DNA of 64,000 bases. It comes from Spirochaetota bacterium. Its GTDB lineage: Bacteria; Spirochaetota; UBA6919; CBDBPB01. Location of the stretch: assembly GCA_965208615.1 (NCBI GenBank), contig CBDBPB010000001.1, positions 256,001-320,000 of the forward strand, in the 5' to 3' direction. Positions 1-64,000 of the stretch are shown piece by piece. The notes beneath the pieces were generated by a model. The model was not told the DNA's origin and did no database searches. It saw only the letters and a list, made by a program, of their open reading frames with translations. Positions within the stretch are counted from its first letter, which is position 1; each line of letters begins with the position of its first letter. Position numbers and translations under genes: made by a program.

Positions 1-1
1 T

Positions 2-322
2 CCAAGAACCATAACCCAGGGAGAAGCCTTAAACAAGATGTTAAACGAAATAAATACTAAAATCGATTACGTCATATATATAGACGTAAACGATGATAAC
101 CTTATTCAAAGACTTTTAGGGCGTGCTCAAAAAGAGGGTAGAAGCGATGATAACGAAAATACCATTAAAAAAAGAATAAGTGTTTATAAAGATCAAACCC
201 TACCATTAAAGGACTACTATAAACAAAAAGGAATTTTAAAAGAAATTAATGGTATTGGTACTATAAGCGATATTACCAAGAGGATAATGGATAAAATAGG
301 CGAAGTTTCTTATAAAAAGTAG
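2..322 (+). CDS. adk: Adenylate kinase, short-LID type (5'-truncated by window edge)
   Basis: Frame open from base 2 (PRTITQGEALNKML...); motifs PRT..Q, RLLGR..EGRSDDNE..IKKR..VY..QT.PL..YY. Confidence 0.93.
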   Translation, partial: PRTITQGEALNKMLNEINTKIDYVIYIDVNDDNLIQRLLGRAQKEGRSDDNENTIKKRISVYKDQTLPLKDYYKQKGILKEINGIGTISDITKRIMDKIGEVSYKK

Positions 323-354
323 TACCCATAAAAACTAATATAAAAGGATAATAA

Positions 355-1230
355 ATGGCTCACTTGAAATTAGGTATACCAAAAGGTAGCCTGCAAGATG
401 CTACAATAGAACTGTTTAAAAAAGCTGGATACAAGATAAATATTTCTGATAGAAGTTACTATCCTCATATAGACGATGATGAGATTGAGTGTTTATTAAT
501 TCGTGCACAGGAAATGGCACGTTATGTTGAAAAAGGTATTTTGGATGCAGCATTAACTGGATTAGATTGGATATTAGAATATGAAGCTAATGTTGAATTG
601 GTTACAAAGCTTATTTACTCCAAACAGGGTATGGGACCTGTTAGATGGGTAGTAGCTGTTCCCAATAACTCTACTATTATGTCTGCTAAAGACTTACAAG
701 GTAAAAGAATAGCTACTGAGGCTGTAGGACTTACAAAGCAATACCTTAATAAACACAATATAACTGCAGAAGTAGAGTTTTCATGGGGTGCCACAGAGGT
801 TAAGCCTCCAAAGCTTGCTGATGCTATTGTAGAAGTTACAGAAACTGGCAGTTCTTTAAAGGCAAATAACCTCAGGATAGTTGATGAGGTTTTACAATCT
901 ACCACACAGCTTATCGCAAATAAAAACTCATATAAAAAAGATATGTGGAAAAAGAATAAAATCGACCAGTTGGCAATGCTATTAAAGGCTGCATTAGCCG
1001 CTGAGAACAAGGTGGGGATATTATTAAACGTTGAACAGCCTAATATAAAAAAAGTTGAGGCTCTTTTACCATCTCTTAAAGCCCCTACTATATCCCGACT
1101 TGAGACTGAGGGCTGGTATGCCATTAATACTATTATATCAGAACCTCTGGTTAGGGATTTAATACCAAAGCTAAAACAGCTTGGTGCACAAGGAATTGTT
1201 GAGTTTCCACTAAACAAGATTGTTGAGTAA
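355..1230 (+). CDS. hisG: ATP phosphoribosyltransferase, long form
   Basis: [37 protein letters not shown] and C-terminal regulatory domain ([19 protein letters not shown]). Confidence 0.97.
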
Positions 1231-1234
1231 AACT

Positions 1235-2416
1235 ATGTATCCAAAGGGATTTATTTTAAATGGTACATCTTGCGGTATAAAAAAGAACTCACTCCATGAT
1301 ATTGGTATAATTTATTCTAATACTCCATGTACTTATGCAGGAGTTTTTACTAAAAATACTATTCAAGCCGCTCCTGTAAAGCTTTGCAAGGAGAGACTTA
1401 CTAATACTATTCACGGACTGGTTGTTAACAGCGGATGTGCTAATTCTTTTACCGGTAAACGGGGATTAGATGATGCATACAGTATGACCAATATTATGGC
1501 TAATGAGCTTGATCATAATAGTGAGAACTTTTTATGCTTATCCACTGGGGTTATTGGTGAACATCTCCCTATGGACAATATCAAAAAAGGGATTGTCAAT
1601 CTGGCTAAGTCTGTGGGGGGTAGTATTAATGATCCTAATAGTTTTGCTCGATCTATTATGACTACTGACACTAGAGCGAAACAAAGGTCTATGAAGCTTA
1701 GTATTGGGGATAAGGTTATTAGCATTTATGGTGCTGTAAAGGGTTCTGGTATGATATTCCCCAATATGGCTACTATGCTTGCTTTTATTGTCACTGATAT
1801 TGCCATATCCGATAATATGCTAAATAGGGCTTTAGCTTATGTTGCTGATATTACTTTCAACTCTATATCCGTGGATGGAGATATGAGTACCAATGATAGT
1901 GTTATTCTGTTAGCCAATGGTGAAGCGAATAATAATATTATTGATGAAGATAATGAGGACTATTACTTATTCAGATCTATGTTAGAAAAGCTATCACTAT
2001 ATTTAGCTAAGGAGATTGTTAGGGATGGTGAGGGTGCAACTAAGTTTATAGAGATTGTTGTAAAGGGTGCCTTATCCCCTGATGATGCTTTTAAGTGTGC
2101 ATCTCATTTATCCAATTCTCTTTTGGTTAAAACTGCATTCTTTGGTGAAGATCCAAACTGGGGTAGATTTATTTATGCTATAGGGGCTTCTGGGTGTTCC
2201 TTAGTAGAAAAGAAGATCAACATCAAACTGGGGGATATTACCTTAGTCAAAAACGGAGAGAGAACTAACTTTACCGAAAAGCAGGCTTCTACGTATATGA
2301 AGAATCATGATCTTTATTTAGAGATAAATCTAAACATGGGTACTCACTCTAAAACTATGTATACTACTGATCTATCCTACGATTATATAAGGATTAACGC
2401 TGACTATAGGTCATAG
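1235..2416 (+). CDS. argJ: Ornithine acetyltransferase / N-acetylglutamate synthase
   Basis: NSGCANSFTG, STGVIG, IMTTDT, KGSGMIFPNMATML (autoprocessing A/T site), DGDMSTND, RDGEGATK, DPNWGR, YIRINADYRS; ATG at 1235 preferred over TTG at 1220. Confidence 0.97.
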   Translation: MYPKGFILNGTSCGIKKNSLHDIGIIYSNTPCTYAGVFTKNTIQAAPVKLCKERLTNTIHGLVVNSGCANSFTGKRGLDDAYSMTNIMANELDHNSENFLCLSTGVIGEHLPMDNIKKGIVNLAKSVGGSINDPNSFARSIMTTDTRAKQRSMKLSIGDKVISIYGAVKGSGMIFPNMATMLAFIVTDIAISDNMLNRALAYVADITFNSISVDGDMSTNDSVILLANGEANNNIIDEDNEDYYLFRSMLEKLSLYLAKEIVRDGEGATKFIEIVVKGALSPDDAFKCASHLSNSLLVKTAFFGEDPNWGRFIYAIGASGCSLVEKKINIKLGDITLVKNGERTNFTEKQASTYMKNHDLYLEINLNMGTHSKTMYTTDLSYDYIRINADYRS

Positions 2417-2459
2417 TTTTTACGATTTAGTCGGACTTATTATTAATGGCTATTAAATT

Positions 2460-3563
2460 ATGAGACTAGTTATAACAGGTGGTGGTAGTGGAGGACATAC
2501 TATTCCCGCTATTACCATTTATGATGAGCTTGTTGAGCGTTTTAGTAAACAAAACAGGCATTTTAAATGTATTTATATTGGTAGTCATAGGGGTATTGAG
2601 CGATCTATTGCCAAGGATAAGTCAATTGACTATTTTCCTATTAGCACTGGAAAACTAAGGCGATATTTTTCACTTAGAAACTTCACTGATATATTTAGAA
2701 TATTTAAGGGTTTTATAGACTCTATAAGGGTTTTAAAGAGGTTTAATCCAAATATCGTTTTTAGTACTGGCGGATTCGTATCTGTACCTGTGGTTATCGC
2801 TGCTAGTATTCTTAAGGTACCTGTAGTTATTCATGAGCAGACTTCTAGTATAGGTTTAGCAAATAAGATATGCGGTTACTTTGCTAAAAAGATAGCTATT
2901 AGTTTTTTATCCTCAAGGGACTATTTTCCTATTCATAAAGTGGTACATACTGGTTATCCCATTAGAAAAGAATTATTCAATGGTTCTTCTGATAGGTGTT
3001 ATAAGGGATTTAACCTTGATAAGTCCTTACCTATTGTATATATTACAGGTGGTTCTAGTGGTTCTCATAAAATAAATATGGCTATTAAGGCTATCCTAGC
3101 CGATCTTTTAGGTAAATGTCATATAATTCATCAATGTGGTACTACAGATTTTGATATTCTTAAGGATTACGCTGTTCCTTCTGGACTTAGAGGCAGTTAT
3201 ATACCGAAGAGCTTCATAAAAGATGAGCTTAAGGATATATTAAATACCTGTACCTTATTAGTAGGACGTTCTGGCGCTGGTACTGTTAGTGAGGTAATAG
3301 CTTTAGGTATTCCGTCTATTTTCATACCCCTCGCAATCGCAACCAGAAATGAACAATATAAGAATGCAAAAATCCCAGAGTCAATAGGTGGAGCAGTTAT
3401 TATAAACGAAAATAGTTTAAATCCCAATAAGTTAAAAAGTACAATTTTTGATATTATTCTTAATCCACAAAGAATAAAGTCTATGACTACTGGTTTAAAG
3501 TCTTTATCAGAGGAATGTGCTACAAATAAGATCCTTAACCTACTTATTGATAACACAAAATAA
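2460..3563 (+). CDS. murG: Undecaprenyl-PP-MurNAc-pentapeptide GlcNAc transferase
   Basis: TGGGSGGH, GKLRRY, STGGFVSVP, HEQ, GGSSGS, RSGAGTVSE, EQ..NA motifs. Confidence 0.96.
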   Translation: MRLVITGGGSGGHTIPAITIYDELVERFSKQNRHFKCIYIGSHRGIERSIAKDKSIDYFPISTGKLRRYFSLRNFTDIFRIFKGFIDSIRVLKRFNPNIVFSTGGFVSVPVVIAASILKVPVVIHEQTSSIGLANKICGYFAKKIAISFLSSRDYFPIHKVVHTGYPIRKELFNGSSDRCYKGFNLDKSLPIVYITGGSSGSHKINMAIKAILADLLGKCHIIHQCGTTDFDILKDYAVPSGLRGSYIPKSFIKDELKDILNTCTLLVGRSGAGTVSEVIALGIPSIFIPLAIATRNEQYKNAKIPESIGGAVIINENSLNPNKLKSTIFDIILNPQRIKSMTTGLKSLSEECATNKILNLLIDNTK

Positions 3564-3756
3564 TGAACTATTAAATAAAAGCTTATTTATATATTATTAA
3601 TAAGGGTTAGTAAAATTTACTTTTTTAACATTTTTTTTAAAAAAAGTTAAAAAAACAAAATACCTATAACAAAGCTGTAAAGTACGATTTTAAGGATATA
3701 TATTTAGTTAGGAATAAAAAAATATAGCAATTACTTGCTAAATATTGTAAAAAAAT

Positions 3757-3784
3757 TTGCCTTTTTATCATAATTTGGTATACT
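3757..3784 (+). promoter_or_regulatory. Sigma70-like promoter with extended -10, upstream of candidate sRNA
   Basis: TTGCCT (3757-3762), 16 nt, then TATACT (3779-3784) preceded by TG; no plus-strand ORF follows. Confidence 0.5.
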
Positions 3785-3789
3785 TAAAA

Positions 3790-3862
3790 TTAAAGTAAAG
3801 TATTATAAAGGTTGTATTTTGCGTTCCCCTCCCAGTCTACCAAAATACAGCCTGCTTTTTTT
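3790..3862 (+). ncRNA. Candidate small RNA (or terminator): 13-bp stem with C-rich loop followed by U-tract
   Basis: AGGTTGTATTTTG (3809-3821) pairs with CAAAATACAGCCT (3841-3853); loop CGTTCCCCTCCCAGTCTAC; followed by GCTTTTTTT. Confidence 0.45.
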
Positions 3863-3868
3863 ATTTAA

Positions 3869-4240
3869 TTAAATGTCATACTCGTCTTGATAGAGCTGTA
3901 GGGCTTGTTCTATATGGGATAAGATAAGTTTATGAATATCTTCTGATAAAATATTAATATTTCTATCATCTTCTAAGGTTTTAACGTATTCACCTGCAAG
4001 ACTAAAGACTCTTTTTGTTTTTTTAACGTCATCCACTATTTCTTTAATGCTTGATCCTTCTTTATACATTGCGGATAAATGATTAAGTAAGCCTATTACA
4101 CTTAGATTTGATTCAATAGCCTTTAAATCTTCCAGAATATTACTAATTTTCAGTTTTTTATTTGGATAGTTTTTTTCTATATAGCTTTCGAGTTCGCTAA
4201 TTTTCATTAAAAGAAGATTATTAGCTTGTATATTATGCAT
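3869..4240 (-). CDS. Hypothetical helical protein (~123 aa)
   Basis: ORF; GGAGG RBS precedes ATG at 4240; no recognisable motif. Confidence 0.6.
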   Translation of the reverse strand: MHNIQANNLLLMKISELESYIEKNYPNKKLKISNILEDLKAIESNLSVIGLLNHLSAMYKEGSSIKEIVDDVKKTKRVFSLAGEYVKTLEDDRNINILSEDIHKLILSHIEQALQLYQDEYDI

Positions 4241-4375
4241 ATTTCCTCCGTGAAATATCAATACAACATCTATAAAATCCTTTATGAGATTGACTATTTA
4301 ATATATTTTTCGACTAAATAAGTCATAAATTGACTTTTCAGCTAAAAATAATTTTTTTATTAAAATTGTTTTTTT

Positions 4376-5008
4376 TTATAGAACTGTTACTTTATTGTCG
4401 GCTATACTAACTCTATTTTCTACGATAGCCTGTATAATAGTAGGATAAAGTTTTTTTTCAACTGCAGAAACTCTTTTTTGAAGTATCTCTATAGTATCGC
4501 CGTCCAAGACTGGAACGCATTGTTGTGCAATAATAGGGCCATTATCATATTCTTTATCCACAAAGTGTATGGTACAGCCAGTTATTTTTACTCCAGACTT
4601 TAGCACGGCTCTATGAACTCTATCTCCATAATATCCCTTACCAGAAAAGGATGGTATTAAGGCAGGATGAATATTTATAACTTTATTAATATATCTATCA
4701 TCAGGAAAGTAAGGAGACATAAACCCTCCAAATACTATTAGATCAACCGGATAGTTAAATAATTTTTTGCTAATTTCTTTACTATAGTGTTCTATATCAT
4801 TTTTATACTGTTTAAAGGGAACTACTTCATAAGGAATATTCCAATTTTCTGCTCGCTTAATACCGTAGGCATTCTCACGGCTACTAACTACCACTGATAC
4901 TGTAGCTTTTACTTTATGGCTAGCGATATATTCAAGAAGGTTTTCAAGGGTAGTACCACTACCGGACAAAAAAAAGGCTATTTTAAATGGATTATTTATT
5001 TGTTTCAT
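4376..5008 (-). CDS. purN: Phosphoribosylglycinamide formyltransferase
   Basis: SGSGTTL, INIHPALIPSF.G.G.YG..VH.AV, GCTIHFVD.EYD.GPIIAQ. Confidence 0.96.
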   Translation of the reverse strand: MKQINNPFKIAFFLSGSGTTLENLLEYIASHKVKATVSVVVSSRENAYGIKRAENWNIPYEVVPFKQYKNDIEHYSKEISKKLFNYPVDLIVFGGFMSPYFPDDRYINKVINIHPALIPSFSGKGYYGDRVHRAVLKSGVKITGCTIHFVDKEYDNGPIIAQQCVPVLDGDTIEILQKRVSAVEKKLYPTIIQAIVENRVSIADNKVTVL

Positions 5009-5150
5009 AATTGATAGGGAACTTGGATTAGTTTATTTTATAAGACTATAAAATAACATATTTATTATTTATTGACAATTAATTTGATTTTAAAAAAAGT
5101 TTTCTTAATGTTATTATTAGGGACTATAGGGTTACGGTTATTTATTAATT

Positions 5151-5630
5151 ATGAGTAAGATATATAATGAGTTAGAAAATATTATATCGAACCTGCTAAG
5201 ATGGCGTAGAGAGTTTAGGGATAAAAAACTTAATATTTTAAAGTCTTTTTTAAAGGGTGGCGACGAAAAAGAAGTTGTTAATTATTTTATTTATAACAAG
5301 TTAAAAGATAGATTTCCTAATTTTTGTCCTTTATACCTTAAAAACCGCCTTTGTCATTCGGTTAAAGGGGATAAGCTAAACTGTTATGGATGTGATTGTC
5401 CTTATTTTGATCTATCCGCCTCTCCACATATAGACAATAACAAGGCTATTATAGGACATTGTCTAGCAAAGTCGAAAAAGAAGGAATATACAATATCAGG
5501 TTTTATAGACTATAAAGGAAAGACTATAGAATATCATATTTTGGATTGTAGTAAATGCATTATCCCCCATACCATGAGCTCTTGTAAGAAGTTTATAAAT
5601 AAAGACATAGGCAATCTAACGCCAGAGTAA
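5151..5630 (+). CDS. Cysteine-rich small-domain (zf-like) protein
   Basis: CPLY...CH.....LNCYGCDCPYF ... DCSKCIIPH pattern. Confidence 0.65.
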   Translation: MSKIYNELENIISNLLRWRREFRDKKLNILKSFLKGGDEKEVVNYFIYNKLKDRFPNFCPLYLKNRLCHSVKGDKLNCYGCDCPYFDLSASPHIDNNKAIIGHCLAKSKKKEYTISGFIDYKGKTIEYHILDCSKCIIPHTMSSCKKFINKDIGNLTPE

Positions 5631-5654
5631 TAAGTAGAATATTATTAAAGATTT

Positions 5655-5863
5655 TAGTAAGTTATTATAAAGGGGCTTTAGGGGTTTACTTTTTATGTTT
5701 GTTATTTATTCATAAAGGATTACGTATACTTTCTGGAGTTTTACATATAAAGCCAATATATTATATTGCAATAATCCGCTCTATGCCTTTATGGAACAGT
5801 AAATTCTTTAACACTTAATAAATGTCTATAGTTCTTAGTCTCAATAAGGGATTCTTAATAGCT
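5655..5863 (+). repeat. Partial, diverged copy of the MITE-like element
   Basis: 5741-5863 aligns with about 15090-15208 and with the reverse complement of about 25549-25672 (…ttcttagtctcaataagggattcttaatagct). Confidence 0.75.
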
Positions 5864-5879
5864 GTGTTATTAATTATTC

Positions 5880-6006
5880 TAGCTTTTAGATGAAAAATTA
5901 TTATAACATAATTCCTAAATAAATCTTATCTGTATTTTTTTAAGTTTAAAAAAGATAAATTACCTTAGAATACTTTTCATCTACACTAATAGAACAATTA
6001 GTAACA
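5880..6006 (+). repeat. Dispersed 127-bp repeat (family 2) with ACTAAT-N6-ATTAGT core
   Basis: Near-identical to 15837-15963; shorter copies at 6094-6157, 15569-15646, 23324-23390(-), 24317-24337(-). Confidence 0.88.
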
Positions 6007-6093
6007 ATACATTAGAATAAACTTTATACCCTGATTATTAAAAACTTAAAAGTTCTAAGCCCCCTTAGAACGCTTTTATAATACCATTTTAGA

Positions 6094-6157
6094 AAGTTTT
6101 AAAAAGATAAATTACCTTAGAATACCTTTCATCTACACTAATAGAACAATTAGTAAC
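6094..6157 (+). repeat. Short copy of family-2 repeat
   Basis: aagttttaaaaagataaattaccttagaatacctttcatctacactaatagaacaattagtaac repeats 5942-6005. Confidence 0.85.
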
Positions 6158-6240
6158 ATAACTATATCTACTGGTGTTTAAAAATTATAGAAATAATAAA
6201 AGTTATTCTATATAACTTTTCCCTGACAATTGGAGGTTAC

Positions 6241-7863
6241 ATGCGCAAGTTAAAAATTACTACTCAGTTATATCTTGGCTTTGGAATAACCCTGTTATTC
6301 TTGTTATCAATAGTCATTACCACATACTTATCCCTTGAAGAAAACTCTTCTTCATTAGAAGAACTTCTTGAACATGATAGAGCTGAGACCTTTTTAATTA
6401 AAAAAGAAGTTGCCTTATTAGAGGAATTACTTGATATCTCTGAAAATATTATTAGTAAAAAAAGATTGACTAAATTAAACTATAAAACAAATGCCTTTGG
6501 TAAGTGGTATTACGATAAAGAAAAACGGAAAAGCCTCCTTAGCGTTTTAAACGAAAAAGATAAAAAACTCTTTTTTAATATTGAAAGACCTTATAAAAAA
6601 CTTTATTCTATACTAAGCAAAATAAATAGTAAAATTATTGAAAGACGTAGAACTGACATAACTAATACTAACAAACTTAAAAGCCTAGATAAACAAATCT
6701 CTATGCTCTATTCAGGCGGCTTCTTAAAAAACCTTCATAAAATTGATAACACATTGGAAAAATTAGAGAAGATAATAGAAGTAGAGGCCAATGAAATTGA
6801 ACATTCAGCTATAGAATTTAATGACCTTGTAGAACTCGTTGTGCCAATCATAGGTCTTATTGTATTAATTACTAGTATAATTATTGCTTTCTTTATTACA
6901 AGGAGTCTTGTAGCTCAGCTTGGTACTGAACCATACGTTCTTTTGAATATTGCTACAAGAGTATCCAAAGGTGATCTAACATCCTTTTCTATAAAAGATC
7001 AAAACGCAAAAGATGATAAAGGGGTATTCGCTTCTATCAATAAAATGTCAGATAACCTTAAAAAAATTGTAGGCGATATTGCTGAAGTATCTGCTAACCT
7101 AGCCGCCAGTAGTGAAGAAATAAATGCTTCCGCAAACAACTTATCAGAAAATGCTCAAAACCAAGCCGCCAACGTAGAAGAAACTTCTGCTTCAACTGAA
7201 GAATTAACATCATCCATTAAACAGGTCTCCAGCCATACCAACTCTATGCAGGAAAAAAGTGAAAAAACTTTAGAAGAAGCTAAAGGCTATAAAGAAAATA
7301 TGAAACATGTTTCTGAAGAAATGGTCAACATTAGTGCAAGCACAGAAAAAATTGGCAACATAATAAAAGTCATTAATGATATTGCTGATCAAACTAACCT
7401 CTTGTCGTTAAATGCCGCAATAGAAGCCGCAAGAGCCGGAGAACATGGTAGAGGTTTTGCTGTAGTAGCTGATGCTATATCCACCCTTGCTAGTCGTAGC
7501 TCTGAATCCACTAAAGAAATTGAAAACCTTATCGAGGAAAGCGTTGAAAGAATTAATAATGGTGTAGGTTCCGTAAAAAAGTCTACTGAGGCTTTCGATG
7601 ATATAATAAAAACAATTGAAGAAAGTAATACTATGTCCATTGACATAGCTCAGGCAATGGAAGACCAAAAAAAAGGAAGTGAACAAATACAAAAAGCCAC
7701 TGAAGATGTTAATACCATTACTCAAAGCGTTAGTGCCAGCTCCGAAGAAATGGCAGGCAGTACATCAGAACTACATGGCTTGGCAGAAAAACTTAATGAA
7801 ATAGTTGCCTTTTTCACAATCGATAACAACGATAGTGCTAAAGCTCTCACTTTCCATAAGTAA
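6241..7863 (+). CDS. Methyl-accepting chemotaxis protein with degenerate periplasmic CZB-like sensor
   Basis: Two TM helices, HAMP-like linker, signalling hairpin [30 protein letters not shown]; FGKWYY motif in the sensor; GGAGG RBS. Confidence 0.95.
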
Positions 7864-8021
7864 ACTGCTATAAGATAATTTACTAAAAAGGTGTGGTAAA
7901 AGCTTAATACATTAAAAAATAGCTAAAAAAACATATAACTTAGTGGATTCGCTTTATCTAGTTTCTATATGTAAAATTATATAAACTTGAATATAGTGTT
8001 TTAATAGAAAATCTTTTTCTT

Positions 8022-8048
8022 TAAGGTCAATAGCAAAAATGACGATAG
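8022..8048 (+). promoter_or_regulatory. Putative sigma28 (FliA)-like promoter upstream of fliN
   Basis: TAAG-N15-GACGATAG versus consensus TAAA-N15-GCCGATAA. Confidence 0.4.
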
Positions 8049-8214
8049 AACAATAAATATATGTTATATTTAGAAAGTAAAACTATTGGTATTTAATTAT
8101 ATTGTATATAAAAAGTAATTTTGTTAAAAAAATTATTTTTCCTTGACCTTATGTATTTAACAATATTATGTTTAATTAATTGATTCTAATAAAATTGTAC
8201 TAAAGGTATTTATA

Positions 8215-8733
8215 ATGAGTGAAGAATCATTATCTAGTAAAGAACTAGAGTCTTTATTAGAGGGAGCTGAAATAGTATCTGACGATACTGGTAAGTATAA
8301 AAAATCTGATAGAGAAAAAAACTATGAACTCCCCACAGAAGAAAATAGTAACTTACTAGATCAAGAAACTAGTATAAATAAATTGTCCGCTTCTGAAGAA
8401 AAAGAAAGTAAATCTAATACAAAGGATAATTCTGATAAGGTGATTGTTGGACAATTTTCATCACAGCAAAAACATAACGTTGAACTCCTACTAGATATCT
8501 ATGTTAAAATTACTGTTGAACTAGGTAGAACTAATATTAAGGTAAAAGATGTCCTTGGACTGGGTGAAGGCTCCATTATCGAACTTAATAAGCCTGCTAA
8601 TGAGCCTGTTGATTTGCTTGTTAATAATAGACTAGTAGCCAGAGGAGAGGTTGTTGTTATTGATGAAAACTTTGGAACAAGAGTTAGTAATATTGCATCC
8701 CCTAATGATTGGCTTATCTTAGAAGATACATAA
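8215..8733 (+). CDS. fliN: Flagellar motor switch protein FliN
   Basis: SpoA/FliN domain [14 protein letters not shown]...[40 protein letters not shown]; N-terminal LS..E.ESLL peptide. Confidence 0.92.
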
Positions 8734-8764
8734 AATAATCTAAATATATACTATTAACAATATC

Positions 8765-9691
8765 TTAATATTGAGGCCTAAAAGCCACTGTAGTAAAACG
8801 AGAACTACTACTTTCCTTAAGATTAGAATTAAATGTCGTTGTACCTCCACTTGTCCTTTTAAAGATAAAAGGCAACTTACTTCCCTTACTTTTTGTAGCA
8901 ACCCATTTACCATTACCATAGGCAATATCACTAAAACTATCATCAGAATTATTATTATAAATGAGATCATTAGTATGCCTAAGACTTTGTTCAAAAAACG
9001 ATACAGTATTATTTTGGTTTGCAGAAATCCAAATATTTTCATTAACATTGCTCTTCTTGCCATAAGCTATACTAATAGCATTAGCATTTTTAACTTTTTT
9101 CCATTGATCTCCCTGACTAATTTTATATATAGCACTACCAACTACCAAAACCCATAACTTATTACCATAACTAACGCCAGTACCATTACTAATAGTAGTA
9201 TTACTAAGCAAGCTGTTAGAACTATCCCAACTATTAGGATTAGAAAAGCCGTATTTATGTATTCTATTACTAGCTAAAGCAATCCACTTACCCTTGCCAT
9301 CAGTGGCCAGATCAGCAAAACTAGTACCATTTATTTTAAAATTATTTGTCCAATCAGTACCATCGTCATTTGAACTAAAAAGCTGTCCATTACTTGTCAG
9401 TGCAAGCCAATGACAGCCTTTATTTGTTGCACTTACTTTGCCGTATGCAAGACCAACAAAACTACCACCTGTAGTATTAGGTATATTTACTTCATCCCAA
9501 TTTTCAGCATCAATTGACTTATAAGCCTTATCAGCCGATAGCATAAGCCATAAATTATCACTCTTACAGTTATAATTGCCATTACCATTACCATTACCAT
9601 TACCTAAAAAGCCACTCCCAAGACTAATACCTTGAGAACCACAACTAATAAAGAGTAACAGTACTAAAAAATAAAACATCTCTTTTTTCAT
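8765..9691 (-). CDS. BNR/Asp-box beta-propeller lipoprotein, array copy 1
   Basis: Signal peptide MKKEMFYFLVLLLFISC (lipobox FISC); S.DDG..W Asp-box; repeated IAYGNG.WVA blades; C-terminal FTTVAFRP. Confidence 0.85.
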   Translation of the reverse strand: MKKEMFYFLVLLLFISCGSQGISLGSGFLGNGNGNGNGNYNCKSDNLWLMLSADKAYKSIDAENWDEVNIPNTTGGSFVGLAYGKVSATNKGCHWLALTSNGQLFSSNDDGTDWTNNFKINGTSFADLATDGKGKWIALASNRIHKYGFSNPNSWDSSNSLLSNTTISNGTGVSYGNKLWVLVVGSAIYKISQGDQWKKVKNANAISIAYGKKSNVNENIWISANQNNTVSFFEQSLRHTNDLIYNNNSDDSFSDIAYGNGKWVATKSKGSKLPFIFKRTSGGTTTFNSNLKESSSSRFTTVAFRPQY

Positions 9692-9810
9692 GACTAACCT
9701 TAAAATTAATGTAAAATAAGTATAATAAATTGATAAGATTAAGTCAAGTTAATCTGTTATAATAGGTAGCGCCTATATAGCTTTATAGTTGAAATTAACT
9801 AATTAAAAAA

Positions 9811-10737
9811 TTAAGGCCTAAATCCCACTGTAGTAAATCTAGGAGTAGGAGTAGGAGTAGGAGTAGGAGTTGTTGGAATACCAGTAGGCTCTATAGCAGT
9901 ATATTCTACAATATCAGTATTAGTATTAGGATTAGTAACAAGAGTAGTACTAAAGGTAAAAGGCAGGGCGCTTGCACTTCTTACGGCAACCCATACACCA
10001 TTACCATAAGCTATATCAATAAAACCAGTATTATTATTAGTATCATTACTATTAATAAAAACATCAAGACCCTTTTCAAGAAACCAAAGAAAACCCTCGC
10101 TTGTCACAGCAGTCCATATATTTTTACCATAAGCTATGTTATTAGTGTGCGTTCCAACTGATATAGGACCTTCCCAGGTATTTCCATCATTACTTTTATA
10201 TATATCACCATTATTAAAAACCAAACCCCATAAACCATTACCATAACTAATACCACTAGCTTGAGTATTATTACCAGGTAACTGACTATTAGTCCAATTA
10301 TTAGGATTAGAAAAGCCGTATTTATGTATTCTATTACTAGCTAAAGCAATCCACTTACCATTGCCATCAGTGGCCAGGTCTTCAAAACTAGCATTAATTA
10401 CATTACCATTACTTACCCAGTTAGCGCCATCGTCAGTTGAACTAAAAAAATGCCCATTCCTTGTCAGTGCAAGCCAATGATAATTATTACTTTTTGTATT
10501 TTCTTTGCCGTATGCAAGGCCAACAAATCTACCACCTGTAGTACTAGTTATATTAGATGGTTTTACTTCAGACCAGCTTTCACCATTAGTTGACTTATAA
10601 GCCTTATCAGCCGATAGCATAAGCCATAAACCACCACTCTTACCATTGCCTAAAAAGCCGTTTCCAAGACTAATACCTTGAGAACCACAACTAATAAAGA
10701 GCAACAGTACTAAAAAACAAAACATCTCTTTTTTCAT
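9811..10737 (-). CDS. Beta-propeller lipoprotein, array copy 2
   Basis: Same N-terminus and blade motifs; (PT)n tract from AGGAGT x5 at 9841-9870. Confidence 0.87.
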   Translation of the reverse strand: MKKEMFCFLVLLLFISCGSQGISLGNGFLGNGKSGGLWLMLSADKAYKSTNGESWSEVKPSNITSTTGGRFVGLAYGKENTKSNNYHWLALTRNGHFFSSTDDGANWVSNGNVINASFEDLATDGNGKWIALASNRIHKYGFSNPNNWTNSQLPGNNTQASGISYGNGLWGLVFNNGDIYKSNDGNTWEGPISVGTHTNNIAYGKNIWTAVTSEGFLWFLEKGLDVFINSNDTNNNTGFIDIAYGNGVWVAVRSASALPFTFSTTLVTNPNTNTDIVEYTAIEPTGIPTTPTPTPTPTPRFTTVGFRP

Positions 10738-10857
10738 GACTAACCTTAAAATTAATGTAAAATAAATATAATAAATTTATAAGATTAAGTCAAGTTAATT
10801 TGTTACAATAGGTTAGCGCCTATATAGCTTTATAGTTGAAATTAACTAATTAAAAAA

Positions 10858-11835
10858 TTAAGGCCTAAAAGCCACTGTAGTAAATCTAGGAGTAGGAGTA
10901 GGAGTTGTTGGAATGCCAGTAGGGGTTTTAGGTTCATATGTTACAGTATTAGGATTAGTAACAAGAGTAGTACTAAAGATAATAGGCGGAGCGCTTGCAC
11001 TTCTTACGGCAACCCATTTACCATTACCATAAGCTATATCAATAAAAATAACAGTACGATTAGTACGATTATTATTAATAAAAGCCTCATTCAGCTTAAG
11101 ACCCTTTTTAAAAAACCAAAGCATACCCCCGCTTGTCACAACAGTCCATATATTTTTACCATAAACTATGCTATTAACGTCTCCAAGTCCTCCTCCAACA
11201 GATCCCCAGCTATTATTATTATTTTTAGGTTCCCAAGCTGTACCATTAACAATATTACTTTTATCTATATGACCATCAGTATTATTCTGACTAGTAAGCA
11301 AAGCCCATAAACCATTACCATAAGCAATACCCTTACCTTGAGTACCACCAGTAGGGAACTCACTATCAGTCCACTTATTAGGATTAGAAAAGCCGTATTT
11401 ATGTATTCTATTACTAGCTAAAGCAATCCAATTACCCTTGCCATCAGTGGCCAGATCTTCAAAACTACCTGTAACTACTGTACCATCACTATAAGTTACT
11501 CGACCCTTTCTTTTCCAAGTAGCACCATCGTCAGTTGAGCTAAAAAGATGACCATCATTCCTTGTCAGTGCAAGCCAATGATAATTATTACTTTTTGTAT
11601 TTTCTTTGCCGTATGCAAGGCCAACAAAATTACCAGTTGTATTAGATATATTAGATGGTTTTACTTCATACCAATTTTCAGCATTAGTTGACTTATAAGC
11701 CTTATCAGCCGATAGCATAAGCCATAAACCACCACTCTTACCATTGCCTAAAAAGCCGTTTCCAAGACTAATACCTTGAGAACCACAACTAATAAAGAGC
11801 AACAGTACTAAAAAACAAAACATCTCTTTTTTCAT
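10858..11835 (-). CDS. Beta-propeller lipoprotein, array copy 3
   Basis: Same lipobox and YGNG.W blade repeats. Confidence 0.87.
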   Translation of the reverse strand: MKKEMFCFLVLLLFISCGSQGISLGNGFLGNGKSGGLWLMLSADKAYKSTNAENWYEVKPSNISNTTGNFVGLAYGKENTKSNNYHWLALTRNDGHLFSSTDDGATWKRKGRVTYSDGTVVTGSFEDLATDGKGNWIALASNRIHKYGFSNPNKWTDSEFPTGGTQGKGIAYGNGLWALLTSQNNTDGHIDKSNIVNGTAWEPKNNNNSWGSVGGGLGDVNSIVYGKNIWTVVTSGGMLWFFKKGLKLNEAFINNNRTNRTVIFIDIAYGNGKWVAVRSASAPPIIFSTTLVTNPNTVTYEPKTPTGIPTTPTPTPRFTTVAFRP

Positions 11836-11955
11836 GACTAACCTTAAAATTAATGTAAAATAAATATAATAAATTTATAAGATTAAGTCAAGTTAATTTG
11901 TTACAATAGGTTAGCGCCTATATAGTTTTATAGTTGAAATTAACTAATTAAAAAA

Positions 11956-12894
11956 TTAAGGCCTAAAAGCCACTGTAGTAAATCTATGAGTAGGAGTTGT
12001 TGGAATACCAGTAGGCACTATAGCAGTATATTCTACAGTATTAGGATTAGTAACAAGAGTAGCCTTAAAGATAATAGGCGGAGTGCTTGCACTTCTTACG
12101 GCAACCCATTTACCATTACCATAAGCTATATCAGTAAAATCAGTATTATCATTAGTATCATTAGTATAATTACTATTAATAGTAGAACCAAGATCCTTGC
12201 TCAAAAACGAAAGCCCACCATTGTTTTGCACAGCAGTCCATATATCATTACCATAAGCTATGCTATTAGTGGTTCCAGGTGATATAGGACCTTCCCAGGT
12301 AGTTCCATCACTACTTTTATATATATCACCATTATTAAAAACCAAACCCCATAAACCATTACCATAACTAATACCACTAGCTCGACTAGTATTACGGGGT
12401 AACCGACTATCAGGCCAATTATTAGAATTAGAATTAGAAAAGCCGTATTTATGTATTCTATTACTAGCTAAAGCAATCCAATTACCCTTGCCATCAGTGG
12501 CCAGATCTTCAAAACTACCTGAAACTACTGTACCATCATTATTAGTTACTCGACCCTTTCTTTTCCAAGTAGCACCATCGTCAGTTGAGCTAAAAAGATA
12601 ACCATCATTCCTTGTCAGTGCAAGCCAATGATAATTATTACTTGTTGTATTTTCTTTGCCGTATGCAAGGCCAACAAAATTACCTGTAGTACTAGTTATA
12701 TCACGTATACTTGCTTCAGACCAGCTTTCACCATTAGTTGACTTATAAGCCTTATCAGCCGATAGCATAAGCCATAAACCACCACTCTTATTGCCATTTT
12801 TATTACCTAAAAAGCCACTCCCAAGACTAATACCTTGAGAACCACAACTAATAAAGAGTAACAGTACTAAAAAACAAAACATCTCTTTTTTCAT
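11956..12894 (-). CDS. Beta-propeller lipoprotein, array copy 4
   Basis: Same lipobox and YGNG.W blade repeats. Confidence 0.87.
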   Translation of the reverse strand: MKKEMFCFLVLLLFISCGSQGISLGSGFLGNKNGNKSGGLWLMLSADKAYKSTNGESWSEASIRDITSTTGNFVGLAYGKENTTSNNYHWLALTRNDGYLFSSTDDGATWKRKGRVTNNDGTVVSGSFEDLATDGKGNWIALASNRIHKYGFSNSNSNNWPDSRLPRNTSRASGISYGNGLWGLVFNNGDIYKSSDGTTWEGPISPGTTNSIAYGNDIWTAVQNNGGLSFLSKDLGSTINSNYTNDTNDNTDFTDIAYGNGKWVAVRSASTPPIIFKATLVTNPNTVEYTAIVPTGIPTTPTHRFTTVAFRP

Positions 12895-13007
12895 GACAAT
12901 CCCTAATTTAATGTAGAATACATATAATAAATTTATAAGATTAAGTCAAGTTAACTTATTATGATAGATTATTGTTTATATAGCTTTAAAATTAACTAAT
13001 TAAAAAA

Positions 13008-13925
13008 TTAAGGCCTAAATCCCACTACAACAAGATTATTACTATTACTATATTGGACTTCTTTAATAAAACTTAAATTATTACTATAGTCAATAGTAAA
13101 TCCAATAACCTTAGTACTTCTATTGTCATTATCACGAAAAATAGCAACCCATATACCATTACCATAAACAATATTAAGAAGCAAGCCCACATTTTCTACA
13201 ATATTTATTTTTTTACCCTGAGTATCCAAATTATTAAATATGAGTATACCAGTTTTATTTTGGATACTATTAGAATTAACTATAGCAACCCATTTACTAT
13301 TACCATAAGCCATCTTAGTAACCCTAGAAGAAAATACTCTATGATCATTCCAGCTATCTCCATTATGACTTGTATATAATAAATAATTAGTATTATTAGT
13401 AAGCAAAGCCCATAAACCATTACCATAAGCAATACCAGTAACTTCAGTACCATTAAAAATAACACCATCAAGGTAGTTCCATTCACTACCAAAAGAGTAT
13501 TTGTATAGCCTACTATCAAAAGTTACAGCAATCCAATTACCCTTGCCATCAGTGGCCAGATCAGTAAAATTATTAATATTATTAGCTATTTGACCCTTAC
13601 TTGTCCAAGTAGCACCATCGTCAGTTGAGCTAAAAAGCTGTCCATTCCTTGTCAGTGCAAGCCAATGATAGTTATTACTTGTTGTATTTACTTTGCCGTA
13701 TGCAAGACCAACAAATCTACCACCTGTAGTACTAGATATATTAAGCATGCTTACTTCAGACCAGCTTTCAGCATTAGTTAACTTATAAGCCTTATCAGCC
13801 GATAGCATAAGCCATAAACCACCACTCTTACCATTGCCTAAAAAGCCGTTTCCAAGACTAATACCTTGAGAACCACAACTAATAAAGAGTAACAGTACTA
13901 AAAAACAAAACATCTCTTTTTTCAT
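13008..13925 (-). CDS. Beta-propeller lipoprotein, array copy 5
   Basis: Same N-terminal half; divergent C-terminal half ending VVVGFRP. Confidence 0.87.
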   Translation of the reverse strand: MKKEMFCFLVLLLFISCGSQGISLGNGFLGNGKSGGLWLMLSADKAYKLTNAESWSEVSMLNISSTTGGRFVGLAYGKVNTTSNNYHWLALTRNGQLFSSTDDGATWTSKGQIANNINNFTDLATDGKGNWIAVTFDSRLYKYSFGSEWNYLDGVIFNGTEVTGIAYGNGLWALLTNNTNYLLYTSHNGDSWNDHRVFSSRVTKMAYGNSKWVAIVNSNSIQNKTGILIFNNLDTQGKKINIVENVGLLLNIVYGNGIWVAIFRDNDNRSTKVIGFTIDYSNNLSFIKEVQYSNSNNLVVVGFRP

Positions 13926-14044
13926 GACAATCCCTAATTTAATGTAAAATAAATATAATAAATTTATAAGATTAAGTCAAGTTAATTTGTTATAATAGGT
14001 TAGCGCCTATATAGTTTTATAGTTGAAATTAACTAATTAAAAAA

Positions 14045-14918
14045 TTAAGGCCTAAATCCCACTGTAGTAAATCTAGGAGTTGTTGGAATGCCAGTTATAG
14101 TCTTATAATCTATTTTAACTGTAGTAATAGTATTAAAGCTAACCGGTAGTGACGCTTTAGTTCTTACGACAACCCATTTACCATTACCATAAGCTATATC
14201 AATAAAATTAGCATTATTAGTATTATTACTATTAATAATAGCATCAAGACCATTTTTAAGAAACCAAAGAGTACCACCGCTTGTCACAGCAGTCCATATA
14301 TCATTGCCATAAGCTATGTTAGTATAGCCACTTCCTGCAGGATTGCCCCAGTTATTTCCATTACTACTTTTATATATACCACCACCAGATATCAAAGCCC
14401 ATAAACCATTACCATAACTAATACCCTTAACTAATACCCTTACCTTGAGTATTATTACCAGGTAACTTACTATTAGTCCAATTATTAGGATTAGAAAAGC
14501 CGTATTTATGTATTCTATTACTAGCTAAAGCAATCCACTTACCATTGCCATCAGTGGCCAGATCAGTAAAATTATTAATATTATTAGCTATTCGACCCTT
14601 ACTTGTCCAATCAGTACCATCGTCAGTTGAGCTAAAAAGCTGTCCATTCCTTGTCAGTACAAGCCAATGATAGTTATTACTTGTTGTATTTACTTTGCCG
14701 TATGCAAGACCAACAAATTTAGTACTAGATATATTAAGCATGCTTACTTCAGACCAGCTTTCAGCATTAGTTAACTTATAAGCCTTATCAGCCGATAGCA
14801 TAAGCCATAAACCATCACTCTTACCATTGCCTAAAAAGCCGTTTCCAAGACTAATACCTTGAGAACCACAACTAATAAAGAGTAACAGTACTAAAAAACA
14901 AAACATCTCTTTTTTCAT
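14045..14918 (-). pseudogene. Beta-propeller lipoprotein, array copy 6, frameshifted by a 13-bp tandem duplication
   Basis: TAACTAATACCCT occurs twice (14415-14440); removing one copy joins the 163-aa and 116-aa ORFs as ...GKGISYGNGLWALISGG... Confidence 0.88.
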
Positions 14919-14941
14919 AACAATCCTTAGTTTAAAATGAT

Positions 14942-15413
14942 GTCAATATAATATATTTAGAGTATTAAATCAAATTATTTACTATGAAAGGAGTTATAAG
15001 ATGTTATAGTAGGTTATTATAAAGAGGTTCTAGACTTATTAATTTTTATAGATATAAACTGTTCTATTATTTTAATTCCCATAGAAAGCATATAATGTCA
15101 ACATAGAATATTCTAATAATCCGCCCTATCCTTTTATAGAACGGCAAATCAGTTATCACTTCGTAAAGGTCTATAATTCCTAGTCTCAATAAGGGATTCT
15201 TAATAGCTCTCGAAGTGATGACTACTTGCATAAAAAGTGATATTTTGTGTTCATTGCTAAGGCATTTAAGCAGTACTTAAAGAGCATAAAGGGATAACCT
15301 GCTTGATACAAGAAAATAACTTTTCCATGAATATTTTAACTTTCCTGTTTCACAAAGAAATCTAAAATCTATCTACCTTTACGTTATATGTCTTCTTTTT
15401 GCCTTGTATGACT
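14942..15413 (+). mobile_element. MITE-like element, copy A (one terminal repeat retained)
   Basis: Inverted homologue of about 25296-25835; ends in TTTTGCCTTGTATGACT (to 15413); lacks the segment lying between GATGACAT direct repeats in copy B. Confidence 0.7.
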
Positions 15414-15568
15414 CGTCATAACTCTATCATAAAATGATAACTAAATTATTAAACAATATCACTCTAAATAAACTAAATTATTATTAAAAAAAAATACCTT
15501 CTTATTACGTTTGATAGAACATCTGCTAACTTATCACACCTCTTTAACAACCTTTCTATAACTTGATA

Positions 15569-15963
15569 ATCTGTATTTTTTAAGTTTTAGATATATAAAC
15601 TAGCTTAGAATACTTTTGGTTTACACTAATAGAACAATTAGTAACACAAAGTCTAAACGTAAATGTTTATATTTATCCCCATTGTCAATAACCTCAACTT
15701 GATGAACTGACTGTTATCCTTTAGTTATAAGCATTATAAATAGCCCCCGCTTTCTTACTTTTTCCTCTTTAAAACTGTCAGCAATGCTTTTCTTAAAAAT
15801 TACCGTATTATCTAAAATCTAGCTTGCTATTAACTATAGCTTTTAGATGAAAAATTATTATAACATAATTCCTAAATAAATCTTATCTGTATTTTTTTAA
15901 GTTTAAAAAAGATAAATTACCTTAGAATACTTTTGATCTGCACTAATAGAACTATTAGTAACA
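15569..15963 (+). repeat. Two family-2 repeat copies (15569-15646 and 15837-15963)
   Basis: Both end in CACTAATAGAAC(A/T)ATTAGTAACA; 15837-15963 is nearly identical to 5880-6006. Confidence 0.85.
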
Positions 15964-16011
15964 AGGTTAGCGCCTATATAGCTTTATAGTTGAAATTAAC
16001 TAATTAAAAAA

Positions 16012-16853
16012 TTAAGGCCTAAATCCCACTGTAGTAAAATGATTACTAGTAAACTGAAATTGAGCATTATTACTCTGTATCTGATTGATCTAGCATCAAC
16101 AGTAAAGCTAAAAAGCGATCCATTGTCTCCAACAGCAACCCATTTACCATTACCATAAGCTATATCATTAAAACCAGAATAACCAGTATGTCGAATATGA
16201 CTTCCTGTGGCAATATCCGTGAATACCATTATATTACCCCCGCCTACACCAACCCACTTGCCATCACCATAAGCTATATTATCCAAATCAGTAATTCTTA
16301 CACTATATGTCCAATTAGCCCCATTATCAATACTTGTATATATATCCCCATTATCACGAACCAAAACCCACATACTACTACCATAAGAAACCCCAAGAAA
16401 CCTAGCACCTGGTATTGGAGCAATAGGATTCCAACCACCCCCAGAGTTTACATATACACTATTACTATCACCAACCGCAATCCATGTATTATTAGCATAA
16501 CCCATATCATTAAAGACGGCACTTGTTATTGCACTAGTATATGTCCAACTAGAGCCGTTGTCAGTTGACTTAAGAAGTTCACCAGAACTGCTTACTACAA
16601 GCCAATGAGATTGTCCATATGCTAAACCAGAAAAAACAATATTATTACTATCAGATCGATAATACCATTTTATACCATCTTCTGAGGTATAAACATCCCT
16701 ATTCCCTGTTAGAGCTATCCAATGTACGTTACTATTATCTATACCATTGCCTAAAAAACCAGTCCCAAAACTAATGCCTTTAGGTCCACAATTAATAAAA
16801 ATTAAAAGTATTAGTATTATTAATATTAAAATCTTAAATAGTCTTCTTTTCAT
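16012..16853 (-). pseudogene. Beta-propeller lipoprotein, array copy 7, with a frameshift near the C-terminus
   Basis: Lipobox FINC and YG.G.WV blades; the family C-terminus FTTVGFRP-stop (stop at 16012-16014) is in another frame; shift near 16090. Confidence 0.75.
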
Positions 16854-16962
16854 AAATAAACTCTCTATAACTATACTCTATTTCTAGTATAATAAGTATA
16901 GCTAACTATAGCAATATAAACTTTTCTGACTGCCTATTATAAAAACATATATTTATAAAATA

Positions 16963-17860
16963 CTAAGGTTTAAAAGCTACTGTAGTAAAATTATCAGCCG
17001 TAGAAGTATTGATAATTTTTGAATCTATAACGCTACCCTTAAAAGTAAAAGAAACTATAGCTCCACTATTACCTACAGCAACCCATTTACCATTACCATA
17101 AGCAATATCATTTAAATCGTTATTACTAATAGTTTTATAAGCAACTCTAGTAGTGCTACTAGGCTTATCAAGCTTATAAATAAAACCTTTACTCCCTGAA
17201 GCAATCCATAAATTGTTACCACTAGCAATACTTTTTACATCTTTTAAAAAAATTATTATTACGAACTCCCACCTTTCCAGTCTCATATATAATGCCATCG
17301 CCAACTGCAACCAATTTACTGCTACTATATGTAAGCCCAGTAAATATTCTTTTGTCAAAAAGCCTTTTATGGATAGTTCTCCAGCTACCTTTTATATAAC
17401 TCGATACTCTTATAGTTACATCATCACCTGCTATAGCCCACCTATTATTACCATAGGCAATATCTCTAACTCCTTTTCCAGTCAGTTTACGAATGTATGT
17501 CCAACTTTTACCGTTTAAAGATGAAAAAAAACTACTTTCATTAGTTACCACAACCCATCTATAACCATTACTAGTTAAACCATATGCCACACCAGCAAAA
17601 TCATTGTTAATTATATTACCGCTATCATCCTTCATAGTGCCCTTGTCATCCCAAGCTATCCCATCAACTGAGGTATAAATATTACCTTTTTTCGTTAATG
17701 CTAACCAGTTAAAACTACTTTCATCATAATTAGCTTTACTACTAAGAAAACCCATCTCACAATCATTTGAACCACTACTAGCACAAAGACCTTTACTTTG
17801 ACAAGAGAACAAAACAAAAACTAAAATCAATAATGAAAAACTAAATATTTGCCTATACAT
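16963..17860 (-). pseudogene. Divergent beta-propeller lipoprotein, array copy 8, frameshifted in a T7 tract
   Basis: Lipobox LFSC; removing one base from A7 at 17246-17252 joins ...RNNNF to LKDVKSIASGNNLW...FTTVAFKP. Confidence 0.78.
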
Positions 17861-18106
17861 AATAAATACCTCTATATTTAACTTAAGATGTTCAAACTAT
17901 TTATACTCATATTATTAAACTTATACGTTACCTTCATACAAATCCCTCTACTTATATTATATAGCTAAATGATTTAAAATCTATAATAGTTTATAGCATT
18001 CTTAATTGTCTTAGTCACCCTAAAAAACAAAATAAAAATAAAATCCTGACTCATAATGTCTTGAGATTAACCGATTATTATTAAATCACATATACAAGGT
18101 AAAATA

Positions 18107-19612
18107 ATGACCCTACACAAAATGTTTTTAAAATCAGCACTAAAACATAAAAATATTATAGCTATATACGATCAAGCAACAGGCAAAAATATAACCTATA
18201 AAAAACTTATACTCCTATCAATCATATTCGCAGACAAAATTAAACACTACAAAAATCAAAACATCGGTATAATGATCCCAACATCAGCAGGGGCAATTAT
18301 ATCCACATTGGCAACCCTAATAACAGGTAAAACTCCAGTTATGATAAACTATTCAATGAGTGCAATAAAAAGCTCTGTCTATGCACAAAATAAGTGTCAA
18401 TTTAATACAATATTAACCTCCAAAAAATTACTGGATAAGCTTTCTATTAAACCCATTAAAGATATGGTATTCCTAGAGGATATCGTAGCTAACCTTAGTA
18501 TAATAGACAAAATAAAAGGACTTATTAAATCTATATTCCCCCATACTATCTACAACAAAGGCAATGAAAATGATAACGCCGTAATACTCTTTACCTCAGG
18601 TAGTGAGAAAGACCCTAAGGCTGTCCCCCTTAGTCATAAAAATATTATCCACAACATAAACGGCATAAATATGGTGTTTGACTTTAAAAATAATGAAATC
18701 TTTATGTCTATTTTACCTCTCTTCCACATATTCGGACTGACAACCTCCTTCTGGCTACCCATAACTAAGGGATATAGCTTAATAGCTCAACCTAATCCCC
18801 TTGAATATCAACATGTATCCGATAATATAAAAAACTATAATGCCACCTGTATAACCGCTACACCAACGTTTTTTAGGGGTTATCTTAAAAAATCACACAA
18901 AGATGACTTTAAATCCCTTAGAATAGCAATATCAGGAGGAGATAAGTTACCAAAAGCCCTTGTAGACGAGTTCTTTGAAAAGCATAACGTTATGATCTAT
19001 GAAGGATACGGTACCACAGAGACTAGTCCGGTTATATCAAGTAATACAGCCCATTATAATAAACCAGGTAGTATAGGTAAGCCTTTACCAAACGTTAAAG
19101 TCAAAATAGTAAACGTAGATAATAATAATGAACTATCCACAAATAAAATTGGTAAAATCATAGTAAAAGGCGATTTAGTCATGAGGGGGTATATAGATGA
19201 ACCAAATATAACGATAAAAGACGGCTGGTACGATACAGGGGATATGGGACTAATAGACGAAGACGGCTTTTTATGGCACAAAGGTAGACTAAAACGATTC
19301 GTAAAAATAGGCGGCGAAAGAGTATCCCTTATGGCTGTCGAAGAAGAAGCTATAAAAGTAATGCCAGATAACTCATTATGCTGTGCAGTAGAAATACCAA
19401 ACAAAGCTAAGGGTGCTGAAATAATATTAGCCATAACTAAAAAAGTAGACCAAAAACAAATAATAAAAACTATAAAAAACGCCATAGGATCAATAGCCAT
19501 ACCCAAAAAGTTTATATATTTAGACGAACTGCCAATAATGAGTAATGGAAAAATCGACTTTAGACTAACTACTAAAATATGTCATGAAAAACTCTATGAA
19601 AAAGCTAAATAA
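18107..19612 (+). CDS. AMP-binding enzyme, stand-alone Aas-type acyl-ACP synthetase domain
   Basis: FTSGSEKDPK.V.LSH.N, YEGYGTTETSP, WYDTGD, GRLKRFVKIGGE.VSL, NGKIDF. Confidence 0.9.
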   Translation: MTLHKMFLKSALKHKNIIAIYDQATGKNITYKKLILLSIIFADKIKHYKNQNIGIMIPTSAGAIISTLATLITGKTPVMINYSMSAIKSSVYAQNKCQFNTILTSKKLLDKLSIKPIKDMVFLEDIVANLSIIDKIKGLIKSIFPHTIYNKGNENDNAVILFTSGSEKDPKAVPLSHKNIIHNINGINMVFDFKNNEIFMSILPLFHIFGLTTSFWLPITKGYSLIAQPNPLEYQHVSDNIKNYNATCITATPTFFRGYLKKSHKDDFKSLRIAISGGDKLPKALVDEFFEKHNVMIYEGYGTTETSPVISSNTAHYNKPGSIGKPLPNVKVKIVNVDNNNELSTNKIGKIIVKGDLVMRGYIDEPNITIKDGWYDTGDMGLIDEDGFLWHKGRLKRFVKIGGERVSLMAVEEEAIKVMPDNSLCCAVEIPNKAKGAEIILAITKKVDQKQIIKTIKNAIGSIAIPKKFIYLDELPIMSNGKIDFRLTTKICHEKLYEKAK

Positions 19613-19674
19613 CTAAGAAAATATATTATTAATTATCAACCCATCAAGTATATTAACAATAATATAAAATTACC

Positions 19675-19703
19675 TTGACTATGATAGCAAATAAATATAA
19701 ATT
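19675..19703 (+). promoter_or_regulatory. Sigma70-like promoter of the eL13-like gene
   Basis: TTGACT-17nt-TAAATT; AAAGGA RBS at 19733-19738. Confidence 0.5.
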
Positions 19704-19745
19704 TGATGTTCTAATCATATATAACATTAATTAAAGGATATTATT

Positions 19746-19946
19746 ATGAAAAAGAAAATAGATCGCTCAATTGTTAAAGTCAAAAAGAAGCATGGACTAA
19801 GACAAGGTAGAGGGTTTAGTATAAAAGAACTATCCGAAGCAGGTATTACTCCATATCACGCTAAGATTAGTGGAATAGCCATAGATAAAAGACGTAAGTC
19901 TAATAATCCTTCTAATGTTGAGGAAATTAAAAAGCTTAAAAAATAA
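19746..19946 (+). CDS. rpl13e: Archaeal-type ribosomal protein L13e (eL13) homologue
   Basis: RQGRGFSIKELSEAG...AK..GIAIDKRRKS.N..NVEEIK matches the eL13 signature R.GRGF(S/T)..EL..AG...A...GI.VD.RR.....NV..LK; short archaeal-like length. Confidence 0.85.
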   Translation: MKKKIDRSIVKVKKKHGLRQGRGFSIKELSEAGITPYHAKISGIAIDKRRKSNNPSNVEEIKKLKK

Positions 19947-19994
19947 GCTAAGTTCATACATTTATACGCAATCTAAAACAAATATTGAAATACT

Positions 19995-20153
19995 ATATGA
20001 AAACTATATTGCTCCAAAAACTCCTAATATGACTGGTAAGAGCAAAGGTAAAACTTATAGAGGTTGACGATAGACCCTTAGTATTCAAAGTTAAGGTGTT
20101 TGACAGTGTAGAGCTTATTAGTTAAGGGTATGCACGAAAGATTTATAATTTAA
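19995..20153 (+). pseudogene. Remnant of an FlK-like (hotdog) thioesterase, C-terminal part
   Basis: VRAKVKLIEVDDRPLVFKVKVFDSVELIS (from 20036), a +1 shift, then KGMHERFII-stop; typical of the FlK thioesterase C-terminus; 5' part lost. Confidence 0.7.
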
Positions 20154-20708
20154 TTATAGGGTAGGCAAGTCTCTCTTACCATCATAACAAGGTATACCAC
20201 CATTAACATAGGCAATCCACGTTTTTCTATACTTATCAGCCATATTACTAATACCGCTAATCTCTTTATCACTAAGGCTACGCTTAACAATAGCCGGTGA
20301 ACCCATAATAAGAGAGTTAGGTTCAAAAGTCTTACCCATCGGTATAATAGAACCAGCCGCAATAATAGAGTTATCAGATATAACCGATCCATCCATAATA
20401 ATACTCCCCATGCCTATTAAACAATTATCCCCAATACGACAGGCGTGTATAACTACACTATGTCCAACAGTAACATTATTACCAACAACAGTACTATAGT
20501 TATCAGCAACGTGGATCACCGTATTATCCTGGATATTAGTATTTTCACCAATGGTAATGTCGTTAATATCCCCACGTAAAACAGCGTTGTACCATATACT
20601 AACACCCTTTTTTAAAATCACTCTTCCAATAACCTTTGCACCATTAGCAATAAAGCTATCCTCGTGTATGGATGGTACTCTATTAGTAAAATCCATAATA
20701 ACTCCCAT
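20154..20708 (-). CDS. Gamma carbonic anhydrase family (hexapeptide-repeat) protein
   Basis: WYNAVLRGD, NIQDN.VIH, VTVGH...H.C.IGD.CLIGMGS. Confidence 0.93.
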   Translation of the reverse strand: MGVIMDFTNRVPSIHEDSFIANGAKVIGRVILKKGVSIWYNAVLRGDINDITIGENTNIQDNTVIHVADNYSTVVGNNVTVGHSVVIHACRIGDNCLIGMGSIIMDGSVISDNSIIAAGSIIPMGKTFEPNSLIMGSPAIVKRSLSDKEISGISNMADKYRKTWIAYVNGGIPCYDGKRDLPTL

Positions 20709-20738
20709 TAAGAATTAATAGTACGCCATATAAACAGC

Positions 20739-23168
20739 CTAGTTAGGATTATCCTCCTTTTCTGTACTGGATACAGCTACAACAAAATCATTATCCTTAA
20801 CATTAACAAGCCTAACACCAGATGCAGTCCTACCAAAACTTGATATACCCTTTACAGCAGTCTTAATAACCATACCCTGTGAAGTTATAATAACAACTTC
20901 TTCGTCAAGAGTAACGGCATGTACAGTAGCCACATCACCAGTTTTTTTATTTACACCAAGATATATTTGTCCAGCAGTACCCCTACCGTGAGCCTGTAAA
21001 GTACTAAACCTAGTTAATTTACCATAACCGTTTTTACTAACAATAAGTAAACGCTTATTACTAGATACACGCTCCATACCAATAACCTCATTACCTTTTT
21101 TCATACGTATACCAATAACTCCCCTTGCGGCCCTACCCATTTCTCTAATATCATTTTCCCTAAGCCTAAGGGCAAGACCCTTTTTAGTACAAAGAACTAT
21201 ATCAGATTTTCCATTACTAAGAACTGCAGATATAAGTAAATCGCCCTCATCAAGATTCATAGCCTTAATACCCCTTGTACGAGCATTAACAAAATCCCTA
21301 ATAACGCATCTTTTTATAATACCGTTTTTAGTAACTAATATAATAGGCCTATTTTCATTATAGTCCTTAACGGGTACATAAGCCTTAACAACCTCACCCT
21401 CATTAAGCTGTAATAATATTTTAATACTCCTGCCTCTTGTTGTACGACCACTTTCTGGTATTTCGTGTACTTTAATATAAAAAGTACGACCATAATTAGT
21501 GAAAAACATTATATAGTCGTGAGTGGATGCCACAAGTAAATGTTCAATATAGTCATCCTGTTTTACGTTTGCACCGGATACACCCACACCACCACGTTTT
21601 TGCTTTTTATACGTGCTAACAGGTAATCGCTTTATATAACCACCAATGGATATGGTTACAACATTATCCTCTTTAACAATTAAGTCCTCAGTCTCAAATG
21701 AGTCTAATGATGGAACAATTTTAGTACATCTTTTAGTTTTATATTTTGACTTCATTTCTAAAAGTTCATCTTTCATAATGCGGTATTGAATGTCATCACT
21801 ATCTAGAATGGCCTTTAGCTCTTTTATTAGCATTAACAGCTTATCATATTCCTCTTGGATTTTACCATGCTCTAATGCAGTTAAACGCTGTAAACGCATA
21901 TCAAGGATAGCCTGAGCCTGTATTTCAGTAAGGCTAAAATTATTAATAAGTCCGTTACGAGCAATATTAGCATTATCACTAGCCCTAATAAGTGCTATTA
22001 TTTTATCAATATTGGCTAAAGCAATAAGAAGGCCTTCTAATATATGGGCACGTTTTTCAGCTTTATTAAGGTCAAAGTTAGTTCTGCGTATTATTACTTC
22101 TTTTCTATGAGCAACATAATTAGTTATAACTTCTTTTAAATTGAGAACTTTTGGCTGATTGTCCACAAGAGCAAGCATAATAATACCAAATACACTTTGT
22201 AAGCTAGTATGAGAGTATAACAGATTTAATATTATTTTTGTATTAGCTCCTTTTTTAATCTCTATAACAATACGCATACCGGTTCTGTCGGACTCATCTC
22301 TTATATCACTGATCCCCTCTATTTTTTTATCCTTAACCAAGGATGCAATTTTAATAATCAAATCAGCCTTATTGACCTGATAAGGTATCTCAGTAATGAT
22401 TAAAGCTTCTCTATCGTTTTTAAAGATCTCCACATCCACTTTAGCTCTAACAGTTACCTTCCCTCTTCCAGTTAGGTATGCAGAAGAAATACCTTCCTTT
22501 CCATAAATTATACCATAAGTAGGAAAGTCAGGTCCCTTAATATAAGTCATAAGTTTTTCAACGAGAATATCCTTATCATCAATGACAGCACAAACACCAT
22601 CAATAACCTCAGCCAAGTTATGGGGAGGTATATTAGTAGCCATTCCCACAGCAATTCCAGTACTACCATTAACTAATAAGTTAGGCACTCCAGCAGGCAG
22701 TACAACAGGCTCATGCAAGCTATCATCAAAGTTTAACTGGGTGTTTACAGTTTCTTTTTCTATGTCCCTTAGGAGTTCCATAGAGTAGTTGGTCATTCGA
22801 GCTTCAGTATACCTCATAGCGGCAGGCATATCACCGTCTACAGAGCCGTAATTACCCTGTCCATCTATTAATAAGCTTCTCATAGAAAAGGTTTGTCCCA
22901 TTCTAACAAGAGCATTATATACAGCCGCATCACCATGAGGATGAAATTTACCTAAAACTTCTCCGACTATTCTAGCCGATTTTTTATAAGCTTTACTTGG
23001 TATAATGCCCATTTCATTCATTGCATATAGTATACGTCGGTGTACAGGTTTTAAGCCGTCTCTAACATCAGGCAAAGCTCTACTTATTATGACGCTCATG
23101 GCATAAGTTATATAAGAGTCTTTCATTTCGACTTCAATTGGTATTAGTATTACATTTCCGTTAGACAA
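20739..23168 (-). CDS. gyrA: DNA gyrase subunit A
   Basis: [30 protein letters not shown] active site, GyrA-box QKRGGVG, C-terminal pinwheel repeats; TTG start. Confidence 0.98.
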
Positions 23169-23323
23169 TATTTTACTCCAATTTATATAAGTTACAAAGG
23201 GTAGAAGTTAATAGAGATAAATATAATTAAATTAGACTAAACTGAAAATAAATTAATGTTTTTGATATTGATGTTATAAAGGTATTTCGATGTAGACCTT
23301 GTATAGGCATTTATATAAGTTAT

Positions 23324-23390
23324 GTTACTGGTTGTTCTAATAGTGTATATCAAAAAGACTTTAGGGAACTTATATATCTAAAAACTAAAA
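23324..23390 (-). repeat. Diverged inverted copy of family-2 repeat
   Basis: Reverse complement tagatatataagttccctaaagtctttttgatatacactattagaacaaccagtaac resembles 15588-15645. Confidence 0.65.
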
Positions 23391-23494
23391 TAATTAGTAA
23401 GACCCCAGCCCAATGCTTTTTATAAAATGTAAATAAGAAATTGCAGTATGGAATGAATACTAAATTCTTAAAAGGTATGTCTATTTTTATCGAA

Positions 23495-23728
23495 TTATTT
23501 TATTATATCCCTTACTACTAACATTAGTATACCAACTAGTATGCTCGTTATCATTGCAACTATTATTTTCATCATACCTTTTAGTTCTGATATATCTTGC
23601 TTTAACTCAAGCTTGACATCCTTAATCTCGTTTTTAAGCTTCTCTACTTTGACATCAGTAATCTCAGCTTCGTGTATCTGGCTAGTAACTTCTCTTTTTA
23701 TCTCTTGCTTTAACTCTTCACTTATCAT
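23495..23728 (-). CDS. Small coiled-coil protein with C-terminal TM anchor (Bdr/DUF1640-like architecture)
   Basis: Heptad K/E-rich region, then IIVAMITSILVGILMLVV; GAGG RBS. Confidence 0.7.
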   Translation of the reverse strand: MISEELKQEIKREVTSQIHEAEITDVKVEKLKNEIKDVKLELKQDISELKGMMKIIVAMITSILVGILMLVVRDIIK

Positions 23729-23787
23729 CTTTGCCTCTTCTGGAAATGAATACTAAATTCTTAAGAGGTATATCTATTTTTATCGAA

Positions 23788-24075
23788 TTATTTTATTATA
23801 TCCCTTACTACTAACATTAATATACCAATTAGTATGCTTGTTATCATTGCAATTATTATTTTCATCATACCTTTTAGTTCTGATACGTCTTGCTTAACAC
23901 TTGATATTTTATTGTCGAGCTTATTTTCTATTGCTTTTAATTCTACTCTTAGTCTTGATTCAACTCCAGTTATCTCATTTTTAAGCTTTTCTACTTTAAT
24001 GTCAGTGATCTCAGCTTCGTGGATTTGGTTAGTAACTTCTCTTTTTATCTCTTGCTTTAACTCTTCACTTATTAT
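23788..24075 (-). pseudogene. Tandem paralogue of 23495-23728, 18 aa longer, start codon ATG changed to ATA
   Basis: Open 96-codon frame IISEELKQEIKREVTNQIHEAEITDIK...GMMKIIIAMITSILIGILMLVVRDIIK; lies within the duplication 23452-23744 / 23745-24090. Confidence 0.75.
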
Positions 24076-24337
24076 CTTTGCCTCTTCTGAAAATGCTTGC
24101 GGCTTTATAGTGAGAGTGTAGATACTCTTCTATTGCAAGCTTGATTAGCATTTAATGAATTCTTCCTTTTTGAGTTTATTTATGAAGTATAACATAAGTT
24201 GCCTTGTGTCTTTATCGATTACGACTATCTTTTATTTGTCTATTTTGTTAATTACACCTCTAACTTAATTACTATATTGTAAATATAGTATAATCTGTTA
24301 ATTTAGTCAATTCTATGTTATTAATTGTTCTAGTAGT

Positions 24338-24819
24338 TAGGTACGGTTGAAACAAAGATATAAAAATATAATTTATTGGCCCCACAGCTAGTTTCAATTC
24401 CTTATAGGTACGGTTAAAACAACCAGCCTAAAAATCTATGACGCTTTTGAATCTTGTGTTTCAATTCCTTATAGGTACGGTTAAAACTACAAGCATATAG
24501 AGATAGATTAAGGTATAGATATTCGTTTCAATTCCTTATAGGTACGGTTAAAACCCAGTTTCTTTAATTGTAATGCCCATGTTGAAAATCTGTTTCAATT
24601 CCTTATAGGTACGGTTAAAACCATTATCGATTTTTGAGATCAGTGATTCTATTCTACGTTTCAATTCCTTATAGGTACGGTTAAAACTTGATTGCATTCG
24701 CATTCACATTCATCATCATCGTTAGTTTCAATTCCTTATAGGTACGGTTAAAACGAGTTAGTCACCGCCGTTATAACTAGCTAGCCTCTGTTTCAATTCC
24801 TTATAGGTACGGTTAAAAC
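24338..24819 (-). CRISPR. Orphan CRISPR array, type I-B-like repeat: 7 full repeats, 1 truncated trailer repeat, 7 spacers of 35-37 nt
   Basis: 30-nt repeat GTTTCAATTCCTTATAGGTACGGTTAAAAC at 24391, 24458, 24525, 24592, 24658, 24725 and 24790; partial at 24338-24353; minus-strand reading ends in the ATTGAAAC handle. Confidence 0.98.
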
Positions 24820-24960
24820 CCATTTACAACTTATAATATAACAATAAGTTATAATATACATTTCTTAAATTTATTCCCAAACCTCCGATAGTGTATTTTA
24901 AATAATTAATAACAAATAATAGCTAACACCATAGGTTTAAATAAAACTATTTTTTAAAAA
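24820..24960 (-). promoter_or_regulatory. CRISPR leader
   Basis: AT-rich, on the side opposite the degenerate trailer repeat; TTATAATATA direct repeat (24831, 24849) and AAACCT...AGGTTT inverted motif. Confidence 0.7.
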
Positions 24961-25051
24961 AAAAGCTTTCAATTCCTTAACGGTTAATACCACTCCTTTA
25001 GAAGTTTTCCCTAAAAGAAGAACTTTCAATGCTCACTTGTCCTGAATGTGC
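24957..25051 (-). ncRNA. Candidate crRNA-like RNA (pseudo-repeat / 32-nt spacer / pseudo-repeat)
   Basis: Minus strand: GCACATTCAGGACAAGTGAGC-ATTGAAAG | TTCTTCTTTTAGGGAAAACTTCTAAAGGAGTG | GTATTAACCGT-TAAGGAATTGAAAG | C then T-tract. Confidence 0.6.
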
Positions 25052-25057
25052 ATTTAT

Positions 25058-25086
25058 AATATAACATTAGGGGTGTAAAAAAGCAA
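25058..25086 (-). promoter_or_regulatory. Sigma70 promoter driving the candidate crRNA-like RNA
   Basis: Minus strand TTGCTT-17nt-TATATT with TG extended -10. Confidence 0.55.
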
Positions 25087-25290
25087 ACCCTTTATAAAAA
25101 ATAATGGAGCGGGGAGTACAAACAGATTTTCTTTTGATTTCTCTTATCTTATTATATTATAACTATTTAAGACCTATAAAACCATAAGCCTTAGCATTTT
25201 TCTTTCATCCAAGTTTTGTCAGACTTAATTTGCGAAATTATAAACGAGTATTTTAAATACTTTACTTTATATTTACTTTTTGCGTTTACC

Positions 25291-25869
25291 ATTTTTCGTA
25301 CAGGGCAAAGATGCAAGATGACATTTTATGATAATTTAATGGCTAAGAAGCTTCATATAAACGATGACATATAACGTAAAGTAGATATATTTTAGATGCC
25401 TTTGTAGAACAAGAAAGTTAAAATATTGATGAGAAAGTTATTTCCTTGTATCAAGCAGGTTATCCTTGCATACTCTTTAAGTGCTGTCTATTTGAGTTAG
25501 CAATTAACACAAAATATCACTTTTTATGCAAGTAGTCATCACTTCGAGAGCTATTAAGAATCCCTTACTGAGACTAAGAATTATACACCTTTATTAAGTG
25601 TTAAGGAATTTGCTGTTCCATAAAGACTTAAAAGGGATTATTAGAATATTATATATTGACTTTATATGTAACTTTCTATGGAAATTAAAAATAATAAAAC
25701 AGTTTATACCTATAAAAATTCATAAGCTTAGAACCTCTCTACAATAACCTAATAAAAACTTTGATAACAACATAAACTTCCCCTTTAAATAATAGCCCTT
25801 TAACACTCTCATCTCTCTTTAAAAGTTATATTGACTTTACTATTCCTTTTGCCTTGTACGACTAAAAAT
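25291..25869 (-). mobile_element. MITE-like element, copy B, with terminal inverted repeats
   Basis: Left ATTTTTCGTACAGGGCAAAG (25291-25310) and right TTTTGCCTTGTACGACTAAAAAT (25847-25869) are imperfect inverted repeats; interior is non-coding and homologous to 14942-15413. Confidence 0.72.
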
Positions 25870-25964
25870 AAGTGAATTATGATCCAAATTTCTTAATATA
25901 TTAATCTTGCTATATAAACTTTTGTTACTCTTTTTCTATAACCTATGCTATATTTTAAAAAAAC

Positions 25965-26336
25965 ATGAGGCAATTTATGAAAAATGAAAAAAATAAACAA
26001 GAAAATCATAGACCATGGGGCTATTACGAAATCCTTTCCTCAAAAGAGGATCACAAGGTTAAAAGAATTATTGTCAAACCCAATAAACGTCTAAGCCTAC
26101 AAAAACATAAATACAGATCAGAACATTGGTACATCGTTAAAGGTAATGCCGTCGTTACCCTCAATAATAATAATATACCACTAAAAATCGGCAATGCAAT
26201 AGATATTCCAAAAGGTGCCGCTCATAGAATTAGTAACCACGATAATGAAAATCTTGTTTTTATCGAAATACAAACCGGAACCTACTTCGGTGAAGACGAT
26301 ATTGAACGTCTGGAAGACGACTTTGGACGTAATTAA
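25965..26336 (+). CDS. Cupin, mannose-6-phosphate isomerase type II C-terminal domain
   Basis: RPWGYY, KVKRI.V.P..RLSLQ.H..RSEHW, HRI.N, IEIQTGTYFGEDDI.RLEDDFGR. Confidence 0.93.
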   Translation: MRQFMKNEKNKQENHRPWGYYEILSSKEDHKVKRIIVKPNKRLSLQKHKYRSEHWYIVKGNAVVTLNNNNIPLKIGNAIDIPKGAAHRISNHDNENLVFIEIQTGTYFGEDDIERLEDDFGRN

Positions 26337-26483
26337 TTCATAAAACCTTTTATCCATAATAAAATAACTTTAATAAATTAACTTTTATAACTTTTTTAAG
26401 TTTTTTTTTAGCCACAAAAGCGTTATATTTACTACTAAGATTTTTTATTAACTATTAAGATAGCTTTTAACGGAGGGATCCCA

Positions 26484-28028
26484 ATGAGTTATATAGAATC
26501 CCTTCTTTCTTTAACTTCTCTATTAGTGATAATTACCGGTCTTGCTGTAGGTTATATAGTTCGGTTTTTAATAGAAGCAAAAACGATTAAAAGTGCCAAA
26601 AATCGAGCACGTCAACTTATTAGTAACGCTAAAAAAGGAATAGAAGTAAAAAAACGGGAGGCCATACTAGAAGGAAAAGACCAAATTATCCAAGAAAAAA
26701 AAGAATTCGAAAAAGAAAATAAAGAACGTCGTAATGAAATTCAAAAACTAGAACAGAGGATATTAAGGAAAGAAGAAAATCTTGAAAAAAGAATAGACTC
26801 AATAGAAAAAAAAGAAAAACACTTTGAACAAAAAAAACAAGAAATAATTTCAAAAGAAAAAAACTTAAATAAAAAAAAGGAGCATATTCAAAAACAACTT
26901 GAAACTATTGCTGAGCTTTCAAAAGATCAAGCTAAAGAAGTTATCATTGACCAAATAAGAGATGATACAGAAAAAGATGCTCAAAAACTAATTAGCAAAA
27001 TTGAACAAGATGCCAAAATAACCGCTGATAAAAAAGCTAAGGATATTATTATAACTTCTATACAAAGAATAGCTCCTGAAATCACTCAAGAAGCTAGTAT
27101 ATCATCGGTCTCTTTGCCAAATGACGAAATGAAAGGTAGAATAATTGGACGTGAAGGAAGAAATATTAGAGCTCTAGAAGTTACTACAGGAGTAGACATT
27201 ATTATTGATGATACTCCAGAAGCTATTATACTATCTTGCTTTGACCCAGTAAGACGAGAAAAAGCAAGAATTGCTATTGAACGCTTAATCTCTGATGGAA
27301 GAATACATCCCGCTCGAATCGAAGAAGTGGTCAAGAAGGTTAGCGACGAAATAGAAAATACAATATACGAAGAAGGAGAAAAAGCTTGCTTTGATCTCAA
27401 TATACGAGGTATATCTTATGAGCTACAAAAGTGCATTGGAAGACTTAAATACAGATATAGTTATGGACAAAATATTTTAAATCACTCAAAAGAAGTGGCT
27501 AGACTGTGTAGTCTTATGGCTTCTCAGATGAACGCTAATGTTGATAAATGCGTTAGAGGAGGACTCTTGCACGATATAGGAAAAGGTGTGGTAAATGGAG
27601 AGGGTGAACATGCTCGAATTGGTGCTGAAATCGCTCAAAAGTATGGAGAGGACAAAGTTGTGATTAATGCTATTATATCACATCATTTTGATATAGAACC
27701 TGCTTATATTGAATCCATAATCGTTCAAACAGGTGATGCTATATCCGCTTCAAGACCAGGTGCAAGGCGAGAATCCTTCGATGACTATATTAAACGGTTA
27801 ACTAATCTAGAAAATATTGCTAATGATTTTCCAGGTGTAGAAAAGGCCTTTGCCATACAAGCTGGACGAGAACTAAGAATAATTGTTAATAATGATATTG
27901 TAAATGATATAGAGGCTAAAAAAACTGCTAAAAACATTGCAAAAAGAATAGAAGATGAAATGAGATATCCAGGACAAGTTAAAGTAGCTCTCATTAGAGA
28001 AACTAGGGTTATTGAATATGCAAGGTAG
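26484..28028 (+). CDS. rny: Ribonuclease Y
   Basis: N-terminal TM, coiled coil, KH domain (MKGRIIGREGRNIR), HD domain (LLHDIGK), DAISASRPGARRE, AIQAGRELR. Confidence 0.98.
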   Translation: MSYIESLLSLTSLLVIITGLAVGYIVRFLIEAKTIKSAKNRARQLISNAKKGIEVKKREAILEGKDQIIQEKKEFEKENKERRNEIQKLEQRILRKEENLEKRIDSIEKKEKHFEQKKQEIISKEKNLNKKKEHIQKQLETIAELSKDQAKEVIIDQIRDDTEKDAQKLISKIEQDAKITADKKAKDIIITSIQRIAPEITQEASISSVSLPNDEMKGRIIGREGRNIRALEVTTGVDIIIDDTPEAIILSCFDPVRREKARIAIERLISDGRIHPARIEEVVKKVSDEIENTIYEEGEKACFDLNIRGISYELQKCIGRLKYRYSYGQNILNHSKEVARLCSLMASQMNANVDKCVRGGLLHDIGKGVVNGEGEHARIGAEIAQKYGEDKVVINAIISHHFDIEPAYIESIIVQTGDAISASRPGARRESFDDYIKRLTNLENIANDFPGVEKAFAIQAGRELRIIVNNDIVNDIEAKKTAKNIAKRIEDEMRYPGQVKVALIRETRVIEYAR

Positions 28029-28050
28029 ATTTTTATTAAAGGGGAATTAG

Positions 28051-28686
28051 TTGAAAGATTTTTATAAGGGTGATGCATGGCGAGTTTTTAGGATTATGGC
28101 TGAGTTCGTTGAAGGCTTTGAAGAGTTAAGCAGAATAAAGCCAGCTATTACTATATTTGGTTCATCTAGAACCACTACAAATAGTATATATTATAAAAAT
28201 ACCATAGAACTAGCTAAAAAACTAGCTAAAAAAGGATTCTCTATTATTACTGGTGCTGGGGCTGGTATTATGGAAGCCGCTAATAAAGGCGCTAAAGAGG
28301 CTAAGGGAAGATCTATAGGCTTAAACATACAATTGCCCCTTCAACAAAAGGCTAACTCATATATAACCGACTTAATAGAGTTTAGGCATTTTTTTGTTAG
28401 AAAAGTTATGTTTTTAAGATATGCGACTGCTACTGTCTTTGTACCTGGGGGATACGGTACTATGGATGAGCTTTTTGAAACGCTAACCTTAATACAAACT
28501 GAACGAATTGAACCTATACCTATATATGTCCTTGGAAAAGACTATTGGAACGGCCTTTTTAAGTGGATTAATGATTTTATGGTAGGTGATGGTTGTATTG
28601 ATCACAGAGATATAGAGCTTTTGACTATAACTGATGATATAAATCTAATTGTTAACGATATTTATAACCACTACAAAAGTAATTAG
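28051..28686 (+). CDS. LOG family (TIGR00730-like) phosphoribohydrolase
   Basis: WRVFRIMAEFVEGFE, G.MEAANKGA, FFVRKVMF, PGGYGTMDELFE. Confidence 0.93.
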   Translation: MKDFYKGDAWRVFRIMAEFVEGFEELSRIKPAITIFGSSRTTTNSIYYKNTIELAKKLAKKGFSIITGAGAGIMEAANKGAKEAKGRSIGLNIQLPLQQKANSYITDLIEFRHFFVRKVMFLRYATATVFVPGGYGTMDELFETLTLIQTERIEPIPIYVLGKDYWNGLFKWINDFMVGDGCIDHRDIELLTITDDINLIVNDIYNHYKSN

Positions 28687-28711
28687 TTTAATTTAATAAA
28701 AGGAGATAATT

Positions 28712-29038
28712 ATGACTCGTGCTAAAAAGGTAAATCGTTTTTTACTGGGAGGCAGTTTATTAGTTGGAGGTATACTTACCTTTATTGCAGGACCAATATT
28801 AAAATATATAATCGGAGGTATACTTATATTATTCGGTGTTATATCCTTATCTGACCGTAGTAATAGGATGCCTGCTATGATAAGCCTTGTATTAGGGGCT
28901 TTATTTATATCTGCTAATTTGGGAATACCTATATTGGGCGGTCTTGCTAGTAGTTCTATTTCACTTCTTGGGATATTATCTATAGCCAGTGGAGGATATA
29001 TAAGTTATAGTGCTTATAAAAAAATAAACTCTTATTAA
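28712..29038 (+). CDS. Small multi-TM hypothetical membrane protein
   Basis: Gly-rich hydrophobic segments; AGGAG RBS. Confidence 0.65.
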   Translation: MTRAKKVNRFLLGGSLLVGGILTFIAGPILKYIIGGILILFGVISLSDRSNRMPAMISLVLGALFISANLGIPILGGLASSSISLLGILSIASGGYISYSAYKKINSY

Positions 29039-29101
29039 GTATATTGGCCTTTTATTAAGTATTAGTAGTAATGAAAGGTAAAAAAACTATTTTTAAGAAA
29101 G

Positions 29102-30103
29102 ATGGAGGTTAGAATTATGTTTAAATACTGTTTTTTAGTCATCTCTTTTATTTTGGTGACTTTTGGTTGTGATAAGGGTACTTTTATTAGCATTGGAACA
29201 GGAGGACAAACTGGTGTTTACTATCCTGTTGGACAAAATATCTCTAAGTTAGTTAATGCTAAAGAAAGTGATTATAAGGTTAAGGCAACGGCGGAGTCTA
29301 CTGCTGGTTCTGTTTATAATATAAACACGGTTTTAAGTGGTGGTTTTCATTTTGGTATTGCTCAGTCAGACATTCAATATTTAGCTTATGAGGGACTTGG
29401 TGATTGGAAAAAAAAGGGCAAGCAAAAAGATTTAAGATCACTTTTTTCTCTTCACTCAGAGGCTCTAACATTGGTTGCATCTGTAGACAGCAAAGTAGAA
29501 AATGCTCTTGACCTAAAAGGTAAAAAAGTTAATATTGGTTTACCTGGTACTGGACATAGACGTAATGTTCAAGACCTATTAACAGCTGTTGGTCTATCAG
29601 TAAAAGATATTAATGAAAAGTCGGTTAAGCCTATAAGTTCTTCGAGGTTAGTTCAAGATGAAAGACTCGATGCTTTCTTTTATACAGTGGGACATCCTAA
29701 TGGTAGTATTAAAGAAGCAACATCAGGTAGAATAAAGGTAAAACTTATCTCTCTTGACGACTTGGTTATTAAGGCTCTAACAGATAAATATTCTTACTAT
29801 ACCAAAACTAGTATACCCAAGTCTCTATATCCAAATAGTGCCAACACTGGTGATATTAATACCATTGGTGTTAGGGCAACTTTAGTTAGCTCTAAAAAAG
29901 TTAGTGATAACCTTGCTTATATAGTTACCAAAGAGGTTTTTGAAAACTTTGATAAAGTTAAAAACTTCCACCCATCATATAAGCTATTAAAAAAGGAAGA
30001 CCTTCTTCAAGGCTTATCAGCTCCTATTCACAAGGGTGCTTTAAAGTACTATAAAGAAGCTGGTCTACTAAGTAAGATTGATAAAAAGCTAATTATAAAA
30101 TAG
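29102..30103 (+). CDS. TAXI-type TRAP transporter substrate-binding protein
   Basis: IGTGG.TGVYYP.G, ST.GSVYNIN, IAQSD.QY, PIH.GA.KYYKE. Confidence 0.94.
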   Translation: MEVRIMFKYCFLVISFILVTFGCDKGTFISIGTGGQTGVYYPVGQNISKLVNAKESDYKVKATAESTAGSVYNINTVLSGGFHFGIAQSDIQYLAYEGLGDWKKKGKQKDLRSLFSLHSEALTLVASVDSKVENALDLKGKKVNIGLPGTGHRRNVQDLLTAVGLSVKDINEKSVKPISSSRLVQDERLDAFFYTVGHPNGSIKEATSGRIKVKLISLDDLVIKALTDKYSYYTKTSIPKSLYPNSANTGDINTIGVRATLVSSKKVSDNLAYIVTKEVFENFDKVKNFHPSYKLLKKEDLLQGLSAPIHKGALKYYKEAGLLSKIDKKLIIK

Positions 30104-30130
30104 TATAGCTCTTCTTTATTCATTAACTGA

Positions 30131-32158
30131 TTGGCAAATGAGGGTGTATTGGCTAAAAAAGACATTTCTATAGACAATAACAAAAACTCAACTTCTATAA
30201 AGCCTTATGGCAGTAATGCACTTTTCATAATAGGCTTAGTATGGGCTATTTTCCAGCTCTTTATAGATAGGTTATTTATAATAGATGAGATTTATATTCG
30301 CTCAATACACCTTAGTTTTGCTATGACGTTTGTATTTGTGTATACTTCCGTTAATAAGCAGTCTAACTCAAGGCTAAGGCATTTTATTAACTATGCTTTA
30401 GCCTTAATTGCTGGTATAAGTGCACTATACATAACATTAGACTGGCCTGAGGTTAGCAAGAGGAGTAGTGATCCCCTAATACTAGACCTAATATCTGGTT
30501 CAGTATTAGTTTTACTTTTGTTAGAGGGCACAAGACGATCAGTAGGAGCGGCACTACCCATTATAGCCATAGTATTTTCTGTATATGCGTTTATAGCACC
30601 ATATTTACCTGGTGTTTTTAGTCATAATGGGGTTGATTTTAATAAGTATCTATCCCAGACTTCATTATCCGCAGAGGGAATTTATGGTATTCCTCTTGAT
30701 GTATCTGCATCCATAGTATATTTATTTGTATTATTCGGCTCTATTATGGATAAGAGCGGAGCAGGTAAGTTTTTTATTGACCTATCCCTATCTCTTTTGG
30801 GACGGTTTAGAGGTGGACCTGCAAAAGCGGCTGTAGTATCCAGTGGACTAACTGGTATGATATCTGGATCAAGTATAGCTAATATTGTTACCACAGGTAC
30901 TTTTACTATACCTCTCATGAAAAAGATTGGTTATCCAGCAAAGAAAGCAGCTGCAACAGAGGTAGCAGCTAGTACTGATGGTCAACTTATGCCTCCTATT
31001 ATGGGTGCTGCTGCTTTTATAATAGCTGAATATGTTAATGTGAGTTATATTGAGGTGGTAAAAGCGGCTATTATCCCTGCATTGGTATCCTATTTTGCTT
31101 TATTTTACATTACCCATTTAGAGGCTCTAAAACTTGGGATGAGAGGTTTAACAAAAGAAGACCTACGTTCTATTGTTGATGTTTTAAAAGAGGGGTTTTA
31201 TTATTTAATCCCTATTGGACTAATGGTTTATGAGCTAATCATTTTAAGGCATTCACCTCAGAATGCTGCATTTTTATCCATACTTTGTCTTATGGGTGTA
31301 ATCCTTATTAGAGAAGTAATAAAACAGTTTATAAGTGTGGGACAACTAAATATACATACTATTACTAGAGGGCTAAAAGAGGGCTTTTTAATTATTATAA
31401 GTGGTATGGTGGATGGTTCTAAAAAAATGGTACCTGTTGCATTGGCTACTGCCGCAGCTGGTATTATAGTTGGTATTGTGGGAATTGGTATTGGAACAAT
31501 TATAAACAATGTAGTTATTATGCTTTCTGCTGGGAATATTGTTTTACTTTTACTGGTTACTGCCATAGCCTGTCTTGTACTGGGTATGGGCTTACCAACT
31601 ACTGCTACTTATATTGTTATGGCGGTTATAACTGCTCCTATTATTACTGGTATTGGGGCAGACTATGGGCTATATATACCTTTAATGGCTGCTCATTTAT
31701 TTTGTTTTTATTTTGGTATTTTAGCTGATGATACTCCTCCTGTTGGTTTAGCGGCTTATACTGCTGCTGCCATTGCTCAATCTGATCCCATTAGAACCGG
31801 TATACAAGGTTTTATTTACGACCTGAGAACTGCTGTAATACCCTTTATGTTTATTTTTAACACAGAGTTAATACTTTATGGCATTAATAGTTGGCTTTCA
31901 GGTATTTTAGTTTTTGCTATGGCGGTTATAGGTTCTTTTGCTTTTACCAGTGCTCTTCAGGGATGGTATGTCACTAAAAATAAGTGGTATGAGATACCTT
32001 TATTTTTAATATCGGCTTTTATACTCTTTCAACCTGGTATAACAGCATCCTTTTTTAATGTGGATCATGGTTTAAGGTATTACTTTTATTTTATTGGTCT
32101 ATTAATTTTAGGCTTAGTATTTGTTTTACAAAAAGTTAGAGTGAAAATATATCACTAA
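30131..32158 (+). CDS. TRAP transporter fused 4TM/12TM permease
   Basis: EG.YG.PL.VSA..V.LFVLFG, GGPAKAAV, SGSSIAN.VTTGTFTIPLMK, MPP.MGAAAF, LGMGLPTTA.Y, DTPPVGLAAY. Confidence 0.95.
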   Translation: MANEGVLAKKDISIDNNKNSTSIKPYGSNALFIIGLVWAIFQLFIDRLFIIDEIYIRSIHLSFAMTFVFVYTSVNKQSNSRLRHFINYALALIAGISALYITLDWPEVSKRSSDPLILDLISGSVLVLLLLEGTRRSVGAALPIIAIVFSVYAFIAPYLPGVFSHNGVDFNKYLSQTSLSAEGIYGIPLDVSASIVYLFVLFGSIMDKSGAGKFFIDLSLSLLGRFRGGPAKAAVVSSGLTGMISGSSIANIVTTGTFTIPLMKKIGYPAKKAAATEVAASTDGQLMPPIMGAAAFIIAEYVNVSYIEVVKAAIIPALVSYFALFYITHLEALKLGMRGLTKEDLRSIVDVLKEGFYYLIPIGLMVYELIILRHSPQNAAFLSILCLMGVILIREVIKQFISVGQLNIHTITRGLKEGFLIIISGMVDGSKKMVPVALATAAAGIIVGIVGIGIGTIINNVVIMLSAGNIVLLLLVTAIACLVLGMGLPTTATYIVMAVITAPIITGIGADYGLYIPLMAAHLFCFYFGILADDTPPVGLAAYTAAAIAQSDPIRTGIQGFIYDLRTAVIPFMFIFNTELILYGINSWLSGILVFAMAVIGSFAFTSALQGWYVTKNKWYEIPLFLISAFILFQPGITASFFNVDHGLRYYFYFIGLLILGLVFVLQKVRVKIYH

Positions 32159-32257
32159 CACTATTAAGTATTGTTTTAGCTATATGGCCAAACATATTTA
32201 CTAGTTCTACAGTGATTAAATAGTAACTCATTAGTGTTTATATAATAGAGGGGCATT

Positions 32258-33106
32258 ATGATGACAAAAGCTCAAATTATGAGATACATTTATAAAGAAA
32301 TTGATAATCTTCCATCTATATCGGATAACCTTATTAAAATTCAAAACCTTATAGCCAGTCCCAAGTCTGATGTTAATACTATTAGCAGTTATGTAAAGAA
32401 AGATGTGGGACTCACCGCTAATATATTAAGAGTTGCTAATTCTCCATGGTATATGCCTATTATGAGGATAGAAACTGTAGAAAGAGCTATTACTATTATC
32501 GGATTAAGACGTTTATACTCCATTGTTATAGCTATTGGGGCTAAAAAGGTTTTAGACGATAGAGTTAAATTAGTTAAGACTACATGGAAGCATAGTTATA
32601 AATGTGCTTTTTTTGCTCAGAACCTTTTAAAGTCAATAGATCCTAAAAGTGATAAATTAGAATTATCCTATATAGGTGGACTACTACATGATATGGGGAA
32701 GATTATATTATTATCCCTTAGCCCTGATCTTATTAAGCGAATATATAATATTAGTGAAATAAAAAAAATATCAGTTAGCGATATTGAAAAGCAAACCTTA
32801 GGATTTAGTCATTCAGAAATTGGTAGTAAGATTGCTGTTAAGTGGAAGTTTCCACAAAGTCTCCATGATGCAATTGCTTATCATCATAATATTAAAAATA
32901 TTAACGAAGAGTTTACACCCGTAGTATATAGTGTATATCTTGCTAATATATTGAGTAAGCTAGAAGAGCCTTCTGATGAAGTATATAATCAAATCGAACC
33001 TAAGGTATTAGAGTATTACAAAATAAAGTCTCCAGAAAAACTTAACTTTATGGTAAAGCTACTTATAGACTCATATTCGATAGCCCCTGAGATACAGTTT
33101 ATATAA
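32258..33106 (+). CDS. HDOD domain protein
   Basis: LP.I, D..LTANILR.ANS, W.HS...A, GLLHDMGK, E...LGF.H.EIG..IA.KW.FP..L..AI.YHH. Confidence 0.93.
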   Translation: MMTKAQIMRYIYKEIDNLPSISDNLIKIQNLIASPKSDVNTISSYVKKDVGLTANILRVANSPWYMPIMRIETVERAITIIGLRRLYSIVIAIGAKKVLDDRVKLVKTTWKHSYKCAFFAQNLLKSIDPKSDKLELSYIGGLLHDMGKIILLSLSPDLIKRIYNISEIKKISVSDIEKQTLGFSHSEIGSKIAVKWKFPQSLHDAIAYHHNIKNINEEFTPVVYSVYLANILSKLEEPSDEVYNQIEPKVLEYYKIKSPEKLNFMVKLLIDSYSIAPEIQFI

Positions 33107-33157
33107 TATTTGATACCTTTATTTAAAAAAGATTTATGTATATCGTAAAGGAGATAA

Positions 33158-33988
33158 GTGAATATTATATCCATAAGCCGTAGAACGGATATACCAGCAT
33201 TCTACGGTAACTGGTTTATGAATAAGCTAAAACAAGGTTTTGTTGAATATAAGAATCCCTTTAATCAAAAGGTTTATTCGGTCAGCTTAAAACCTGATGA
33301 TGTATACGCCTTAGTTTTTTGGTCTAAAAACTTTAAGCCTTTTATTAAGTACCTATCCCATTTGGATAAATATAGATTTTACTTTCACTATACCATTACA
33401 GGATTACCCAAGATTATTGAAAATAGAACTCCCCCTTTGACTGACAGCATAGATAACTTTAAATATCTAGCTGATATATACTCCAACAGGGTGTTATGGC
33501 GATTTGACCCCATTGTTCTTAGTAATATATCCCCCATAGATTATCACTTGAATAGCTTTAATCGTATTTCAGAAAAGCTTATTGGTTATACTAAAAGATG
33601 TTATATCAGCTTTGTTCAGACCCACTACAAAAAGGTTAAACGCCAGTTTAGTATGGCAAATAAGAATGTTACACTGTTAGATACTAATCTTGATCAACAA
33701 AAAAGCTTATTAAACAGTATTAACGCAATAGCTAAAAAGCGTAATATATCCCTATATATATGCTGTCAGAACAAGTATTTAGCTTCTGATATAAAACAGG
33801 CTCGGTGTATAGATAAAGGTTTATTGGAGGAGTTATACCCCAATATCAGGACAAATATAAAGCTAAATAAAACCAGACAAGATTGTGCTTGTTATAATAG
33901 TGTTGATATTGGAACTTATAATACCTGTATTAATAACTGTATTTATTGTTATGCTGGAGGAAATAATAAACACTTATCCATGCTATAG
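33158..33988 (+). CDS. DUF1848 family protein
   Basis: IIS.SRRTDIPAFY..WF, VFWSKN, WRFDPI, C.C..S.DIG.YNTC...C.YCYA. Confidence 0.92.
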   Translation: MNIISISRRTDIPAFYGNWFMNKLKQGFVEYKNPFNQKVYSVSLKPDDVYALVFWSKNFKPFIKYLSHLDKYRFYFHYTITGLPKIIENRTPPLTDSIDNFKYLADIYSNRVLWRFDPIVLSNISPIDYHLNSFNRISEKLIGYTKRCYISFVQTHYKKVKRQFSMANKNVTLLDTNLDQQKSLLNSINAIAKKRNISLYICCQNKYLASDIKQARCIDKGLLEELYPNIRTNIKLNKTRQDCACYNSVDIGTYNTCINNCIYCYAGGNNKHLSML

Positions 33989-34867
33989 TTAGGGGTATAC
34001 CTTTTTATTGTTTATATTAGGCTTTCCAAGAGCTAAACGTATACCAGAGAATATAATAAGCAATCCCCCAATTAGGGAGTACATATCCGAAAGCTTGTCA
34101 AATATAATAAAGTCAAAAATTACAGCCATAACAACAGTCAACATTGATATAACGCTCCCAGTGGATGCCTTTATAAACTTATATGCATAAGTCATAGTTA
34201 TTTGAGCTAGTAAGGCAGTAATAGTTATACCCAATATAAACAAAATAACCTTATTAGATAAGGGAGTATACTCTCCAATCAAGCTGGGAAGAGGTGCTAA
34301 AGAACTAAGTGCTGAAAAAGATAGTGTAATAATTAATGATGGATGACGCTCTCGTGCCTTTTTAACTGCAACAATGGCTCCACCAGCAAATATCGCAGCT
34401 AATATACCATATAGCATCCCCGTATTAATGGTATTTAAACTAGGCTTTGTTATTAGAGCAATGCCACTAACAGCTAAAATAAGATATAGCAATAAAGAAA
34501 AGCTAAACCTCTCTTTTAAAAACATTATAGAAAAAATACTGGTAAATATAGGAAAGGTATAAACCAACATTACAGCTTCTGACAGCTTGATCTGTGATAT
34601 AGCCTCAAAGTATAAAAGAAGTGCAATAGAACCAGCTATCCCCCTAATAAGCAGAATAGGCTCTTTAACAATTAAAAATAGTGTATTCTTAAGCCCATTA
34701 ACAGAACGCAGTTTTAATATGATCAAAACAGCTATAGTTACTAATATACTTCGCCAGAAAACTATCTGAATCGACGACATCTCATCAGATATAAACTTAA
34801 CCATAACAGCCATAAGGGAAAACTGTACGGTAGAAAAAATCATTAAAAAATATCCATTATATATCAA
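33989..34867 (-). CDS. DMT/EamA family transporter
   Basis: About 10 TM helices in two EamA repeats (FWRS, RG..G, P.F......FLKE). Confidence 0.9.
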   Translation of the reverse strand: MIYNGYFLMIFSTVQFSLMAVMVKFISDEMSSIQIVFWRSILVTIAVLIILKLRSVNGLKNTLFLIVKEPILLIRGIAGSIALLLYFEAISQIKLSEAVMLVYTFPIFTSIFSIMFLKERFSFSLLLYLILAVSGIALITKPSLNTINTGMLYGILAAIFAGGAIVAVKKARERHPSLIITLSFSALSSLAPLPSLIGEYTPLSNKVILFILGITITALLAQITMTYAYKFIKASTGSVISMLTVVMAVIFDFIIFDKLSDMYSLIGGLLIIFSGIRLALGKPNINNKKVYP

Positions 34868-35090
34868 AGTCTAACCTATAATTACAATGAATACCATTAT
34901 TAAAACTACTGTTCTATTCATAGTTACCTTATATAAATAACCATTATTTAGTTTAACTATTTATTAATCCGATTAAAAATAGAATTGTTATAAGTAAATA
35001 ATAACTCTATTGATTATAAAATCAATTTTTTTTTATAAAATCTCAGTTATGCCAATAGCACATTACTATATTGGATGTAGGTGGTTATCT

Positions 35091-35807
35091 TTATTCAAGA
35101 TCAATTTTAATAACGCCGTCAACTTTTGATATGTCATAAAATAATGACTTAATACTAATCTTCAAAGGAAGACGTATATTAAAACTTATTCTTAGTGAAT
35201 CACGATTTATGTCTTCTGATAATCCAAAGTTATGAACGATAATCTTATGAGTCTTTAGTACAGAAAATATATGCTGTATAATAACAACATTTCTTTTTCC
35301 TTCAATAGATAACTTTTGTATAGAAGTAGTCTTAATAAGCTTTTTGTCGAAGAAGTTAAGAACAATCAAAGTAAAAATTACAATACCAAAGCCTAAACTA
35401 GCAGCTAAATATAATCCCCCACCTATAGCCAGACCAATTCCAGCAGTTGTCCATATTGTAGCAACAGTAGTAACCCCTTTAATGGCATACTTAAAGCGTA
35501 TAATTGCAGCACCACCTAAAAAACCTATTCCACTAACAATCTGAGCCGCAATTCTTGTAGGATCACCATTATACTTATTACCAAGATATATGCTGGTTAG
35601 CATAATCAAACATGATCCAGTGGATATTATAATATGAGTTCTAAGTCCTGCTGGTTGACCGTGTCGTCCACGTTCAAAGCCTATTATGCCTCCAAATATT
35701 AATGCCAATAATAACCTTATAAAAGTAACCAGTGGATGAAAAGGATCAGAGTCCAATACAAAGATATTATAAAAAAAGTTAAATGTACTATCCATAGAGA
35801 TTCCCAT
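35091..35807 (-). CDS. MgtC/SapB family protein
   Basis: IG.ER....PAGLRTH, DP.RIAAQIVSGIGFLG, G.TT.ATIW..AGIGLA.G; C-terminal ACT-like domain. Confidence 0.93.
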   Translation of the reverse strand: MGISMDSTFNFFYNIFVLDSDPFHPLVTFIRLLLALIFGGIIGFERGRHGQPAGLRTHIIISTGSCLIMLTSIYLGNKYNGDPTRIAAQIVSGIGFLGGAAIIRFKYAIKGVTTVATIWTTAGIGLAIGGGLYLAASLGFGIVIFTLIVLNFFDKKLIKTTSIQKLSIEGKRNVVIIQHIFSVLKTHKIIVHNFGLSEDINRDSLRISFNIRLPLKISIKSLFYDISKVDGVIKIDLE

Positions 35808-36063
35808 ATAGAGGTTAACACTTTGTTTTACAGATAATAATTAGTAAAAGATTTTTATATTATGTTAATAGCTGTTTTAGTAGTACTATCATAAAAAAAC
35901 TCAACCAAATATAATAAAAAAAATACAGATTTTAACAACTTAACTTTCTATCACAGAGCTTTTTGTTATATTTCCTATAGCATTAGTTAGAATTATCCTT
36001 TTAATAAAAAAAACACACAGCTAATTATATCAAATAACAAGAAATAGTTTAAAGGAGAAGTAT

Positions 36064-37611
36064 ATGAGAAAAGTAAACTTTGTAATTGTACTAATAATTA
36101 TAGTATGTTCTCAACTTTCTACTATATATTCTTATCCAGGCTTAGAAAAAAGTAAAACGGTTAATATAACTACATCCCAAGTAGATAGTTCAGATAAAAC
36201 GAATAACAAGGATAAAACGGATAATAAAGAGCATATTTCTATTTTATGGTCTATTCCTTTTGTTTTAATATTGTTTTCTATAGCTATTATTCCTTTAATA
36301 TTTCCTCATTTTTGGCATCTTAATTATTGGAAGATTACCTTATTTATTTTTTGTATTCCTATGATGATTGCAAATTTATTTTTTATTAACGATTCCGTTA
36401 TGGAAAGTACATTTCATGAAGTTCAGTCTTATATTTCATTTATTATGCTATTGGCATCACTTTTTACAATTTCGGGTGCCATACTAATAAGAGGTAATAT
36501 ACTTGGTAAACCTATTGTTAATACAATAATATTATTGATTGGCACGTTACTGTCGAGCTTTATGGCTACCACTGGTGCATCCATGTTATTAATAAGGCAT
36601 TTAATAAAAATAAATAAGTTTCGTCATAGCAAGGTTCATATAATTATATTTTTCATATTTACTGTTAGCAATACTGGTGGATTGCTGACTCCTCTTGGTG
36701 ATCCGCCGCTATTCCTTGGTTATTTACGGGGAGTTCCTTTTACATGGACACTTAATCTTATTCCACAATGGCTTATTGTAAATGCAATACTTCTTTTGAT
36801 ATTTTTTATTTGGGATAATATTATTTATAAAAGGGAGGTTAAAAAAGGATTAATAGAGATACCTCCCGACTACCAAAGTAAAAGAGAGCCTTTTAGCTTA
36901 GAAGGAAAGGTTCAATTTTTCTTACTTATTGGAGTGGTTTTATCTATTTATTTTCAGGGGCATCTATCTAGGTTATACAATTGGTGGCCTCATTTTGGTC
37001 CTCAAGAAGGGCTTATGTTAATTATGATGATTTTATCTTTGGTTATAACGAAGCCTAATAGTAAGATTCGTAAGGGTAATGACTTTTCTTGGTACCCCAT
37101 TAAGGAGGTTGCAGTATTATTTGCTGGTATATTTGCGTGTATGGTACCAACTTTATATTTGCTTAAGATTTACGGTCCCGAACTTGGGGTAGTAAAAGAA
37201 TGGCAGTTCTTCTGGATTACTGGCGGACTCTCAAGTTTATTGGACAATGCTCCCACCTACCTAGTTTTTATGGAAATAGACAAATCATTATTATGTAGTA
37301 TGAATATTTGTTCTGGTCTTAGTAGTTATGAAATTGTTAATAAATTTATTATTCCTCAATTTAGCTATCTTGCCGCTATATCATGCGGAGCTGTTTTTAT
37401 GGGAGCTAATTCATATATTGGAAATGCACCTAATTTTATGGTTAAGTCTATTGCTGAAGAGAGGGGGATTAAAATGCCAAGTTTTTTTGGTTATATGATA
37501 TACTCCCTTTTAATATTGGTACCAATATTTTTGTTAATTACTTTTATCTTTTTTTTATTAATTAGTTTTATAGTTGTTATAAGATGTTATCAATCTAGTA
37601 GGTTATTGTAA
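36064..37611 (+). CDS. Putative Na+/H+ antiporter (IT superfamily, CitMHS-like)
   Basis: TTGASMLLIR, N.GGLLTPLGDPPLFLGYLRGVPF.W, SSLLDNAPTYL, GANSYIGNAPNFMVKSIAEE.G..MPSFFGY. Confidence 0.9.
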   Translation: MRKVNFVIVLIIIVCSQLSTIYSYPGLEKSKTVNITTSQVDSSDKTNNKDKTDNKEHISILWSIPFVLILFSIAIIPLIFPHFWHLNYWKITLFIFCIPMMIANLFFINDSVMESTFHEVQSYISFIMLLASLFTISGAILIRGNILGKPIVNTIILLIGTLLSSFMATTGASMLLIRHLIKINKFRHSKVHIIIFFIFTVSNTGGLLTPLGDPPLFLGYLRGVPFTWTLNLIPQWLIVNAILLLIFFIWDNIIYKREVKKGLIEIPPDYQSKREPFSLEGKVQFFLLIGVVLSIYFQGHLSRLYNWWPHFGPQEGLMLIMMILSLVITKPNSKIRKGNDFSWYPIKEVAVLFAGIFACMVPTLYLLKIYGPELGVVKEWQFFWITGGLSSLLDNAPTYLVFMEIDKSLLCSMNICSGLSSYEIVNKFIIPQFSYLAAISCGAVFMGANSYIGNAPNFMVKSIAEERGIKMPSFFGYMIYSLLILVPIFLLITFIFFLLISFIVVIRCYQSSRLL

Positions 37612-37699
37612 AATACCCTTCGTATTATGTTTGATAAAACGTCTTATAACAAGTTCTAAGAGAATCCATTTTTTCAAAGCAGCTAATTGCAATATAAAA

Positions 37700-38963
37700 T
37701 TATTCCTCCTCACAAAAATCCTTATAATACCTTGCTACCCTCATTAAGTAACTCGTAACTGCTAATGAAGAATTAATATGAAAAGTATTTACATTCTCTA
37801 TAAGCTCCTCACCTTGACTGACTAACTTATCAATAACCCTATCAGGAAAGAGATACAGCTTATTCTCTCTATCACTAACCCCCATAACACCGTACTTTAT
37901 ATTCTTAGCCTCCCTAAAATAGTCTAATTAGACTATAAAAAAACTCATATAGCTCTTCAGAAGCAATATAGTCGCATAACTCAATAAAATCACTAGATGT
38001 TAAATAGTTTGACACTATCTCATGGAAAAACTTGTTAACAATATCACTATATTTAAGACTATCCTCCTTTAGCAAATATGACCATAGCGTATCTTGTATA
38101 GAGTTATTTATTACTATACCAAAACGATCCCTTATAATAGCCAGATTATCACTATGGGATAGCCTATAAAAAGGAACTAAAAAACATCTGGACTTTATAG
38201 TAGCTAAAATAGAATCAAGATTTTCCGTAATAAGTATTATAGTGCTATTAGAAGGAGGCTCTTCCAATAGCTTAAGAAGGGTATTGGCTGTCTCTTCCCT
38301 CATTAGATCAGCTCCATTAACAATAAAAACCTTGTGTCCTTCTACTGGAGACATATATAGCTTATTTAGAGTAGTTCTTATTGTCTCTATGGGGATGTTA
38401 TCGAGTATAAGAGAATCATTAATTTCCTTAGAAAAATCTATAATCTTGCTAAACCTTTTTTGGGACTCCTCACTAACCGTACCCCATGATAATTCCTTTC
38501 TTACACCAGCTAAAAAAGCTTTATTTTTGAATATTTTCTCTTGGACCTTACTCCTAAGCTGTTTACTTATATTGGTTTTAGTCCTTAGTCTAAAAAAACC
38601 CGATGAATAACGATAACACAAATCATTTATATAATAAATAAGACTATCCAAAAGAGCTATATTAGGTTTTTCAGCAAAATAGGGATATAATAAGTTAATT
38701 TTATCGAATACATAATCAGTATTGACTATTTTAACATCGGGATGGGCAAAAGAATTAATCTTATAACAGCTTTCACAGTCATCGCAAAAGTCATTATTAT
38801 TTTTAATACAGTTTAGAGTTTTAGCAATGGATAATGCTGTTGTCATCTTTCCACAGGAACTATGACCATGAAAAAGTAAAGACGGAGAAAGCCTATTATA
38901 TTTTAGTGCATTCTTTAAAATATCGAATGATATTTGTCTACCCAATAAATCATTAAATCCCAT
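37700..38963 (-). CDS. holB: DNA polymerase III delta' subunit, frameshifted near the C-terminus in this sequence
   Basis: LLFHG...CGK, C..C.SC....HPDV, AN.LLK.LEEPP, ILATIKSRC; the downstream ORF 37700-37885 rejoins after removing one base at about 37928. Confidence 0.85.
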
Positions 38964-38986
38964 ATACTAAACCTATAATTATTATA

Positions 38987-40018
38987 TTATTCCGTTATAA
39001 ATATATCCGAAGAACTTTGCCATTTAATATCATTTTTATCTCTATAAATTATTAGTCCTTCCACGTTGTCAAGGCTATCTATTAACCTAAGACCTTTATC
39101 CAACCCTAAAATAAAAACTATAGTAGCAATACTATCAGCATCCATAGCAGATGGCGCTAATATAGAAACGCTAATACAGTTACTATCCGATGGATAGCCA
39201 GTTTTAGGGTTTAGAATATGATGTAATCTTTTACCCGATTTATTTAGTATATACTTTTCATAATCCCCAGATGTAGCTAATGACATATCCTCCAAAGGGA
39301 TATATCCAATGTAATCCCTTGGGATAAGTTCTACCCTGGGATTCTTAATAGCAATTGTCCACTTTTTGTTATAGAGCTTTTTACCAATTGCCTTAACGTC
39401 TCCTCCAATGTTCAGTATGGCGTTTTTGATGCCCTGTTGTTTAAGGTAATCCATCCCTCTATCAATAATGAATCCTTTGGCTATGGCACCCAAACTTATT
39501 GCCATACCGCTTTTTAGAAAACGGATACTCTTATCCTTAAGTAGTATATTTTTGTAGTTGACAAGAGGCAGTATGCTTTTTATTCTTTCTTCTGAAACAG
39601 AATCCCTGCCAGACCAAAGACTAATAAGAGGAAGTATACTAATATCAAAAAACCCATTAGATAGATTAGAATAGCTAATAGCCTTAACTATTACGCTATA
39701 AAGCTCATTGGATAACTTAACATCATTTTTAAATGCCTTTTTATTTACTATACTAAGCTCGCTATTAGGCTTATATGAACTAAATATGTTTTCCAGACGC
39801 TTAAGCTCATTAATTAGACCATCCTTTATCTTATTGGCATCCTGATATGGATAGGCTATAATATGCAAGTCAATTTCTGTTGCCATTAAGCCAGTTATTT
39901 TCTTATAGTTGTAATGTTTAGGAGAGAAAAATAAAAAATATATAGCAAGTATAACTAAGATGATAGAGCCAACAATAAAACCTGTCTTACTGGCTCTTTT
40001 AATAAGCTTTTTAGCCAT
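38987..40018 (-). CDS. apbE: FAD:protein FMN transferase
   Basis: MATE, S.Y...SELS.VN, G.FDI...PL..LW, LGAIAKG, GGD, ATSGDYE, HHILNPKTGYP, AD..AT. Confidence 0.95.
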   Translation of the reverse strand: MAKKLIKRASKTGFIVGSIILVILAIYFLFFSPKHYNYKKITGLMATEIDLHIIAYPYQDANKIKDGLINELKRLENIFSSYKPNSELSIVNKKAFKNDVKLSNELYSVIVKAISYSNLSNGFFDISILPLISLWSGRDSVSEERIKSILPLVNYKNILLKDKSIRFLKSGMAISLGAIAKGFIIDRGMDYLKQQGIKNAILNIGGDVKAIGKKLYNKKWTIAIKNPRVELIPRDYIGYIPLEDMSLATSGDYEKYILNKSGKRLHHILNPKTGYPSDSNCISVSILAPSAMDADSIATIVFILGLDKGLRLIDSLDNVEGLIIYRDKNDIKWQSSSDIFITE

Positions 40019-40350
40019 TAGATAGACTTAGAAAGAGTTTTAAATATATAGTTAAAGTCGGAATGTCTATTTTCCACTAATACTGCAACTTTATCCCATA
40101 CACAAAGACTAATAGCAGGACCAGATATAGCAAAACCTTTTACATCATCAAAGCCTTTAATTTTGGTATAGCCAGAAAATAAATGAGCCTGCATAGAACC
40201 CATTCTAATATTAGCTGAACATATATCAGCAATTACTGAGGCAGTATTATCATCAATATTCCCTTGTTTTGATTCAGCCTTACCCTCATTAGAAAACTCT
40301 ATTGCCGCTATAAAACCTTTTATACTAGATAATTTAGTTAAATTAGCCAT
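40018..40350 (-). CDS. DUF2173-like small protein
   Basis: L..L..IKG..AA.EFS..G, CSAN..MG.MQA..FS..T...GF..V.GFA.SG...S.CV. Confidence 0.75.
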   Translation of the reverse strand: MANLTKLSSIKGFIAAIEFSNEGKAESKQGNIDDNTASVIADICSANIRMGSMQAHLFSGYTKIKGFDDVKGFAISGPAISLCVWDKVAVLVENRHSDFNYIFKTLSKSI

Positions 40351-40501
40351 ATAACCTCCTATTTTTGATGAAATATAATTAAGCTAATTAAATAGGTCAA
40401 ACCGAAGATATAAAAAATACTAATTGCATAAATGGTTGACTCAATGAAATAATTTTGCTATTATTTGTCCTAATTGCTATTTTTTAAAAACTGATAATAT
40501 A

Positions 40502-40849
40502 ATGAAAAAAATTGAAGCTATAATCCAACCCATAAAGCTAGACGCCGTTAAAGAAGAACTCAGCAAAGTAGGAGTTACAAGGATGACTGTTAGCAATGTT
40601 AAGGGCTTTGGAAGACAAAAAGGACATACTGAGTTATTCGGTGATAAAGAATATGAAATTATATTAATTAGAAAAGTTAAGCTGGAAATAATAATGAATG
40701 ATGATTTTGTTGAACCAGCAATAAAAGCAATTATAAAAACTGCCAAGTCGCCTGGTGGAGGTAAAATCGGAGACGGTAAAATCTTTATCTTACCAATAGA
40801 TAACTGTATACATATACGTACTGAAGAAAGAGGTAAAAATGCCGTATAG
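40502..40849 (+). CDS. glnB: P-II nitrogen regulatory protein
   Basis: MKKIEAII.P.KL..VKE.L..VG...MTVS.VKGFGRQKGH, G.IGDGKIF. Confidence 0.93.
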   Translation: MKKIEAIIQPIKLDAVKEELSKVGVTRMTVSNVKGFGRQKGHTELFGDKEYEIILIRKVKLEIIMNDDFVEPAIKAIIKTAKSPGGGKIGDGKIFILPIDNCIHIRTEERGKNAV

Positions 40850-40854
40850 TTTAA

Positions 40855-42039
40855 CTACAAAACTAAAGAGGGCTCTATAACTCCTTCTAGCCGATCTAAT
40901 CCAAGTTCTATTCTCTTATTCAATGGGGATAGCTTTAATCCTGCAATAATAATATAGGGGTTTAGGCTAAAACTATCCCTAAAATATCTAATTTGATTAT
41001 CCGGTATCTTTACTGTAATTCTCTTCCAACCTCTAAAGTGTATTTCTGTTAATACTAACTCGAAATATCTTCTTTTACCGTCTTGGAATATGGCAGATAC
41101 TTCTTGTCCGCTATTATCCCCTTTGATCCACATGGATATCTGATGTCCTTTTTTTAGCCTTGACATAAAAGGAAAATGAATAAAAACTTCTCTATTTTTA
41201 TGAATAGAAATAGGTATATCTAAGGCTAAATACTGTTTATTGTTCTCCCACTGGTTATCATGGCTTTTTATTGTACTAATCTTTTGTTTAACAGCTTTAT
41301 TATTTATTATATAATCCCAGTTATTAGATTTATTATTTTCGAAGTCTGCAAAGCTTTCATAGGGCATATAATATTGATTAGCCGATGAGCGTAAATGACT
41401 ATATACCCTTATTGGACTAATTAAAACAGAAAACTCCTTAGGGGGATTATTTACTACCTTACTAATTCTTATTTTAGTAATCTTTATAGGCTTATTATTC
41501 TTATAATTAGTATTAGCGTATAGATTCATAAACCTTTTTTGCCACCTCTTATATGGTAGATTAACTACGCTTCTTTTTTTCACTCCACCGGGATACTCAA
41601 AATATATACCTATTTTTATATTTGGTGTATTAGTTAATGCCCAAAAGTCTATAGACCTTGCCCAATAGGGTAAAGTAAGACTATTTTTAGGTCTAATATT
41701 AACAAACATAAACTTAGATGCCTTAAAACCAGCCCTAAGATGATAAACCGGATCTTTATAATTAGTTCTAGTACTTGCTCTTGGATCAGCAAAAAAAAGT
41801 ATGCTATTTTTAATACCCGTTAACGAAGAGGGATTAATAGTAAGATTGGAGGGGTTAAAATATAGTGTTTTCTTTTTAAAGACTCTATCGGATATGCTAT
41901 TTAGCTTATGAGTTGAAGTATTAAAGTAAAACTTTTTAGTTACTACCCTTTTTTTAAACCTATATTTAATACCAATTTTATTAAATCCATTTGTAAAAGT
42001 TAGCAAAGCTAAAAATATAGATATTATCAGCCTAACCAT
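40855..42039 (-). CDS. Secreted FlaA-like / carbohydrate-binding-fold protein with two similar domains
   Basis: N-terminal signal; ISMWIKGD.SG..V.A.FQD.....F......I.FRGWKRI.V.IP resembles the FlaA domain; related repeat RSIDFW...Y.RWQK. Confidence 0.6.
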   Translation of the reverse strand: MVRLIISIFLALLTFTNGFNKIGIKYRFKKRVVTKKFYFNTSTHKLNSISDRVFKKKTLYFNPSNLTINPSSLTGIKNSILFFADPRASTRTNYKDPVYHLRAGFKASKFMFVNIRPKNSLTLPYWARSIDFWALTNTPNIKIGIYFEYPGGVKKRSVVNLPYKRWQKRFMNLYANTNYKNNKPIKITKIRISKVVNNPPKEFSVLISPIRVYSHLRSSANQYYMPYESFADFENNKSNNWDYIINNKAVKQKISTIKSHDNQWENNKQYLALDIPISIHKNREVFIHFPFMSRLKKGHQISMWIKGDNSGQEVSAIFQDGKRRYFELVLTEIHFRGWKRITVKIPDNQIRYFRDSFSLNPYIIIAGLKLSPLNKRIELGLDRLEGVIEPSLVL

Positions 42040-42721
42040 ACTTTCTTTCTCTAGTATGAGAGTTACCCTTATGCTTATCAATAAAAAGCTCGTCTATACG
42101 GATTTTATCAGCATAGGACTTATAAGATTTAGACTTTTCCTTTTTTTTGTACCAATTATTTTTATACCAATTGAATATTAAAACTGCTAATATTATTACT
42201 ATAGTAGAATAGGCAAATAGATGTTTATATATAGTTTGTATGTAGTCCTTTTTTGTATAAGCAATAAATAACGTATTCAAGCGTTTATCAGCTTTCTTAC
42301 TTATAGGTAGGTCTTTATGGTAAATTAGATAAGGATCTTTATCAAAGATATTTTGTTTAACCTTGCCACCTTTATGGAAAAGGTCTTCTAATAATATTTT
42401 AGGTAGATAATCACTATCTTTATAGCTTGCCATAGCTGGTTGAAATATACCATATTCAATCTTCCCAAGCTGATAAGAGCTAAATGTAGGTTCTTTATCC
42501 AAAAGTTCATTAAACGCCAACTCAATAACTAAGGCCTTATCTTTTATTTGTTCCGCTGTGAGAATAGTAATTATATCCTTAGCAGTATTTTCAGACTTTA
42601 GTAAAAGACTATTATGATAATCTTTTAGTCTATCCCTTTCTATAAAGATTCCAACAAAATAAGTCAATCCAAAGACTGCCAAAGCTAAAACCAAAAAGTG
42701 AGTTAAAAACTGTCTTTTCAT
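42032..42721 (-). CDS. Hypothetical 2-TM membrane protein
   Basis: N- and C-terminal TM helices flanking a soluble domain; overlaps the next gene. Confidence 0.65.
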   Translation of the reverse strand: MKRQFLTHFLVLALAVFGLTYFVGIFIERDRLKDYHNSLLLKSENTAKDIITILTAEQIKDKALVIELAFNELLDKEPTFSSYQLGKIEYGIFQPAMASYKDSDYLPKILLEDLFHKGGKVKQNIFDKDPYLIYHKDLPISKKADKRLNTLFIAYTKKDYIQTIYKHLFAYSTIVIILAVLIFNWYKNNWYKKKEKSKSYKSYADKIRIDELFIDKHKGNSHTRERKYG

Positions 42722-42740
42722 ATAAACCTACCCATTTAGG

Positions 42741-42767
42741 AGGTCGACTTATTAATAAAAAACTTTA
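42741..42767 (-). promoter_or_regulatory. Putative sigma28-like promoter
   Basis: Minus strand TAAA-N15-GTCGACCT, 20 nt upstream of the ATG at 42721. Confidence 0.4.
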
Positions 42768-42797
42768 CTATATTTTAAAACCGCCAAACACCAATAC

Positions 42798-43676
42798 TTA
42801 TATGCGGTAGTTTAACATCATAACCTTTAAATACTTATGAGAGACTCTTATTTTTATTGTATCCCCCCTTTTTAATTTATACTCTTTTATAGAGTCTATT
42901 TCAATAATACCCTCTTCCATAAGGGACTGGATTTCAAGTTCTTCATTATCTATGAACTCCCCATGCTTAATAGAATTACCAGTTCTGGTGCCAACATATA
43001 TTTCTCTTGATATAAACCTGCCAAACCTTGCATTACGATTAAAACTAATACCTCCAGCTGATGTAAACCATCCAGTAGATCCTGCCCCTGTAACAATTAG
43101 CAATCCACTAGACTTCTGCTCTTCTTCTTTACCCCTATATATAATACGATATCGGGATATTTTTGTACTATTATTTTTCCCTATATAAATAGTATCAATA
43201 GCGTTTCCTATAGGCTTATTATTTAAGTCTGCCTCTAGAGTTACCCATTTATCAACTATATAACTAGAGTTATGTATCTGCTTAACCATTTTATCTAGAT
43301 TAAAACGATTACAAGTGGATAAAGCTCCTTCACTTTTCAGGTTGTCAGAGCGTATATTAAGGATTAACTTATCAGAAAGCATATTATGATAAACATATTT
43401 AAAATGTTCATCGCCTCCAATGGATATAATTAAATCTTTATCTTTAGTAAGGCTAGTTGTTAGCTCATCGGTATAAATGAACTCAGCAGAGGGTATTAGC
43501 TCTTGAACAAAACTTATACACTTTATCTGTTCAATATGGCTTGCAATGATAAGGTCATATTTTATTCCTTCCATCGCATATTTATTTATTATCTCATTAA
43601 AATTTAGATTATACTGTCTTTTATCATATTCAATCTTGCTAAACTTGCAAACCGCCAATATGTTATTAAACTTCAT
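42798..43676 (-). CDS. NAD kinase-like protein, NADK2-type
   Basis: DLIISIGGD, N.RSD..KSEGAL, EEQKSSGLL..TG.GSTGW. Confidence 0.8.
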   Translation of the reverse strand: MKFNNILAVCKFSKIEYDKRQYNLNFNEIINKYAMEGIKYDLIIASHIEQIKCISFVQELIPSAEFIYTDELTTSLTKDKDLIISIGGDEHFKYVYHNMLSDKLILNIRSDNLKSEGALSTCNRFNLDKMVKQIHNSSYIVDKWVTLEADLNNKPIGNAIDTIYIGKNNSTKISRYRIIYRGKEEEQKSSGLLIVTGAGSTGWFTSAGGISFNRNARFGRFISREIYVGTRTGNSIKHGEFIDNEELEIQSLMEEGIIEIDSIKEYKLKRGDTIKIRVSHKYLKVMMLNYRI

Positions 43677-44353
43677 TTTTGAATAAGTTGGTTAAATAAC
43701 TCTTCTAATAATTTTTTATTCCCTTTTTTTGGTATTATGGTAAGTTTATTATTTTTTTTATCAAGCTTAAAGCTAAATACATCATTGGATTTCTTTACTA
43801 TATTGCTATCCATTTTATTTGATGATATAAAGCTAAATATTTTTTCATAGGTAGTATATGGTAAGGCATGAAACTCTTTAAAGCTTTTATAATAAAGTTC
43901 TTTAAACTTTTTAGTCAAGGCATCTTTTTTTAATTGATCCTTTTCTTTTTTTATAAGATTTAGTTTTGACTTTAAAAGCTTAACTTTTTTATATCCAAGT
44001 TTAATAATATCCTCTTCAGTAATTAAGTCTTGATTCTCTAACTGCATTTTAACAATGGCAATATAATCACTAATAGTGGATTGGTGTAGCTTGGGAACAA
44101 TTCGATTATTAACATAATCCCTCCAAAGAGGGTATAGTGGATCAGCCTTATAAAGCTTAAAACGTTTAATCTCAGCTAATGCCTTTCCTAAATAAAAAAA
44201 ACTCTTTTGAATGTTTAGTATACTTTCCTCAATAACCTTCTGACGCTCATTTAATAATATTGACTTTTGCCTTTCTGACAAAATAATCCTATGTTCCATA
44301 TCAAGACTAATATTAGGAAGATTATTTTTAGTAACAGGAACAAGTTGATTCAT
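43673..44353 (-). CDS. Putative ParZ / Borrelia PF49-like partition protein
   Basis: LGKAL.EIK..KLYK.D..Y..W.DYV......L.QSTI..YI.I pattern; ATGA overlap with the downstream gene. Confidence 0.5.
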   Translation of the reverse strand: MNQLVPVTKNNLPNISLDMEHRIILSERQKSILLNERQKVIEESILNIQKSFFYLGKALAEIKRFKLYKADPLYPLWRDYVNNRIVPKLHQSTISDYIAIVKMQLENQDLITEEDIIKLGYKKVKLLKSKLNLIKKEKDQLKKDALTKKFKELYYKSFKEFHALPYTTYEKIFSFISSNKMDSNIVKKSNDVFSFKLDKKNNKLTIIPKKGNKKLLEELFNQLIQK

Positions 44354-44542
44354 AATATCTTATAAGATAAACCGTTGTATTTAATATACTTAAATCGAAA
44401 ATAATAGCCTTGATATTATAACATAGCTTTTTAACGTTTATTAAAATAACATTATAATAATATATAATCGACAAAACTAACTAGTATTTTTATACCATAA
44501 CATAGCTTTTCTATATGTTATATAATCTAACTAGTTACTACT

Positions 44543-45058
44543 TTAACTTTTAACGCTCTCATCTTGTATAGGAGATGGACCATATTTGTTTTCACCTGGA
44601 TTACTAGGTAAAATACAAAAAACTATAATAGTAATACCAAGAATAAAAGCAATAAAAACAAGAATAAAAGCAATAAAAATAGGTGAAAGAATAATGTATA
44701 GTGCCCTATGATCAAGAGAATAATGCAAGGAGCCAAGTGCCCATAAAAACCCAATCAAATATGAACATAATGAAATTGGTAGAAATATAAGATAACTTAC
44801 TAGCCACCAACCACTATGGTTAGTATCATGGAGTCTACGGACAGTAACAGCTATACCTGGTATTAAAACAGCTAGTTGGTAAATACCATTAACTATTCCT
44901 ATCTGAAACCCAGTACTGTAACTACCAGTGAAATAGTCAATAGCTAAAAGCCATAAAAAGATTATCGTACTAAACAAAACAAAAAACCAATACTCCTTAC
45001 GCCTTGCTCTACCCTTAAAGACAGCATACTTTCTTAAAACTTCAATATACCAACTCAT
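44543..45058 (-). CDS. DUF805 family membrane protein
   Basis: WY..VL.KYAVF.GRARRKEYW.F, P.IAV.VRRLHD...SGWW, PG.N.YGP.P. Confidence 0.93.
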   Translation of the reverse strand: MSWYIEVLRKYAVFKGRARRKEYWFFVLFSTIIFLWLLAIDYFTGSYSTGFQIGIVNGIYQLAVLIPGIAVTVRRLHDTNHSGWWLVSYLIFLPISLCSYLIGFLWALGSLHYSLDHRALYIILSPIFIAFILVFIAFILGITIIVFCILPSNPGENKYGPSPIQDESVKS

Positions 45059-45532
45059 ATTTTCTCCTTTGATGGTTCGTTATTAACACTCTCATCTTGT
45101 ATAGGACATGGACCATATTTGTTTTCACCTGGATTACTAGGCGTTATAAGAAAAATTAAAATAGCAAAAAATATAATCAAAAATACAAAATACAAAATAC
45201 ATAATTAGAAGAAAGATCATAGACTTAGTCAAGAAACTTAATAACGCAAACACAGTAAATATATAAAAGCCTCCTATCCACCAACCAGTACGACCAACAT
45301 CATGGAGTCTACGAACAGTAACAGCTATACCTGGTATTAAAACAGCTAGAAGGTAAATACCATTAAGTATTCCTATCTCAAACTTAGTACTGTAAGTACC
45401 AATCAGTAAGTCAATAGCTAAAAGCACTAAAGAGATTATCATATTAAACAAAACAAAAAACCAAAACTCTTTACGCCTTGCTCTACCTTTAAAGACAGCG
45501 TACTTCTTTAAAACTTCAATATACCAATTCAT
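45055..45532 (-). pseudogene. DUF805 paralogue frameshifted by a 7-bp repeat expansion
   Basis: AAAATAC x3 at 45180-45200; with two units the frame continues to PSNPGENKYGPCP... and stops in an ATGA overlap with the next start. Confidence 0.85.
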
Positions 45533-45644
45533 ATTTTCTCCTTTTCTTACTAGCACAGTTTATTAGTATTATAACTTTTATTAAAAATAGCTATATTTAT
45601 ATAGGAGTCAAGAAAAAAAACAAATCAGAACAAAGTCTATAAGT

Positions 45645-47867
45645 TTATTCAGTATCAAGGTCAGCTTCTAAGAAGTCTTCAAAGTAGTCGTTCTGTAAAG
45701 CCCCACGAGGACATATATTAACACAGGTATAACATGTGGTACACTTAAGAGGATCAATAGTAAAAACCTCTCCATTACGTTTAATAGCACCCTGTGGACA
45801 ACCATATACGCACTTATCACAAAAAATACAGGTTCCGCAACTAATACACCTATCAACCTCACTATCCTCATCACCAAAGTAGGTTACGCTTATATTCCTC
45901 TTTGGGACAAGACTATTCTCTGGATAAATAAAGTCAGTCTTACTCAAAAAAGAATGTACCTCCATAGATGCAATCCGACCATCACCCACAGCATTGGTTA
46001 TAAGTCCAGGTTTAATTATATCCCCACAAGCGAATACCTTATTATTACTAGTCCTGAAAGACCTATCCCCAACAAGTACATAGCCCCGATCGTCCACCAT
46101 AACATGATTAGATATAAATGCCGTATCAGGTATCTCCCCAATACTAAATAATACAACATCAGCCTTAATAATAGAGCCATCCTCAAAGTATATCTCTTTA
46201 TCACTAAGACGTTCAACCTTCTTAGGCCATAAAATCTCAGTACCTAAGTTAGTAGCCATTTCTAACTCCTTACCAAATGCCAAAGGCTTTTGTATGTCAA
46301 TAGCACTAACCTTCTTAGCCCCCAGCCTCCATGACTCACAAGCAATATCCATACCAACATTACCAGCCCCTATAACCACAACATCCTTATCAGATAAATC
46401 CATTGCCTTGCCATTGTTAATATCTAGCAAAAACTCTAAACCAGGTATAATACGCTCACCCCCCTTATAAGGGATACGCTTAGGAGTATGTGCTCCACTA
46501 GCCACAATAATAGCATCACTCTTAGAGTAAACTTTCTTAAATAATTGTGCGTCAACAAAAGTGTTAAGCCTAAAAATAATGGGTAAAGACCTAAGCCTGT
46601 TTATATCCTTATCCAATACCTCATTAGAAAGCCTCTCCCTCGGGATAGCCTTCTTAAGCTTTCCCCCAATATCATCAACCCCATCATAAACCTCTACCTG
46701 ATAACCTCGCCTTATAAGCTGCCACGCCGCAGATAAACCAGCAGGTCCAGCACCTATTATAGAAATAAGCTCCTTACGCTTGTCCTTAGCCGTAAGAGGA
46801 GTAAAATCAGGATAATAAACCTTTGCTATCTCCTGTATTTCAACAGGACCGTCTAAGACATTACGACTACACTTATCCATACAAGGAGCAGGACAAACAT
46901 GACCACAAACCGACATCCTAAAAGGAGTAAACTCATCCATAAGTAATTGAGCATCCTCCAACTGCCCAGACCTTATCATGTGTATGTAAGTAGGAGTAGG
47001 TATACCAGTGGGACAACTAAACATACACGGTGGAGTCATGTTAAGATGTCTTGGCTTTTTATGCTTTATATTCATAGCAGACGTATAAAGCTTTGCAAAT
47101 GGCCTATGACCCATTTTAGTTATCTTAACAAAATCTCTATAGTCAATATCGGGCATATTAATATCAAGGTCTTTTGCGTATTCAGAAATAATGTTATTTA
47201 AAAACTCAATATCTGAGTTGTCCATATTGGCAATAAGAGCTCCCCCACCTAATAAATGCTCCTCAACATTACCCCTAATATAAATAACCCCACCATGAAT
47301 ACCAGTACCCACACTATGACCAACAGGAATAGGACTATCATTAAGATTTAATACAACAACCCGTCCCCCAGCCATATACTCCCCGCAATAGTCCTTAGCC
47401 GTACCCCCAATTACTAAAGTAGGTATCTGATCCATGTACTCCTTCATGTGAATACCAGCTCTATACTCAACATCACCCTTTATAAATACCTTACCACCAC
47501 GCATAGAGTGTCCAGGTATCTCACCAGCCTTACCATAGACTATAATCTTACCAGAGTTCATAGTATTAGCCACACCATCCTGAGCATTACCATATACAAT
47601 AAGCTCAAGACCATTCATAAATGCCCCTAAATCCTGACCCGCTACTCCGTATATGACTATCTTAGCGTCTGAGTTGATCCCACCACCAATATACCTTTGC
47701 CCCAATACGTTTTCTAATACTATATTTTTAGAGCCACTATTAATTTGACTCCTTATCATCCGATTCAACTGCCTATAATAAATACCCTTTGCATCTAAAA
47801 TAGATATATCTTTTTCCTCCTCCATAATAGACCTCTCCATTATATAAGCTGACTCCATCATAGACAA
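45645..47867 (-). CDS. Fusion of GXGXG (GltB3/GlxC) domain, GltD-like FAD/NAD(P)H oxidoreductase and C-terminal ferredoxin
   Basis: GQRYIG, GNAQDG..NTMN.G, GEYMAGG; PPC...CP, CG.VCP.PC..C.R; GAGPAGL; GAGNVGMD; C-terminal C..C..C...CP twice. Confidence 0.88.
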   Translation of the reverse strand: MSMMESAYIMERSIMEEEKDISILDAKGIYYRQLNRMIRSQINSGSKNIVLENVLGQRYIGGGINSDAKIVIYGVAGQDLGAFMNGLELIVYGNAQDGVANTMNSGKIIVYGKAGEIPGHSMRGGKVFIKGDVEYRAGIHMKEYMDQIPTLVIGGTAKDYCGEYMAGGRVVVLNLNDSPIPVGHSVGTGIHGGVIYIRGNVEEHLLGGGALIANMDNSDIEFLNNIISEYAKDLDINMPDIDYRDFVKITKMGHRPFAKLYTSAMNIKHKKPRHLNMTPPCMFSCPTGIPTPTYIHMIRSGQLEDAQLLMDEFTPFRMSVCGHVCPAPCMDKCSRNVLDGPVEIQEIAKVYYPDFTPLTAKDKRKELISIIGAGPAGLSAAWQLIRRGYQVEVYDGVDDIGGKLKKAIPRERLSNEVLDKDINRLRSLPIIFRLNTFVDAQLFKKVYSKSDAIIVASGAHTPKRIPYKGGERIIPGLEFLLDINNGKAMDLSDKDVVVIGAGNVGMDIACESWRLGAKKVSAIDIQKPLAFGKELEMATNLGTEILWPKKVERLSDKEIYFEDGSIIKADVVLFSIGEIPDTAFISNHVMVDDRGYVLVGDRSFRTSNNKVFACGDIIKPGLITNAVGDGRIASMEVHSFLSKTDFIYPENSLVPKRNISVTYFGDEDSEVDRCISCGTCIFCDKCVYGCPQGAIKRNGEVFTIDPLKCTTCYTCVNICPRGALQNDYFEDFLEADLDTE

Positions 47868-47985
47868 ATCCCCCTTGACATAACTATCGTATATTAAATA
47901 TAAGAAAAGCTAACTATATAAAGCAATCTTTATAAATACTAGAACATAACTTTTAATATTATATAAAATATATATTTAGTATATT

Positions 47986-48996
47986 TTATTTTCGTACTAT
48001 CCACAGTGACCTTGGTTCAGATCTTGGTTCATCATGAGGTACCTGTTTTAGGGTAGGACACTTTTCTGAAAGTTCCTTAAAGTAGTTATGTTTTAAGAAA
48101 TTTAATGCACCAATTATTTTATATTCTTTATTCATACCAAGGAATGCTTCAACAAGGTACTGTTCATTCCAAAAGGGATAGTGATGTTCTAATATCCAAT
48201 TATCGAGATAGTCTTTTGGTGTAAAAATATCATGTATATGAACATAAACTCCTTTTTTTAGCATTGGTAAGATTGTTAAATATATTAGTAAAACATCACC
48301 TTGGGCCCTTATTATATGTGAGGAGTCAATAAAAAGAATATCATTTTTCTCTAAAGTGTTAAATATTGAAGAATCAAGCTTTTCTAATCTTTCTCTAGTT
48401 ATTTTAATATCTAATTCTTCTAACCATGGCTTTTCATAAGGTTCTATACAAACTTGCTTACATTGATAGTTTGGATTCTCTTGTTTATTTTGTTTAATAG
48501 CCTCAAGCATTAGTAATGTTGAGTAACCACATCCTACCTCTATAATTTGTTTTGGCTTTAAGAAGCGAATGGTGTTATATAAATATTCAGAGTCTCCATA
48601 TTCAAAATGATAGTTATTATAATAAAAGAAGCTATATTCCTTTTGAGATTGAATAGAGTTTTTATCATTTTTATCCATAGGGATTTTTATTAATTCATCA
48701 TTATAGTTAAAGTTTTTAAGCATATTAAGTTGTTCTTTAACATTAAAATCTATCCAGGGTAATACTCTATCTTCTCGTAGTGATTTATATAAATGAGCTG
48801 GATTAAAAAGAGGCTCATAATAATGATCTTTTATTGGATAAATACCAACTTTTATAAATATCTTTTTAGCTATTTTCATATTAGCCACCCCTTTTATTCT
48901 AATAAACTTGAAAAGATAGCTACTAATAAAAACAAAAGGTGCAATTAATATATCAATAACAGGTAATGCTCTTTGAATTAATCCTAAATTAAACAT
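47986..48996 (-). CDS. Class I SAM-dependent methyltransferase (Methyltransf_24-like)
   Basis: IIEVGCGYST, CIEPY, DILFIDSSH....GDV, GV..HIHDIF.P.DY, WNEQYL.EAFL. Confidence 0.88.
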   Translation of the reverse strand: MFNLGLIQRALPVIDILIAPFVFISSYLFKFIRIKGVANMKIAKKIFIKVGIYPIKDHYYEPLFNPAHLYKSLREDRVLPWIDFNVKEQLNMLKNFNYNDELIKIPMDKNDKNSIQSQKEYSFFYYNNYHFEYGDSEYLYNTIRFLKPKQIIEVGCGYSTLLMLEAIKQNKQENPNYQCKQVCIEPYEKPWLEELDIKITRERLEKLDSSIFNTLEKNDILFIDSSHIIRAQGDVLLIYLTILPMLKKGVYVHIHDIFTPKDYLDNWILEHHYPFWNEQYLVEAFLGMNKEYKIIGALNFLKHNYFKELSEKCPTLKQVPHDEPRSEPRSLWIVRK

Positions 48997-49326
48997 ATCT
49001 ATTCTCCTTATATTATCATTCAGTTCAACCTACTTATTTATTGTATTTAATATTGGTGTACGCAACCTTATAATAAATATAGTAGTATTCTTTAGAAGGC
49101 TTATTGGTATTAATTTAATTAAATAGTATATTACTATTTAGAAGAAAAGATATTAAATACAAAAATAAAGTCAATTTGATTTTTACAATTATGTTTGTCA
49201 AAACATATTTACTATATATAACCTCCTTAACATAGCATTAAAAGTCATATTAAATTCTAAATGCTTACTCTATATAAGTCAACTTTTGAATAGTATACTT
49301 TTGATAATTCAATTATAACACTTAGC

Positions 49327-50847
49327 TCATGCACCAGCATGCTTTATCCCAAGAATACGTAGTTCTTCTTCGTTTAGATTAATACCCCTAATCCTATCCC
49401 TATTACCCCTTAGAGCCTCAATAGTGCTAATACCCATAGACCCCATAAGCTCTTTTATCTCTTCAGCCCAAGCATTAAGTAGATTCTTTAAAGCCTGAGC
49501 CCCCTCTTTAACATCAATACGGTCAACCAAAGACGGATTTGTAGTGGTAATACCATAAGCACACTTTCCAGTAAAACACCTCTGACAAACACCACATCCC
49601 AAAGCCAAAAGTACAGGAGTACCAATATATATAGCATCAGCCCCAAGACAAATAGCCTTAAGCACATCAGATGAACATTGCATACCACCAGAGGCAACAA
49701 GACTAACACTAGACCTAATACCCTCATCCCTAAGCCTCTGATCCGCAGATGCAATAGCTAATTCAATGGGAATACCAGTATTTTGGCGTATCTGTAATGG
49801 CGTTGCACCAGAACCAGCACGAAAACCATCAATAGCAATAATATCAGCCCCAGCCCTTGCTATCCCACTTGCAATAGGTGCCACATTATGAACAGCGGAT
49901 ATCTTTACTGAAACAGGTACCTTATAATCCACAGCCTCTTTAATGGCGTATATAAGCTGGCGTAAATCCTCTATGGAGTAAATATCATGATGAGGTGCGG
50001 GTGATAAAGCATCACTACCAACAGGTATCATCCGAGTCTCTGATATGGCTTTGGATACCTTTTCACCAGGTAAATGCCCTCCAATACCTGGTTTTGCTCC
50101 CTGACCTATCTTTATCTCCACAGCAGCAGCCGCTTTTAAATAATCCTCACTAACACCAAAACGTCCAGATGCTACCTGAACAATAGTATTAGCACCATAC
50201 TTCCTTAATGACTTATGAAATCCACCTTCGCCAGTATTCCAAAATGTACCAACCTCATGAGTAGCCCTTGCCTCAGACTCGTGTACATTAAGACTAACCG
50301 CTCCAAAGCTCATAGCACCAAACATAATAGGTATCTCCAACTTTAACTGCGGACCAATATCATCACCATACTTGCTGGGCTTTTTACCTAAATAAGTTCT
50401 AATCTCCATAGGCTCTCTAAGAGGATCAATAGAGGGGTTTGTAACCTGACAAGCATCAAACATTATATGATCAAAATATCGCCTTTGAGGACCAGTGGCA
50501 CCATTACCAACTAATAAAACTCCCCCAATATCACCAGCCTGCCTCCACAAATTGGCCACATGCTGAGGAGTCCAATATCCATGACTGGACGACATAGGCT
50601 CTATCTTAATATAAATAGCCTTCTCTGGACAAAACTTAACACATCTCTGACACGCCCCACATGCCTCATAATTAGCCCAAGGCTTATATAACACCTTATC
50701 ACCCTTCTTTATTGGCTTTAAGGATATCTCTCCAAAAGAGCACTCATGAGCACATAAATTACAACCATTCTCATAATCACACCTTTCTATATTAAACTCA
50801 GGGTGAAACGACGGAGTAACTCTCCAATTGTTTTTCATCTTCTCCAT
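49327..50847 (-). CDS. Glutamate synthase FMN subunit (archaeal-type GltB2/GlxD) with N-terminal ferredoxin
   Basis: QVTNPSIDPLREPME, AMSFGA.S, NTGEGG, QVASGRFGV, EIKIGQGAKPGIGGHLPGEK, SPAPHHDIYSIEDL, C..CQ.C.TG.C.YGI. Confidence 0.93.
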   Translation of the reverse strand: MEKMKNNWRVTPSFHPEFNIERCDYENGCNLCAHECSFGEISLKPIKKGDKVLYKPWANYEACGACQRCVKFCPEKAIYIKIEPMSSSHGYWTPQHVANLWRQAGDIGGVLLVGNGATGPQRRYFDHIMFDACQVTNPSIDPLREPMEIRTYLGKKPSKYGDDIGPQLKLEIPIMFGAMSFGAVSLNVHESEARATHEVGTFWNTGEGGFHKSLRKYGANTIVQVASGRFGVSEDYLKAAAAVEIKIGQGAKPGIGGHLPGEKVSKAISETRMIPVGSDALSPAPHHDIYSIEDLRQLIYAIKEAVDYKVPVSVKISAVHNVAPIASGIARAGADIIAIDGFRAGSGATPLQIRQNTGIPIELAIASADQRLRDEGIRSSVSLVASGGMQCSSDVLKAICLGADAIYIGTPVLLALGCGVCQRCFTGKCAYGITTTNPSLVDRIDVKEGAQALKNLLNAWAEEIKELMGSMGISTIEALRGNRDRIRGINLNEEELRILGIKHAGA

Positions 50848-50856
50848 TTATAGCTC

Positions 50857-51912
50857 CTAATTCATATATCCAGCTTTAAAATTAACAATAACTGGCTCTC
50901 CACCCTTAGGAGACCATAATTCATCAACCTTAGAGGATAATAACCTAATACTACACTCCTCAGATGAGGCGTAAAACCTATTACCGTCAACAGCACAAAC
51001 CACAGGTCTAAGTTTATTCCTGTCATTCAATATTATAGCCCCATCATTATGAGTCAGAACAATACCAAAAGGCCCATTAACCACTGCAGGACCATATATC
51101 TGCCTCAATAACCTTAGCTTATTATCATTATTTCTGTCAATATCCTCCCAAAGAGGTGGAGCCATAGCACTACAAATATCCTCAATAGGCAAGCTATCCT
51201 TTCTTTGTAGCTTATCAAAAATATAACTTATAACCTCAGTATCCGTTCTAAGAAGGCACAAATAATTATACATCTTAAGCCACCTCGCATTTGTACCATA
51301 ACTGGTTATCTCACCATTATGAACACATGACTTATCCAATATACAAAAGGGATGAGCACCACCCCACCATCCAGGGGTATTGGTAGGAAAGCGATTATGA
51401 GCAGTCCACATATAACCTTTGTATTTGTCTATTCTAAAATAGTCAGCAATATCCTCAGGAAAGCCAACTCCCTTAAAGGCTCCCATATTCTTACCAGATG
51501 AGGCTACAAATGCTCTATCCAGCTGGTTAATGTGCATAACAATCTCAACAACACAGTCGTCTATAGTCTGACCGGGTAATAACTCATCCTCATGAGGTAA
51601 AACAAAATACCTCTTAAAGTATGGTCCAGTCATAATAGCCTTTGTTGGATATACAGGTATCTCCTCTTCATGATAGATCTTTGTCTTTAACCCTAAATAA
51701 TCCTCAACCCTTTGTATAACAGGATCATGACGGCCACCATCATACATAATATGAAAGGCATAATAATCCCTATATTCAGGATAAATACCATAAGCGGCAA
51801 ACCCACCACCAAGACCATTCCCCCTATCATGCTGTATTTTGATAGCCTCCCTAATATGACTACCATCTATTAGTTTTTTATCCGTATTAATAATCCCTAC
51901 AATTCCGCACAT
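50857..51912 (-). CDS. Class II glutamine amidotransferase subunit (GltB1/GlxB)
   Basis: N-terminal MCGI, RGNGLGGGFA.YGIYP, H.RFPTNTPGWWGGAHPF, HNGEI.SY, TDTE, DR.KLRP. Confidence 0.93.
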   Translation of the reverse strand: MCGIVGIINTDKKLIDGSHIREAIKIQHDRGNGLGGGFAAYGIYPEYRDYYAFHIMYDGGRHDPVIQRVEDYLGLKTKIYHEEEIPVYPTKAIMTGPYFKRYFVLPHEDELLPGQTIDDCVVEIVMHINQLDRAFVASSGKNMGAFKGVGFPEDIADYFRIDKYKGYMWTAHNRFPTNTPGWWGGAHPFCILDKSCVHNGEITSYGTNARWLKMYNYLCLLRTDTEVISYIFDKLQRKDSLPIEDICSAMAPPLWEDIDRNNDNKLRLLRQIYGPAVVNGPFGIVLTHNDGAIILNDRNKLRPVVCAVDGNRFYASSEECSIRLLSSKVDELWSPKGGEPVIVNFKAGYMN

Positions 51913-52689
51913 TTATGACCCCCTGTTTGTATATACTTTTAATCTTTCATTAGCGATTTCTGTATACTCTTTAGATATTTCTGAGCCAATCCATCTTCTG
52001 CCTAACAAATGTGCTACTTTAGCTGTAGCCCCGCTCCCCATAAACGGATCGTAAACCAAGTCATTTTTATTAGTCCATGTTTTAATCTGGTCGATAGCAA
52101 GTTGCTCGGGGAAAATAGCTGAGTGGTTATAAGCAATCTTATCCTTAGTGGATATACCCCCACCAATTGAGTAAAAGAATACATTACCTAGCTTTTTATT
52201 AGTCGTTCGGTTTACTTTTTTATAATTAAGAGTCCCAGCCTTTCCTCTATTTTTCATATTAGCAAGCCCCCTATATTTCGTTTGCTCTGTAATAGGATTA
52301 AAAGTCTTTGGACTGTCCTTTGAAAAAGCAAACATATATTCAAAGTGTTGATGATAACGCTTACCACTTGTAGGCATTGGATTGTTTTTATAGTAGATCA
52401 TAGTATCGTGCAAATTAAAGCCAACCTGTCTAAAATGTATTGCTTGCTTGAAAGAGGTTAATGTCTCACTACCGTTTTCTGTTTTATCTCCTACAACCCA
52501 GATAATCACTCCACCAACTTTTAATATTCTGTATAGCTCTTTTATTATGCTCTCAAATAAAAAGTTATAGCCGTTATAATCCCTTAAATCATCATAAGGT
52601 GGGGATGTTAAAACCATATCCACAAAATTATCCTCAAATAATTTCATAGTGTCAATACAGTTTTCTTGATAAATAGTATTTTCTTCCAT
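51913..52689 (-). CDS. Orphan beta-class N4-C/N6-A DNA methyltransferase
   Basis: Motif IV TSPPY near the N-terminus, H.AIFP, motif I DPFMGSG, IGSEIS.EY. Confidence 0.92.
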   Translation of the reverse strand: MEENTIYQENCIDTMKLFEDNFVDMVLTSPPYDDLRDYNGYNFLFESIIKELYRILKVGGVIIWVVGDKTENGSETLTSFKQAIHFRQVGFNLHDTMIYYKNNPMPTSGKRYHQHFEYMFAFSKDSPKTFNPITEQTKYRGLANMKNRGKAGTLNYKKVNRTTNKKLGNVFFYSIGGGISTKDKIAYNHSAIFPEQLAIDQIKTWTNKNDLVYDPFMGSGATAKVAHLLGRRWIGSEISKEYTEIANERLKVYTNRGS

Positions 52690-52730
52690 TTTACTACACT
52701 ATAGCAAATTATAAATAGGTTATAATAGTT

Positions 52731-54134
52731 TTAGTTACAAACTATGGTTGATTCTTCTTGTGTCGGCTTACTGTTTGCTTGCTTCTTAGTAAGAATGCTC
52801 TCTAAAAGAGGTGTCATACAGTTTAGTATTTTCATTTGAATGGCTATATTCCATAATGGTTCAAGCTTTCTCCACCCACTTGTATAAAAGAAATGCTTAA
52901 GTTTATTCCTTAGACTATCATGAATCGAACTGGCTTTAAAAATAGAACCCCATTCATAAAAATATTTATATGCTGTATCATATCCATTTTTTAGCTCCTC
53001 ACAAGTCATACCAACAGGTATGAATGTAACATTTCGAGTATTATATAAATCCCAGTTCTCTGTAATAATCCGTCCAGACTCTTTAAGACGCTTATAAAAT
53101 GCAGTACCAGGATAGGGAGTAGCAATATGAAAAGTAGCCGTTGTTATACCCATCTCTAATGCCCAGTCAACAGTTCTCTTAAAAACGTCTTTATTGTCTC
53201 CATCCAAACCAAAAACAAAGCTAGCGTTAATCATAACCCCAAGATCGTGAAGCCTATTAATGACTTTTTCATAGTCCTTATTAATGTTTTGCCGTTTATT
53301 ACTAACCTTAAGGCTATCAAAGTTTAAACTCTCAAAACCAATGAAAATGCTCTTTAGGCCAACCTCAGCGGCTAAATCAATAAGATCACTATTTAATATA
53401 GAATCTACAGTGGCTGCCCCCTGAAATATTCTATTCATACTCCTCATTTCGTAAAATAAGTTTCTAACAAAAGACTTAGCACCAAATAAGTGATCATCTA
53501 AAAAATAAAGATGTCTACCTTTAAGCTGCTCTATTTCATTTAATACATCATCTAACTTTTTTGTATAAAATGATTTTCCATTCTTAAAAAAGGAATCCTT
53601 ATAACAAAACTCACAGTGATAAGGACAACCCCTCGATATAATAAGAGAGTTCGGAACTAAATATAATCTTCTTTTTATTAAGTCTCTCCTCAAAGGAGGA
53701 ACATCAATTAATGATCTATGTTTAGAAATATATACTTTTTTAATCTTGCCTTTTCTGTAGTCAGATAAAAAAGTTGAGAATATACCTTCTCCAGGACCAA
53801 TAATAATAGAATCGGCATACATCTTTGCCTCTTTAGGTAAAGATGTTACATGCAATCCACCTAAAATAACAAAAATACCTTTCTTACGATAGTGATTAGC
53901 TATACGATATGCCCTATAAGCATTGGATATGTAAACTTGAATGGCAACAATATCAGGATCATCATCCAAGTATAACTTTTGAACATGCTCATTAACAACC
54001 TCTACTTCATCCGAAGGTAGTAAATAACCAGCAAGAGTTACTAATCCCAAAGGAGGAAAAAGTGAATACTTAATAGATCGCCTAATAGAACCCTCTACTT
54101 CATTAAAAGCTGGCATTATGAACTTTATTTTCAT
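52731..54134 (-). CDS. B12-binding domain radical SAM protein
   Basis: PPLGL.TLA, LGG.HVT..P, SRGCPYHCEFC, F.DD, GFES, TPYPGT. Confidence 0.93.
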   Translation of the reverse strand: MKIKFIMPAFNEVEGSIRRSIKYSLFPPLGLVTLAGYLLPSDEVEVVNEHVQKLYLDDDPDIVAIQVYISNAYRAYRIANHYRKKGIFVILGGLHVTSLPKEAKMYADSIIIGPGEGIFSTFLSDYRKGKIKKVYISKHRSLIDVPPLRRDLIKRRLYLVPNSLIISRGCPYHCEFCYKDSFFKNGKSFYTKKLDDVLNEIEQLKGRHLYFLDDHLFGAKSFVRNLFYEMRSMNRIFQGAATVDSILNSDLIDLAAEVGLKSIFIGFESLNFDSLKVSNKRQNINKDYEKVINRLHDLGVMINASFVFGLDGDNKDVFKRTVDWALEMGITTATFHIATPYPGTAFYKRLKESGRIITENWDLYNTRNVTFIPVGMTCEELKNGYDTAYKYFYEWGSIFKASSIHDSLRNKLKHFFYTSGWRKLEPLWNIAIQMKILNCMTPLLESILTKKQANSKPTQEESTIVCN

Positions 54135-54217
54135 TAGATACCCTCTCTAACAATCCTCCAATATAACCAGCATTCAATTATTCCAATTCTACTTTAGCTA
54201 CATATCCTAAACCAAAA

Positions 54218-56977
54218 TTAGATAGTGTTAGGAATAATCTTGGAAAACTGATCCAATATCTTATCAGAATCTTTGTTAAACTTATTAGAAAATAAAGCTA
54301 ACTGCTTGTCATACTCTTTGTCAATACTGATCTTTGAAAAAACATTTATAAAATCAATAATCTCTTTCTTTAAAAAAGACCTATCCTCAATATCACTAAC
54401 CATACCAATATTCTTAACCCCAACACCAAGCTGATTCTTATGAACCTTACCCCTAATATAAGACGCTCCAGCTGACATACCACTACAAGCATAATACCCA
54501 ACAGGAGAGTCTATGTCAAAAATGTTTAATAATATTCCAATCCCCCCTTGAGCATACTCCATAAAATAATCACCCATACCCTTATCCTTGCTAAGACCAA
54601 ATATGCCAACAGGTGGCTCCCTATCACTAATAAGAGGTGCAAAGGTTTTTAAAAACTCCTCCCAACCTAAACTGTCAATAAGCCCCTTTCGCTTTTGATA
54701 GTGAAAAAGCAATTCATTAATAATATCAGTCTTTTCCAAACCCTCATACCTTTTAGGATTAATGTTTTTCCATACCTCTGGTAAGCCTGCCTTGAAAAGT
54801 AAAAGACTCCTAACCCCTCCAGCCTTAGCAACCCTAAACTTACCAGAAACCGCATAAGACGCAAATAAATCATTAACCTCACCAGATATGTTAATCTCAC
54901 TAGGGTTAGACGTATTAGCAACACCAACCTGTGCATTACCACGAATAGTCATAACATTTGTATGAGCAGGATATGTAGTAACCTTGGTATCCCTTATAAA
55001 AGCAAAAGAATTATTACCAACTAACCCATGAACGTTTATCTCATCAGCCTTAACCCCAGTACCAATATACCTGTGTCCAACAACATTCTGTAAAGTGAAC
55101 CTCCTAACCCCCATATCACTTGCCCTTTTCATAATTAGATTAAGAACACGGCTATCAACTCTATCAACCCCAACATCAATCTCTAAAAAGTCATTGTTTA
55201 TGCCTTTTAGGTATCCATCGATCAAAAAGCTATTCTCATCATAGCTCTCATTTTCACTTTTAAATATTGCATGCTTCTTTTTACCAGGTAGAATAACATT
55301 ATTCAACTGCTTTTTCCATTCTTTTTTACCAAAAGTCTCATACAAAAGAGGGTCATTACCATGATAGCGAAACCTTCGTGATCCAACAACATCCGCAAGA
55401 GTACTCATACCAAGCCCAGCGGCAAGTCCTTCCATATCGTGGATGAAACTCTTATTCATATTAATAATTCTATTAGAACCCTCTTCTGGATCAATCCGTG
55501 TACCATAAGGACGTGAGGTAATACCCCATGCACATTGATCAGTATGACAACGCTTACAAAGAGTACAGCCCAAAGGGTGCAAATGCCTCATACCCATACC
55601 CACAAAGTCTGCCCCAGCTAAAAAGGTTAAAAATGCACTAAAAGAATCAGTAAGCCCCCCTTCTGCAATAATAGAGACAGACTCCCTAAGCCCCTCTGCC
55701 CTTAAAGCAAAATCAGCTATGTGTGCAAGATAAACAGTATTTAATCCCCTATTTTGTAAGTCAACATGATGAGCCGCACCAGTAGAACCATCACCACCCT
55801 TTATCGTAATATAATCAAACCCAGCCTTTGCTAATGCCACTACAATCTCTGCATAGTTCCAAGCAGTACCATAAGCATCAGCTCCTATTAGCTTGTCATC
55901 CCCCACAACAGCCCTAAGAGTCTCTACCCTCATTGGCAATTCTTCAATAGAATATTGTAAATGTTGTGGATTAGGTGCAGTAAGAGTCCTTAATGCCTCA
56001 ACACACCTAAGAAGAGCGATCTCTAAATCGTTTTTAGGAGCAGGTAAACGTCCTCCCTTACCCTTTTTAGCATCCTGACCATACTTCATATTAAAACCAG
56101 CAAACTTATCCAGCTCTACCCAAGAACCATAACCACCAGACCCAAACTGAATAATACAATATTGAAAAGCCGACTCAAAGTCTGGATGTATAAACCCTTC
56201 ACCTGTGAAAAATGGCCTTTGCAAGCTAATAGACGCCATCATCCTAGCCATAAACGCCTCATGACTATTAGAACCATAACTCTGATTAACATCAAATATA
56301 GGACACTCAATCCTAAACCTTGCATTACGTTTTCCAAGATATGATTGACGTAAGTTACCAGCATACTCATGACGATTATCCCTCTGAGGACTAAGTATCT
56401 CAGCCGCATCAATAAGCCATTCATTGCGTATCTTAGAAGGAAGCTCACCTAAATGAGCAGAACCCACCATAGACCTTCCCTCACTACGTTGTATAGCCCC
56501 GTTAATTACAGAGTGATCACTTAAACTACATCCAATAGAGTTATAATCCCTTTCTTCATATACCTGAATAGCACCTCTAGGACACTCCTTTACACACCTC
56601 TTACAATTACAACACTCCTCCTGAACAATGTGGAGTACCTTATCAACAAATACAGCCTCTTGACCATCATCAGGATATATATGATTGCCATCCTTATCAA
56701 CAGCAATCTCCTCCATCCTGAATACTCCAAAAGGTAAATCAGGTCTGTCTAAATTATGAGTACAGGCAATTACACACGTACCACAATGTATACATCCCTT
56801 ACCTGGTTCTTCGTTCTCAGAAGTAACCTTAACCCTATACTTAGAGCCAATATTACTAATACTAAGCCTATTAGGCTCGTCGTGAACAATAAATGTCTTT
56901 CTTATTAGCTTATTTGCATTATCAGGAAGTTTATAATCGTTTATGATTAAGTTTTCAGGAAGCTTTTTTCCACTCAT
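54218..56977 (-). CDS. Diverged glutamate-synthase-like FMN protein with N-terminal ferredoxin and C-terminal GXGXG domain
   Basis: CIHCGTC...C and CCNCKRC...CP; FTGEG; KYGQDAKKGKGGRLP; YSIEEL; GCTLCKRCHTDQCAWGIT; GHRYIGTG, GDYFMEYAQGG; ATG at 56977 preferred. Confidence 0.85.
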   Translation of the reverse strand: MSGKKLPENLIINDYKLPDNANKLIRKTFIVHDEPNRLSISNIGSKYRVKVTSENEEPGKGCIHCGTCVIACTHNLDRPDLPFGVFRMEEIAVDKDGNHIYPDDGQEAVFVDKVLHIVQEECCNCKRCVKECPRGAIQVYEERDYNSIGCSLSDHSVINGAIQRSEGRSMVGSAHLGELPSKIRNEWLIDAAEILSPQRDNRHEYAGNLRQSYLGKRNARFRIECPIFDVNQSYGSNSHEAFMARMMASISLQRPFFTGEGFIHPDFESAFQYCIIQFGSGGYGSWVELDKFAGFNMKYGQDAKKGKGGRLPAPKNDLEIALLRCVEALRTLTAPNPQHLQYSIEELPMRVETLRAVVGDDKLIGADAYGTAWNYAEIVVALAKAGFDYITIKGGDGSTGAAHHVDLQNRGLNTVYLAHIADFALRAEGLRESVSIIAEGGLTDSFSAFLTFLAGADFVGMGMRHLHPLGCTLCKRCHTDQCAWGITSRPYGTRIDPEEGSNRIINMNKSFIHDMEGLAAGLGMSTLADVVGSRRFRYHGNDPLLYETFGKKEWKKQLNNVILPGKKKHAIFKSENESYDENSFLIDGYLKGINNDFLEIDVGVDRVDSRVLNLIMKRASDMGVRRFTLQNVVGHRYIGTGVKADEINVHGLVGNNSFAFIRDTKVTTYPAHTNVMTIRGNAQVGVANTSNPSEINISGEVNDLFASYAVSGKFRVAKAGGVRSLLLFKAGLPEVWKNINPKRYEGLEKTDIINELLFHYQKRKGLIDSLGWEEFLKTFAPLISDREPPVGIFGLSKDKGMGDYFMEYAQGGIGILLNIFDIDSPVGYYACSGMSAGASYIRGKVHKNQLGVGVKNIGMVSDIEDRSFLKKEIIDFINVFSKISIDKEYDKQLALFSNKFNKDSDKILDQFSKIIPNTI

Positions 56978-58121
56978 AGTCCAACCTTTTAGGAACTCCA
57001 TTATTAATATCAAAGGCAACTACCTTACCCGCATCAGGATTGAATATCTCAATATCCTCTCCAAGAGCATAAGCGGCCATAACAACAGCTCTCTCTTCAC
57101 TAGCCATAAACGTAACCTTATCATTATAACCAATAGTAAATGCTCTTAGATGATCCCTGTCAGTCAAGCCAATAAGAATATCCCCAATAAGAACAATGGC
57201 TGTAGTTGGTCCACTAAACTTAAATCTATTTAAGATAGAGTTAGAAGTTAACTTATGATAAATATCCCTTTCTTTATCTTCCATTAACTCTGCCTCTTTT
57301 GGGAACTTACGGCATACAATCCATTCAATCTCTTTTAAAGAATAGTTATTTTCAAGCAAATAATGCAGTAACTTAAAAATAGCCTCTGAATCAGTACCCA
57401 CATGAAGAGGTATGCCTATTTGCTCTAGAGCTATGGCATTGGACTTATCAGATGATAGGTGTCCATTATGAGTACCAGATACATTACCAAGAGCAATAGG
57501 TTGTGGACCCCACCATAACCCTCTACCCCTACTTGTTGGCCATCTCATGTGAATCTGACAAGCTGTTATATCCCTATCCTCGTACTGAGCAATGTCAAAT
57601 ATGTTAAGAGTATCATCCAACTGAAAAGCGGTTAAAAATGTACCCGAATCCTGACTGCTAGAGAATATCCTCGTATCGTTAATATGGTGCATATTAAACT
57701 CAGTGACCTTTTTTCTTATGTATAACATAGGGTCTAAAATCTGATCAGTATATAACATTCTCTCAGTCTTTGGAGTGGTTACCTGATAACTAAATAACTC
57801 AGGCATATCATATTCATAATACCATTTTTTCTCAACCAAAGGACGCTTTTTATCTATAGCAAAACCCCAACCCTTTAACACATTCTCAAGCTCACTAATA
57901 TTAGAACGATTCCTATACATAACATGAAAATGAAATATATTATCACCCTTATAAGGATATACACCCTTTAATGTAACCCCAGAACCTGTTCTACCCCTAT
58001 ATTGCAAGCAATAAGCAGCATTCAATACATTGCTAAGCTTAAACTGTCCAGCCGCAGTTAATAAACCACATGCACCAGGTGGTATACCCTCGTCCCCACC
58101 ACTAAATGTCCTTATATCCAT
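56955..58121 (-). CDS. Diverged class II glutamine amidotransferase-like subunit
   Basis: ACGLL after a 17-aa leader, YRG..GSG, H.RWPTS....WWGPQP, HNGHLSS, GTDSE, DRDHLR, ASEE. Confidence 0.82.
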   Translation of the reverse strand: MDIRTFSGGDEGIPPGACGLLTAAGQFKLSNVLNAAYCLQYRGRTGSGVTLKGVYPYKGDNIFHFHVMYRNRSNISELENVLKGWGFAIDKKRPLVEKKWYYEYDMPELFSYQVTTPKTERMLYTDQILDPMLYIRKKVTEFNMHHINDTRIFSSSQDSGTFLTAFQLDDTLNIFDIAQYEDRDITACQIHMRWPTSRGRGLWWGPQPIALGNVSGTHNGHLSSDKSNAIALEQIGIPLHVGTDSEAIFKLLHYLLENNYSLKEIEWIVCRKFPKEAELMEDKERDIYHKLTSNSILNRFKFSGPTTAIVLIGDILIGLTDRDHLRAFTIGYNDKVTFMASEERAVVMAAYALGEDIEIFNPDAGKVVAFDINNGVPKRLDYEWKKAS

Positions 58122-58171
58122 AATATATACCCAATTAAGTTGATTATATCAAATCTAAAATATAATAAGGC

Positions 58172-59902
58172 CTAATAAGCTATGTCATCGTAAGATATAT
58201 ATTGCTTATCCACAATGTCTTTCCAGTTATTATCATAGGGAACAATTGCCATTGCATTCCTTGGACAGCCTGTAACACTATCCTTTGTTTGGCTACTTAC
58301 TTTTTCTTTAATAAATTTATAAAAATGACTATCTTTTTTAGCATTCCAATTCTTAGAAAGCTTTAATATGCTCTCATTAGCATAATCACGACACCAATCA
58401 CACTGGATGCATATACCACAATTCCAACACCTTGATGCCTTTGACATAGCAAGATCATCAGATAAAGGTAAATCAACCTCTTTAAAATTGCCTTTTCTTT
58501 CTTCAATGGATAACTTACCCAACCTTAACCTCGCCTCAACAGGGAAGTACCTCTTTTTAATAGTATCATAAAAAGCAACGTCGTCATTATATTTAGGACG
58601 TTCAAGGTTCTCACCCAAATAATTACGAACCTCTATAGCCGTATCCTGTGAAGCCCCTACAGCCCTAACTACCATCCCAACAGAGCCACTATTGCCCTGA
58701 AGAGCATCCCCAGTAATGAAAAGCTTATCCTTGTCTTCTTTTTCTAAAGCGTCTATAAAGATATTATACCCTTCTATCCTATAATCAGAAGTAATAAAAC
58801 TTAAATCTGGCGTCTCACCAATAGCCGTAATAACAGTATCCACCTCCAATTGATAGATAGACCCCTTAATAGGCACAGGACGCCTTCTACCAGATGAATC
58901 AACATCCCCTAATCTCATTCTCTCCATAGAAAGCTGAAGTTTTCCACTCTTAAGCTTTTTTATATCAGTAGGTGCAGTAAGAAAACTAAAATCAATACCC
59001 TCTTTTTTAGCCTCATCTACCTCACCCGGATGAGCAGTCATCTCAGTCATACTACGCCTATAATAAACACTAGGATTAGCACCAAGACGTATAGACGACC
59101 TTGCAACATCAAAAGCTGTATACCCACCCCCAATAATAGCAATATCCTTACCAACTTCCAATGACTTAAGAAGTCCGTTATAATTAGCACTCTTAAAATC
59201 TTGATGGTAATATAAATTACGTAAAAACTCTAAACCCACCTTAACGTCACTTAAGTTATCCCCAGATATACCCATAGACCTTGCTTTTTGAGCTCCAGTT
59301 GCAATAACTATTGCATCATGCTCCTTTATAAGGCTTTTTAAAAAGCCCCAATCTACAGGCTTATCGAGCCTAATATCAACACCAAAACTCTTTATATAAT
59401 TTATTTCATAATCCCTAAGCTCAAAAGGATAACGAAAAGGTGGTATACCTTCAAATAAAATACCACCAGCCTCTTTATGACGCTCGTATACTATAACATC
59501 ATAACCTGCTCTTGCAAGAAAATATGCACTAGATAAGCCGGCGGGTCCAGAACCAATAACAGCAATAGACTTATTCTTTCTATGTTCAACAGGCTTTGCT
59601 AATATGTTATTTTTAAAGCCATAGTCCGATGCAAAACGTTCTAAGTATTTAATATCCACAGCACTGTCAAACTTAGCCCTATTACAAGCAGTTTCACATG
59701 GATGATCACAAAAACGACCACAACCACCAGAAAATGGATTGGTCTCTTTTAATATGTTGAAGGCCTTAAGAAAGTCTCCAACACTAATACTATAAATAAA
59801 CCTGGCAATGTCATTACGTGCTGGACAGCCACCATTACCTAAATGATCTATCGAATAACACGGACTCTTCTTGTTATAATAAATAGGATATAGCTTTTTC
59901 AT
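58172..59902 (-). CDS. GltD-like FAD/Fe-S oxidoreductase with C-terminal Cys cluster
   Basis: SPC...CP, NPF...CGRFC.HPCE..CNR, GSGPAGL, GGGYTAFD.AR, YRR, RCWNCG.C..C..C. Confidence 0.9.
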   Translation of the reverse strand: MKKLYPIYYNKKSPCYSIDHLGNGGCPARNDIARFIYSISVGDFLKAFNILKETNPFSGGCGRFCDHPCETACNRAKFDSAVDIKYLERFASDYGFKNNILAKPVEHRKNKSIAVIGSGPAGLSSAYFLARAGYDVIVYERHKEAGGILFEGIPPFRYPFELRDYEINYIKSFGVDIRLDKPVDWGFLKSLIKEHDAIVIATGAQKARSMGISGDNLSDVKVGLEFLRNLYYHQDFKSANYNGLLKSLEVGKDIAIIGGGYTAFDVARSSIRLGANPSVYYRRSMTEMTAHPGEVDEAKKEGIDFSFLTAPTDIKKLKSGKLQLSMERMRLGDVDSSGRRRPVPIKGSIYQLEVDTVITAIGETPDLSFITSDYRIEGYNIFIDALEKEDKDKLFITGDALQGNSGSVGMVVRAVGASQDTAIEVRNYLGENLERPKYNDDVAFYDTIKKRYFPVEARLRLGKLSIEERKGNFKEVDLPLSDDLAMSKASRCWNCGICIQCDWCRDYANESILKLSKNWNAKKDSHFYKFIKEKVSSQTKDSVTGCPRNAMAIVPYDNNWKDIVDKQYISYDDIAY

Positions 59903-60047
59903 GTTCTACCCTGACTAATATCCCCATATAAAATATTTAATGTATAAATAAAGGACAATTACAATAACTCAGCGTAAGTATAATAATTTCTTAAAAGGCT
60001 TGTTCTTTAACTACCTTTTGGATGGCTATAAGTGCTAAATATTAATG

Positions 60048-60236
60048 CTACTTTACTTCTTTATGTATTGTATGTTTTCTTTCAAACCTACAATACTTTT
60101 TTATTTCCATCTTACCTGTTGTATTTTTTCTATTTTTAGTCGTTGAGTATCGAGAAACATTTGGAATACCACTATCCCTACACTCAGTACACTCTAAGGA
60201 TATAATTATTCTACTCTCAGCCTTCTTTTTTGCCAT
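60048..60236 (-). CDS. rpmG: 50S ribosomal protein L33
   Basis: MAKKK..RIII.LECTEC...[17 protein letters not shown]....HT.HKE.K; start ATG at 60236. Confidence 0.95.
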
Positions 60237-60409
60237 TGTTTTACCTTGAAAGTTAACATAAAATAAGTTTTTTTTAATTAGGAGTATTAATAATAATAGT
60301 TTTATCAAAAGGAGTCAAGAAAAATACTATAGAGTAAATCTATTTGTAGTTAAAGCTTTAATAATTTTAAAAAATTATTGATATATTAATTTGACTATAG
60401 ATAAAAAAA

Positions 60410-60595
60410 TTAGTTTTTACTATATTTTTTTTTTCCCCATTTATCTTTAAAATCAGCAGAATATTGTGAAATCCATTCTAAGGCCGCTTGTTGAAAACCA
60501 ATATCACGACACTTTTTTTCACTTTCTATCCATTTATATTGATTAATTTCGTCAATTTGAGCTAATAAAAAAGTTTTAAGCTCTTTTTCATTCAT
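60410..60595 (-). CDS. Small DUF4032-like protein
   Basis: EI..YKWIESEK...DIGF..AA.EWI.QY. Confidence 0.8.
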   Translation of the reverse strand: MNEKELKTFLLAQIDEINQYKWIESEKKCRDIGFQQAALEWISQYSADFKDKWGKKKYSKN

Positions 60596-60629
60596 AAGCT
60601 ACACAATTATACTTGTAATTTATAAGCAA

Positions 60630-60794
60630 TTAGTACCAACTATTTTTAAAGTCAGCAGAATATTGCTCTATCCACTCTTTTGCCGCCTGATGAAAACCAA
60701 TATCACAACATCTTTTTTCGCTTTCTATCCACTTATATCGGTTAATTTCATCGATTTGAGATATTAAGTACATCTTTAATTCTTTTGCATTCAT
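60630..60794 (-). CDS. Small DUF4032-like protein, tandem paralogue (54 aa, absent from the ORF track)
   Basis: Manual translation MNAKELKMYLISQIDEINRYKWIESEKRCCDIGFHQAAKEWIEQYSADFKNSWY. Confidence 0.82.
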   Translation of the reverse strand: MNAKELKMYLISQIDEINRYKWIESEKRCCDIGFHQAAKEWIEQYSADFKNSWY

Positions 60795-61176
60795 AATAAA
60801 TTCCAGCCTATCAAAAAAACTATAAGTTCAAACATTTCACACTATACACTTAAGTCCAATAATATTAAATGATTTCTATATTGGCAAATTTTTATTTAAA
60901 AAATAATACTTTTAAAAATATTCCTTTTTTATATTTTATTACAATATATGGTAACACTTTTTTAAAGTTTTTAAAAATATAGTATAATTATTATAGCCTT
61001 TATTTTAACAATTAGCTTTATTATTTCTTTTAATATTATTTTGTTTATAACAATCGACTCTATAATTAATATAACTTAATAACTTTTTTATTCAGATAGA
61101 ATTATGAGTAAAACAGCAAATCAACTTATTAAGAAGTGTTTAAGCCACCATAATACAATATTAACTAGGAGGTTTT

Positions 61177-62445
61177 ATGATTCGTTTTATGATTTATTTT
61201 ATGTTTAGCATAATATTTATTTTTTTAATTAATCCTCCATCATTTTCGTTAGTATTTAAATATAAGAGTAAAAAAGGGGATGAATACAACTTAAGAACAT
61301 TTTCTACACAAGAAGTTCTTGTTAATAACGTTTTGATAATTAAAGTCGACCAAAAATATGAAGGACTATTAAACGTAAATAAAACTACTAATGCAATGTC
61401 CGAAATTAATGGCAATTATAACTACTATAGCCGTCCATATGGATCAACCTCTCCATATACGCTTAAGAACAGACATAATACAAAAACACGCTTTAAACAA
61501 TATATAGATGGAAAAATAGAGCTTGATAAACAATATTATTATCCCGTTGTAAGAGGAATACCAACCTTCCCCAAAAAAGACATTAAAATAGGCGACTCAT
61601 GGATAAATAACGCCAAAGAAGTACAAGACTTAAAAAAGCTAAATATATCAAAGCCTTACTCCATACCCTTAACAGTTAGATATAAATATTTAAGAGATGA
61701 CCAGTTTAGAGGTAAGGACTGTGCAGTATTCAGCGTTCTTTATACAATTAATCAAAATAATAAACTTATAATAGCTAAAACTAGAAGCCTATTCCCTACA
61801 AGGGTAGCTGGCTATTTTAACGGTATATATTATTGGGACAAAAAAAATGGTATACCAATTTATTATGAAGGCAAATACTATTTTATATACATACTAGCAA
61901 ATGGACAGGTTAGAGAGTTTAGAGGTGTTGATTATGGCGATATTATAAAAAAACCTTCTAAAACAAAGAGTAAGCCTAAAAAGCCTAAATCCATAGAAAA
62001 GGATATTAAAAAACAATTAAAAAAGTCAAAGCTTAACTTCCCAGTAAAAAAAAGTGAAAAAGGTATATCCATTAATCTTGGTGAACTGCTTTTTGACTTT
62101 AACTCAACCAAGCTAAAACAAAATACCATAACTAACCTTGATAAGCTGGCTAAAATATTAATGAAATATGACCACTTACAACTAACAGTAGAAGGACATA
62201 CAGACTCAATAGGAACTGACGAATATAACCTTAAGTTTTCTAAACTAAGAGCTAAAAAAGTAATGGATTACCTCATACAAAAAGGCATCTTGCCCAATAG
62301 AATTAAATATAAAGGCTTTGGAGAACATAAACCTATAACATCTAATAAAAGTATACGGGACAGGGCTAAAAATAGGCGGGTAGAAATCATTATCCAAAAT
62401 GATAAAACATCTATAAAAAATAACAATAAATCGGATAATAAATAA
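61177..62445 (+). CDS. OmpA-family protein
   Basis: Signal peptide; C-terminal LLFDF.S..LK, VEGHTDS.G...YN...S..RA..V..YL, G.GE..P, NRRVEI. Confidence 0.9.
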   Translation: MIRFMIYFMFSIIFIFLINPPSFSLVFKYKSKKGDEYNLRTFSTQEVLVNNVLIIKVDQKYEGLLNVNKTTNAMSEINGNYNYYSRPYGSTSPYTLKNRHNTKTRFKQYIDGKIELDKQYYYPVVRGIPTFPKKDIKIGDSWINNAKEVQDLKKLNISKPYSIPLTVRYKYLRDDQFRGKDCAVFSVLYTINQNNKLIIAKTRSLFPTRVAGYFNGIYYWDKKNGIPIYYEGKYYFIYILANGQVREFRGVDYGDIIKKPSKTKSKPKKPKSIEKDIKKQLKKSKLNFPVKKSEKGISINLGELLFDFNSTKLKQNTITNLDKLAKILMKYDHLQLTVEGHTDSIGTDEYNLKFSKLRAKKVMDYLIQKGILPNRIKYKGFGEHKPITSNKSIRDRAKNRRVEIIIQNDKTSIKNNNKSDNK

Positions 62446-62446
62446 A

Positions 62447-63196
62447 TTATATCATCTGTATGCCGCCGTTCACTTGGGCATAAGTACCAGTAATAAACTT
62501 AGAGTGATCACAGGCTATCATTAAAACAGCTCCAGCAATATCATCTGGTAAAGCGTTACGCCTTAAAGGAATCATATCCGCAATAGCCTTTTTTTGAACA
62601 TCGTTCAAAAAGCTGGTGGCATCAGTCAATGTTAAACCTGGTGCAACCACATTTACCCTAATCCCATTAGGACCCAGTTCAAGAGCTAATGATTTTCCAA
62701 AAGCATCCAAAGCAGACTTTGCCACACTATGAACAGAAAAGCCATCACCAGGAAAACGGGATAGTGAACTGGATATAATAATAATATTCCCCTTTTTTCT
62801 ATCTACCATAGATGGTATAACAGCTTTACAAGGAAAAAATACTGCCCTAATCTCATCAACAAGCTTAGACTCAAAACTATCCCATGGATACTCCACAAAA
62901 GGAAGTACCTTAAAATTAATACTGGCATTTAAAACCATAATATCAATGGCATTAAAATGACCCTCTGTTTTTTCTATAAGCTTTATAACCTCAGCCTTAC
63001 TTCTAACATCGGCCTGAATAGCTATTGCCTTTCCGCCATCCTTGTTAATGTCAGTAACAACCCTCTCAGCCTTATCCTTATTGCTTTTATAGTTTACTAC
63101 AACCCTTGCACCCTCTTTTGCAAATAGTTTGGCTATAGCCTCTCCAATACCCCTACTAGCCCCAGTAACAAGAGCTACCTTACCCTTTAACAACAT
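62447..63196 (-). CDS. SDR oxidoreductase, FabG-like
   Basis: TGASRGIG, VVVNY, GIRVNVVAPG, ITG....VNGG. Confidence 0.92.
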   Translation of the reverse strand: MLLKGKVALVTGASRGIGEAIAKLFAKEGARVVVNYKSNKDKAERVVTDINKDGGKAIAIQADVRSKAEVIKLIEKTEGHFNAIDIMVLNASINFKVLPFVEYPWDSFESKLVDEIRAVFFPCKAVIPSMVDRKKGNIIIISSSLSRFPGDGFSVHSVAKSALDAFGKSLALELGPNGIRVNVVAPGLTLTDATSFLNDVQKKAIADMIPLRRNALPDDIAGAVLMIACDHSKFITGTYAQVNGGIQMI

Positions 63197-63275
63197 AACT
63201 CCCCCATAAGAAATTAATTATAACTTCCGCTATAAAAATAGCATCCAAAAATAAAAGTATAATATCCTTTATAAA

Positions 63276-63674
63276 CTACTTCTTATTGTAAGTAATAACT
63301 CCAAAAATAGCACCCTGAGGATCCTGTATAAAACAAAACCTACCAACATCTTGTATATCAGTTAGGGGTAATATTACCTTTCCACCTAGGTCTTTAGCCT
63401 TTTTTGCAACATCATCAACATTATCCACCGTAATATAGGATGACCACATAGGTGGTACTCCCTCTGGCGTATTAGGAGGCATTTTCATAATACCGCCAAC
63501 ACCATGACCATTTATATTTACTACGTGATAGTTTAGATTAGGCTGTTGAGAATCAGAATATTTTTTAATATCCCAATTTAAAAGTTTACCATAAAACTTA
63601 ACCGCCCCATCTACATCAGTTGTACTAAGCTCTGTCCAACTAAAAGCACCATGAGTCTCAAAAAGATTATCCAT
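63276..63674 (-). CDS. VOC (glyoxalase-like) protein
   Basis: G.FSW.EL.T.D...A..FY..L..W, W..Y..VD.VD, GG.V.....DI..VGRF..I.DPQGA. Confidence 0.92.
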   Translation of the reverse strand: MDNLFETHGAFSWTELSTTDVDGAVKFYGKLLNWDIKKYSDSQQPNLNYHVVNINGHGVGGIMKMPPNTPEGVPPMWSSYITVDNVDDVAKKAKDLGGKVILPLTDIQDVGRFCFIQDPQGAIFGVITYNKK

Positions 63675-63751
63675 GTTTTCTCCTTGCTATACTTTATCTT
63701 AAAGTATAATAACCCATAATTACAAAACAAAGTTGCTTTTAACAAAAAAAA

Positions 63752-64000
63752 CTAATTAATAAGATAAGCTCCTAGCTCATCATAACTATTAGCCGTAAAA
63801 TGAGGAATCTCGTCATCAGAATTAGACTCTCTATAACTAATGTTAAAACGCCTAATGTGAGATAAATAAACTTCATGCTCGTAACTAATTACATAACCAT
63901 TCATCTTTTTGTCAAGATCAAGCTTTAGGTGAATAGCAGTCATACCAATAGACTTAGATGGAGCAATATCATTATCCAGCCTATCACCCACCATAATAGA
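63752..64000 (-). CDS. HAD-family hydrolase, C-terminal fragment (truncated by window edge)
   Basis: HAD motif IV MVGDRLDNDI.P....GM. Confidence 0.8.
   Translation of the reverse strand, partial: SIMVGDRLDNDIAPSKSIGMTAIHLKLDLDKKMNGYVISYEHEVYLSHIRRFNISYRESNSDDEIPHFTANSYDELGAYLIN

Follow-up and report, generated by a model that had tools for sequence, protein, structure and literature searches.

A homologue of the archaeal and eukaryotic ribosomal protein eL13 in a spirochaete chromosome, and L13e-like tails in large bacterial proteins

The short archaeal form of ribosomal protein eL13 (L13e), described by the NCBIfam model NF008914 and found in Nitrososphaerota/Thermoproteota, is a protein of 70–85 aa in which the L13e domain takes up the whole length. 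Another archaeal form, represented by ‘Ca. Pyrohabitans jungbluthii’ and the proteins P0296–P0300, P0028 and P0303, carries in addition a C-terminal helix-hairpin-helix (HhH; PF10391, PF14520, PF14229). For an archaeal/eukaryotic ribosomal fold occurring as a small bacterial protein there is a precedent in YbxF and YlxQ of Bacillus, which belong to the L7Ae/eL8/eL30 superfamily and thus to a fold and family different from those of eL13. The eukaryotic eL13 (approximately 200 aa, 60S subunit) has long N- and C-terminal extensions, described as contacting expansion segments in the available part of PMC12368212. The available portions of PMC3353972, bioRxiv 10.1101/2021.01.31.429008 and PMC9932298 treat eL13/L13e as a protein of archaea and eukaryotes only, without mention of a bacterial copy, and a search of the main texts of the literature found no paper on bacterial L13e/eL13. 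The NCBI pipeline has, however, named two relatives of the protein described below ‘ribosomal protein L13e [Spirochaetota bacterium]’, so that homologues are already present in databases though not discussed in print.

The gene lies in a 64,000-nt stretch of DNA, here called the window, which corresponds to positions 256001–320000 of contig 1 of a Spirochaetota genome (G000) that comprises 2,456,614 bp in 9 contigs, with a completeness of 99.4% and a contamination of 0.5%. The features of the locus are as follows (positions within the window).

17222..17860: 212-aa ORF with a lipobox-like N-terminus, no Pfam match
18107..19612, + strand: AMP-binding ligase, the upstream neighbour
19675..19703, + strand: sigma-70-like promoter candidate (TTGACT, 17 nt, TAAATT; 9/12 matches), weak
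19733..19738, + strand: Shine-Dalgarno-like AAAGGA, ending 7 nt upstream of the ATG, read from the sequence
19746..19946, + strand: eL13-core coding sequence, stop codon included (ORF list; Pfam PF01294, 45.8 bits)
19782..19916, + strand: codons 13–57, the Ribosomal_L13e profile match (beta-hairpin, GRGFS turn, two short helices, D-x-RRKS loop)
20154..20708, − strand: hexapeptide-repeat protein, the downstream neighbour
20739..23168, − strand: GyrA, beyond the hexapeptide-repeat gene

The 66-aa product of the ORF at 19746..19946 (+), MKKKIDRSIVKVKKKHGLRQGRGFSIKELSEAGITPYHAKISGIAIDKRRKSNNPSNVEEIKKLKK, is strongly basic, with a pI of 10.6 and 20 Lys+Arg among its 66 residues, and its start codon at 19746 is supported by the N-terminus MKKKIDRS, which is common to the relatives P0002 and P0023. 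An initial annotation had described a basic 66-aa ORF with the full eL13 signature, preceded by an AAAGGA ribosome-binding site; both descriptions hold, the quoted signature being present letter for letter. The sigma70-type promoter that it also proposed has its counterpart in the site at 19675–19703, but this is weak evidence for a promoter, because a scan of the 1-kb region gave 9 sigma-70-like sites against 5.1 ± 2.4 in shuffles. No terminator-like site was found in the same scan around the gene, and the 226-nt spacer downstream of it showed no structure beyond chance (fold z 0.48). An Rfam search over 15000–27000 at E ≤ 1 returned CRISPR repeats only and nothing around the gene, while the 66-aa protein gave no match with PADLOC and none in a tblastn search of phages.

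Against Pfam, the protein matched PF01294 (Ribosomal_L13e) with 45.8 bits at a cut-off of 24.9 (E 8.1e-12), residues 13–57 aligning with positions 57–101 of the 180-position profile, and in a six-frame search of its own genome with PF01294 the gene scored 42.8 bits; the HMMER comparison proposed at the outset is thus significant and far above chance. The model of the archaeal 50S protein, NF008914, aligned with residues 13–65 over its positions 23–75 of 83 (E 9.7e-16). The protein is 53–62% identical to the Nitrososphaerota L13e proteins, which are among the closest ones apart from its spirochaete relatives, yet its score of 57.2 bits does not reach the equivalog cut-off of 96 bits, so that this NCBI threshold ranks it as related to archaeal L13e but not as equivalent. 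In phmmer searches of PDB sequences, eL13 chains of many eukaryotic ribosomes were retrieved from E 5e-8. The top PDB sequence match, Legionella DotG/IcmE, was rejected, as many weak matches of a GFS-x-x-EL-x-x-AG turn to a repeat protein had been summed and no single stretch passed; nor was any relationship accepted for the Pfam ‘Decapeptide’ match of 14.2 bits, for which the cut-off is 45.

Four residues (G23, S25, E28 and N57) are invariant in 56 archaeal and bacterial sequences and six others (R19, G21, F24, D47, R49 and R50) are conserved in at least 90% of the same 56; the window protein has all ten, and the core signature R-x-G-R-G-F-S, E, D-x-R-R, N is complete in it. An AlphaFold model made with 56 aligned sequences (pLDDT 85.6) has strands at residues 11–14 and 17–20 and helices at 26–32, 36–42 and 55–65, a predicted arrangement of beta-hairpin, GRGFS turn and three helices that corresponds to the eL13 core fold. 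With this model Foldseek returned 73 matches at E ≤ 1e-3, the best 50 of the 73 being ribosome or pre-60S entries without exception; among them are the chains 4v7e_CL, 7cpu_LL, 9bh5_CL, 7qgg_M, 8azw_D and 3jag_L, which the phmmer PDB results list as eL13. The TM score over the query was 0.56–0.79, with a value of about 0.74 on eL13 chains of solved 60S subunits and a probability of 1.00 for the top matches. As ribosome structures were part of the AlphaFold training set, the fold match does not count as evidence separate from the sequence match.

In solved ribosomes and pre-60S particles, it is the core of eukaryotic eL13 on which the predicted fold can be superposed (28–38% identity); devoid of the long extensions, the bacterial protein represents this bare core. 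With the short archaeal eL13 it shares the domain over its whole length, the invariant residues and a similar size and charge, whereas the N-termini differ, being of the K-x-DRS-x-V-x-VKK type in the spirochaete copies, which have it in common, and of the PIVRRKLKDGR type in archaea. Outside the spirochaetes, a profile built from the bacterial copies gave its best matches with archaeal L13e+HhH proteins (130–146 aa; 55–62% identity over 80–83% of the query), the nearest non-bacterial relatives in this comparison, but the bacterial proteins are without the helix-hairpin-helix. The profile score, the signature residues and the predicted fold all place the window protein in the L13e domain family, and we are highly confident that it is a true eL13-core homologue resident in a bacterial chromosome.

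The surroundings of the gene are those of its host. Its GC content is 0.32 against 0.325 for the window, which agrees with the host-like AT content noted initially, and the composition profile is without a break. A 6263-bp, independently assembled Logan contig of the public run X1, which may derive from the same reads as the assembly, spans 18500–21000 with 0 differences; a chimeric join, which had been named as grounds for abandoning the eL13 assignment, was accordingly not seen. The bacterial neighbours reported initially were recovered in the case of the AMP-binding ligase and GyrA, with RNase Y and TRAP transporter genes further along the contig, whereas the presumed lipoprotein, the 212-aa ORF, has a lipobox-like N-terminus but matches nothing in Pfam. 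Since bacterial genes flank it, its GC is that of the host, the Logan contig bridges it and the genome is 99.4% complete, we do not consider the gene a contaminant.

Among 61 relatives, PF01294 was matched in three, which are G000 itself and the two remaining genomes of the order (2/2), and in none of the same class (0/2) or of the rest of the phylum (0/56). In a larger sample of Spirochaetota genomes it was again matched in 3 of 401, with no L13e match in the other 398; the sensitivity of this search for short forms is uncertain, because none of the 14 control genomes, one crenarchaeon included, was matched either. A second profile, which contains the bacterial type of the domain, matched with that part in the same three of the 401 genomes only. 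The copies in the sister genomes G001 and G002 have 69 and 72 aa and are 47% and 52% identical to the window protein, and they stand in unrelated neighbourhoods, with MobA-like and MoaE genes in one and a 4Fe-4S protein gene in the other. Metagenomic data contain further relatives: P0002, 77% identical to the window protein; a copy at locus L040 that adjoins F1 ATP synthase genes and is named ‘ribosomal protein L13e, partial [Spirochaetota bacterium]’; P0023 and P0171, labelled Spirochaetota; and P0024–P0027, P0292, P0294 and P0295. The examination of distribution and synteny that had been recommended thus shows a gene present in all three genomes of the order, in different neighbourhoods, and matched nowhere else in the phylum sample (0/398), in the form of diverged copies (47–77% identity) that each have the composition of their own host. 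YbxF and YlxQ, by comparison, are widespread in Firmicutes, against one order for the spirochaete eL13 core.

In a tree of 66 rows, all 11 rows of spirochaete type fell inside one 13-row group (support 88/78), whose sister was Ca. Pyrohabitans jungbluthii of the Hydrothermarchaeota (89/92); the alignment has 69 columns only and most deep forks are without resolution. In this tree, and in the larger one treated below, the spirochaete proteins are nested within archaeal eL13 diversity, the nearest lineage being L13e of the Hydrothermarchaeota type, which as a donor is to be taken as a lead only. Judged from these sequence relationships, an ancient archaeal origin of the spirochaete gene is likely. 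The retained inter-domain transfer suggested initially is consistent with this nesting and with the presence of the gene, invariant residues included, in all three genomes of the order, but its immediate source may be another bacterium, because many large bacterial proteins, forming one family, terminate in the same domain. A second bacterial host was suggested by a MAG titled ‘Ca. Deferrimicrobium sp.’ (L035) and was rejected: its 489-aa Asgard-like L13e+HhH fusion, encoded beside an apparent CDC48-type ATPase, is also present on the metagenome contig L078 and has a similar counterpart (L036) in a Helarchaeota MAG, and by eye L035 is probably a mis-binned archaeal contig.

The large bacterial family was met in a profile search of 1.84 billion proteins, which gave 1415 matches at E ≤ 1e-3, of which 115 reach E ≤ 1e-10. 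Among the best 150 of the 1415 are proteins of approximately 300–1170 aa, mostly 550–870 aa, with L13e at the extreme C-terminus as their sole Pfam match. A search with the body of P0101, which is one of these proteins, retrieved at least 308 clusters, on contigs of up to 6.8 Mb. We thus report here at least 308 large bacterial proteins, most of which end in an L13e-like domain, and the spirochaete gene is no isolated case among bacteria. The domain has the same boundaries in both kinds of protein, but in the large family (550–950 aa) a chain of beta-sandwich domains precedes it, whereas in the spirochaetes it stands alone. In 99 of 128 long proteins a G[RKF]G[FY]S motif is found within the last 90 residues, and variants of this motif occur in several of the remaining 29. 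The family body, of about 500 residues, has conserved W, F, G and R columns and an LPRIWWR motif, and is predicted as a chain of beta-sandwich domains (AlphaFold pLDDT 86.1) for which Foldseek gave only generic matches to Ig-like arrays and similar proteins, with TM < 0.2 (titin, contactins, complement C3, S-layer proteins). A single member is named, P0080, from Verrucomicrobia subdivision 3 / Limisphaerales. PADLOC returned nothing for six of seven long proteins and, for the seventh (P0235), only weak JetC matches to its coiled-coil part; NCBIfam gave only the sub-threshold L13e model for P0101, P0080, P0034, P0183, P0153 and P0250; an ESM Atlas look-up of P0101 yielded no usable match, and a tblastn search of plasmids with P0080 no match.

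The host of the window gene has a bacterial-type ribosome, not an archaeal or eukaryotic one. Its 23S rRNA is bacterial (RF02541, 2742.5 bits, 3138 nt), with extra bases at approximately 578–594 and 1224–1476 and none near the 5′ domain I, as judged from G000, the only genome of the order with an assembled 23S. A check of 14 bacteria-specific large-subunit proteins (bL9, bL17, bL19, bL20, bL21, bL25, bL27, bL28 and bL31–bL36) and uL30 found every one of them in all three genomes of the order. The check proposed initially, whether bacterial proteins occupying the eL13 site are missing, gave no missing protein in this set, and the replacement of a bacterial ribosomal protein, which we had considered, was rejected (0 of 15 missing in three genomes); any ribosomal role would be additive, since 15 of the 15 proteins tested are present.

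Domain I of the large-subunit rRNA is part of the universal core. Yeast Rpl13, according to the available part of PMC12825303, binds around nucleotides 78–110 of the 25S rRNA and completes the assembly of domain I. The spirochaete gene probably entered bacteria by horizontal transfer from an archaeon with a Hydrothermarchaeota-like L13e and has since been kept by selection. With the eL13 fold and the conserved basic face preserved, its product would probably still bind structured RNA, most likely domain I of the 23S rRNA, and could act as an extra, lineage-specific component of 50S subunits, whether complete or in the course of assembly, adding to the full bacterial set and replacing no member of it. 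Taken as a whole, our best explanation is an archaeal-derived and retained eL13 core that binds rRNA and is accessory to the 50S subunit, one that we put forward at just under even confidence. The association with the ribosome is in itself a tentative proposal, plausible but somewhat on the doubtful side.

The initial annotation had offered, besides a ribosome component, a repurposed RNA-binding protein. In this reading a small basic protein of eL13 fold would bind RNA or DNA away from the ribosome, be it as a chaperone of RNA, in regulation or in the nucleoid, which we regard as a serious possibility though not a probable one. No ribosomal-protein operon was found in or near the gene at any of the four loci, in contrast to the archaeal locus L061, where the eL13 gene adjoins an apparent L15e gene (by eye), and this absence of ribosomal context would suit such a protein, as would the complete set of bacterial ribosomal proteins among those tested and the high pI and Lys+Arg content. 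[quoted passage not shown] However, all the invariant and near-invariant residues of archaeal eL13 have been kept after deep divergence within bacteria, which is most easily explained if the ligand, a conserved rRNA site, has remained unchanged, and neither an alternative partner nor a conserved neighbour of the gene was found.

The relation to the large family raises a further alternative, namely that the stand-alone gene is a fission product, the detached C-terminal module of the beta-sandwich proteins that was passed between bacteria, in which case its function would follow that system. When 18 fusion tails were added to the tree (72 columns), a 29-row group was obtained that consists of exactly the 11 spirochaete-type rows and the 18 fusion domains (support 97/81); moreover, both kinds of protein end right after the third helix and share a beta-strand motif before GRGFS, and the fusion protein P0034 ranks 13th in the search of the 1.84 billion proteins with the spirochaete profile. 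The group is nevertheless fragile to the choice of columns: with 50 core columns, from which the beta-hairpin had been removed, it was not recovered, though it survives an AU test (p 0.24), so that a single bacterial origin of the spirochaete proteins and the fusion tails is only suggested. On these alignments they may share such an origin, and the branching inside the group leaves fusion and fission both possible. Both trees have an archaeal lineage as the closest outgroup, the sister of the 29-row group being again Ca. Pyrohabitans (80/77). The family body itself was not found in the 401 Spirochaetota genomes, G000–G002 included, where a 790-position profile of the family matched G000, G001 and G002 only over positions 722–788, its tail; the window gene is thus not one half of a split gene, and we consider fission improbable as an account of its origin and function.

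A decaying or neutral passenger without function is a still weaker proposition. The ratio dN/dS offers nothing against it, as among the four copies it is undefined for three of the six pairs and 0.21–0.55 for the rest and is uninformative because dS is saturated. On the other side, reading frames are intact in all copies, each of which has a start codon and, in the case of the window copy, a Shine-Dalgarno sequence, and the composition is fully host-like. Invariant columns number 24 among four bacterial copies and still 14 among ten proteins at 47–77% identity, and these 14 contain all the invariant and nearly invariant columns of the 56 archaeal and bacterial sequences. As the residues invariant across archaeal eL13 have all been retained, we infer with good support that the gene is kept by selection, and the passenger reading appears very improbable.

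An artefact of assembly or binning, by which an archaeal fragment was joined into a bacterial contig, has a negligible probability, for although such mislabelling does occur, as the L13e fusion in the apparently archaeal neighbourhood of the bacterial-labelled L035 illustrates, the gene has host-like GC and bacterial genes within 200 nt on both sides, is crossed by the Logan contig without a difference, belongs to a genome with a contamination of 0.5%, and has diverged copies in three genomes of the order and in further Spirochaetota MAGs.

An archaeal-derived eL13 core acting as an accessory protein of the 50S subunit thus remains the reading that we prefer, and its consequences depend on that association. 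If it is true, the ribosome of these spirochaetes would be the first bacterial one known with a protein that has been regarded as exclusive to archaea and eukaryotes, and binding to the 50S subunit would mean that the protein shell of the ribosome is exchangeable between domains of life. A lineage that keeps the eL13 core would also be a natural experiment on whether an archaeal ribosomal protein can find its site on bacterial rRNA. A broader version, in which one order of Spirochaetota added eL13 to a complete bacterial 50S subunit and the eL13 core is a portable ribosome-docking module in bacteria, whether stand-alone or fused, is on balance unlikely; if it holds, the Verrucomicrobia-like fusions, with their N-terminal amphipathic segment, long linker, beta-sandwich domains and L13e tail, could tether or decorate ribosomes. 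The finding is surprising for ribosome specialists, and the wider bacterial family extends its reach, for the fused form in hundreds of bacterial proteins turns the oddity of one genome into the wider question of what this module targets.

An L13e-like domain also forms the C-terminal end of a large uncharacterised bacterial family, comprising at least 308 clusters of proteins 550–950 aa in length, all outside the window (P0101, P0034, P0080, P0106, P0153 and P0172–P0289; the body of the fusion protein P0101 was the search query). The contigs carrying its members reach 6.8 Mb, and one member (P0080) is labelled Limisphaerales. The proteins are built as follows.

Architecture of the L13e-tailed large family, from the N-terminus
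Part 1: N-terminal segment, amphipathic-looking
Part 2: disordered linker with a high content of Glu, Lys and Pro
Part 3: chain of beta-sandwich domains
Part 4: C-terminal L13e-like domain

Variants of this plan were seen in three proteins: the body is present twice in P0153, P0250 has a PIN domain in addition to the family's parts, and P0194 ends at its C-terminus in a bacterial uS17 in place of the L13e-like domain, which may be a gene-calling fusion.

Further forms of L13e were encountered in metagenomes and metagenome-assembled genomes (MAGs). A metagenomic protein of 139 aa (P0137) is of the spirochaete type, with an insertion of approx. 70 residues that follows the second helix and precedes the VDKRRRS loop. 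On contig L035, from a MAG titled Ca. Deferrimicrobium sp., a 489-aa protein (positions 3944–5413) possesses an N-terminal L13e domain together with helix-hairpin-helix repeats and a KEKPKEKV repeat, and adjoins what reads as a CDC48-type ATPase; the contig looks like an Asgard-type archaeal one placed into a bacterial bin. Eukaryotic-type long-form L13 was detected on metagenome contigs L069, L076, L077, L080, L087–L089, L094 and L095, and is apparently fungal, judging by the N-terminal HFRKDWQRRV region. Three of these long-form sequences served as the outgroup of the L13e tree.

Two other features of the window were recorded.

Other window features
24391–24819, + strand: CRISPR array (Rfam CRISPR-DR2, 45 bits per repeat)
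8765–13925, − strand: five ORFs in tandem, 305–325 aa

The array comprises at least seven 30-nt repeats with a period of approx. 67 nt. Both tandem ORFs tested, of the five, had no Pfam match; the five probably encode surface proteins or lipoproteins that make up a paralogous family specific to the lineage.

Elsewhere in the same genome, the 23S rRNA gene (L104, C6:173100–176237; 3138 nt) exceeds those of five other Spirochaetota by approx. 200 nt.

Features of the 23S rRNA (rRNA positions)
578–594: extra hairpin, 17 nt
1224–1350: extra block
1368–1476: extra block

The position of the extra blocks may resemble that of helix-45 intervening sequences in other bacteria.

Follow-up and report, generated by a model that had tools for sequence, protein, structure and literature searches.

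A 64,000-nt stretch of DNA from a Spirochaetota bacterium, which is the window analysed here, contains a short element composed of two degenerate repeats around one spacer-sized stretch, located just upstream of the leader of a CRISPR array. The question raised by this locus is whether the element encodes a crRNA-like RNA that acts as a regulatory guide, as had originally been predicted, or whether it is what remains of an older array. The neighbouring array, array 1 (24324-24819, minus strand), consists of seven perfect 30-nt repeats and a decayed terminal repeat. The seven mismatch-free copies lie at 24391-24819, a number for which 100 shuffles gave 0 matches, and all of them (7/7) are matched by the Rfam family CRISPR-DR2, which has matches only at these seven repeats and none at the unit. 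In the terminal repeat (24353-24324, minus strand) the first 16 bases are intact except for one, whereas only 3 of the final 14 remain, so that the handle has been lost. On its other side array 1 is preceded by a leader (24820-24955, minus strand), which is homologous to the leader of a second array of the same genome, array 2, from about 24912 to 24820 (score 209; 0/300 shuffles) and which has a 28-nt core in common with the leader that precedes the array of the second type I-B system of this genome. The neighbour genes of array 1 and the unit are gyrA, a cupin gene and the gene for RNase Y, and the setting is a core chromosomal, non-mobile one. An intergenic repeat about 310 nt long, dispersed in at least 40 copies, lies 280 nt upstream of the unit and takes up much of the region there.

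The unit is found on the minus strand and starts with a putative promoter, which is composed of the -35-like hexamer TTGCTT (25086-25081) and, with a 17-nt gap after TTGCTT, the extended -10 element TGnTATATT (25066-25058), the latter being part of TGTTATATTATAA. Pseudo-repeat 1 (28 nt, 25050-25023) begins 7 nt past the extended -10 element and ends with the 8-nt 5' handle ATTGAAAG (25030-25023). It is followed by a spacer-like stretch of 32 nt (25022-24991), by pseudo-repeat 2 (25 nt, 24990-24966) and, after one C, by a run of nine T (24964-24956) in front of A6. This arrangement agrees with the original prediction in its promoter, in a first pseudo-repeat that keeps only the handle, in its 32-nt spacer and in a second pseudo-repeat that equals the array repeat minus 5 nt with two substitutions. 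The promoter is nevertheless weaker than such a description suggests, as TTGCTT has only 3/6 identity to TTGACA, and because of this it is absent from a consensus scan in which at least 4/6 was needed. The proposed U-tract exists as the T9 run, but it is not preceded by a G+C-rich stem, nor did a scan for terminator-like sites call it; judged by its letters, the run is no canonical intrinsic terminator. The unit ends 146 nt from array 1, on the upstream side, and it lies outside the leader as had been claimed, since the leader homology starts only at about 24912; the unit lacks the leader core. A single 649-nt contig obtained from three sequencing runs, with no RNA run among them, spans the unit and is identical to it, and no variant was seen.

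The two pseudo-repeats are related to the array repeat in very different ways. Pseudo-repeat 1 shares 7/8 bases with it in the handle and 5/22 before the handle, and thus has no repeat likeness except in these 8 nt; if it is regarded as a decayed repeat, the chance of finding at least 7 of the 12 identities within the 8 handle positions is P = 0.0025 (hypergeometric). Pseudo-repeat 2, by contrast, differs from the array repeat by the loss of 5 nt (ACCTA), the substitution T3A and a change of the last base from C to G, which leaves 23 of 25 aligned bases identical, 10/11 on one side of the deletion and 13/14 on the other. Both handles of the unit have G in place of C at position -1, and the two pseudo-repeats are identical to each other at 11 of 25 positions. 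The decay is the reverse of that of the terminal repeat of array 1, since pseudo-repeat 1 has only the handle left and pseudo-repeat 2 has both parts. The ordinary decay of a terminal repeat, in which the 5' part is kept and the 3' handle is lost at the leader-distal end, is not what the unit exhibits, in agreement with the earlier statement that it does not represent ordinary array decay. The spacer-like stretch is shorter than all 15 true spacers of the genome that are flanked by two repeats (35-37 nt). Part of it is self-complementary, and its last bases form the Shine-Dalgarno-like AAAGGAG; a small-peptide reading was rejected, as there is no start codon at a workable distance from this motif. 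In folding predictions the repeat, both pseudo-repeats and the whole unit were no better than shuffles (z -0.74 to +0.93). From the composition of its parts, the unit is best described as a degenerate one-spacer mini-CRISPR derived from the repeat family to which arrays 1 and 2 also belong, and in effect as a putative fourth CRISPR transcription unit of the genome.

Could such an arrangement be due to chance, namely to repeat-like words that occur by themselves in A/T-rich intergenic DNA? Several single observations would allow it. The 13-nt exact core of pseudo-repeat 2 has an E-value of 0.52 genome-wide and is not significant alone, and a blastn-short search found only two 13-nt repeat matches outside the arrays, pseudo-repeat 2 and an unrelated one at C1:244502. 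A likewise unrelated pair of ATTGAAAG words, 57 nt apart, is present at C1:262580. Promoter-like sites are about as common as in shuffles (11 found, 9.7 expected), and the 15/16 agreement between the flank of the unit and the leader promoter falls short of significance in a plain local alignment, as 21 of 300 shuffles reach its score. The handle word ATTGAAA[CG], however, occurs 210 times in 4.9 million strand positions of the genome, and the number of handles expected in the 11-nt window that gives a spacer of 30-40 nt is 0.0005. Only 4 of these 210 handles have TGnTATA[AT]T 10-45 nt upstream: two belong to the repeats with which array 1 and array 2 begin, one to the unit, and one to a site inside a coding ORF. 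The promoters of array 1, array 2 and the unit have TGTTATATTAT in common, an element that in both arrays is located just upstream of the first repeat. The 13-mer, the adjoining 10/11 match, the handle at spacer distance and the array-type extended -10 element coincide, and they do so 146 nt from an array that has this very repeat. Their joint expectation is far below 0.001, so that a chance resemblance is very improbable. These controls favour the view that the unit is a candidate transcription unit.

The array had been regarded as cas-less. This is correct locally, but not for the genome, which has a cognate type I-B locus on the same contig, 61 kb from the unit, and a second I-B system on contig C2. 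The cognate locus comprises cas6, array 2 and cas8b(Csh1)-cas7(Csh2)-cas5-cas3, with no cas1, cas2 or cas4 alongside; array 2 contains 7 repeats, and its repeat is nearly identical to that of array 1. The cas3 gene is present as two overlapping frames with a break at a T4/A5 run, and this frame split may be an assembly error at about 5x depth. The second system is complete (cas6-cas8b1(Cst1)-cas7-cas5-cas3-cas4-cas1-cas2), and its array has 4 repeats, which differ from those of arrays 1 and 2.

The second I-B operon harbors a mini-array of its own between cas3 and cas4 (C2:32123-32260). A 40-nt G+C hairpin interrupts the first repeat of this mini-array, after which come a 37-nt "spacer" and a repeat with 27/29 identity. 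The insert has a direct duplication of 12-13 nt on both flanks, and the stop of cas3 and the start of cas4 are preserved. The "spacer" is a copy of an operator-like palindrome that occurs at 23 sites, 18 of them outside ORFs, with a best match of 33/37; two copies of this palindrome, which agree at 34/37 positions, bracket the cas locus of the first I-B system.

We prefer to regard the unit itself as a crRNA-like and probably non-cleaving guide, a reading that we put forward tentatively, as its probability comes close to even but stays below it, and for which no target was found. The genome encodes matching Cas6 and Cascade genes (cas6, cas8b, cas7, cas5). According to this reading, the unit would be transcribed independently from its array-type extended -10 promoter, and Cas6 of the Csh-type I-B system would trim the transcript at pseudo-repeat 2, whereas trimming at pseudo-repeat 1 is less certain. 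The resulting RNA is predicted to start at AUUGAAAG, and the remnant of pseudo-repeat 2 could supply its 3' end or 3' handle. By means of its handle the RNA would then be loaded into the Csh-type Cascade, and the guide would bind a partly matching site without cutting and repress its target as CreA and CreR do. We propose that cutting would not occur because of the G at position -1 of the handle and perhaps also because of a defective Cas3. In the type I-B system of Haloferax, the 3' handle is dispensable but the 5' handle is not, and at position -1 the C can be replaced by U or A, whereas a G there abolishes defence (PMC4326828). The -1 G in both handles would thus fit a guide selected for binding without cleavage. 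Since the conserved leader core is missing, the unit should not acquire spacers. That such elements can arise and persist in this organism is indicated by the second mini-array in the other I-B operon. A more far-reaching version of this reading would be that a regulator has departed from the cas locus, so that the guide beside the orphan array has become a dedicated non-cleaving repressor of a distant non-cas gene, as the -1 G and the possibly frameshifted cas3 would suggest. The internal mini-array of the second operon, with its operator-like spacer, would then be a hint that host gene regulation involves both I-B systems; we regard this version as improbable.

The original prediction assigned the unit to the CreA/CreR type, and its anatomy does fit the published genes, whereas a target, a toxin partner and a placement at the cas locus were not found. 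The pseudo-repeats of CreA share 11-16 of 30 bases and are both cut by Cas6 (PMC8501985), and in CreA and CreR the first pseudo-repeat has diverged more than the second (PMC9458426). The unit is similar to CreA in having its own putative promoter, in the stronger divergence of its first pseudo-repeat and in the low identity between its pseudo-repeats (11/25). However, CreA adjoins a toxin gene whose promoter it matches, and its two pseudo-repeats have been shown to be Cas6 substrates, whereas those of the unit are at most predicted ones and no toxin was identified beside it: the only small ORF adjoining the unit (27 aa, 25104-25187, plus strand) lacks a ribosome-binding site, and the small ORFs upstream have no translation signals. 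In CreR, which is known in types I-B, I-E and V-A and sits in cas intergenic regions, the 8-nt 5' handle is conserved in the first repeat and the 3'-handle part in the second, and the spacer agrees over about 10-15 nt, the seed among them, with a site at the cas promoter that is flanked by a PAM (10.1101/2023.03.10.532045). The unit resembles CreR in its two degenerate repeats around a spacer-sized stretch, in the handle parts that are kept by its first and second repeat, in the lack of an evident toxin partner and in its type I-B host. Unlike CreR, it is located 61 kb from cas, beside an orphan array, and its spacer has no such match in the promoter regions of cas6 and cas8b. Two features by which CreA and CreR are recognized, target and location, thus appear to be absent from the unit.

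A broader comparison is provided by the mini-arrays surveyed by Shmakov et al. (PMC10120712). This survey describes regulatory mini-arrays inside or beside cas loci, reports mini-arrays in about 19% of bacterial I-B loci, near the array and targeting the cas6 promoter, and cites a crRNA-like RNA of the Haloferax I-B system as an example of a trans-acting regulator. Similar to these mini-arrays, the unit has two repeats, a spacer within 20-60 bp and no leader region for spacer uptake. In the surveyed cases, however, the upstream repeat is usually well kept and the downstream one degraded, which is the reverse of the unit, and the I-B cases target the cas6 promoter. The survey covered CRISPR-cas loci, and in its text the word "orphan" occurs 0 times. 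Another related case is CRISPR locus 3 of Clostridium thermocellum, for which Richter et al. (2012, PMC3479195) describe -1 handle variants and fused arrays. The repeat belongs to the same family, and the crRNA tag of the I-B systems of C. thermocellum and M. maripaludis, AUUGAAAC, is the same as that of the unit's repeat family (PMC3479195). In locus 3 a change of the last tag base is found near an internal transcription start, which was read as an array fusion with leader remnants. The array in which this change occurs, however, is long and active and its repeats are intact (PMC3479195), whereas the first repeat of the unit is nearly gone and a full leader separates the unit from array 1.

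Solitary repeat units that act as RNA anti-CRISPRs, as well as phage crRNA-like RNAs, are carried by phages or mobile elements. The unit has in common with RNA anti-CRISPRs that a repeat-derived RNA could compete with crRNAs for Cas proteins. In contrast to them it is chromosomal, being located between gyrA and the RNase Y gene, and non-mobile, and it has no match among the phage records, which speaks against the suggestion that it might be a solitary-repeat RNA anti-CRISPR. A true phage example of the array 1 repeat itself occurs in Paenibacillus phage SV21.

Regulators of the Cre type are defined by a PAM-flanked partial match in a promoter, and promoters, especially those of cas genes, had been named as the place to look for one. 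There is no second copy of the unit spacer in the genome. The best off-site match over its full length is 23/32, found at three sites, a value that 22 of 40 shuffled spacers reach as well. Spacer positions 1-5 and 7-11 have 149 off-site matches, only 20 of which are outside ORFs. The longest run from spacer position 1 comprises 14 nt and lies inside an ORF, and in a genome-wide search no seed match in a promoter continues past position 12. The T-rich seed is the complement of common Lys and Glu codons, and since it is too common, no single target can be derived from the seed matches. Neither the cas6-array 2-cas8b region nor the regions upstream of the second cas6, around the C2 array and within 1 kb of the unit contain a seed-anchored promoter target. 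The best seed score in these regions, 12 of 14 scored positions, belongs to a spacer of array 2 and not to a promoter, and all others are at most 11. Genome-wide the matches are at chance level. Protospacers were searched in the genome for 18 spacer-length stretches (the 15 true spacers and, for each array, the 36 nt that follow its final perfect repeat) with none found, and the spacers of array 1 have no protospacer among the phage records either; because no protospacer was found, target candidates were considered without a PAM filter. The unit spacer itself has 0 matching stretches in IMG/VR (exact pattern, every sixth base free) and is absent from seven phage records that match the region by blastn.

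The genome is the sole member of its family among species representatives, and its closest Cas8b relative in 400 genomes of the phylum has 34% identity. Among 60 other genomes no match covers the unit, the best being a 27-nt match of A/T runs (E = 2.7e-4). A metagenome scan with the 19-nt leader core gave five stretches, none of which (0/5) is located beside a CRISPR array and which are chance matches. The repeat family was surveyed by means of arrays whose repeat has the same final 20 nt; 80 of the 117 stretches found were fetched, and 53 arrays with 500 nt upstream of the first exact-core repeat were usable. In 10 of these 53 arrays the upstream 500 nt contain the handle word. At six loci (L028, L040, L041, L043, L059, L090) the handle words, judged from coordinates only, are at repeat-unit spacing, and these are taken to be arrays that continue with variant repeats. 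L092, L096, L103 and L104 as well as eight loci with a single match were inspected, and the layout of the unit was found in none of them. Since the exact handle word was needed, more decayed units would escape this survey.

Instead of a guide, the unit could be an inert relic, namely an older array of one or few spacers upstream of the present leader that is not under selection today. In this case a rearrangement would have cut the first repeat just before the handle, leaving the old leader-proximal promoter adjoining, and small deletions would later have occurred in the spacer and the last repeat. The guide reading has to accommodate that no target was found and that genome-wide matches are at chance level, that 61 kb separate the unit from the cas genes, that the Cas6-recognised part of pseudo-repeat 1 is unrecognisable (5/22), that the 5-nt loss in pseudo-repeat 2 and a spacer 3-5 nt below the true range look like decay, that the predicted folds are no better than shuffles, and that no such unit was seen among 53 same-family arrays, as far as inspected. 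Several of these points, namely the two or three indels (the 5-nt deletion and the short spacer), the lack of a target and the absence of an equivalent unit from the related arrays inspected, are what a relic would leave behind. There is also a precedent, as array-adjacent type III mini-arrays without targets or conservation were considered to be degraded repeats by Shmakov et al. (PMC10120712). That both handles end in G would be expected from one older array with a variant repeat, comparable to C. thermocellum (PMC3479195). A relic, however, presupposes that the break fell no more than about 2 nt from the handle boundary, for which there are about 3 chances in 66 per repeat-spacer unit, and also that an extended -10 element stayed intact at working distance. 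Moreover, decay is unequal, with 17/22 positions changed in pseudo-repeat 1 and 2/25 in pseudo-repeat 2, too different for neutral decay of equal age, and the handle of pseudo-repeat 2 is present, unlike that of the terminal repeat of array 1. We consider the relic a serious possibility, although one that falls clearly short of an even chance.

The unit could also still work in ordinary immunity, as an active single-spacer array directed with full complementarity against an unsampled phage or plasmid and transcribed either from its own promoter or by read-through into array 1; such read-through into the leader is possible, since there is no terminator after the T-run. Unit and arrays have the same promoter, the composition of the spacer is ordinary, and its ribosome-binding-site-like end is typical of the leader of a foreign mRNA. 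The spacer, though, was not found in IMG/VR as an exact pattern with every sixth base free, is absent from the seven matching phage records and is shorter than all true spacers, and pseudo-repeat 1 is unlikely to be a normal substrate of Cas6 (5/22). In addition, a G at position -1 abolished interference in the single I-B system tested (PMC4326828). An immune function is therefore unlikely.

If the unit is a relic, it would be a clean example of decay at the start of an array and a warning against inferring function from anatomy alone. Either way it stays inside a known category, and what is unusual about it is, at best, its placement far from cas and the -1 G. If the unit is active as a guide, crRNA-like regulators would gain a placement upstream of the leader of an orphan array, which is missed by surveys of cas loci only, and they would extend to a poorly sampled bacterial lineage with two type I-B systems. 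In that case the unit would also be a natural test of whether a G at position -1 of the handle converts a guide from a cutter into a binder.

A second mini-array lies outside the window, between cas3 and cas4 of the second I-B operon (L149:18124-18261, equivalent to G000:C2:32123-32260 of this genome). Its first repeat is interrupted by a 40-nt G+C-rich hairpin insert, and this split repeat is followed by a 37-nt spacer and by a repeat with a 27/29 match. The whole insert between cas3 and cas4 is flanked on both sides by a 12-13-nt direct duplication (GAGATTATATAG), by which the stop of cas3 and the start region of cas4 are both preserved. The “spacer” of this mini-array (G000:C2:32195-32231) is a member of a palindrome family, AAAATGAyAAAnTTTrTCATTTT, which resembles a Fur-family operator. 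If up to three mismatches are allowed, the family comprises 23 sites in the genome, of which 18 are not within ORFs; the closest match to the spacer is 33/37. Besides the spacer itself, members are found at C8:54995-55031 (L151:3995-4031), C1:341616-341652 (L001:17617-17653), and C1:348604-348640. The block of the first, Csh-type system, consisting of cas6, the array and the genes from cas8b to cas3, is bracketed by two copies of the palindrome, which are 34/37 identical to each other. The cas3 gene of this system (L002:4553-6996, G000:C1:346052-348495), likewise outside the window, is present as two overlapping frames with a break at a T4/A5 run, the first encoding the HD domain together with motif I of the helicase and the second the remaining helicase, which reflects either a true frameshift or an assembly error at ~5x depth.

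Array 1 is directly followed downstream by two tandem paralogous small ORFs on the minus strand (window 23452-24095). Both encode proteins whose N-terminal part is coiled and charged and whose C-terminal end is hydrophobic, and they contain duplicated blocks of 151 nt with 95% and of 124 nt with 91% identity. Upstream of the degenerate one-spacer unit is a copy of a dispersed repeat of ~310-450 nt (window 25366-25671, with flanks to 25315 and 25770), across which the depth of run X1 climbs to ~350. It has 61 further blastn matches in the genome, 40 of which are at least 290 nt long, and none of these 40 lies within an ORF. The repeat is strictly intergenic, and most columns of the alignment are at least 90% conserved. 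A search of Rfam with the dispersed repeat gave no match, and no TnpB gene is present in the genome.

One sequence with ~99% identity to the repeat of array 1 occurs, as a solitary repeat unit, within a hypothetical gene of the Paenibacillus phage SV21 (MZ218124.1, 23687-23716). Spacer 2 of array 1 (window 24688-24724) and spacer 4 of array 2 (G000:C1:342106-342141) share a GAATGC hexamer repeat in opposite orientations, and the two may derive from opposite strands of one repetitive target. Also the leaders have a sequence in common: a 28-nt core, GGAGGTTTGGGAATAAATTTAAGAAATG, is exact in leader 1 (window 24853-24880) and in the leader of the second-system array (G000:C2:34050-34090), and it recurs with two changes in leader 2 (L001:17810-17850). 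Since this core is common to both systems despite their differing repeats, and since cas1, cas2, and cas4 are present only in the second system, a single adaptation module may serve all three arrays.
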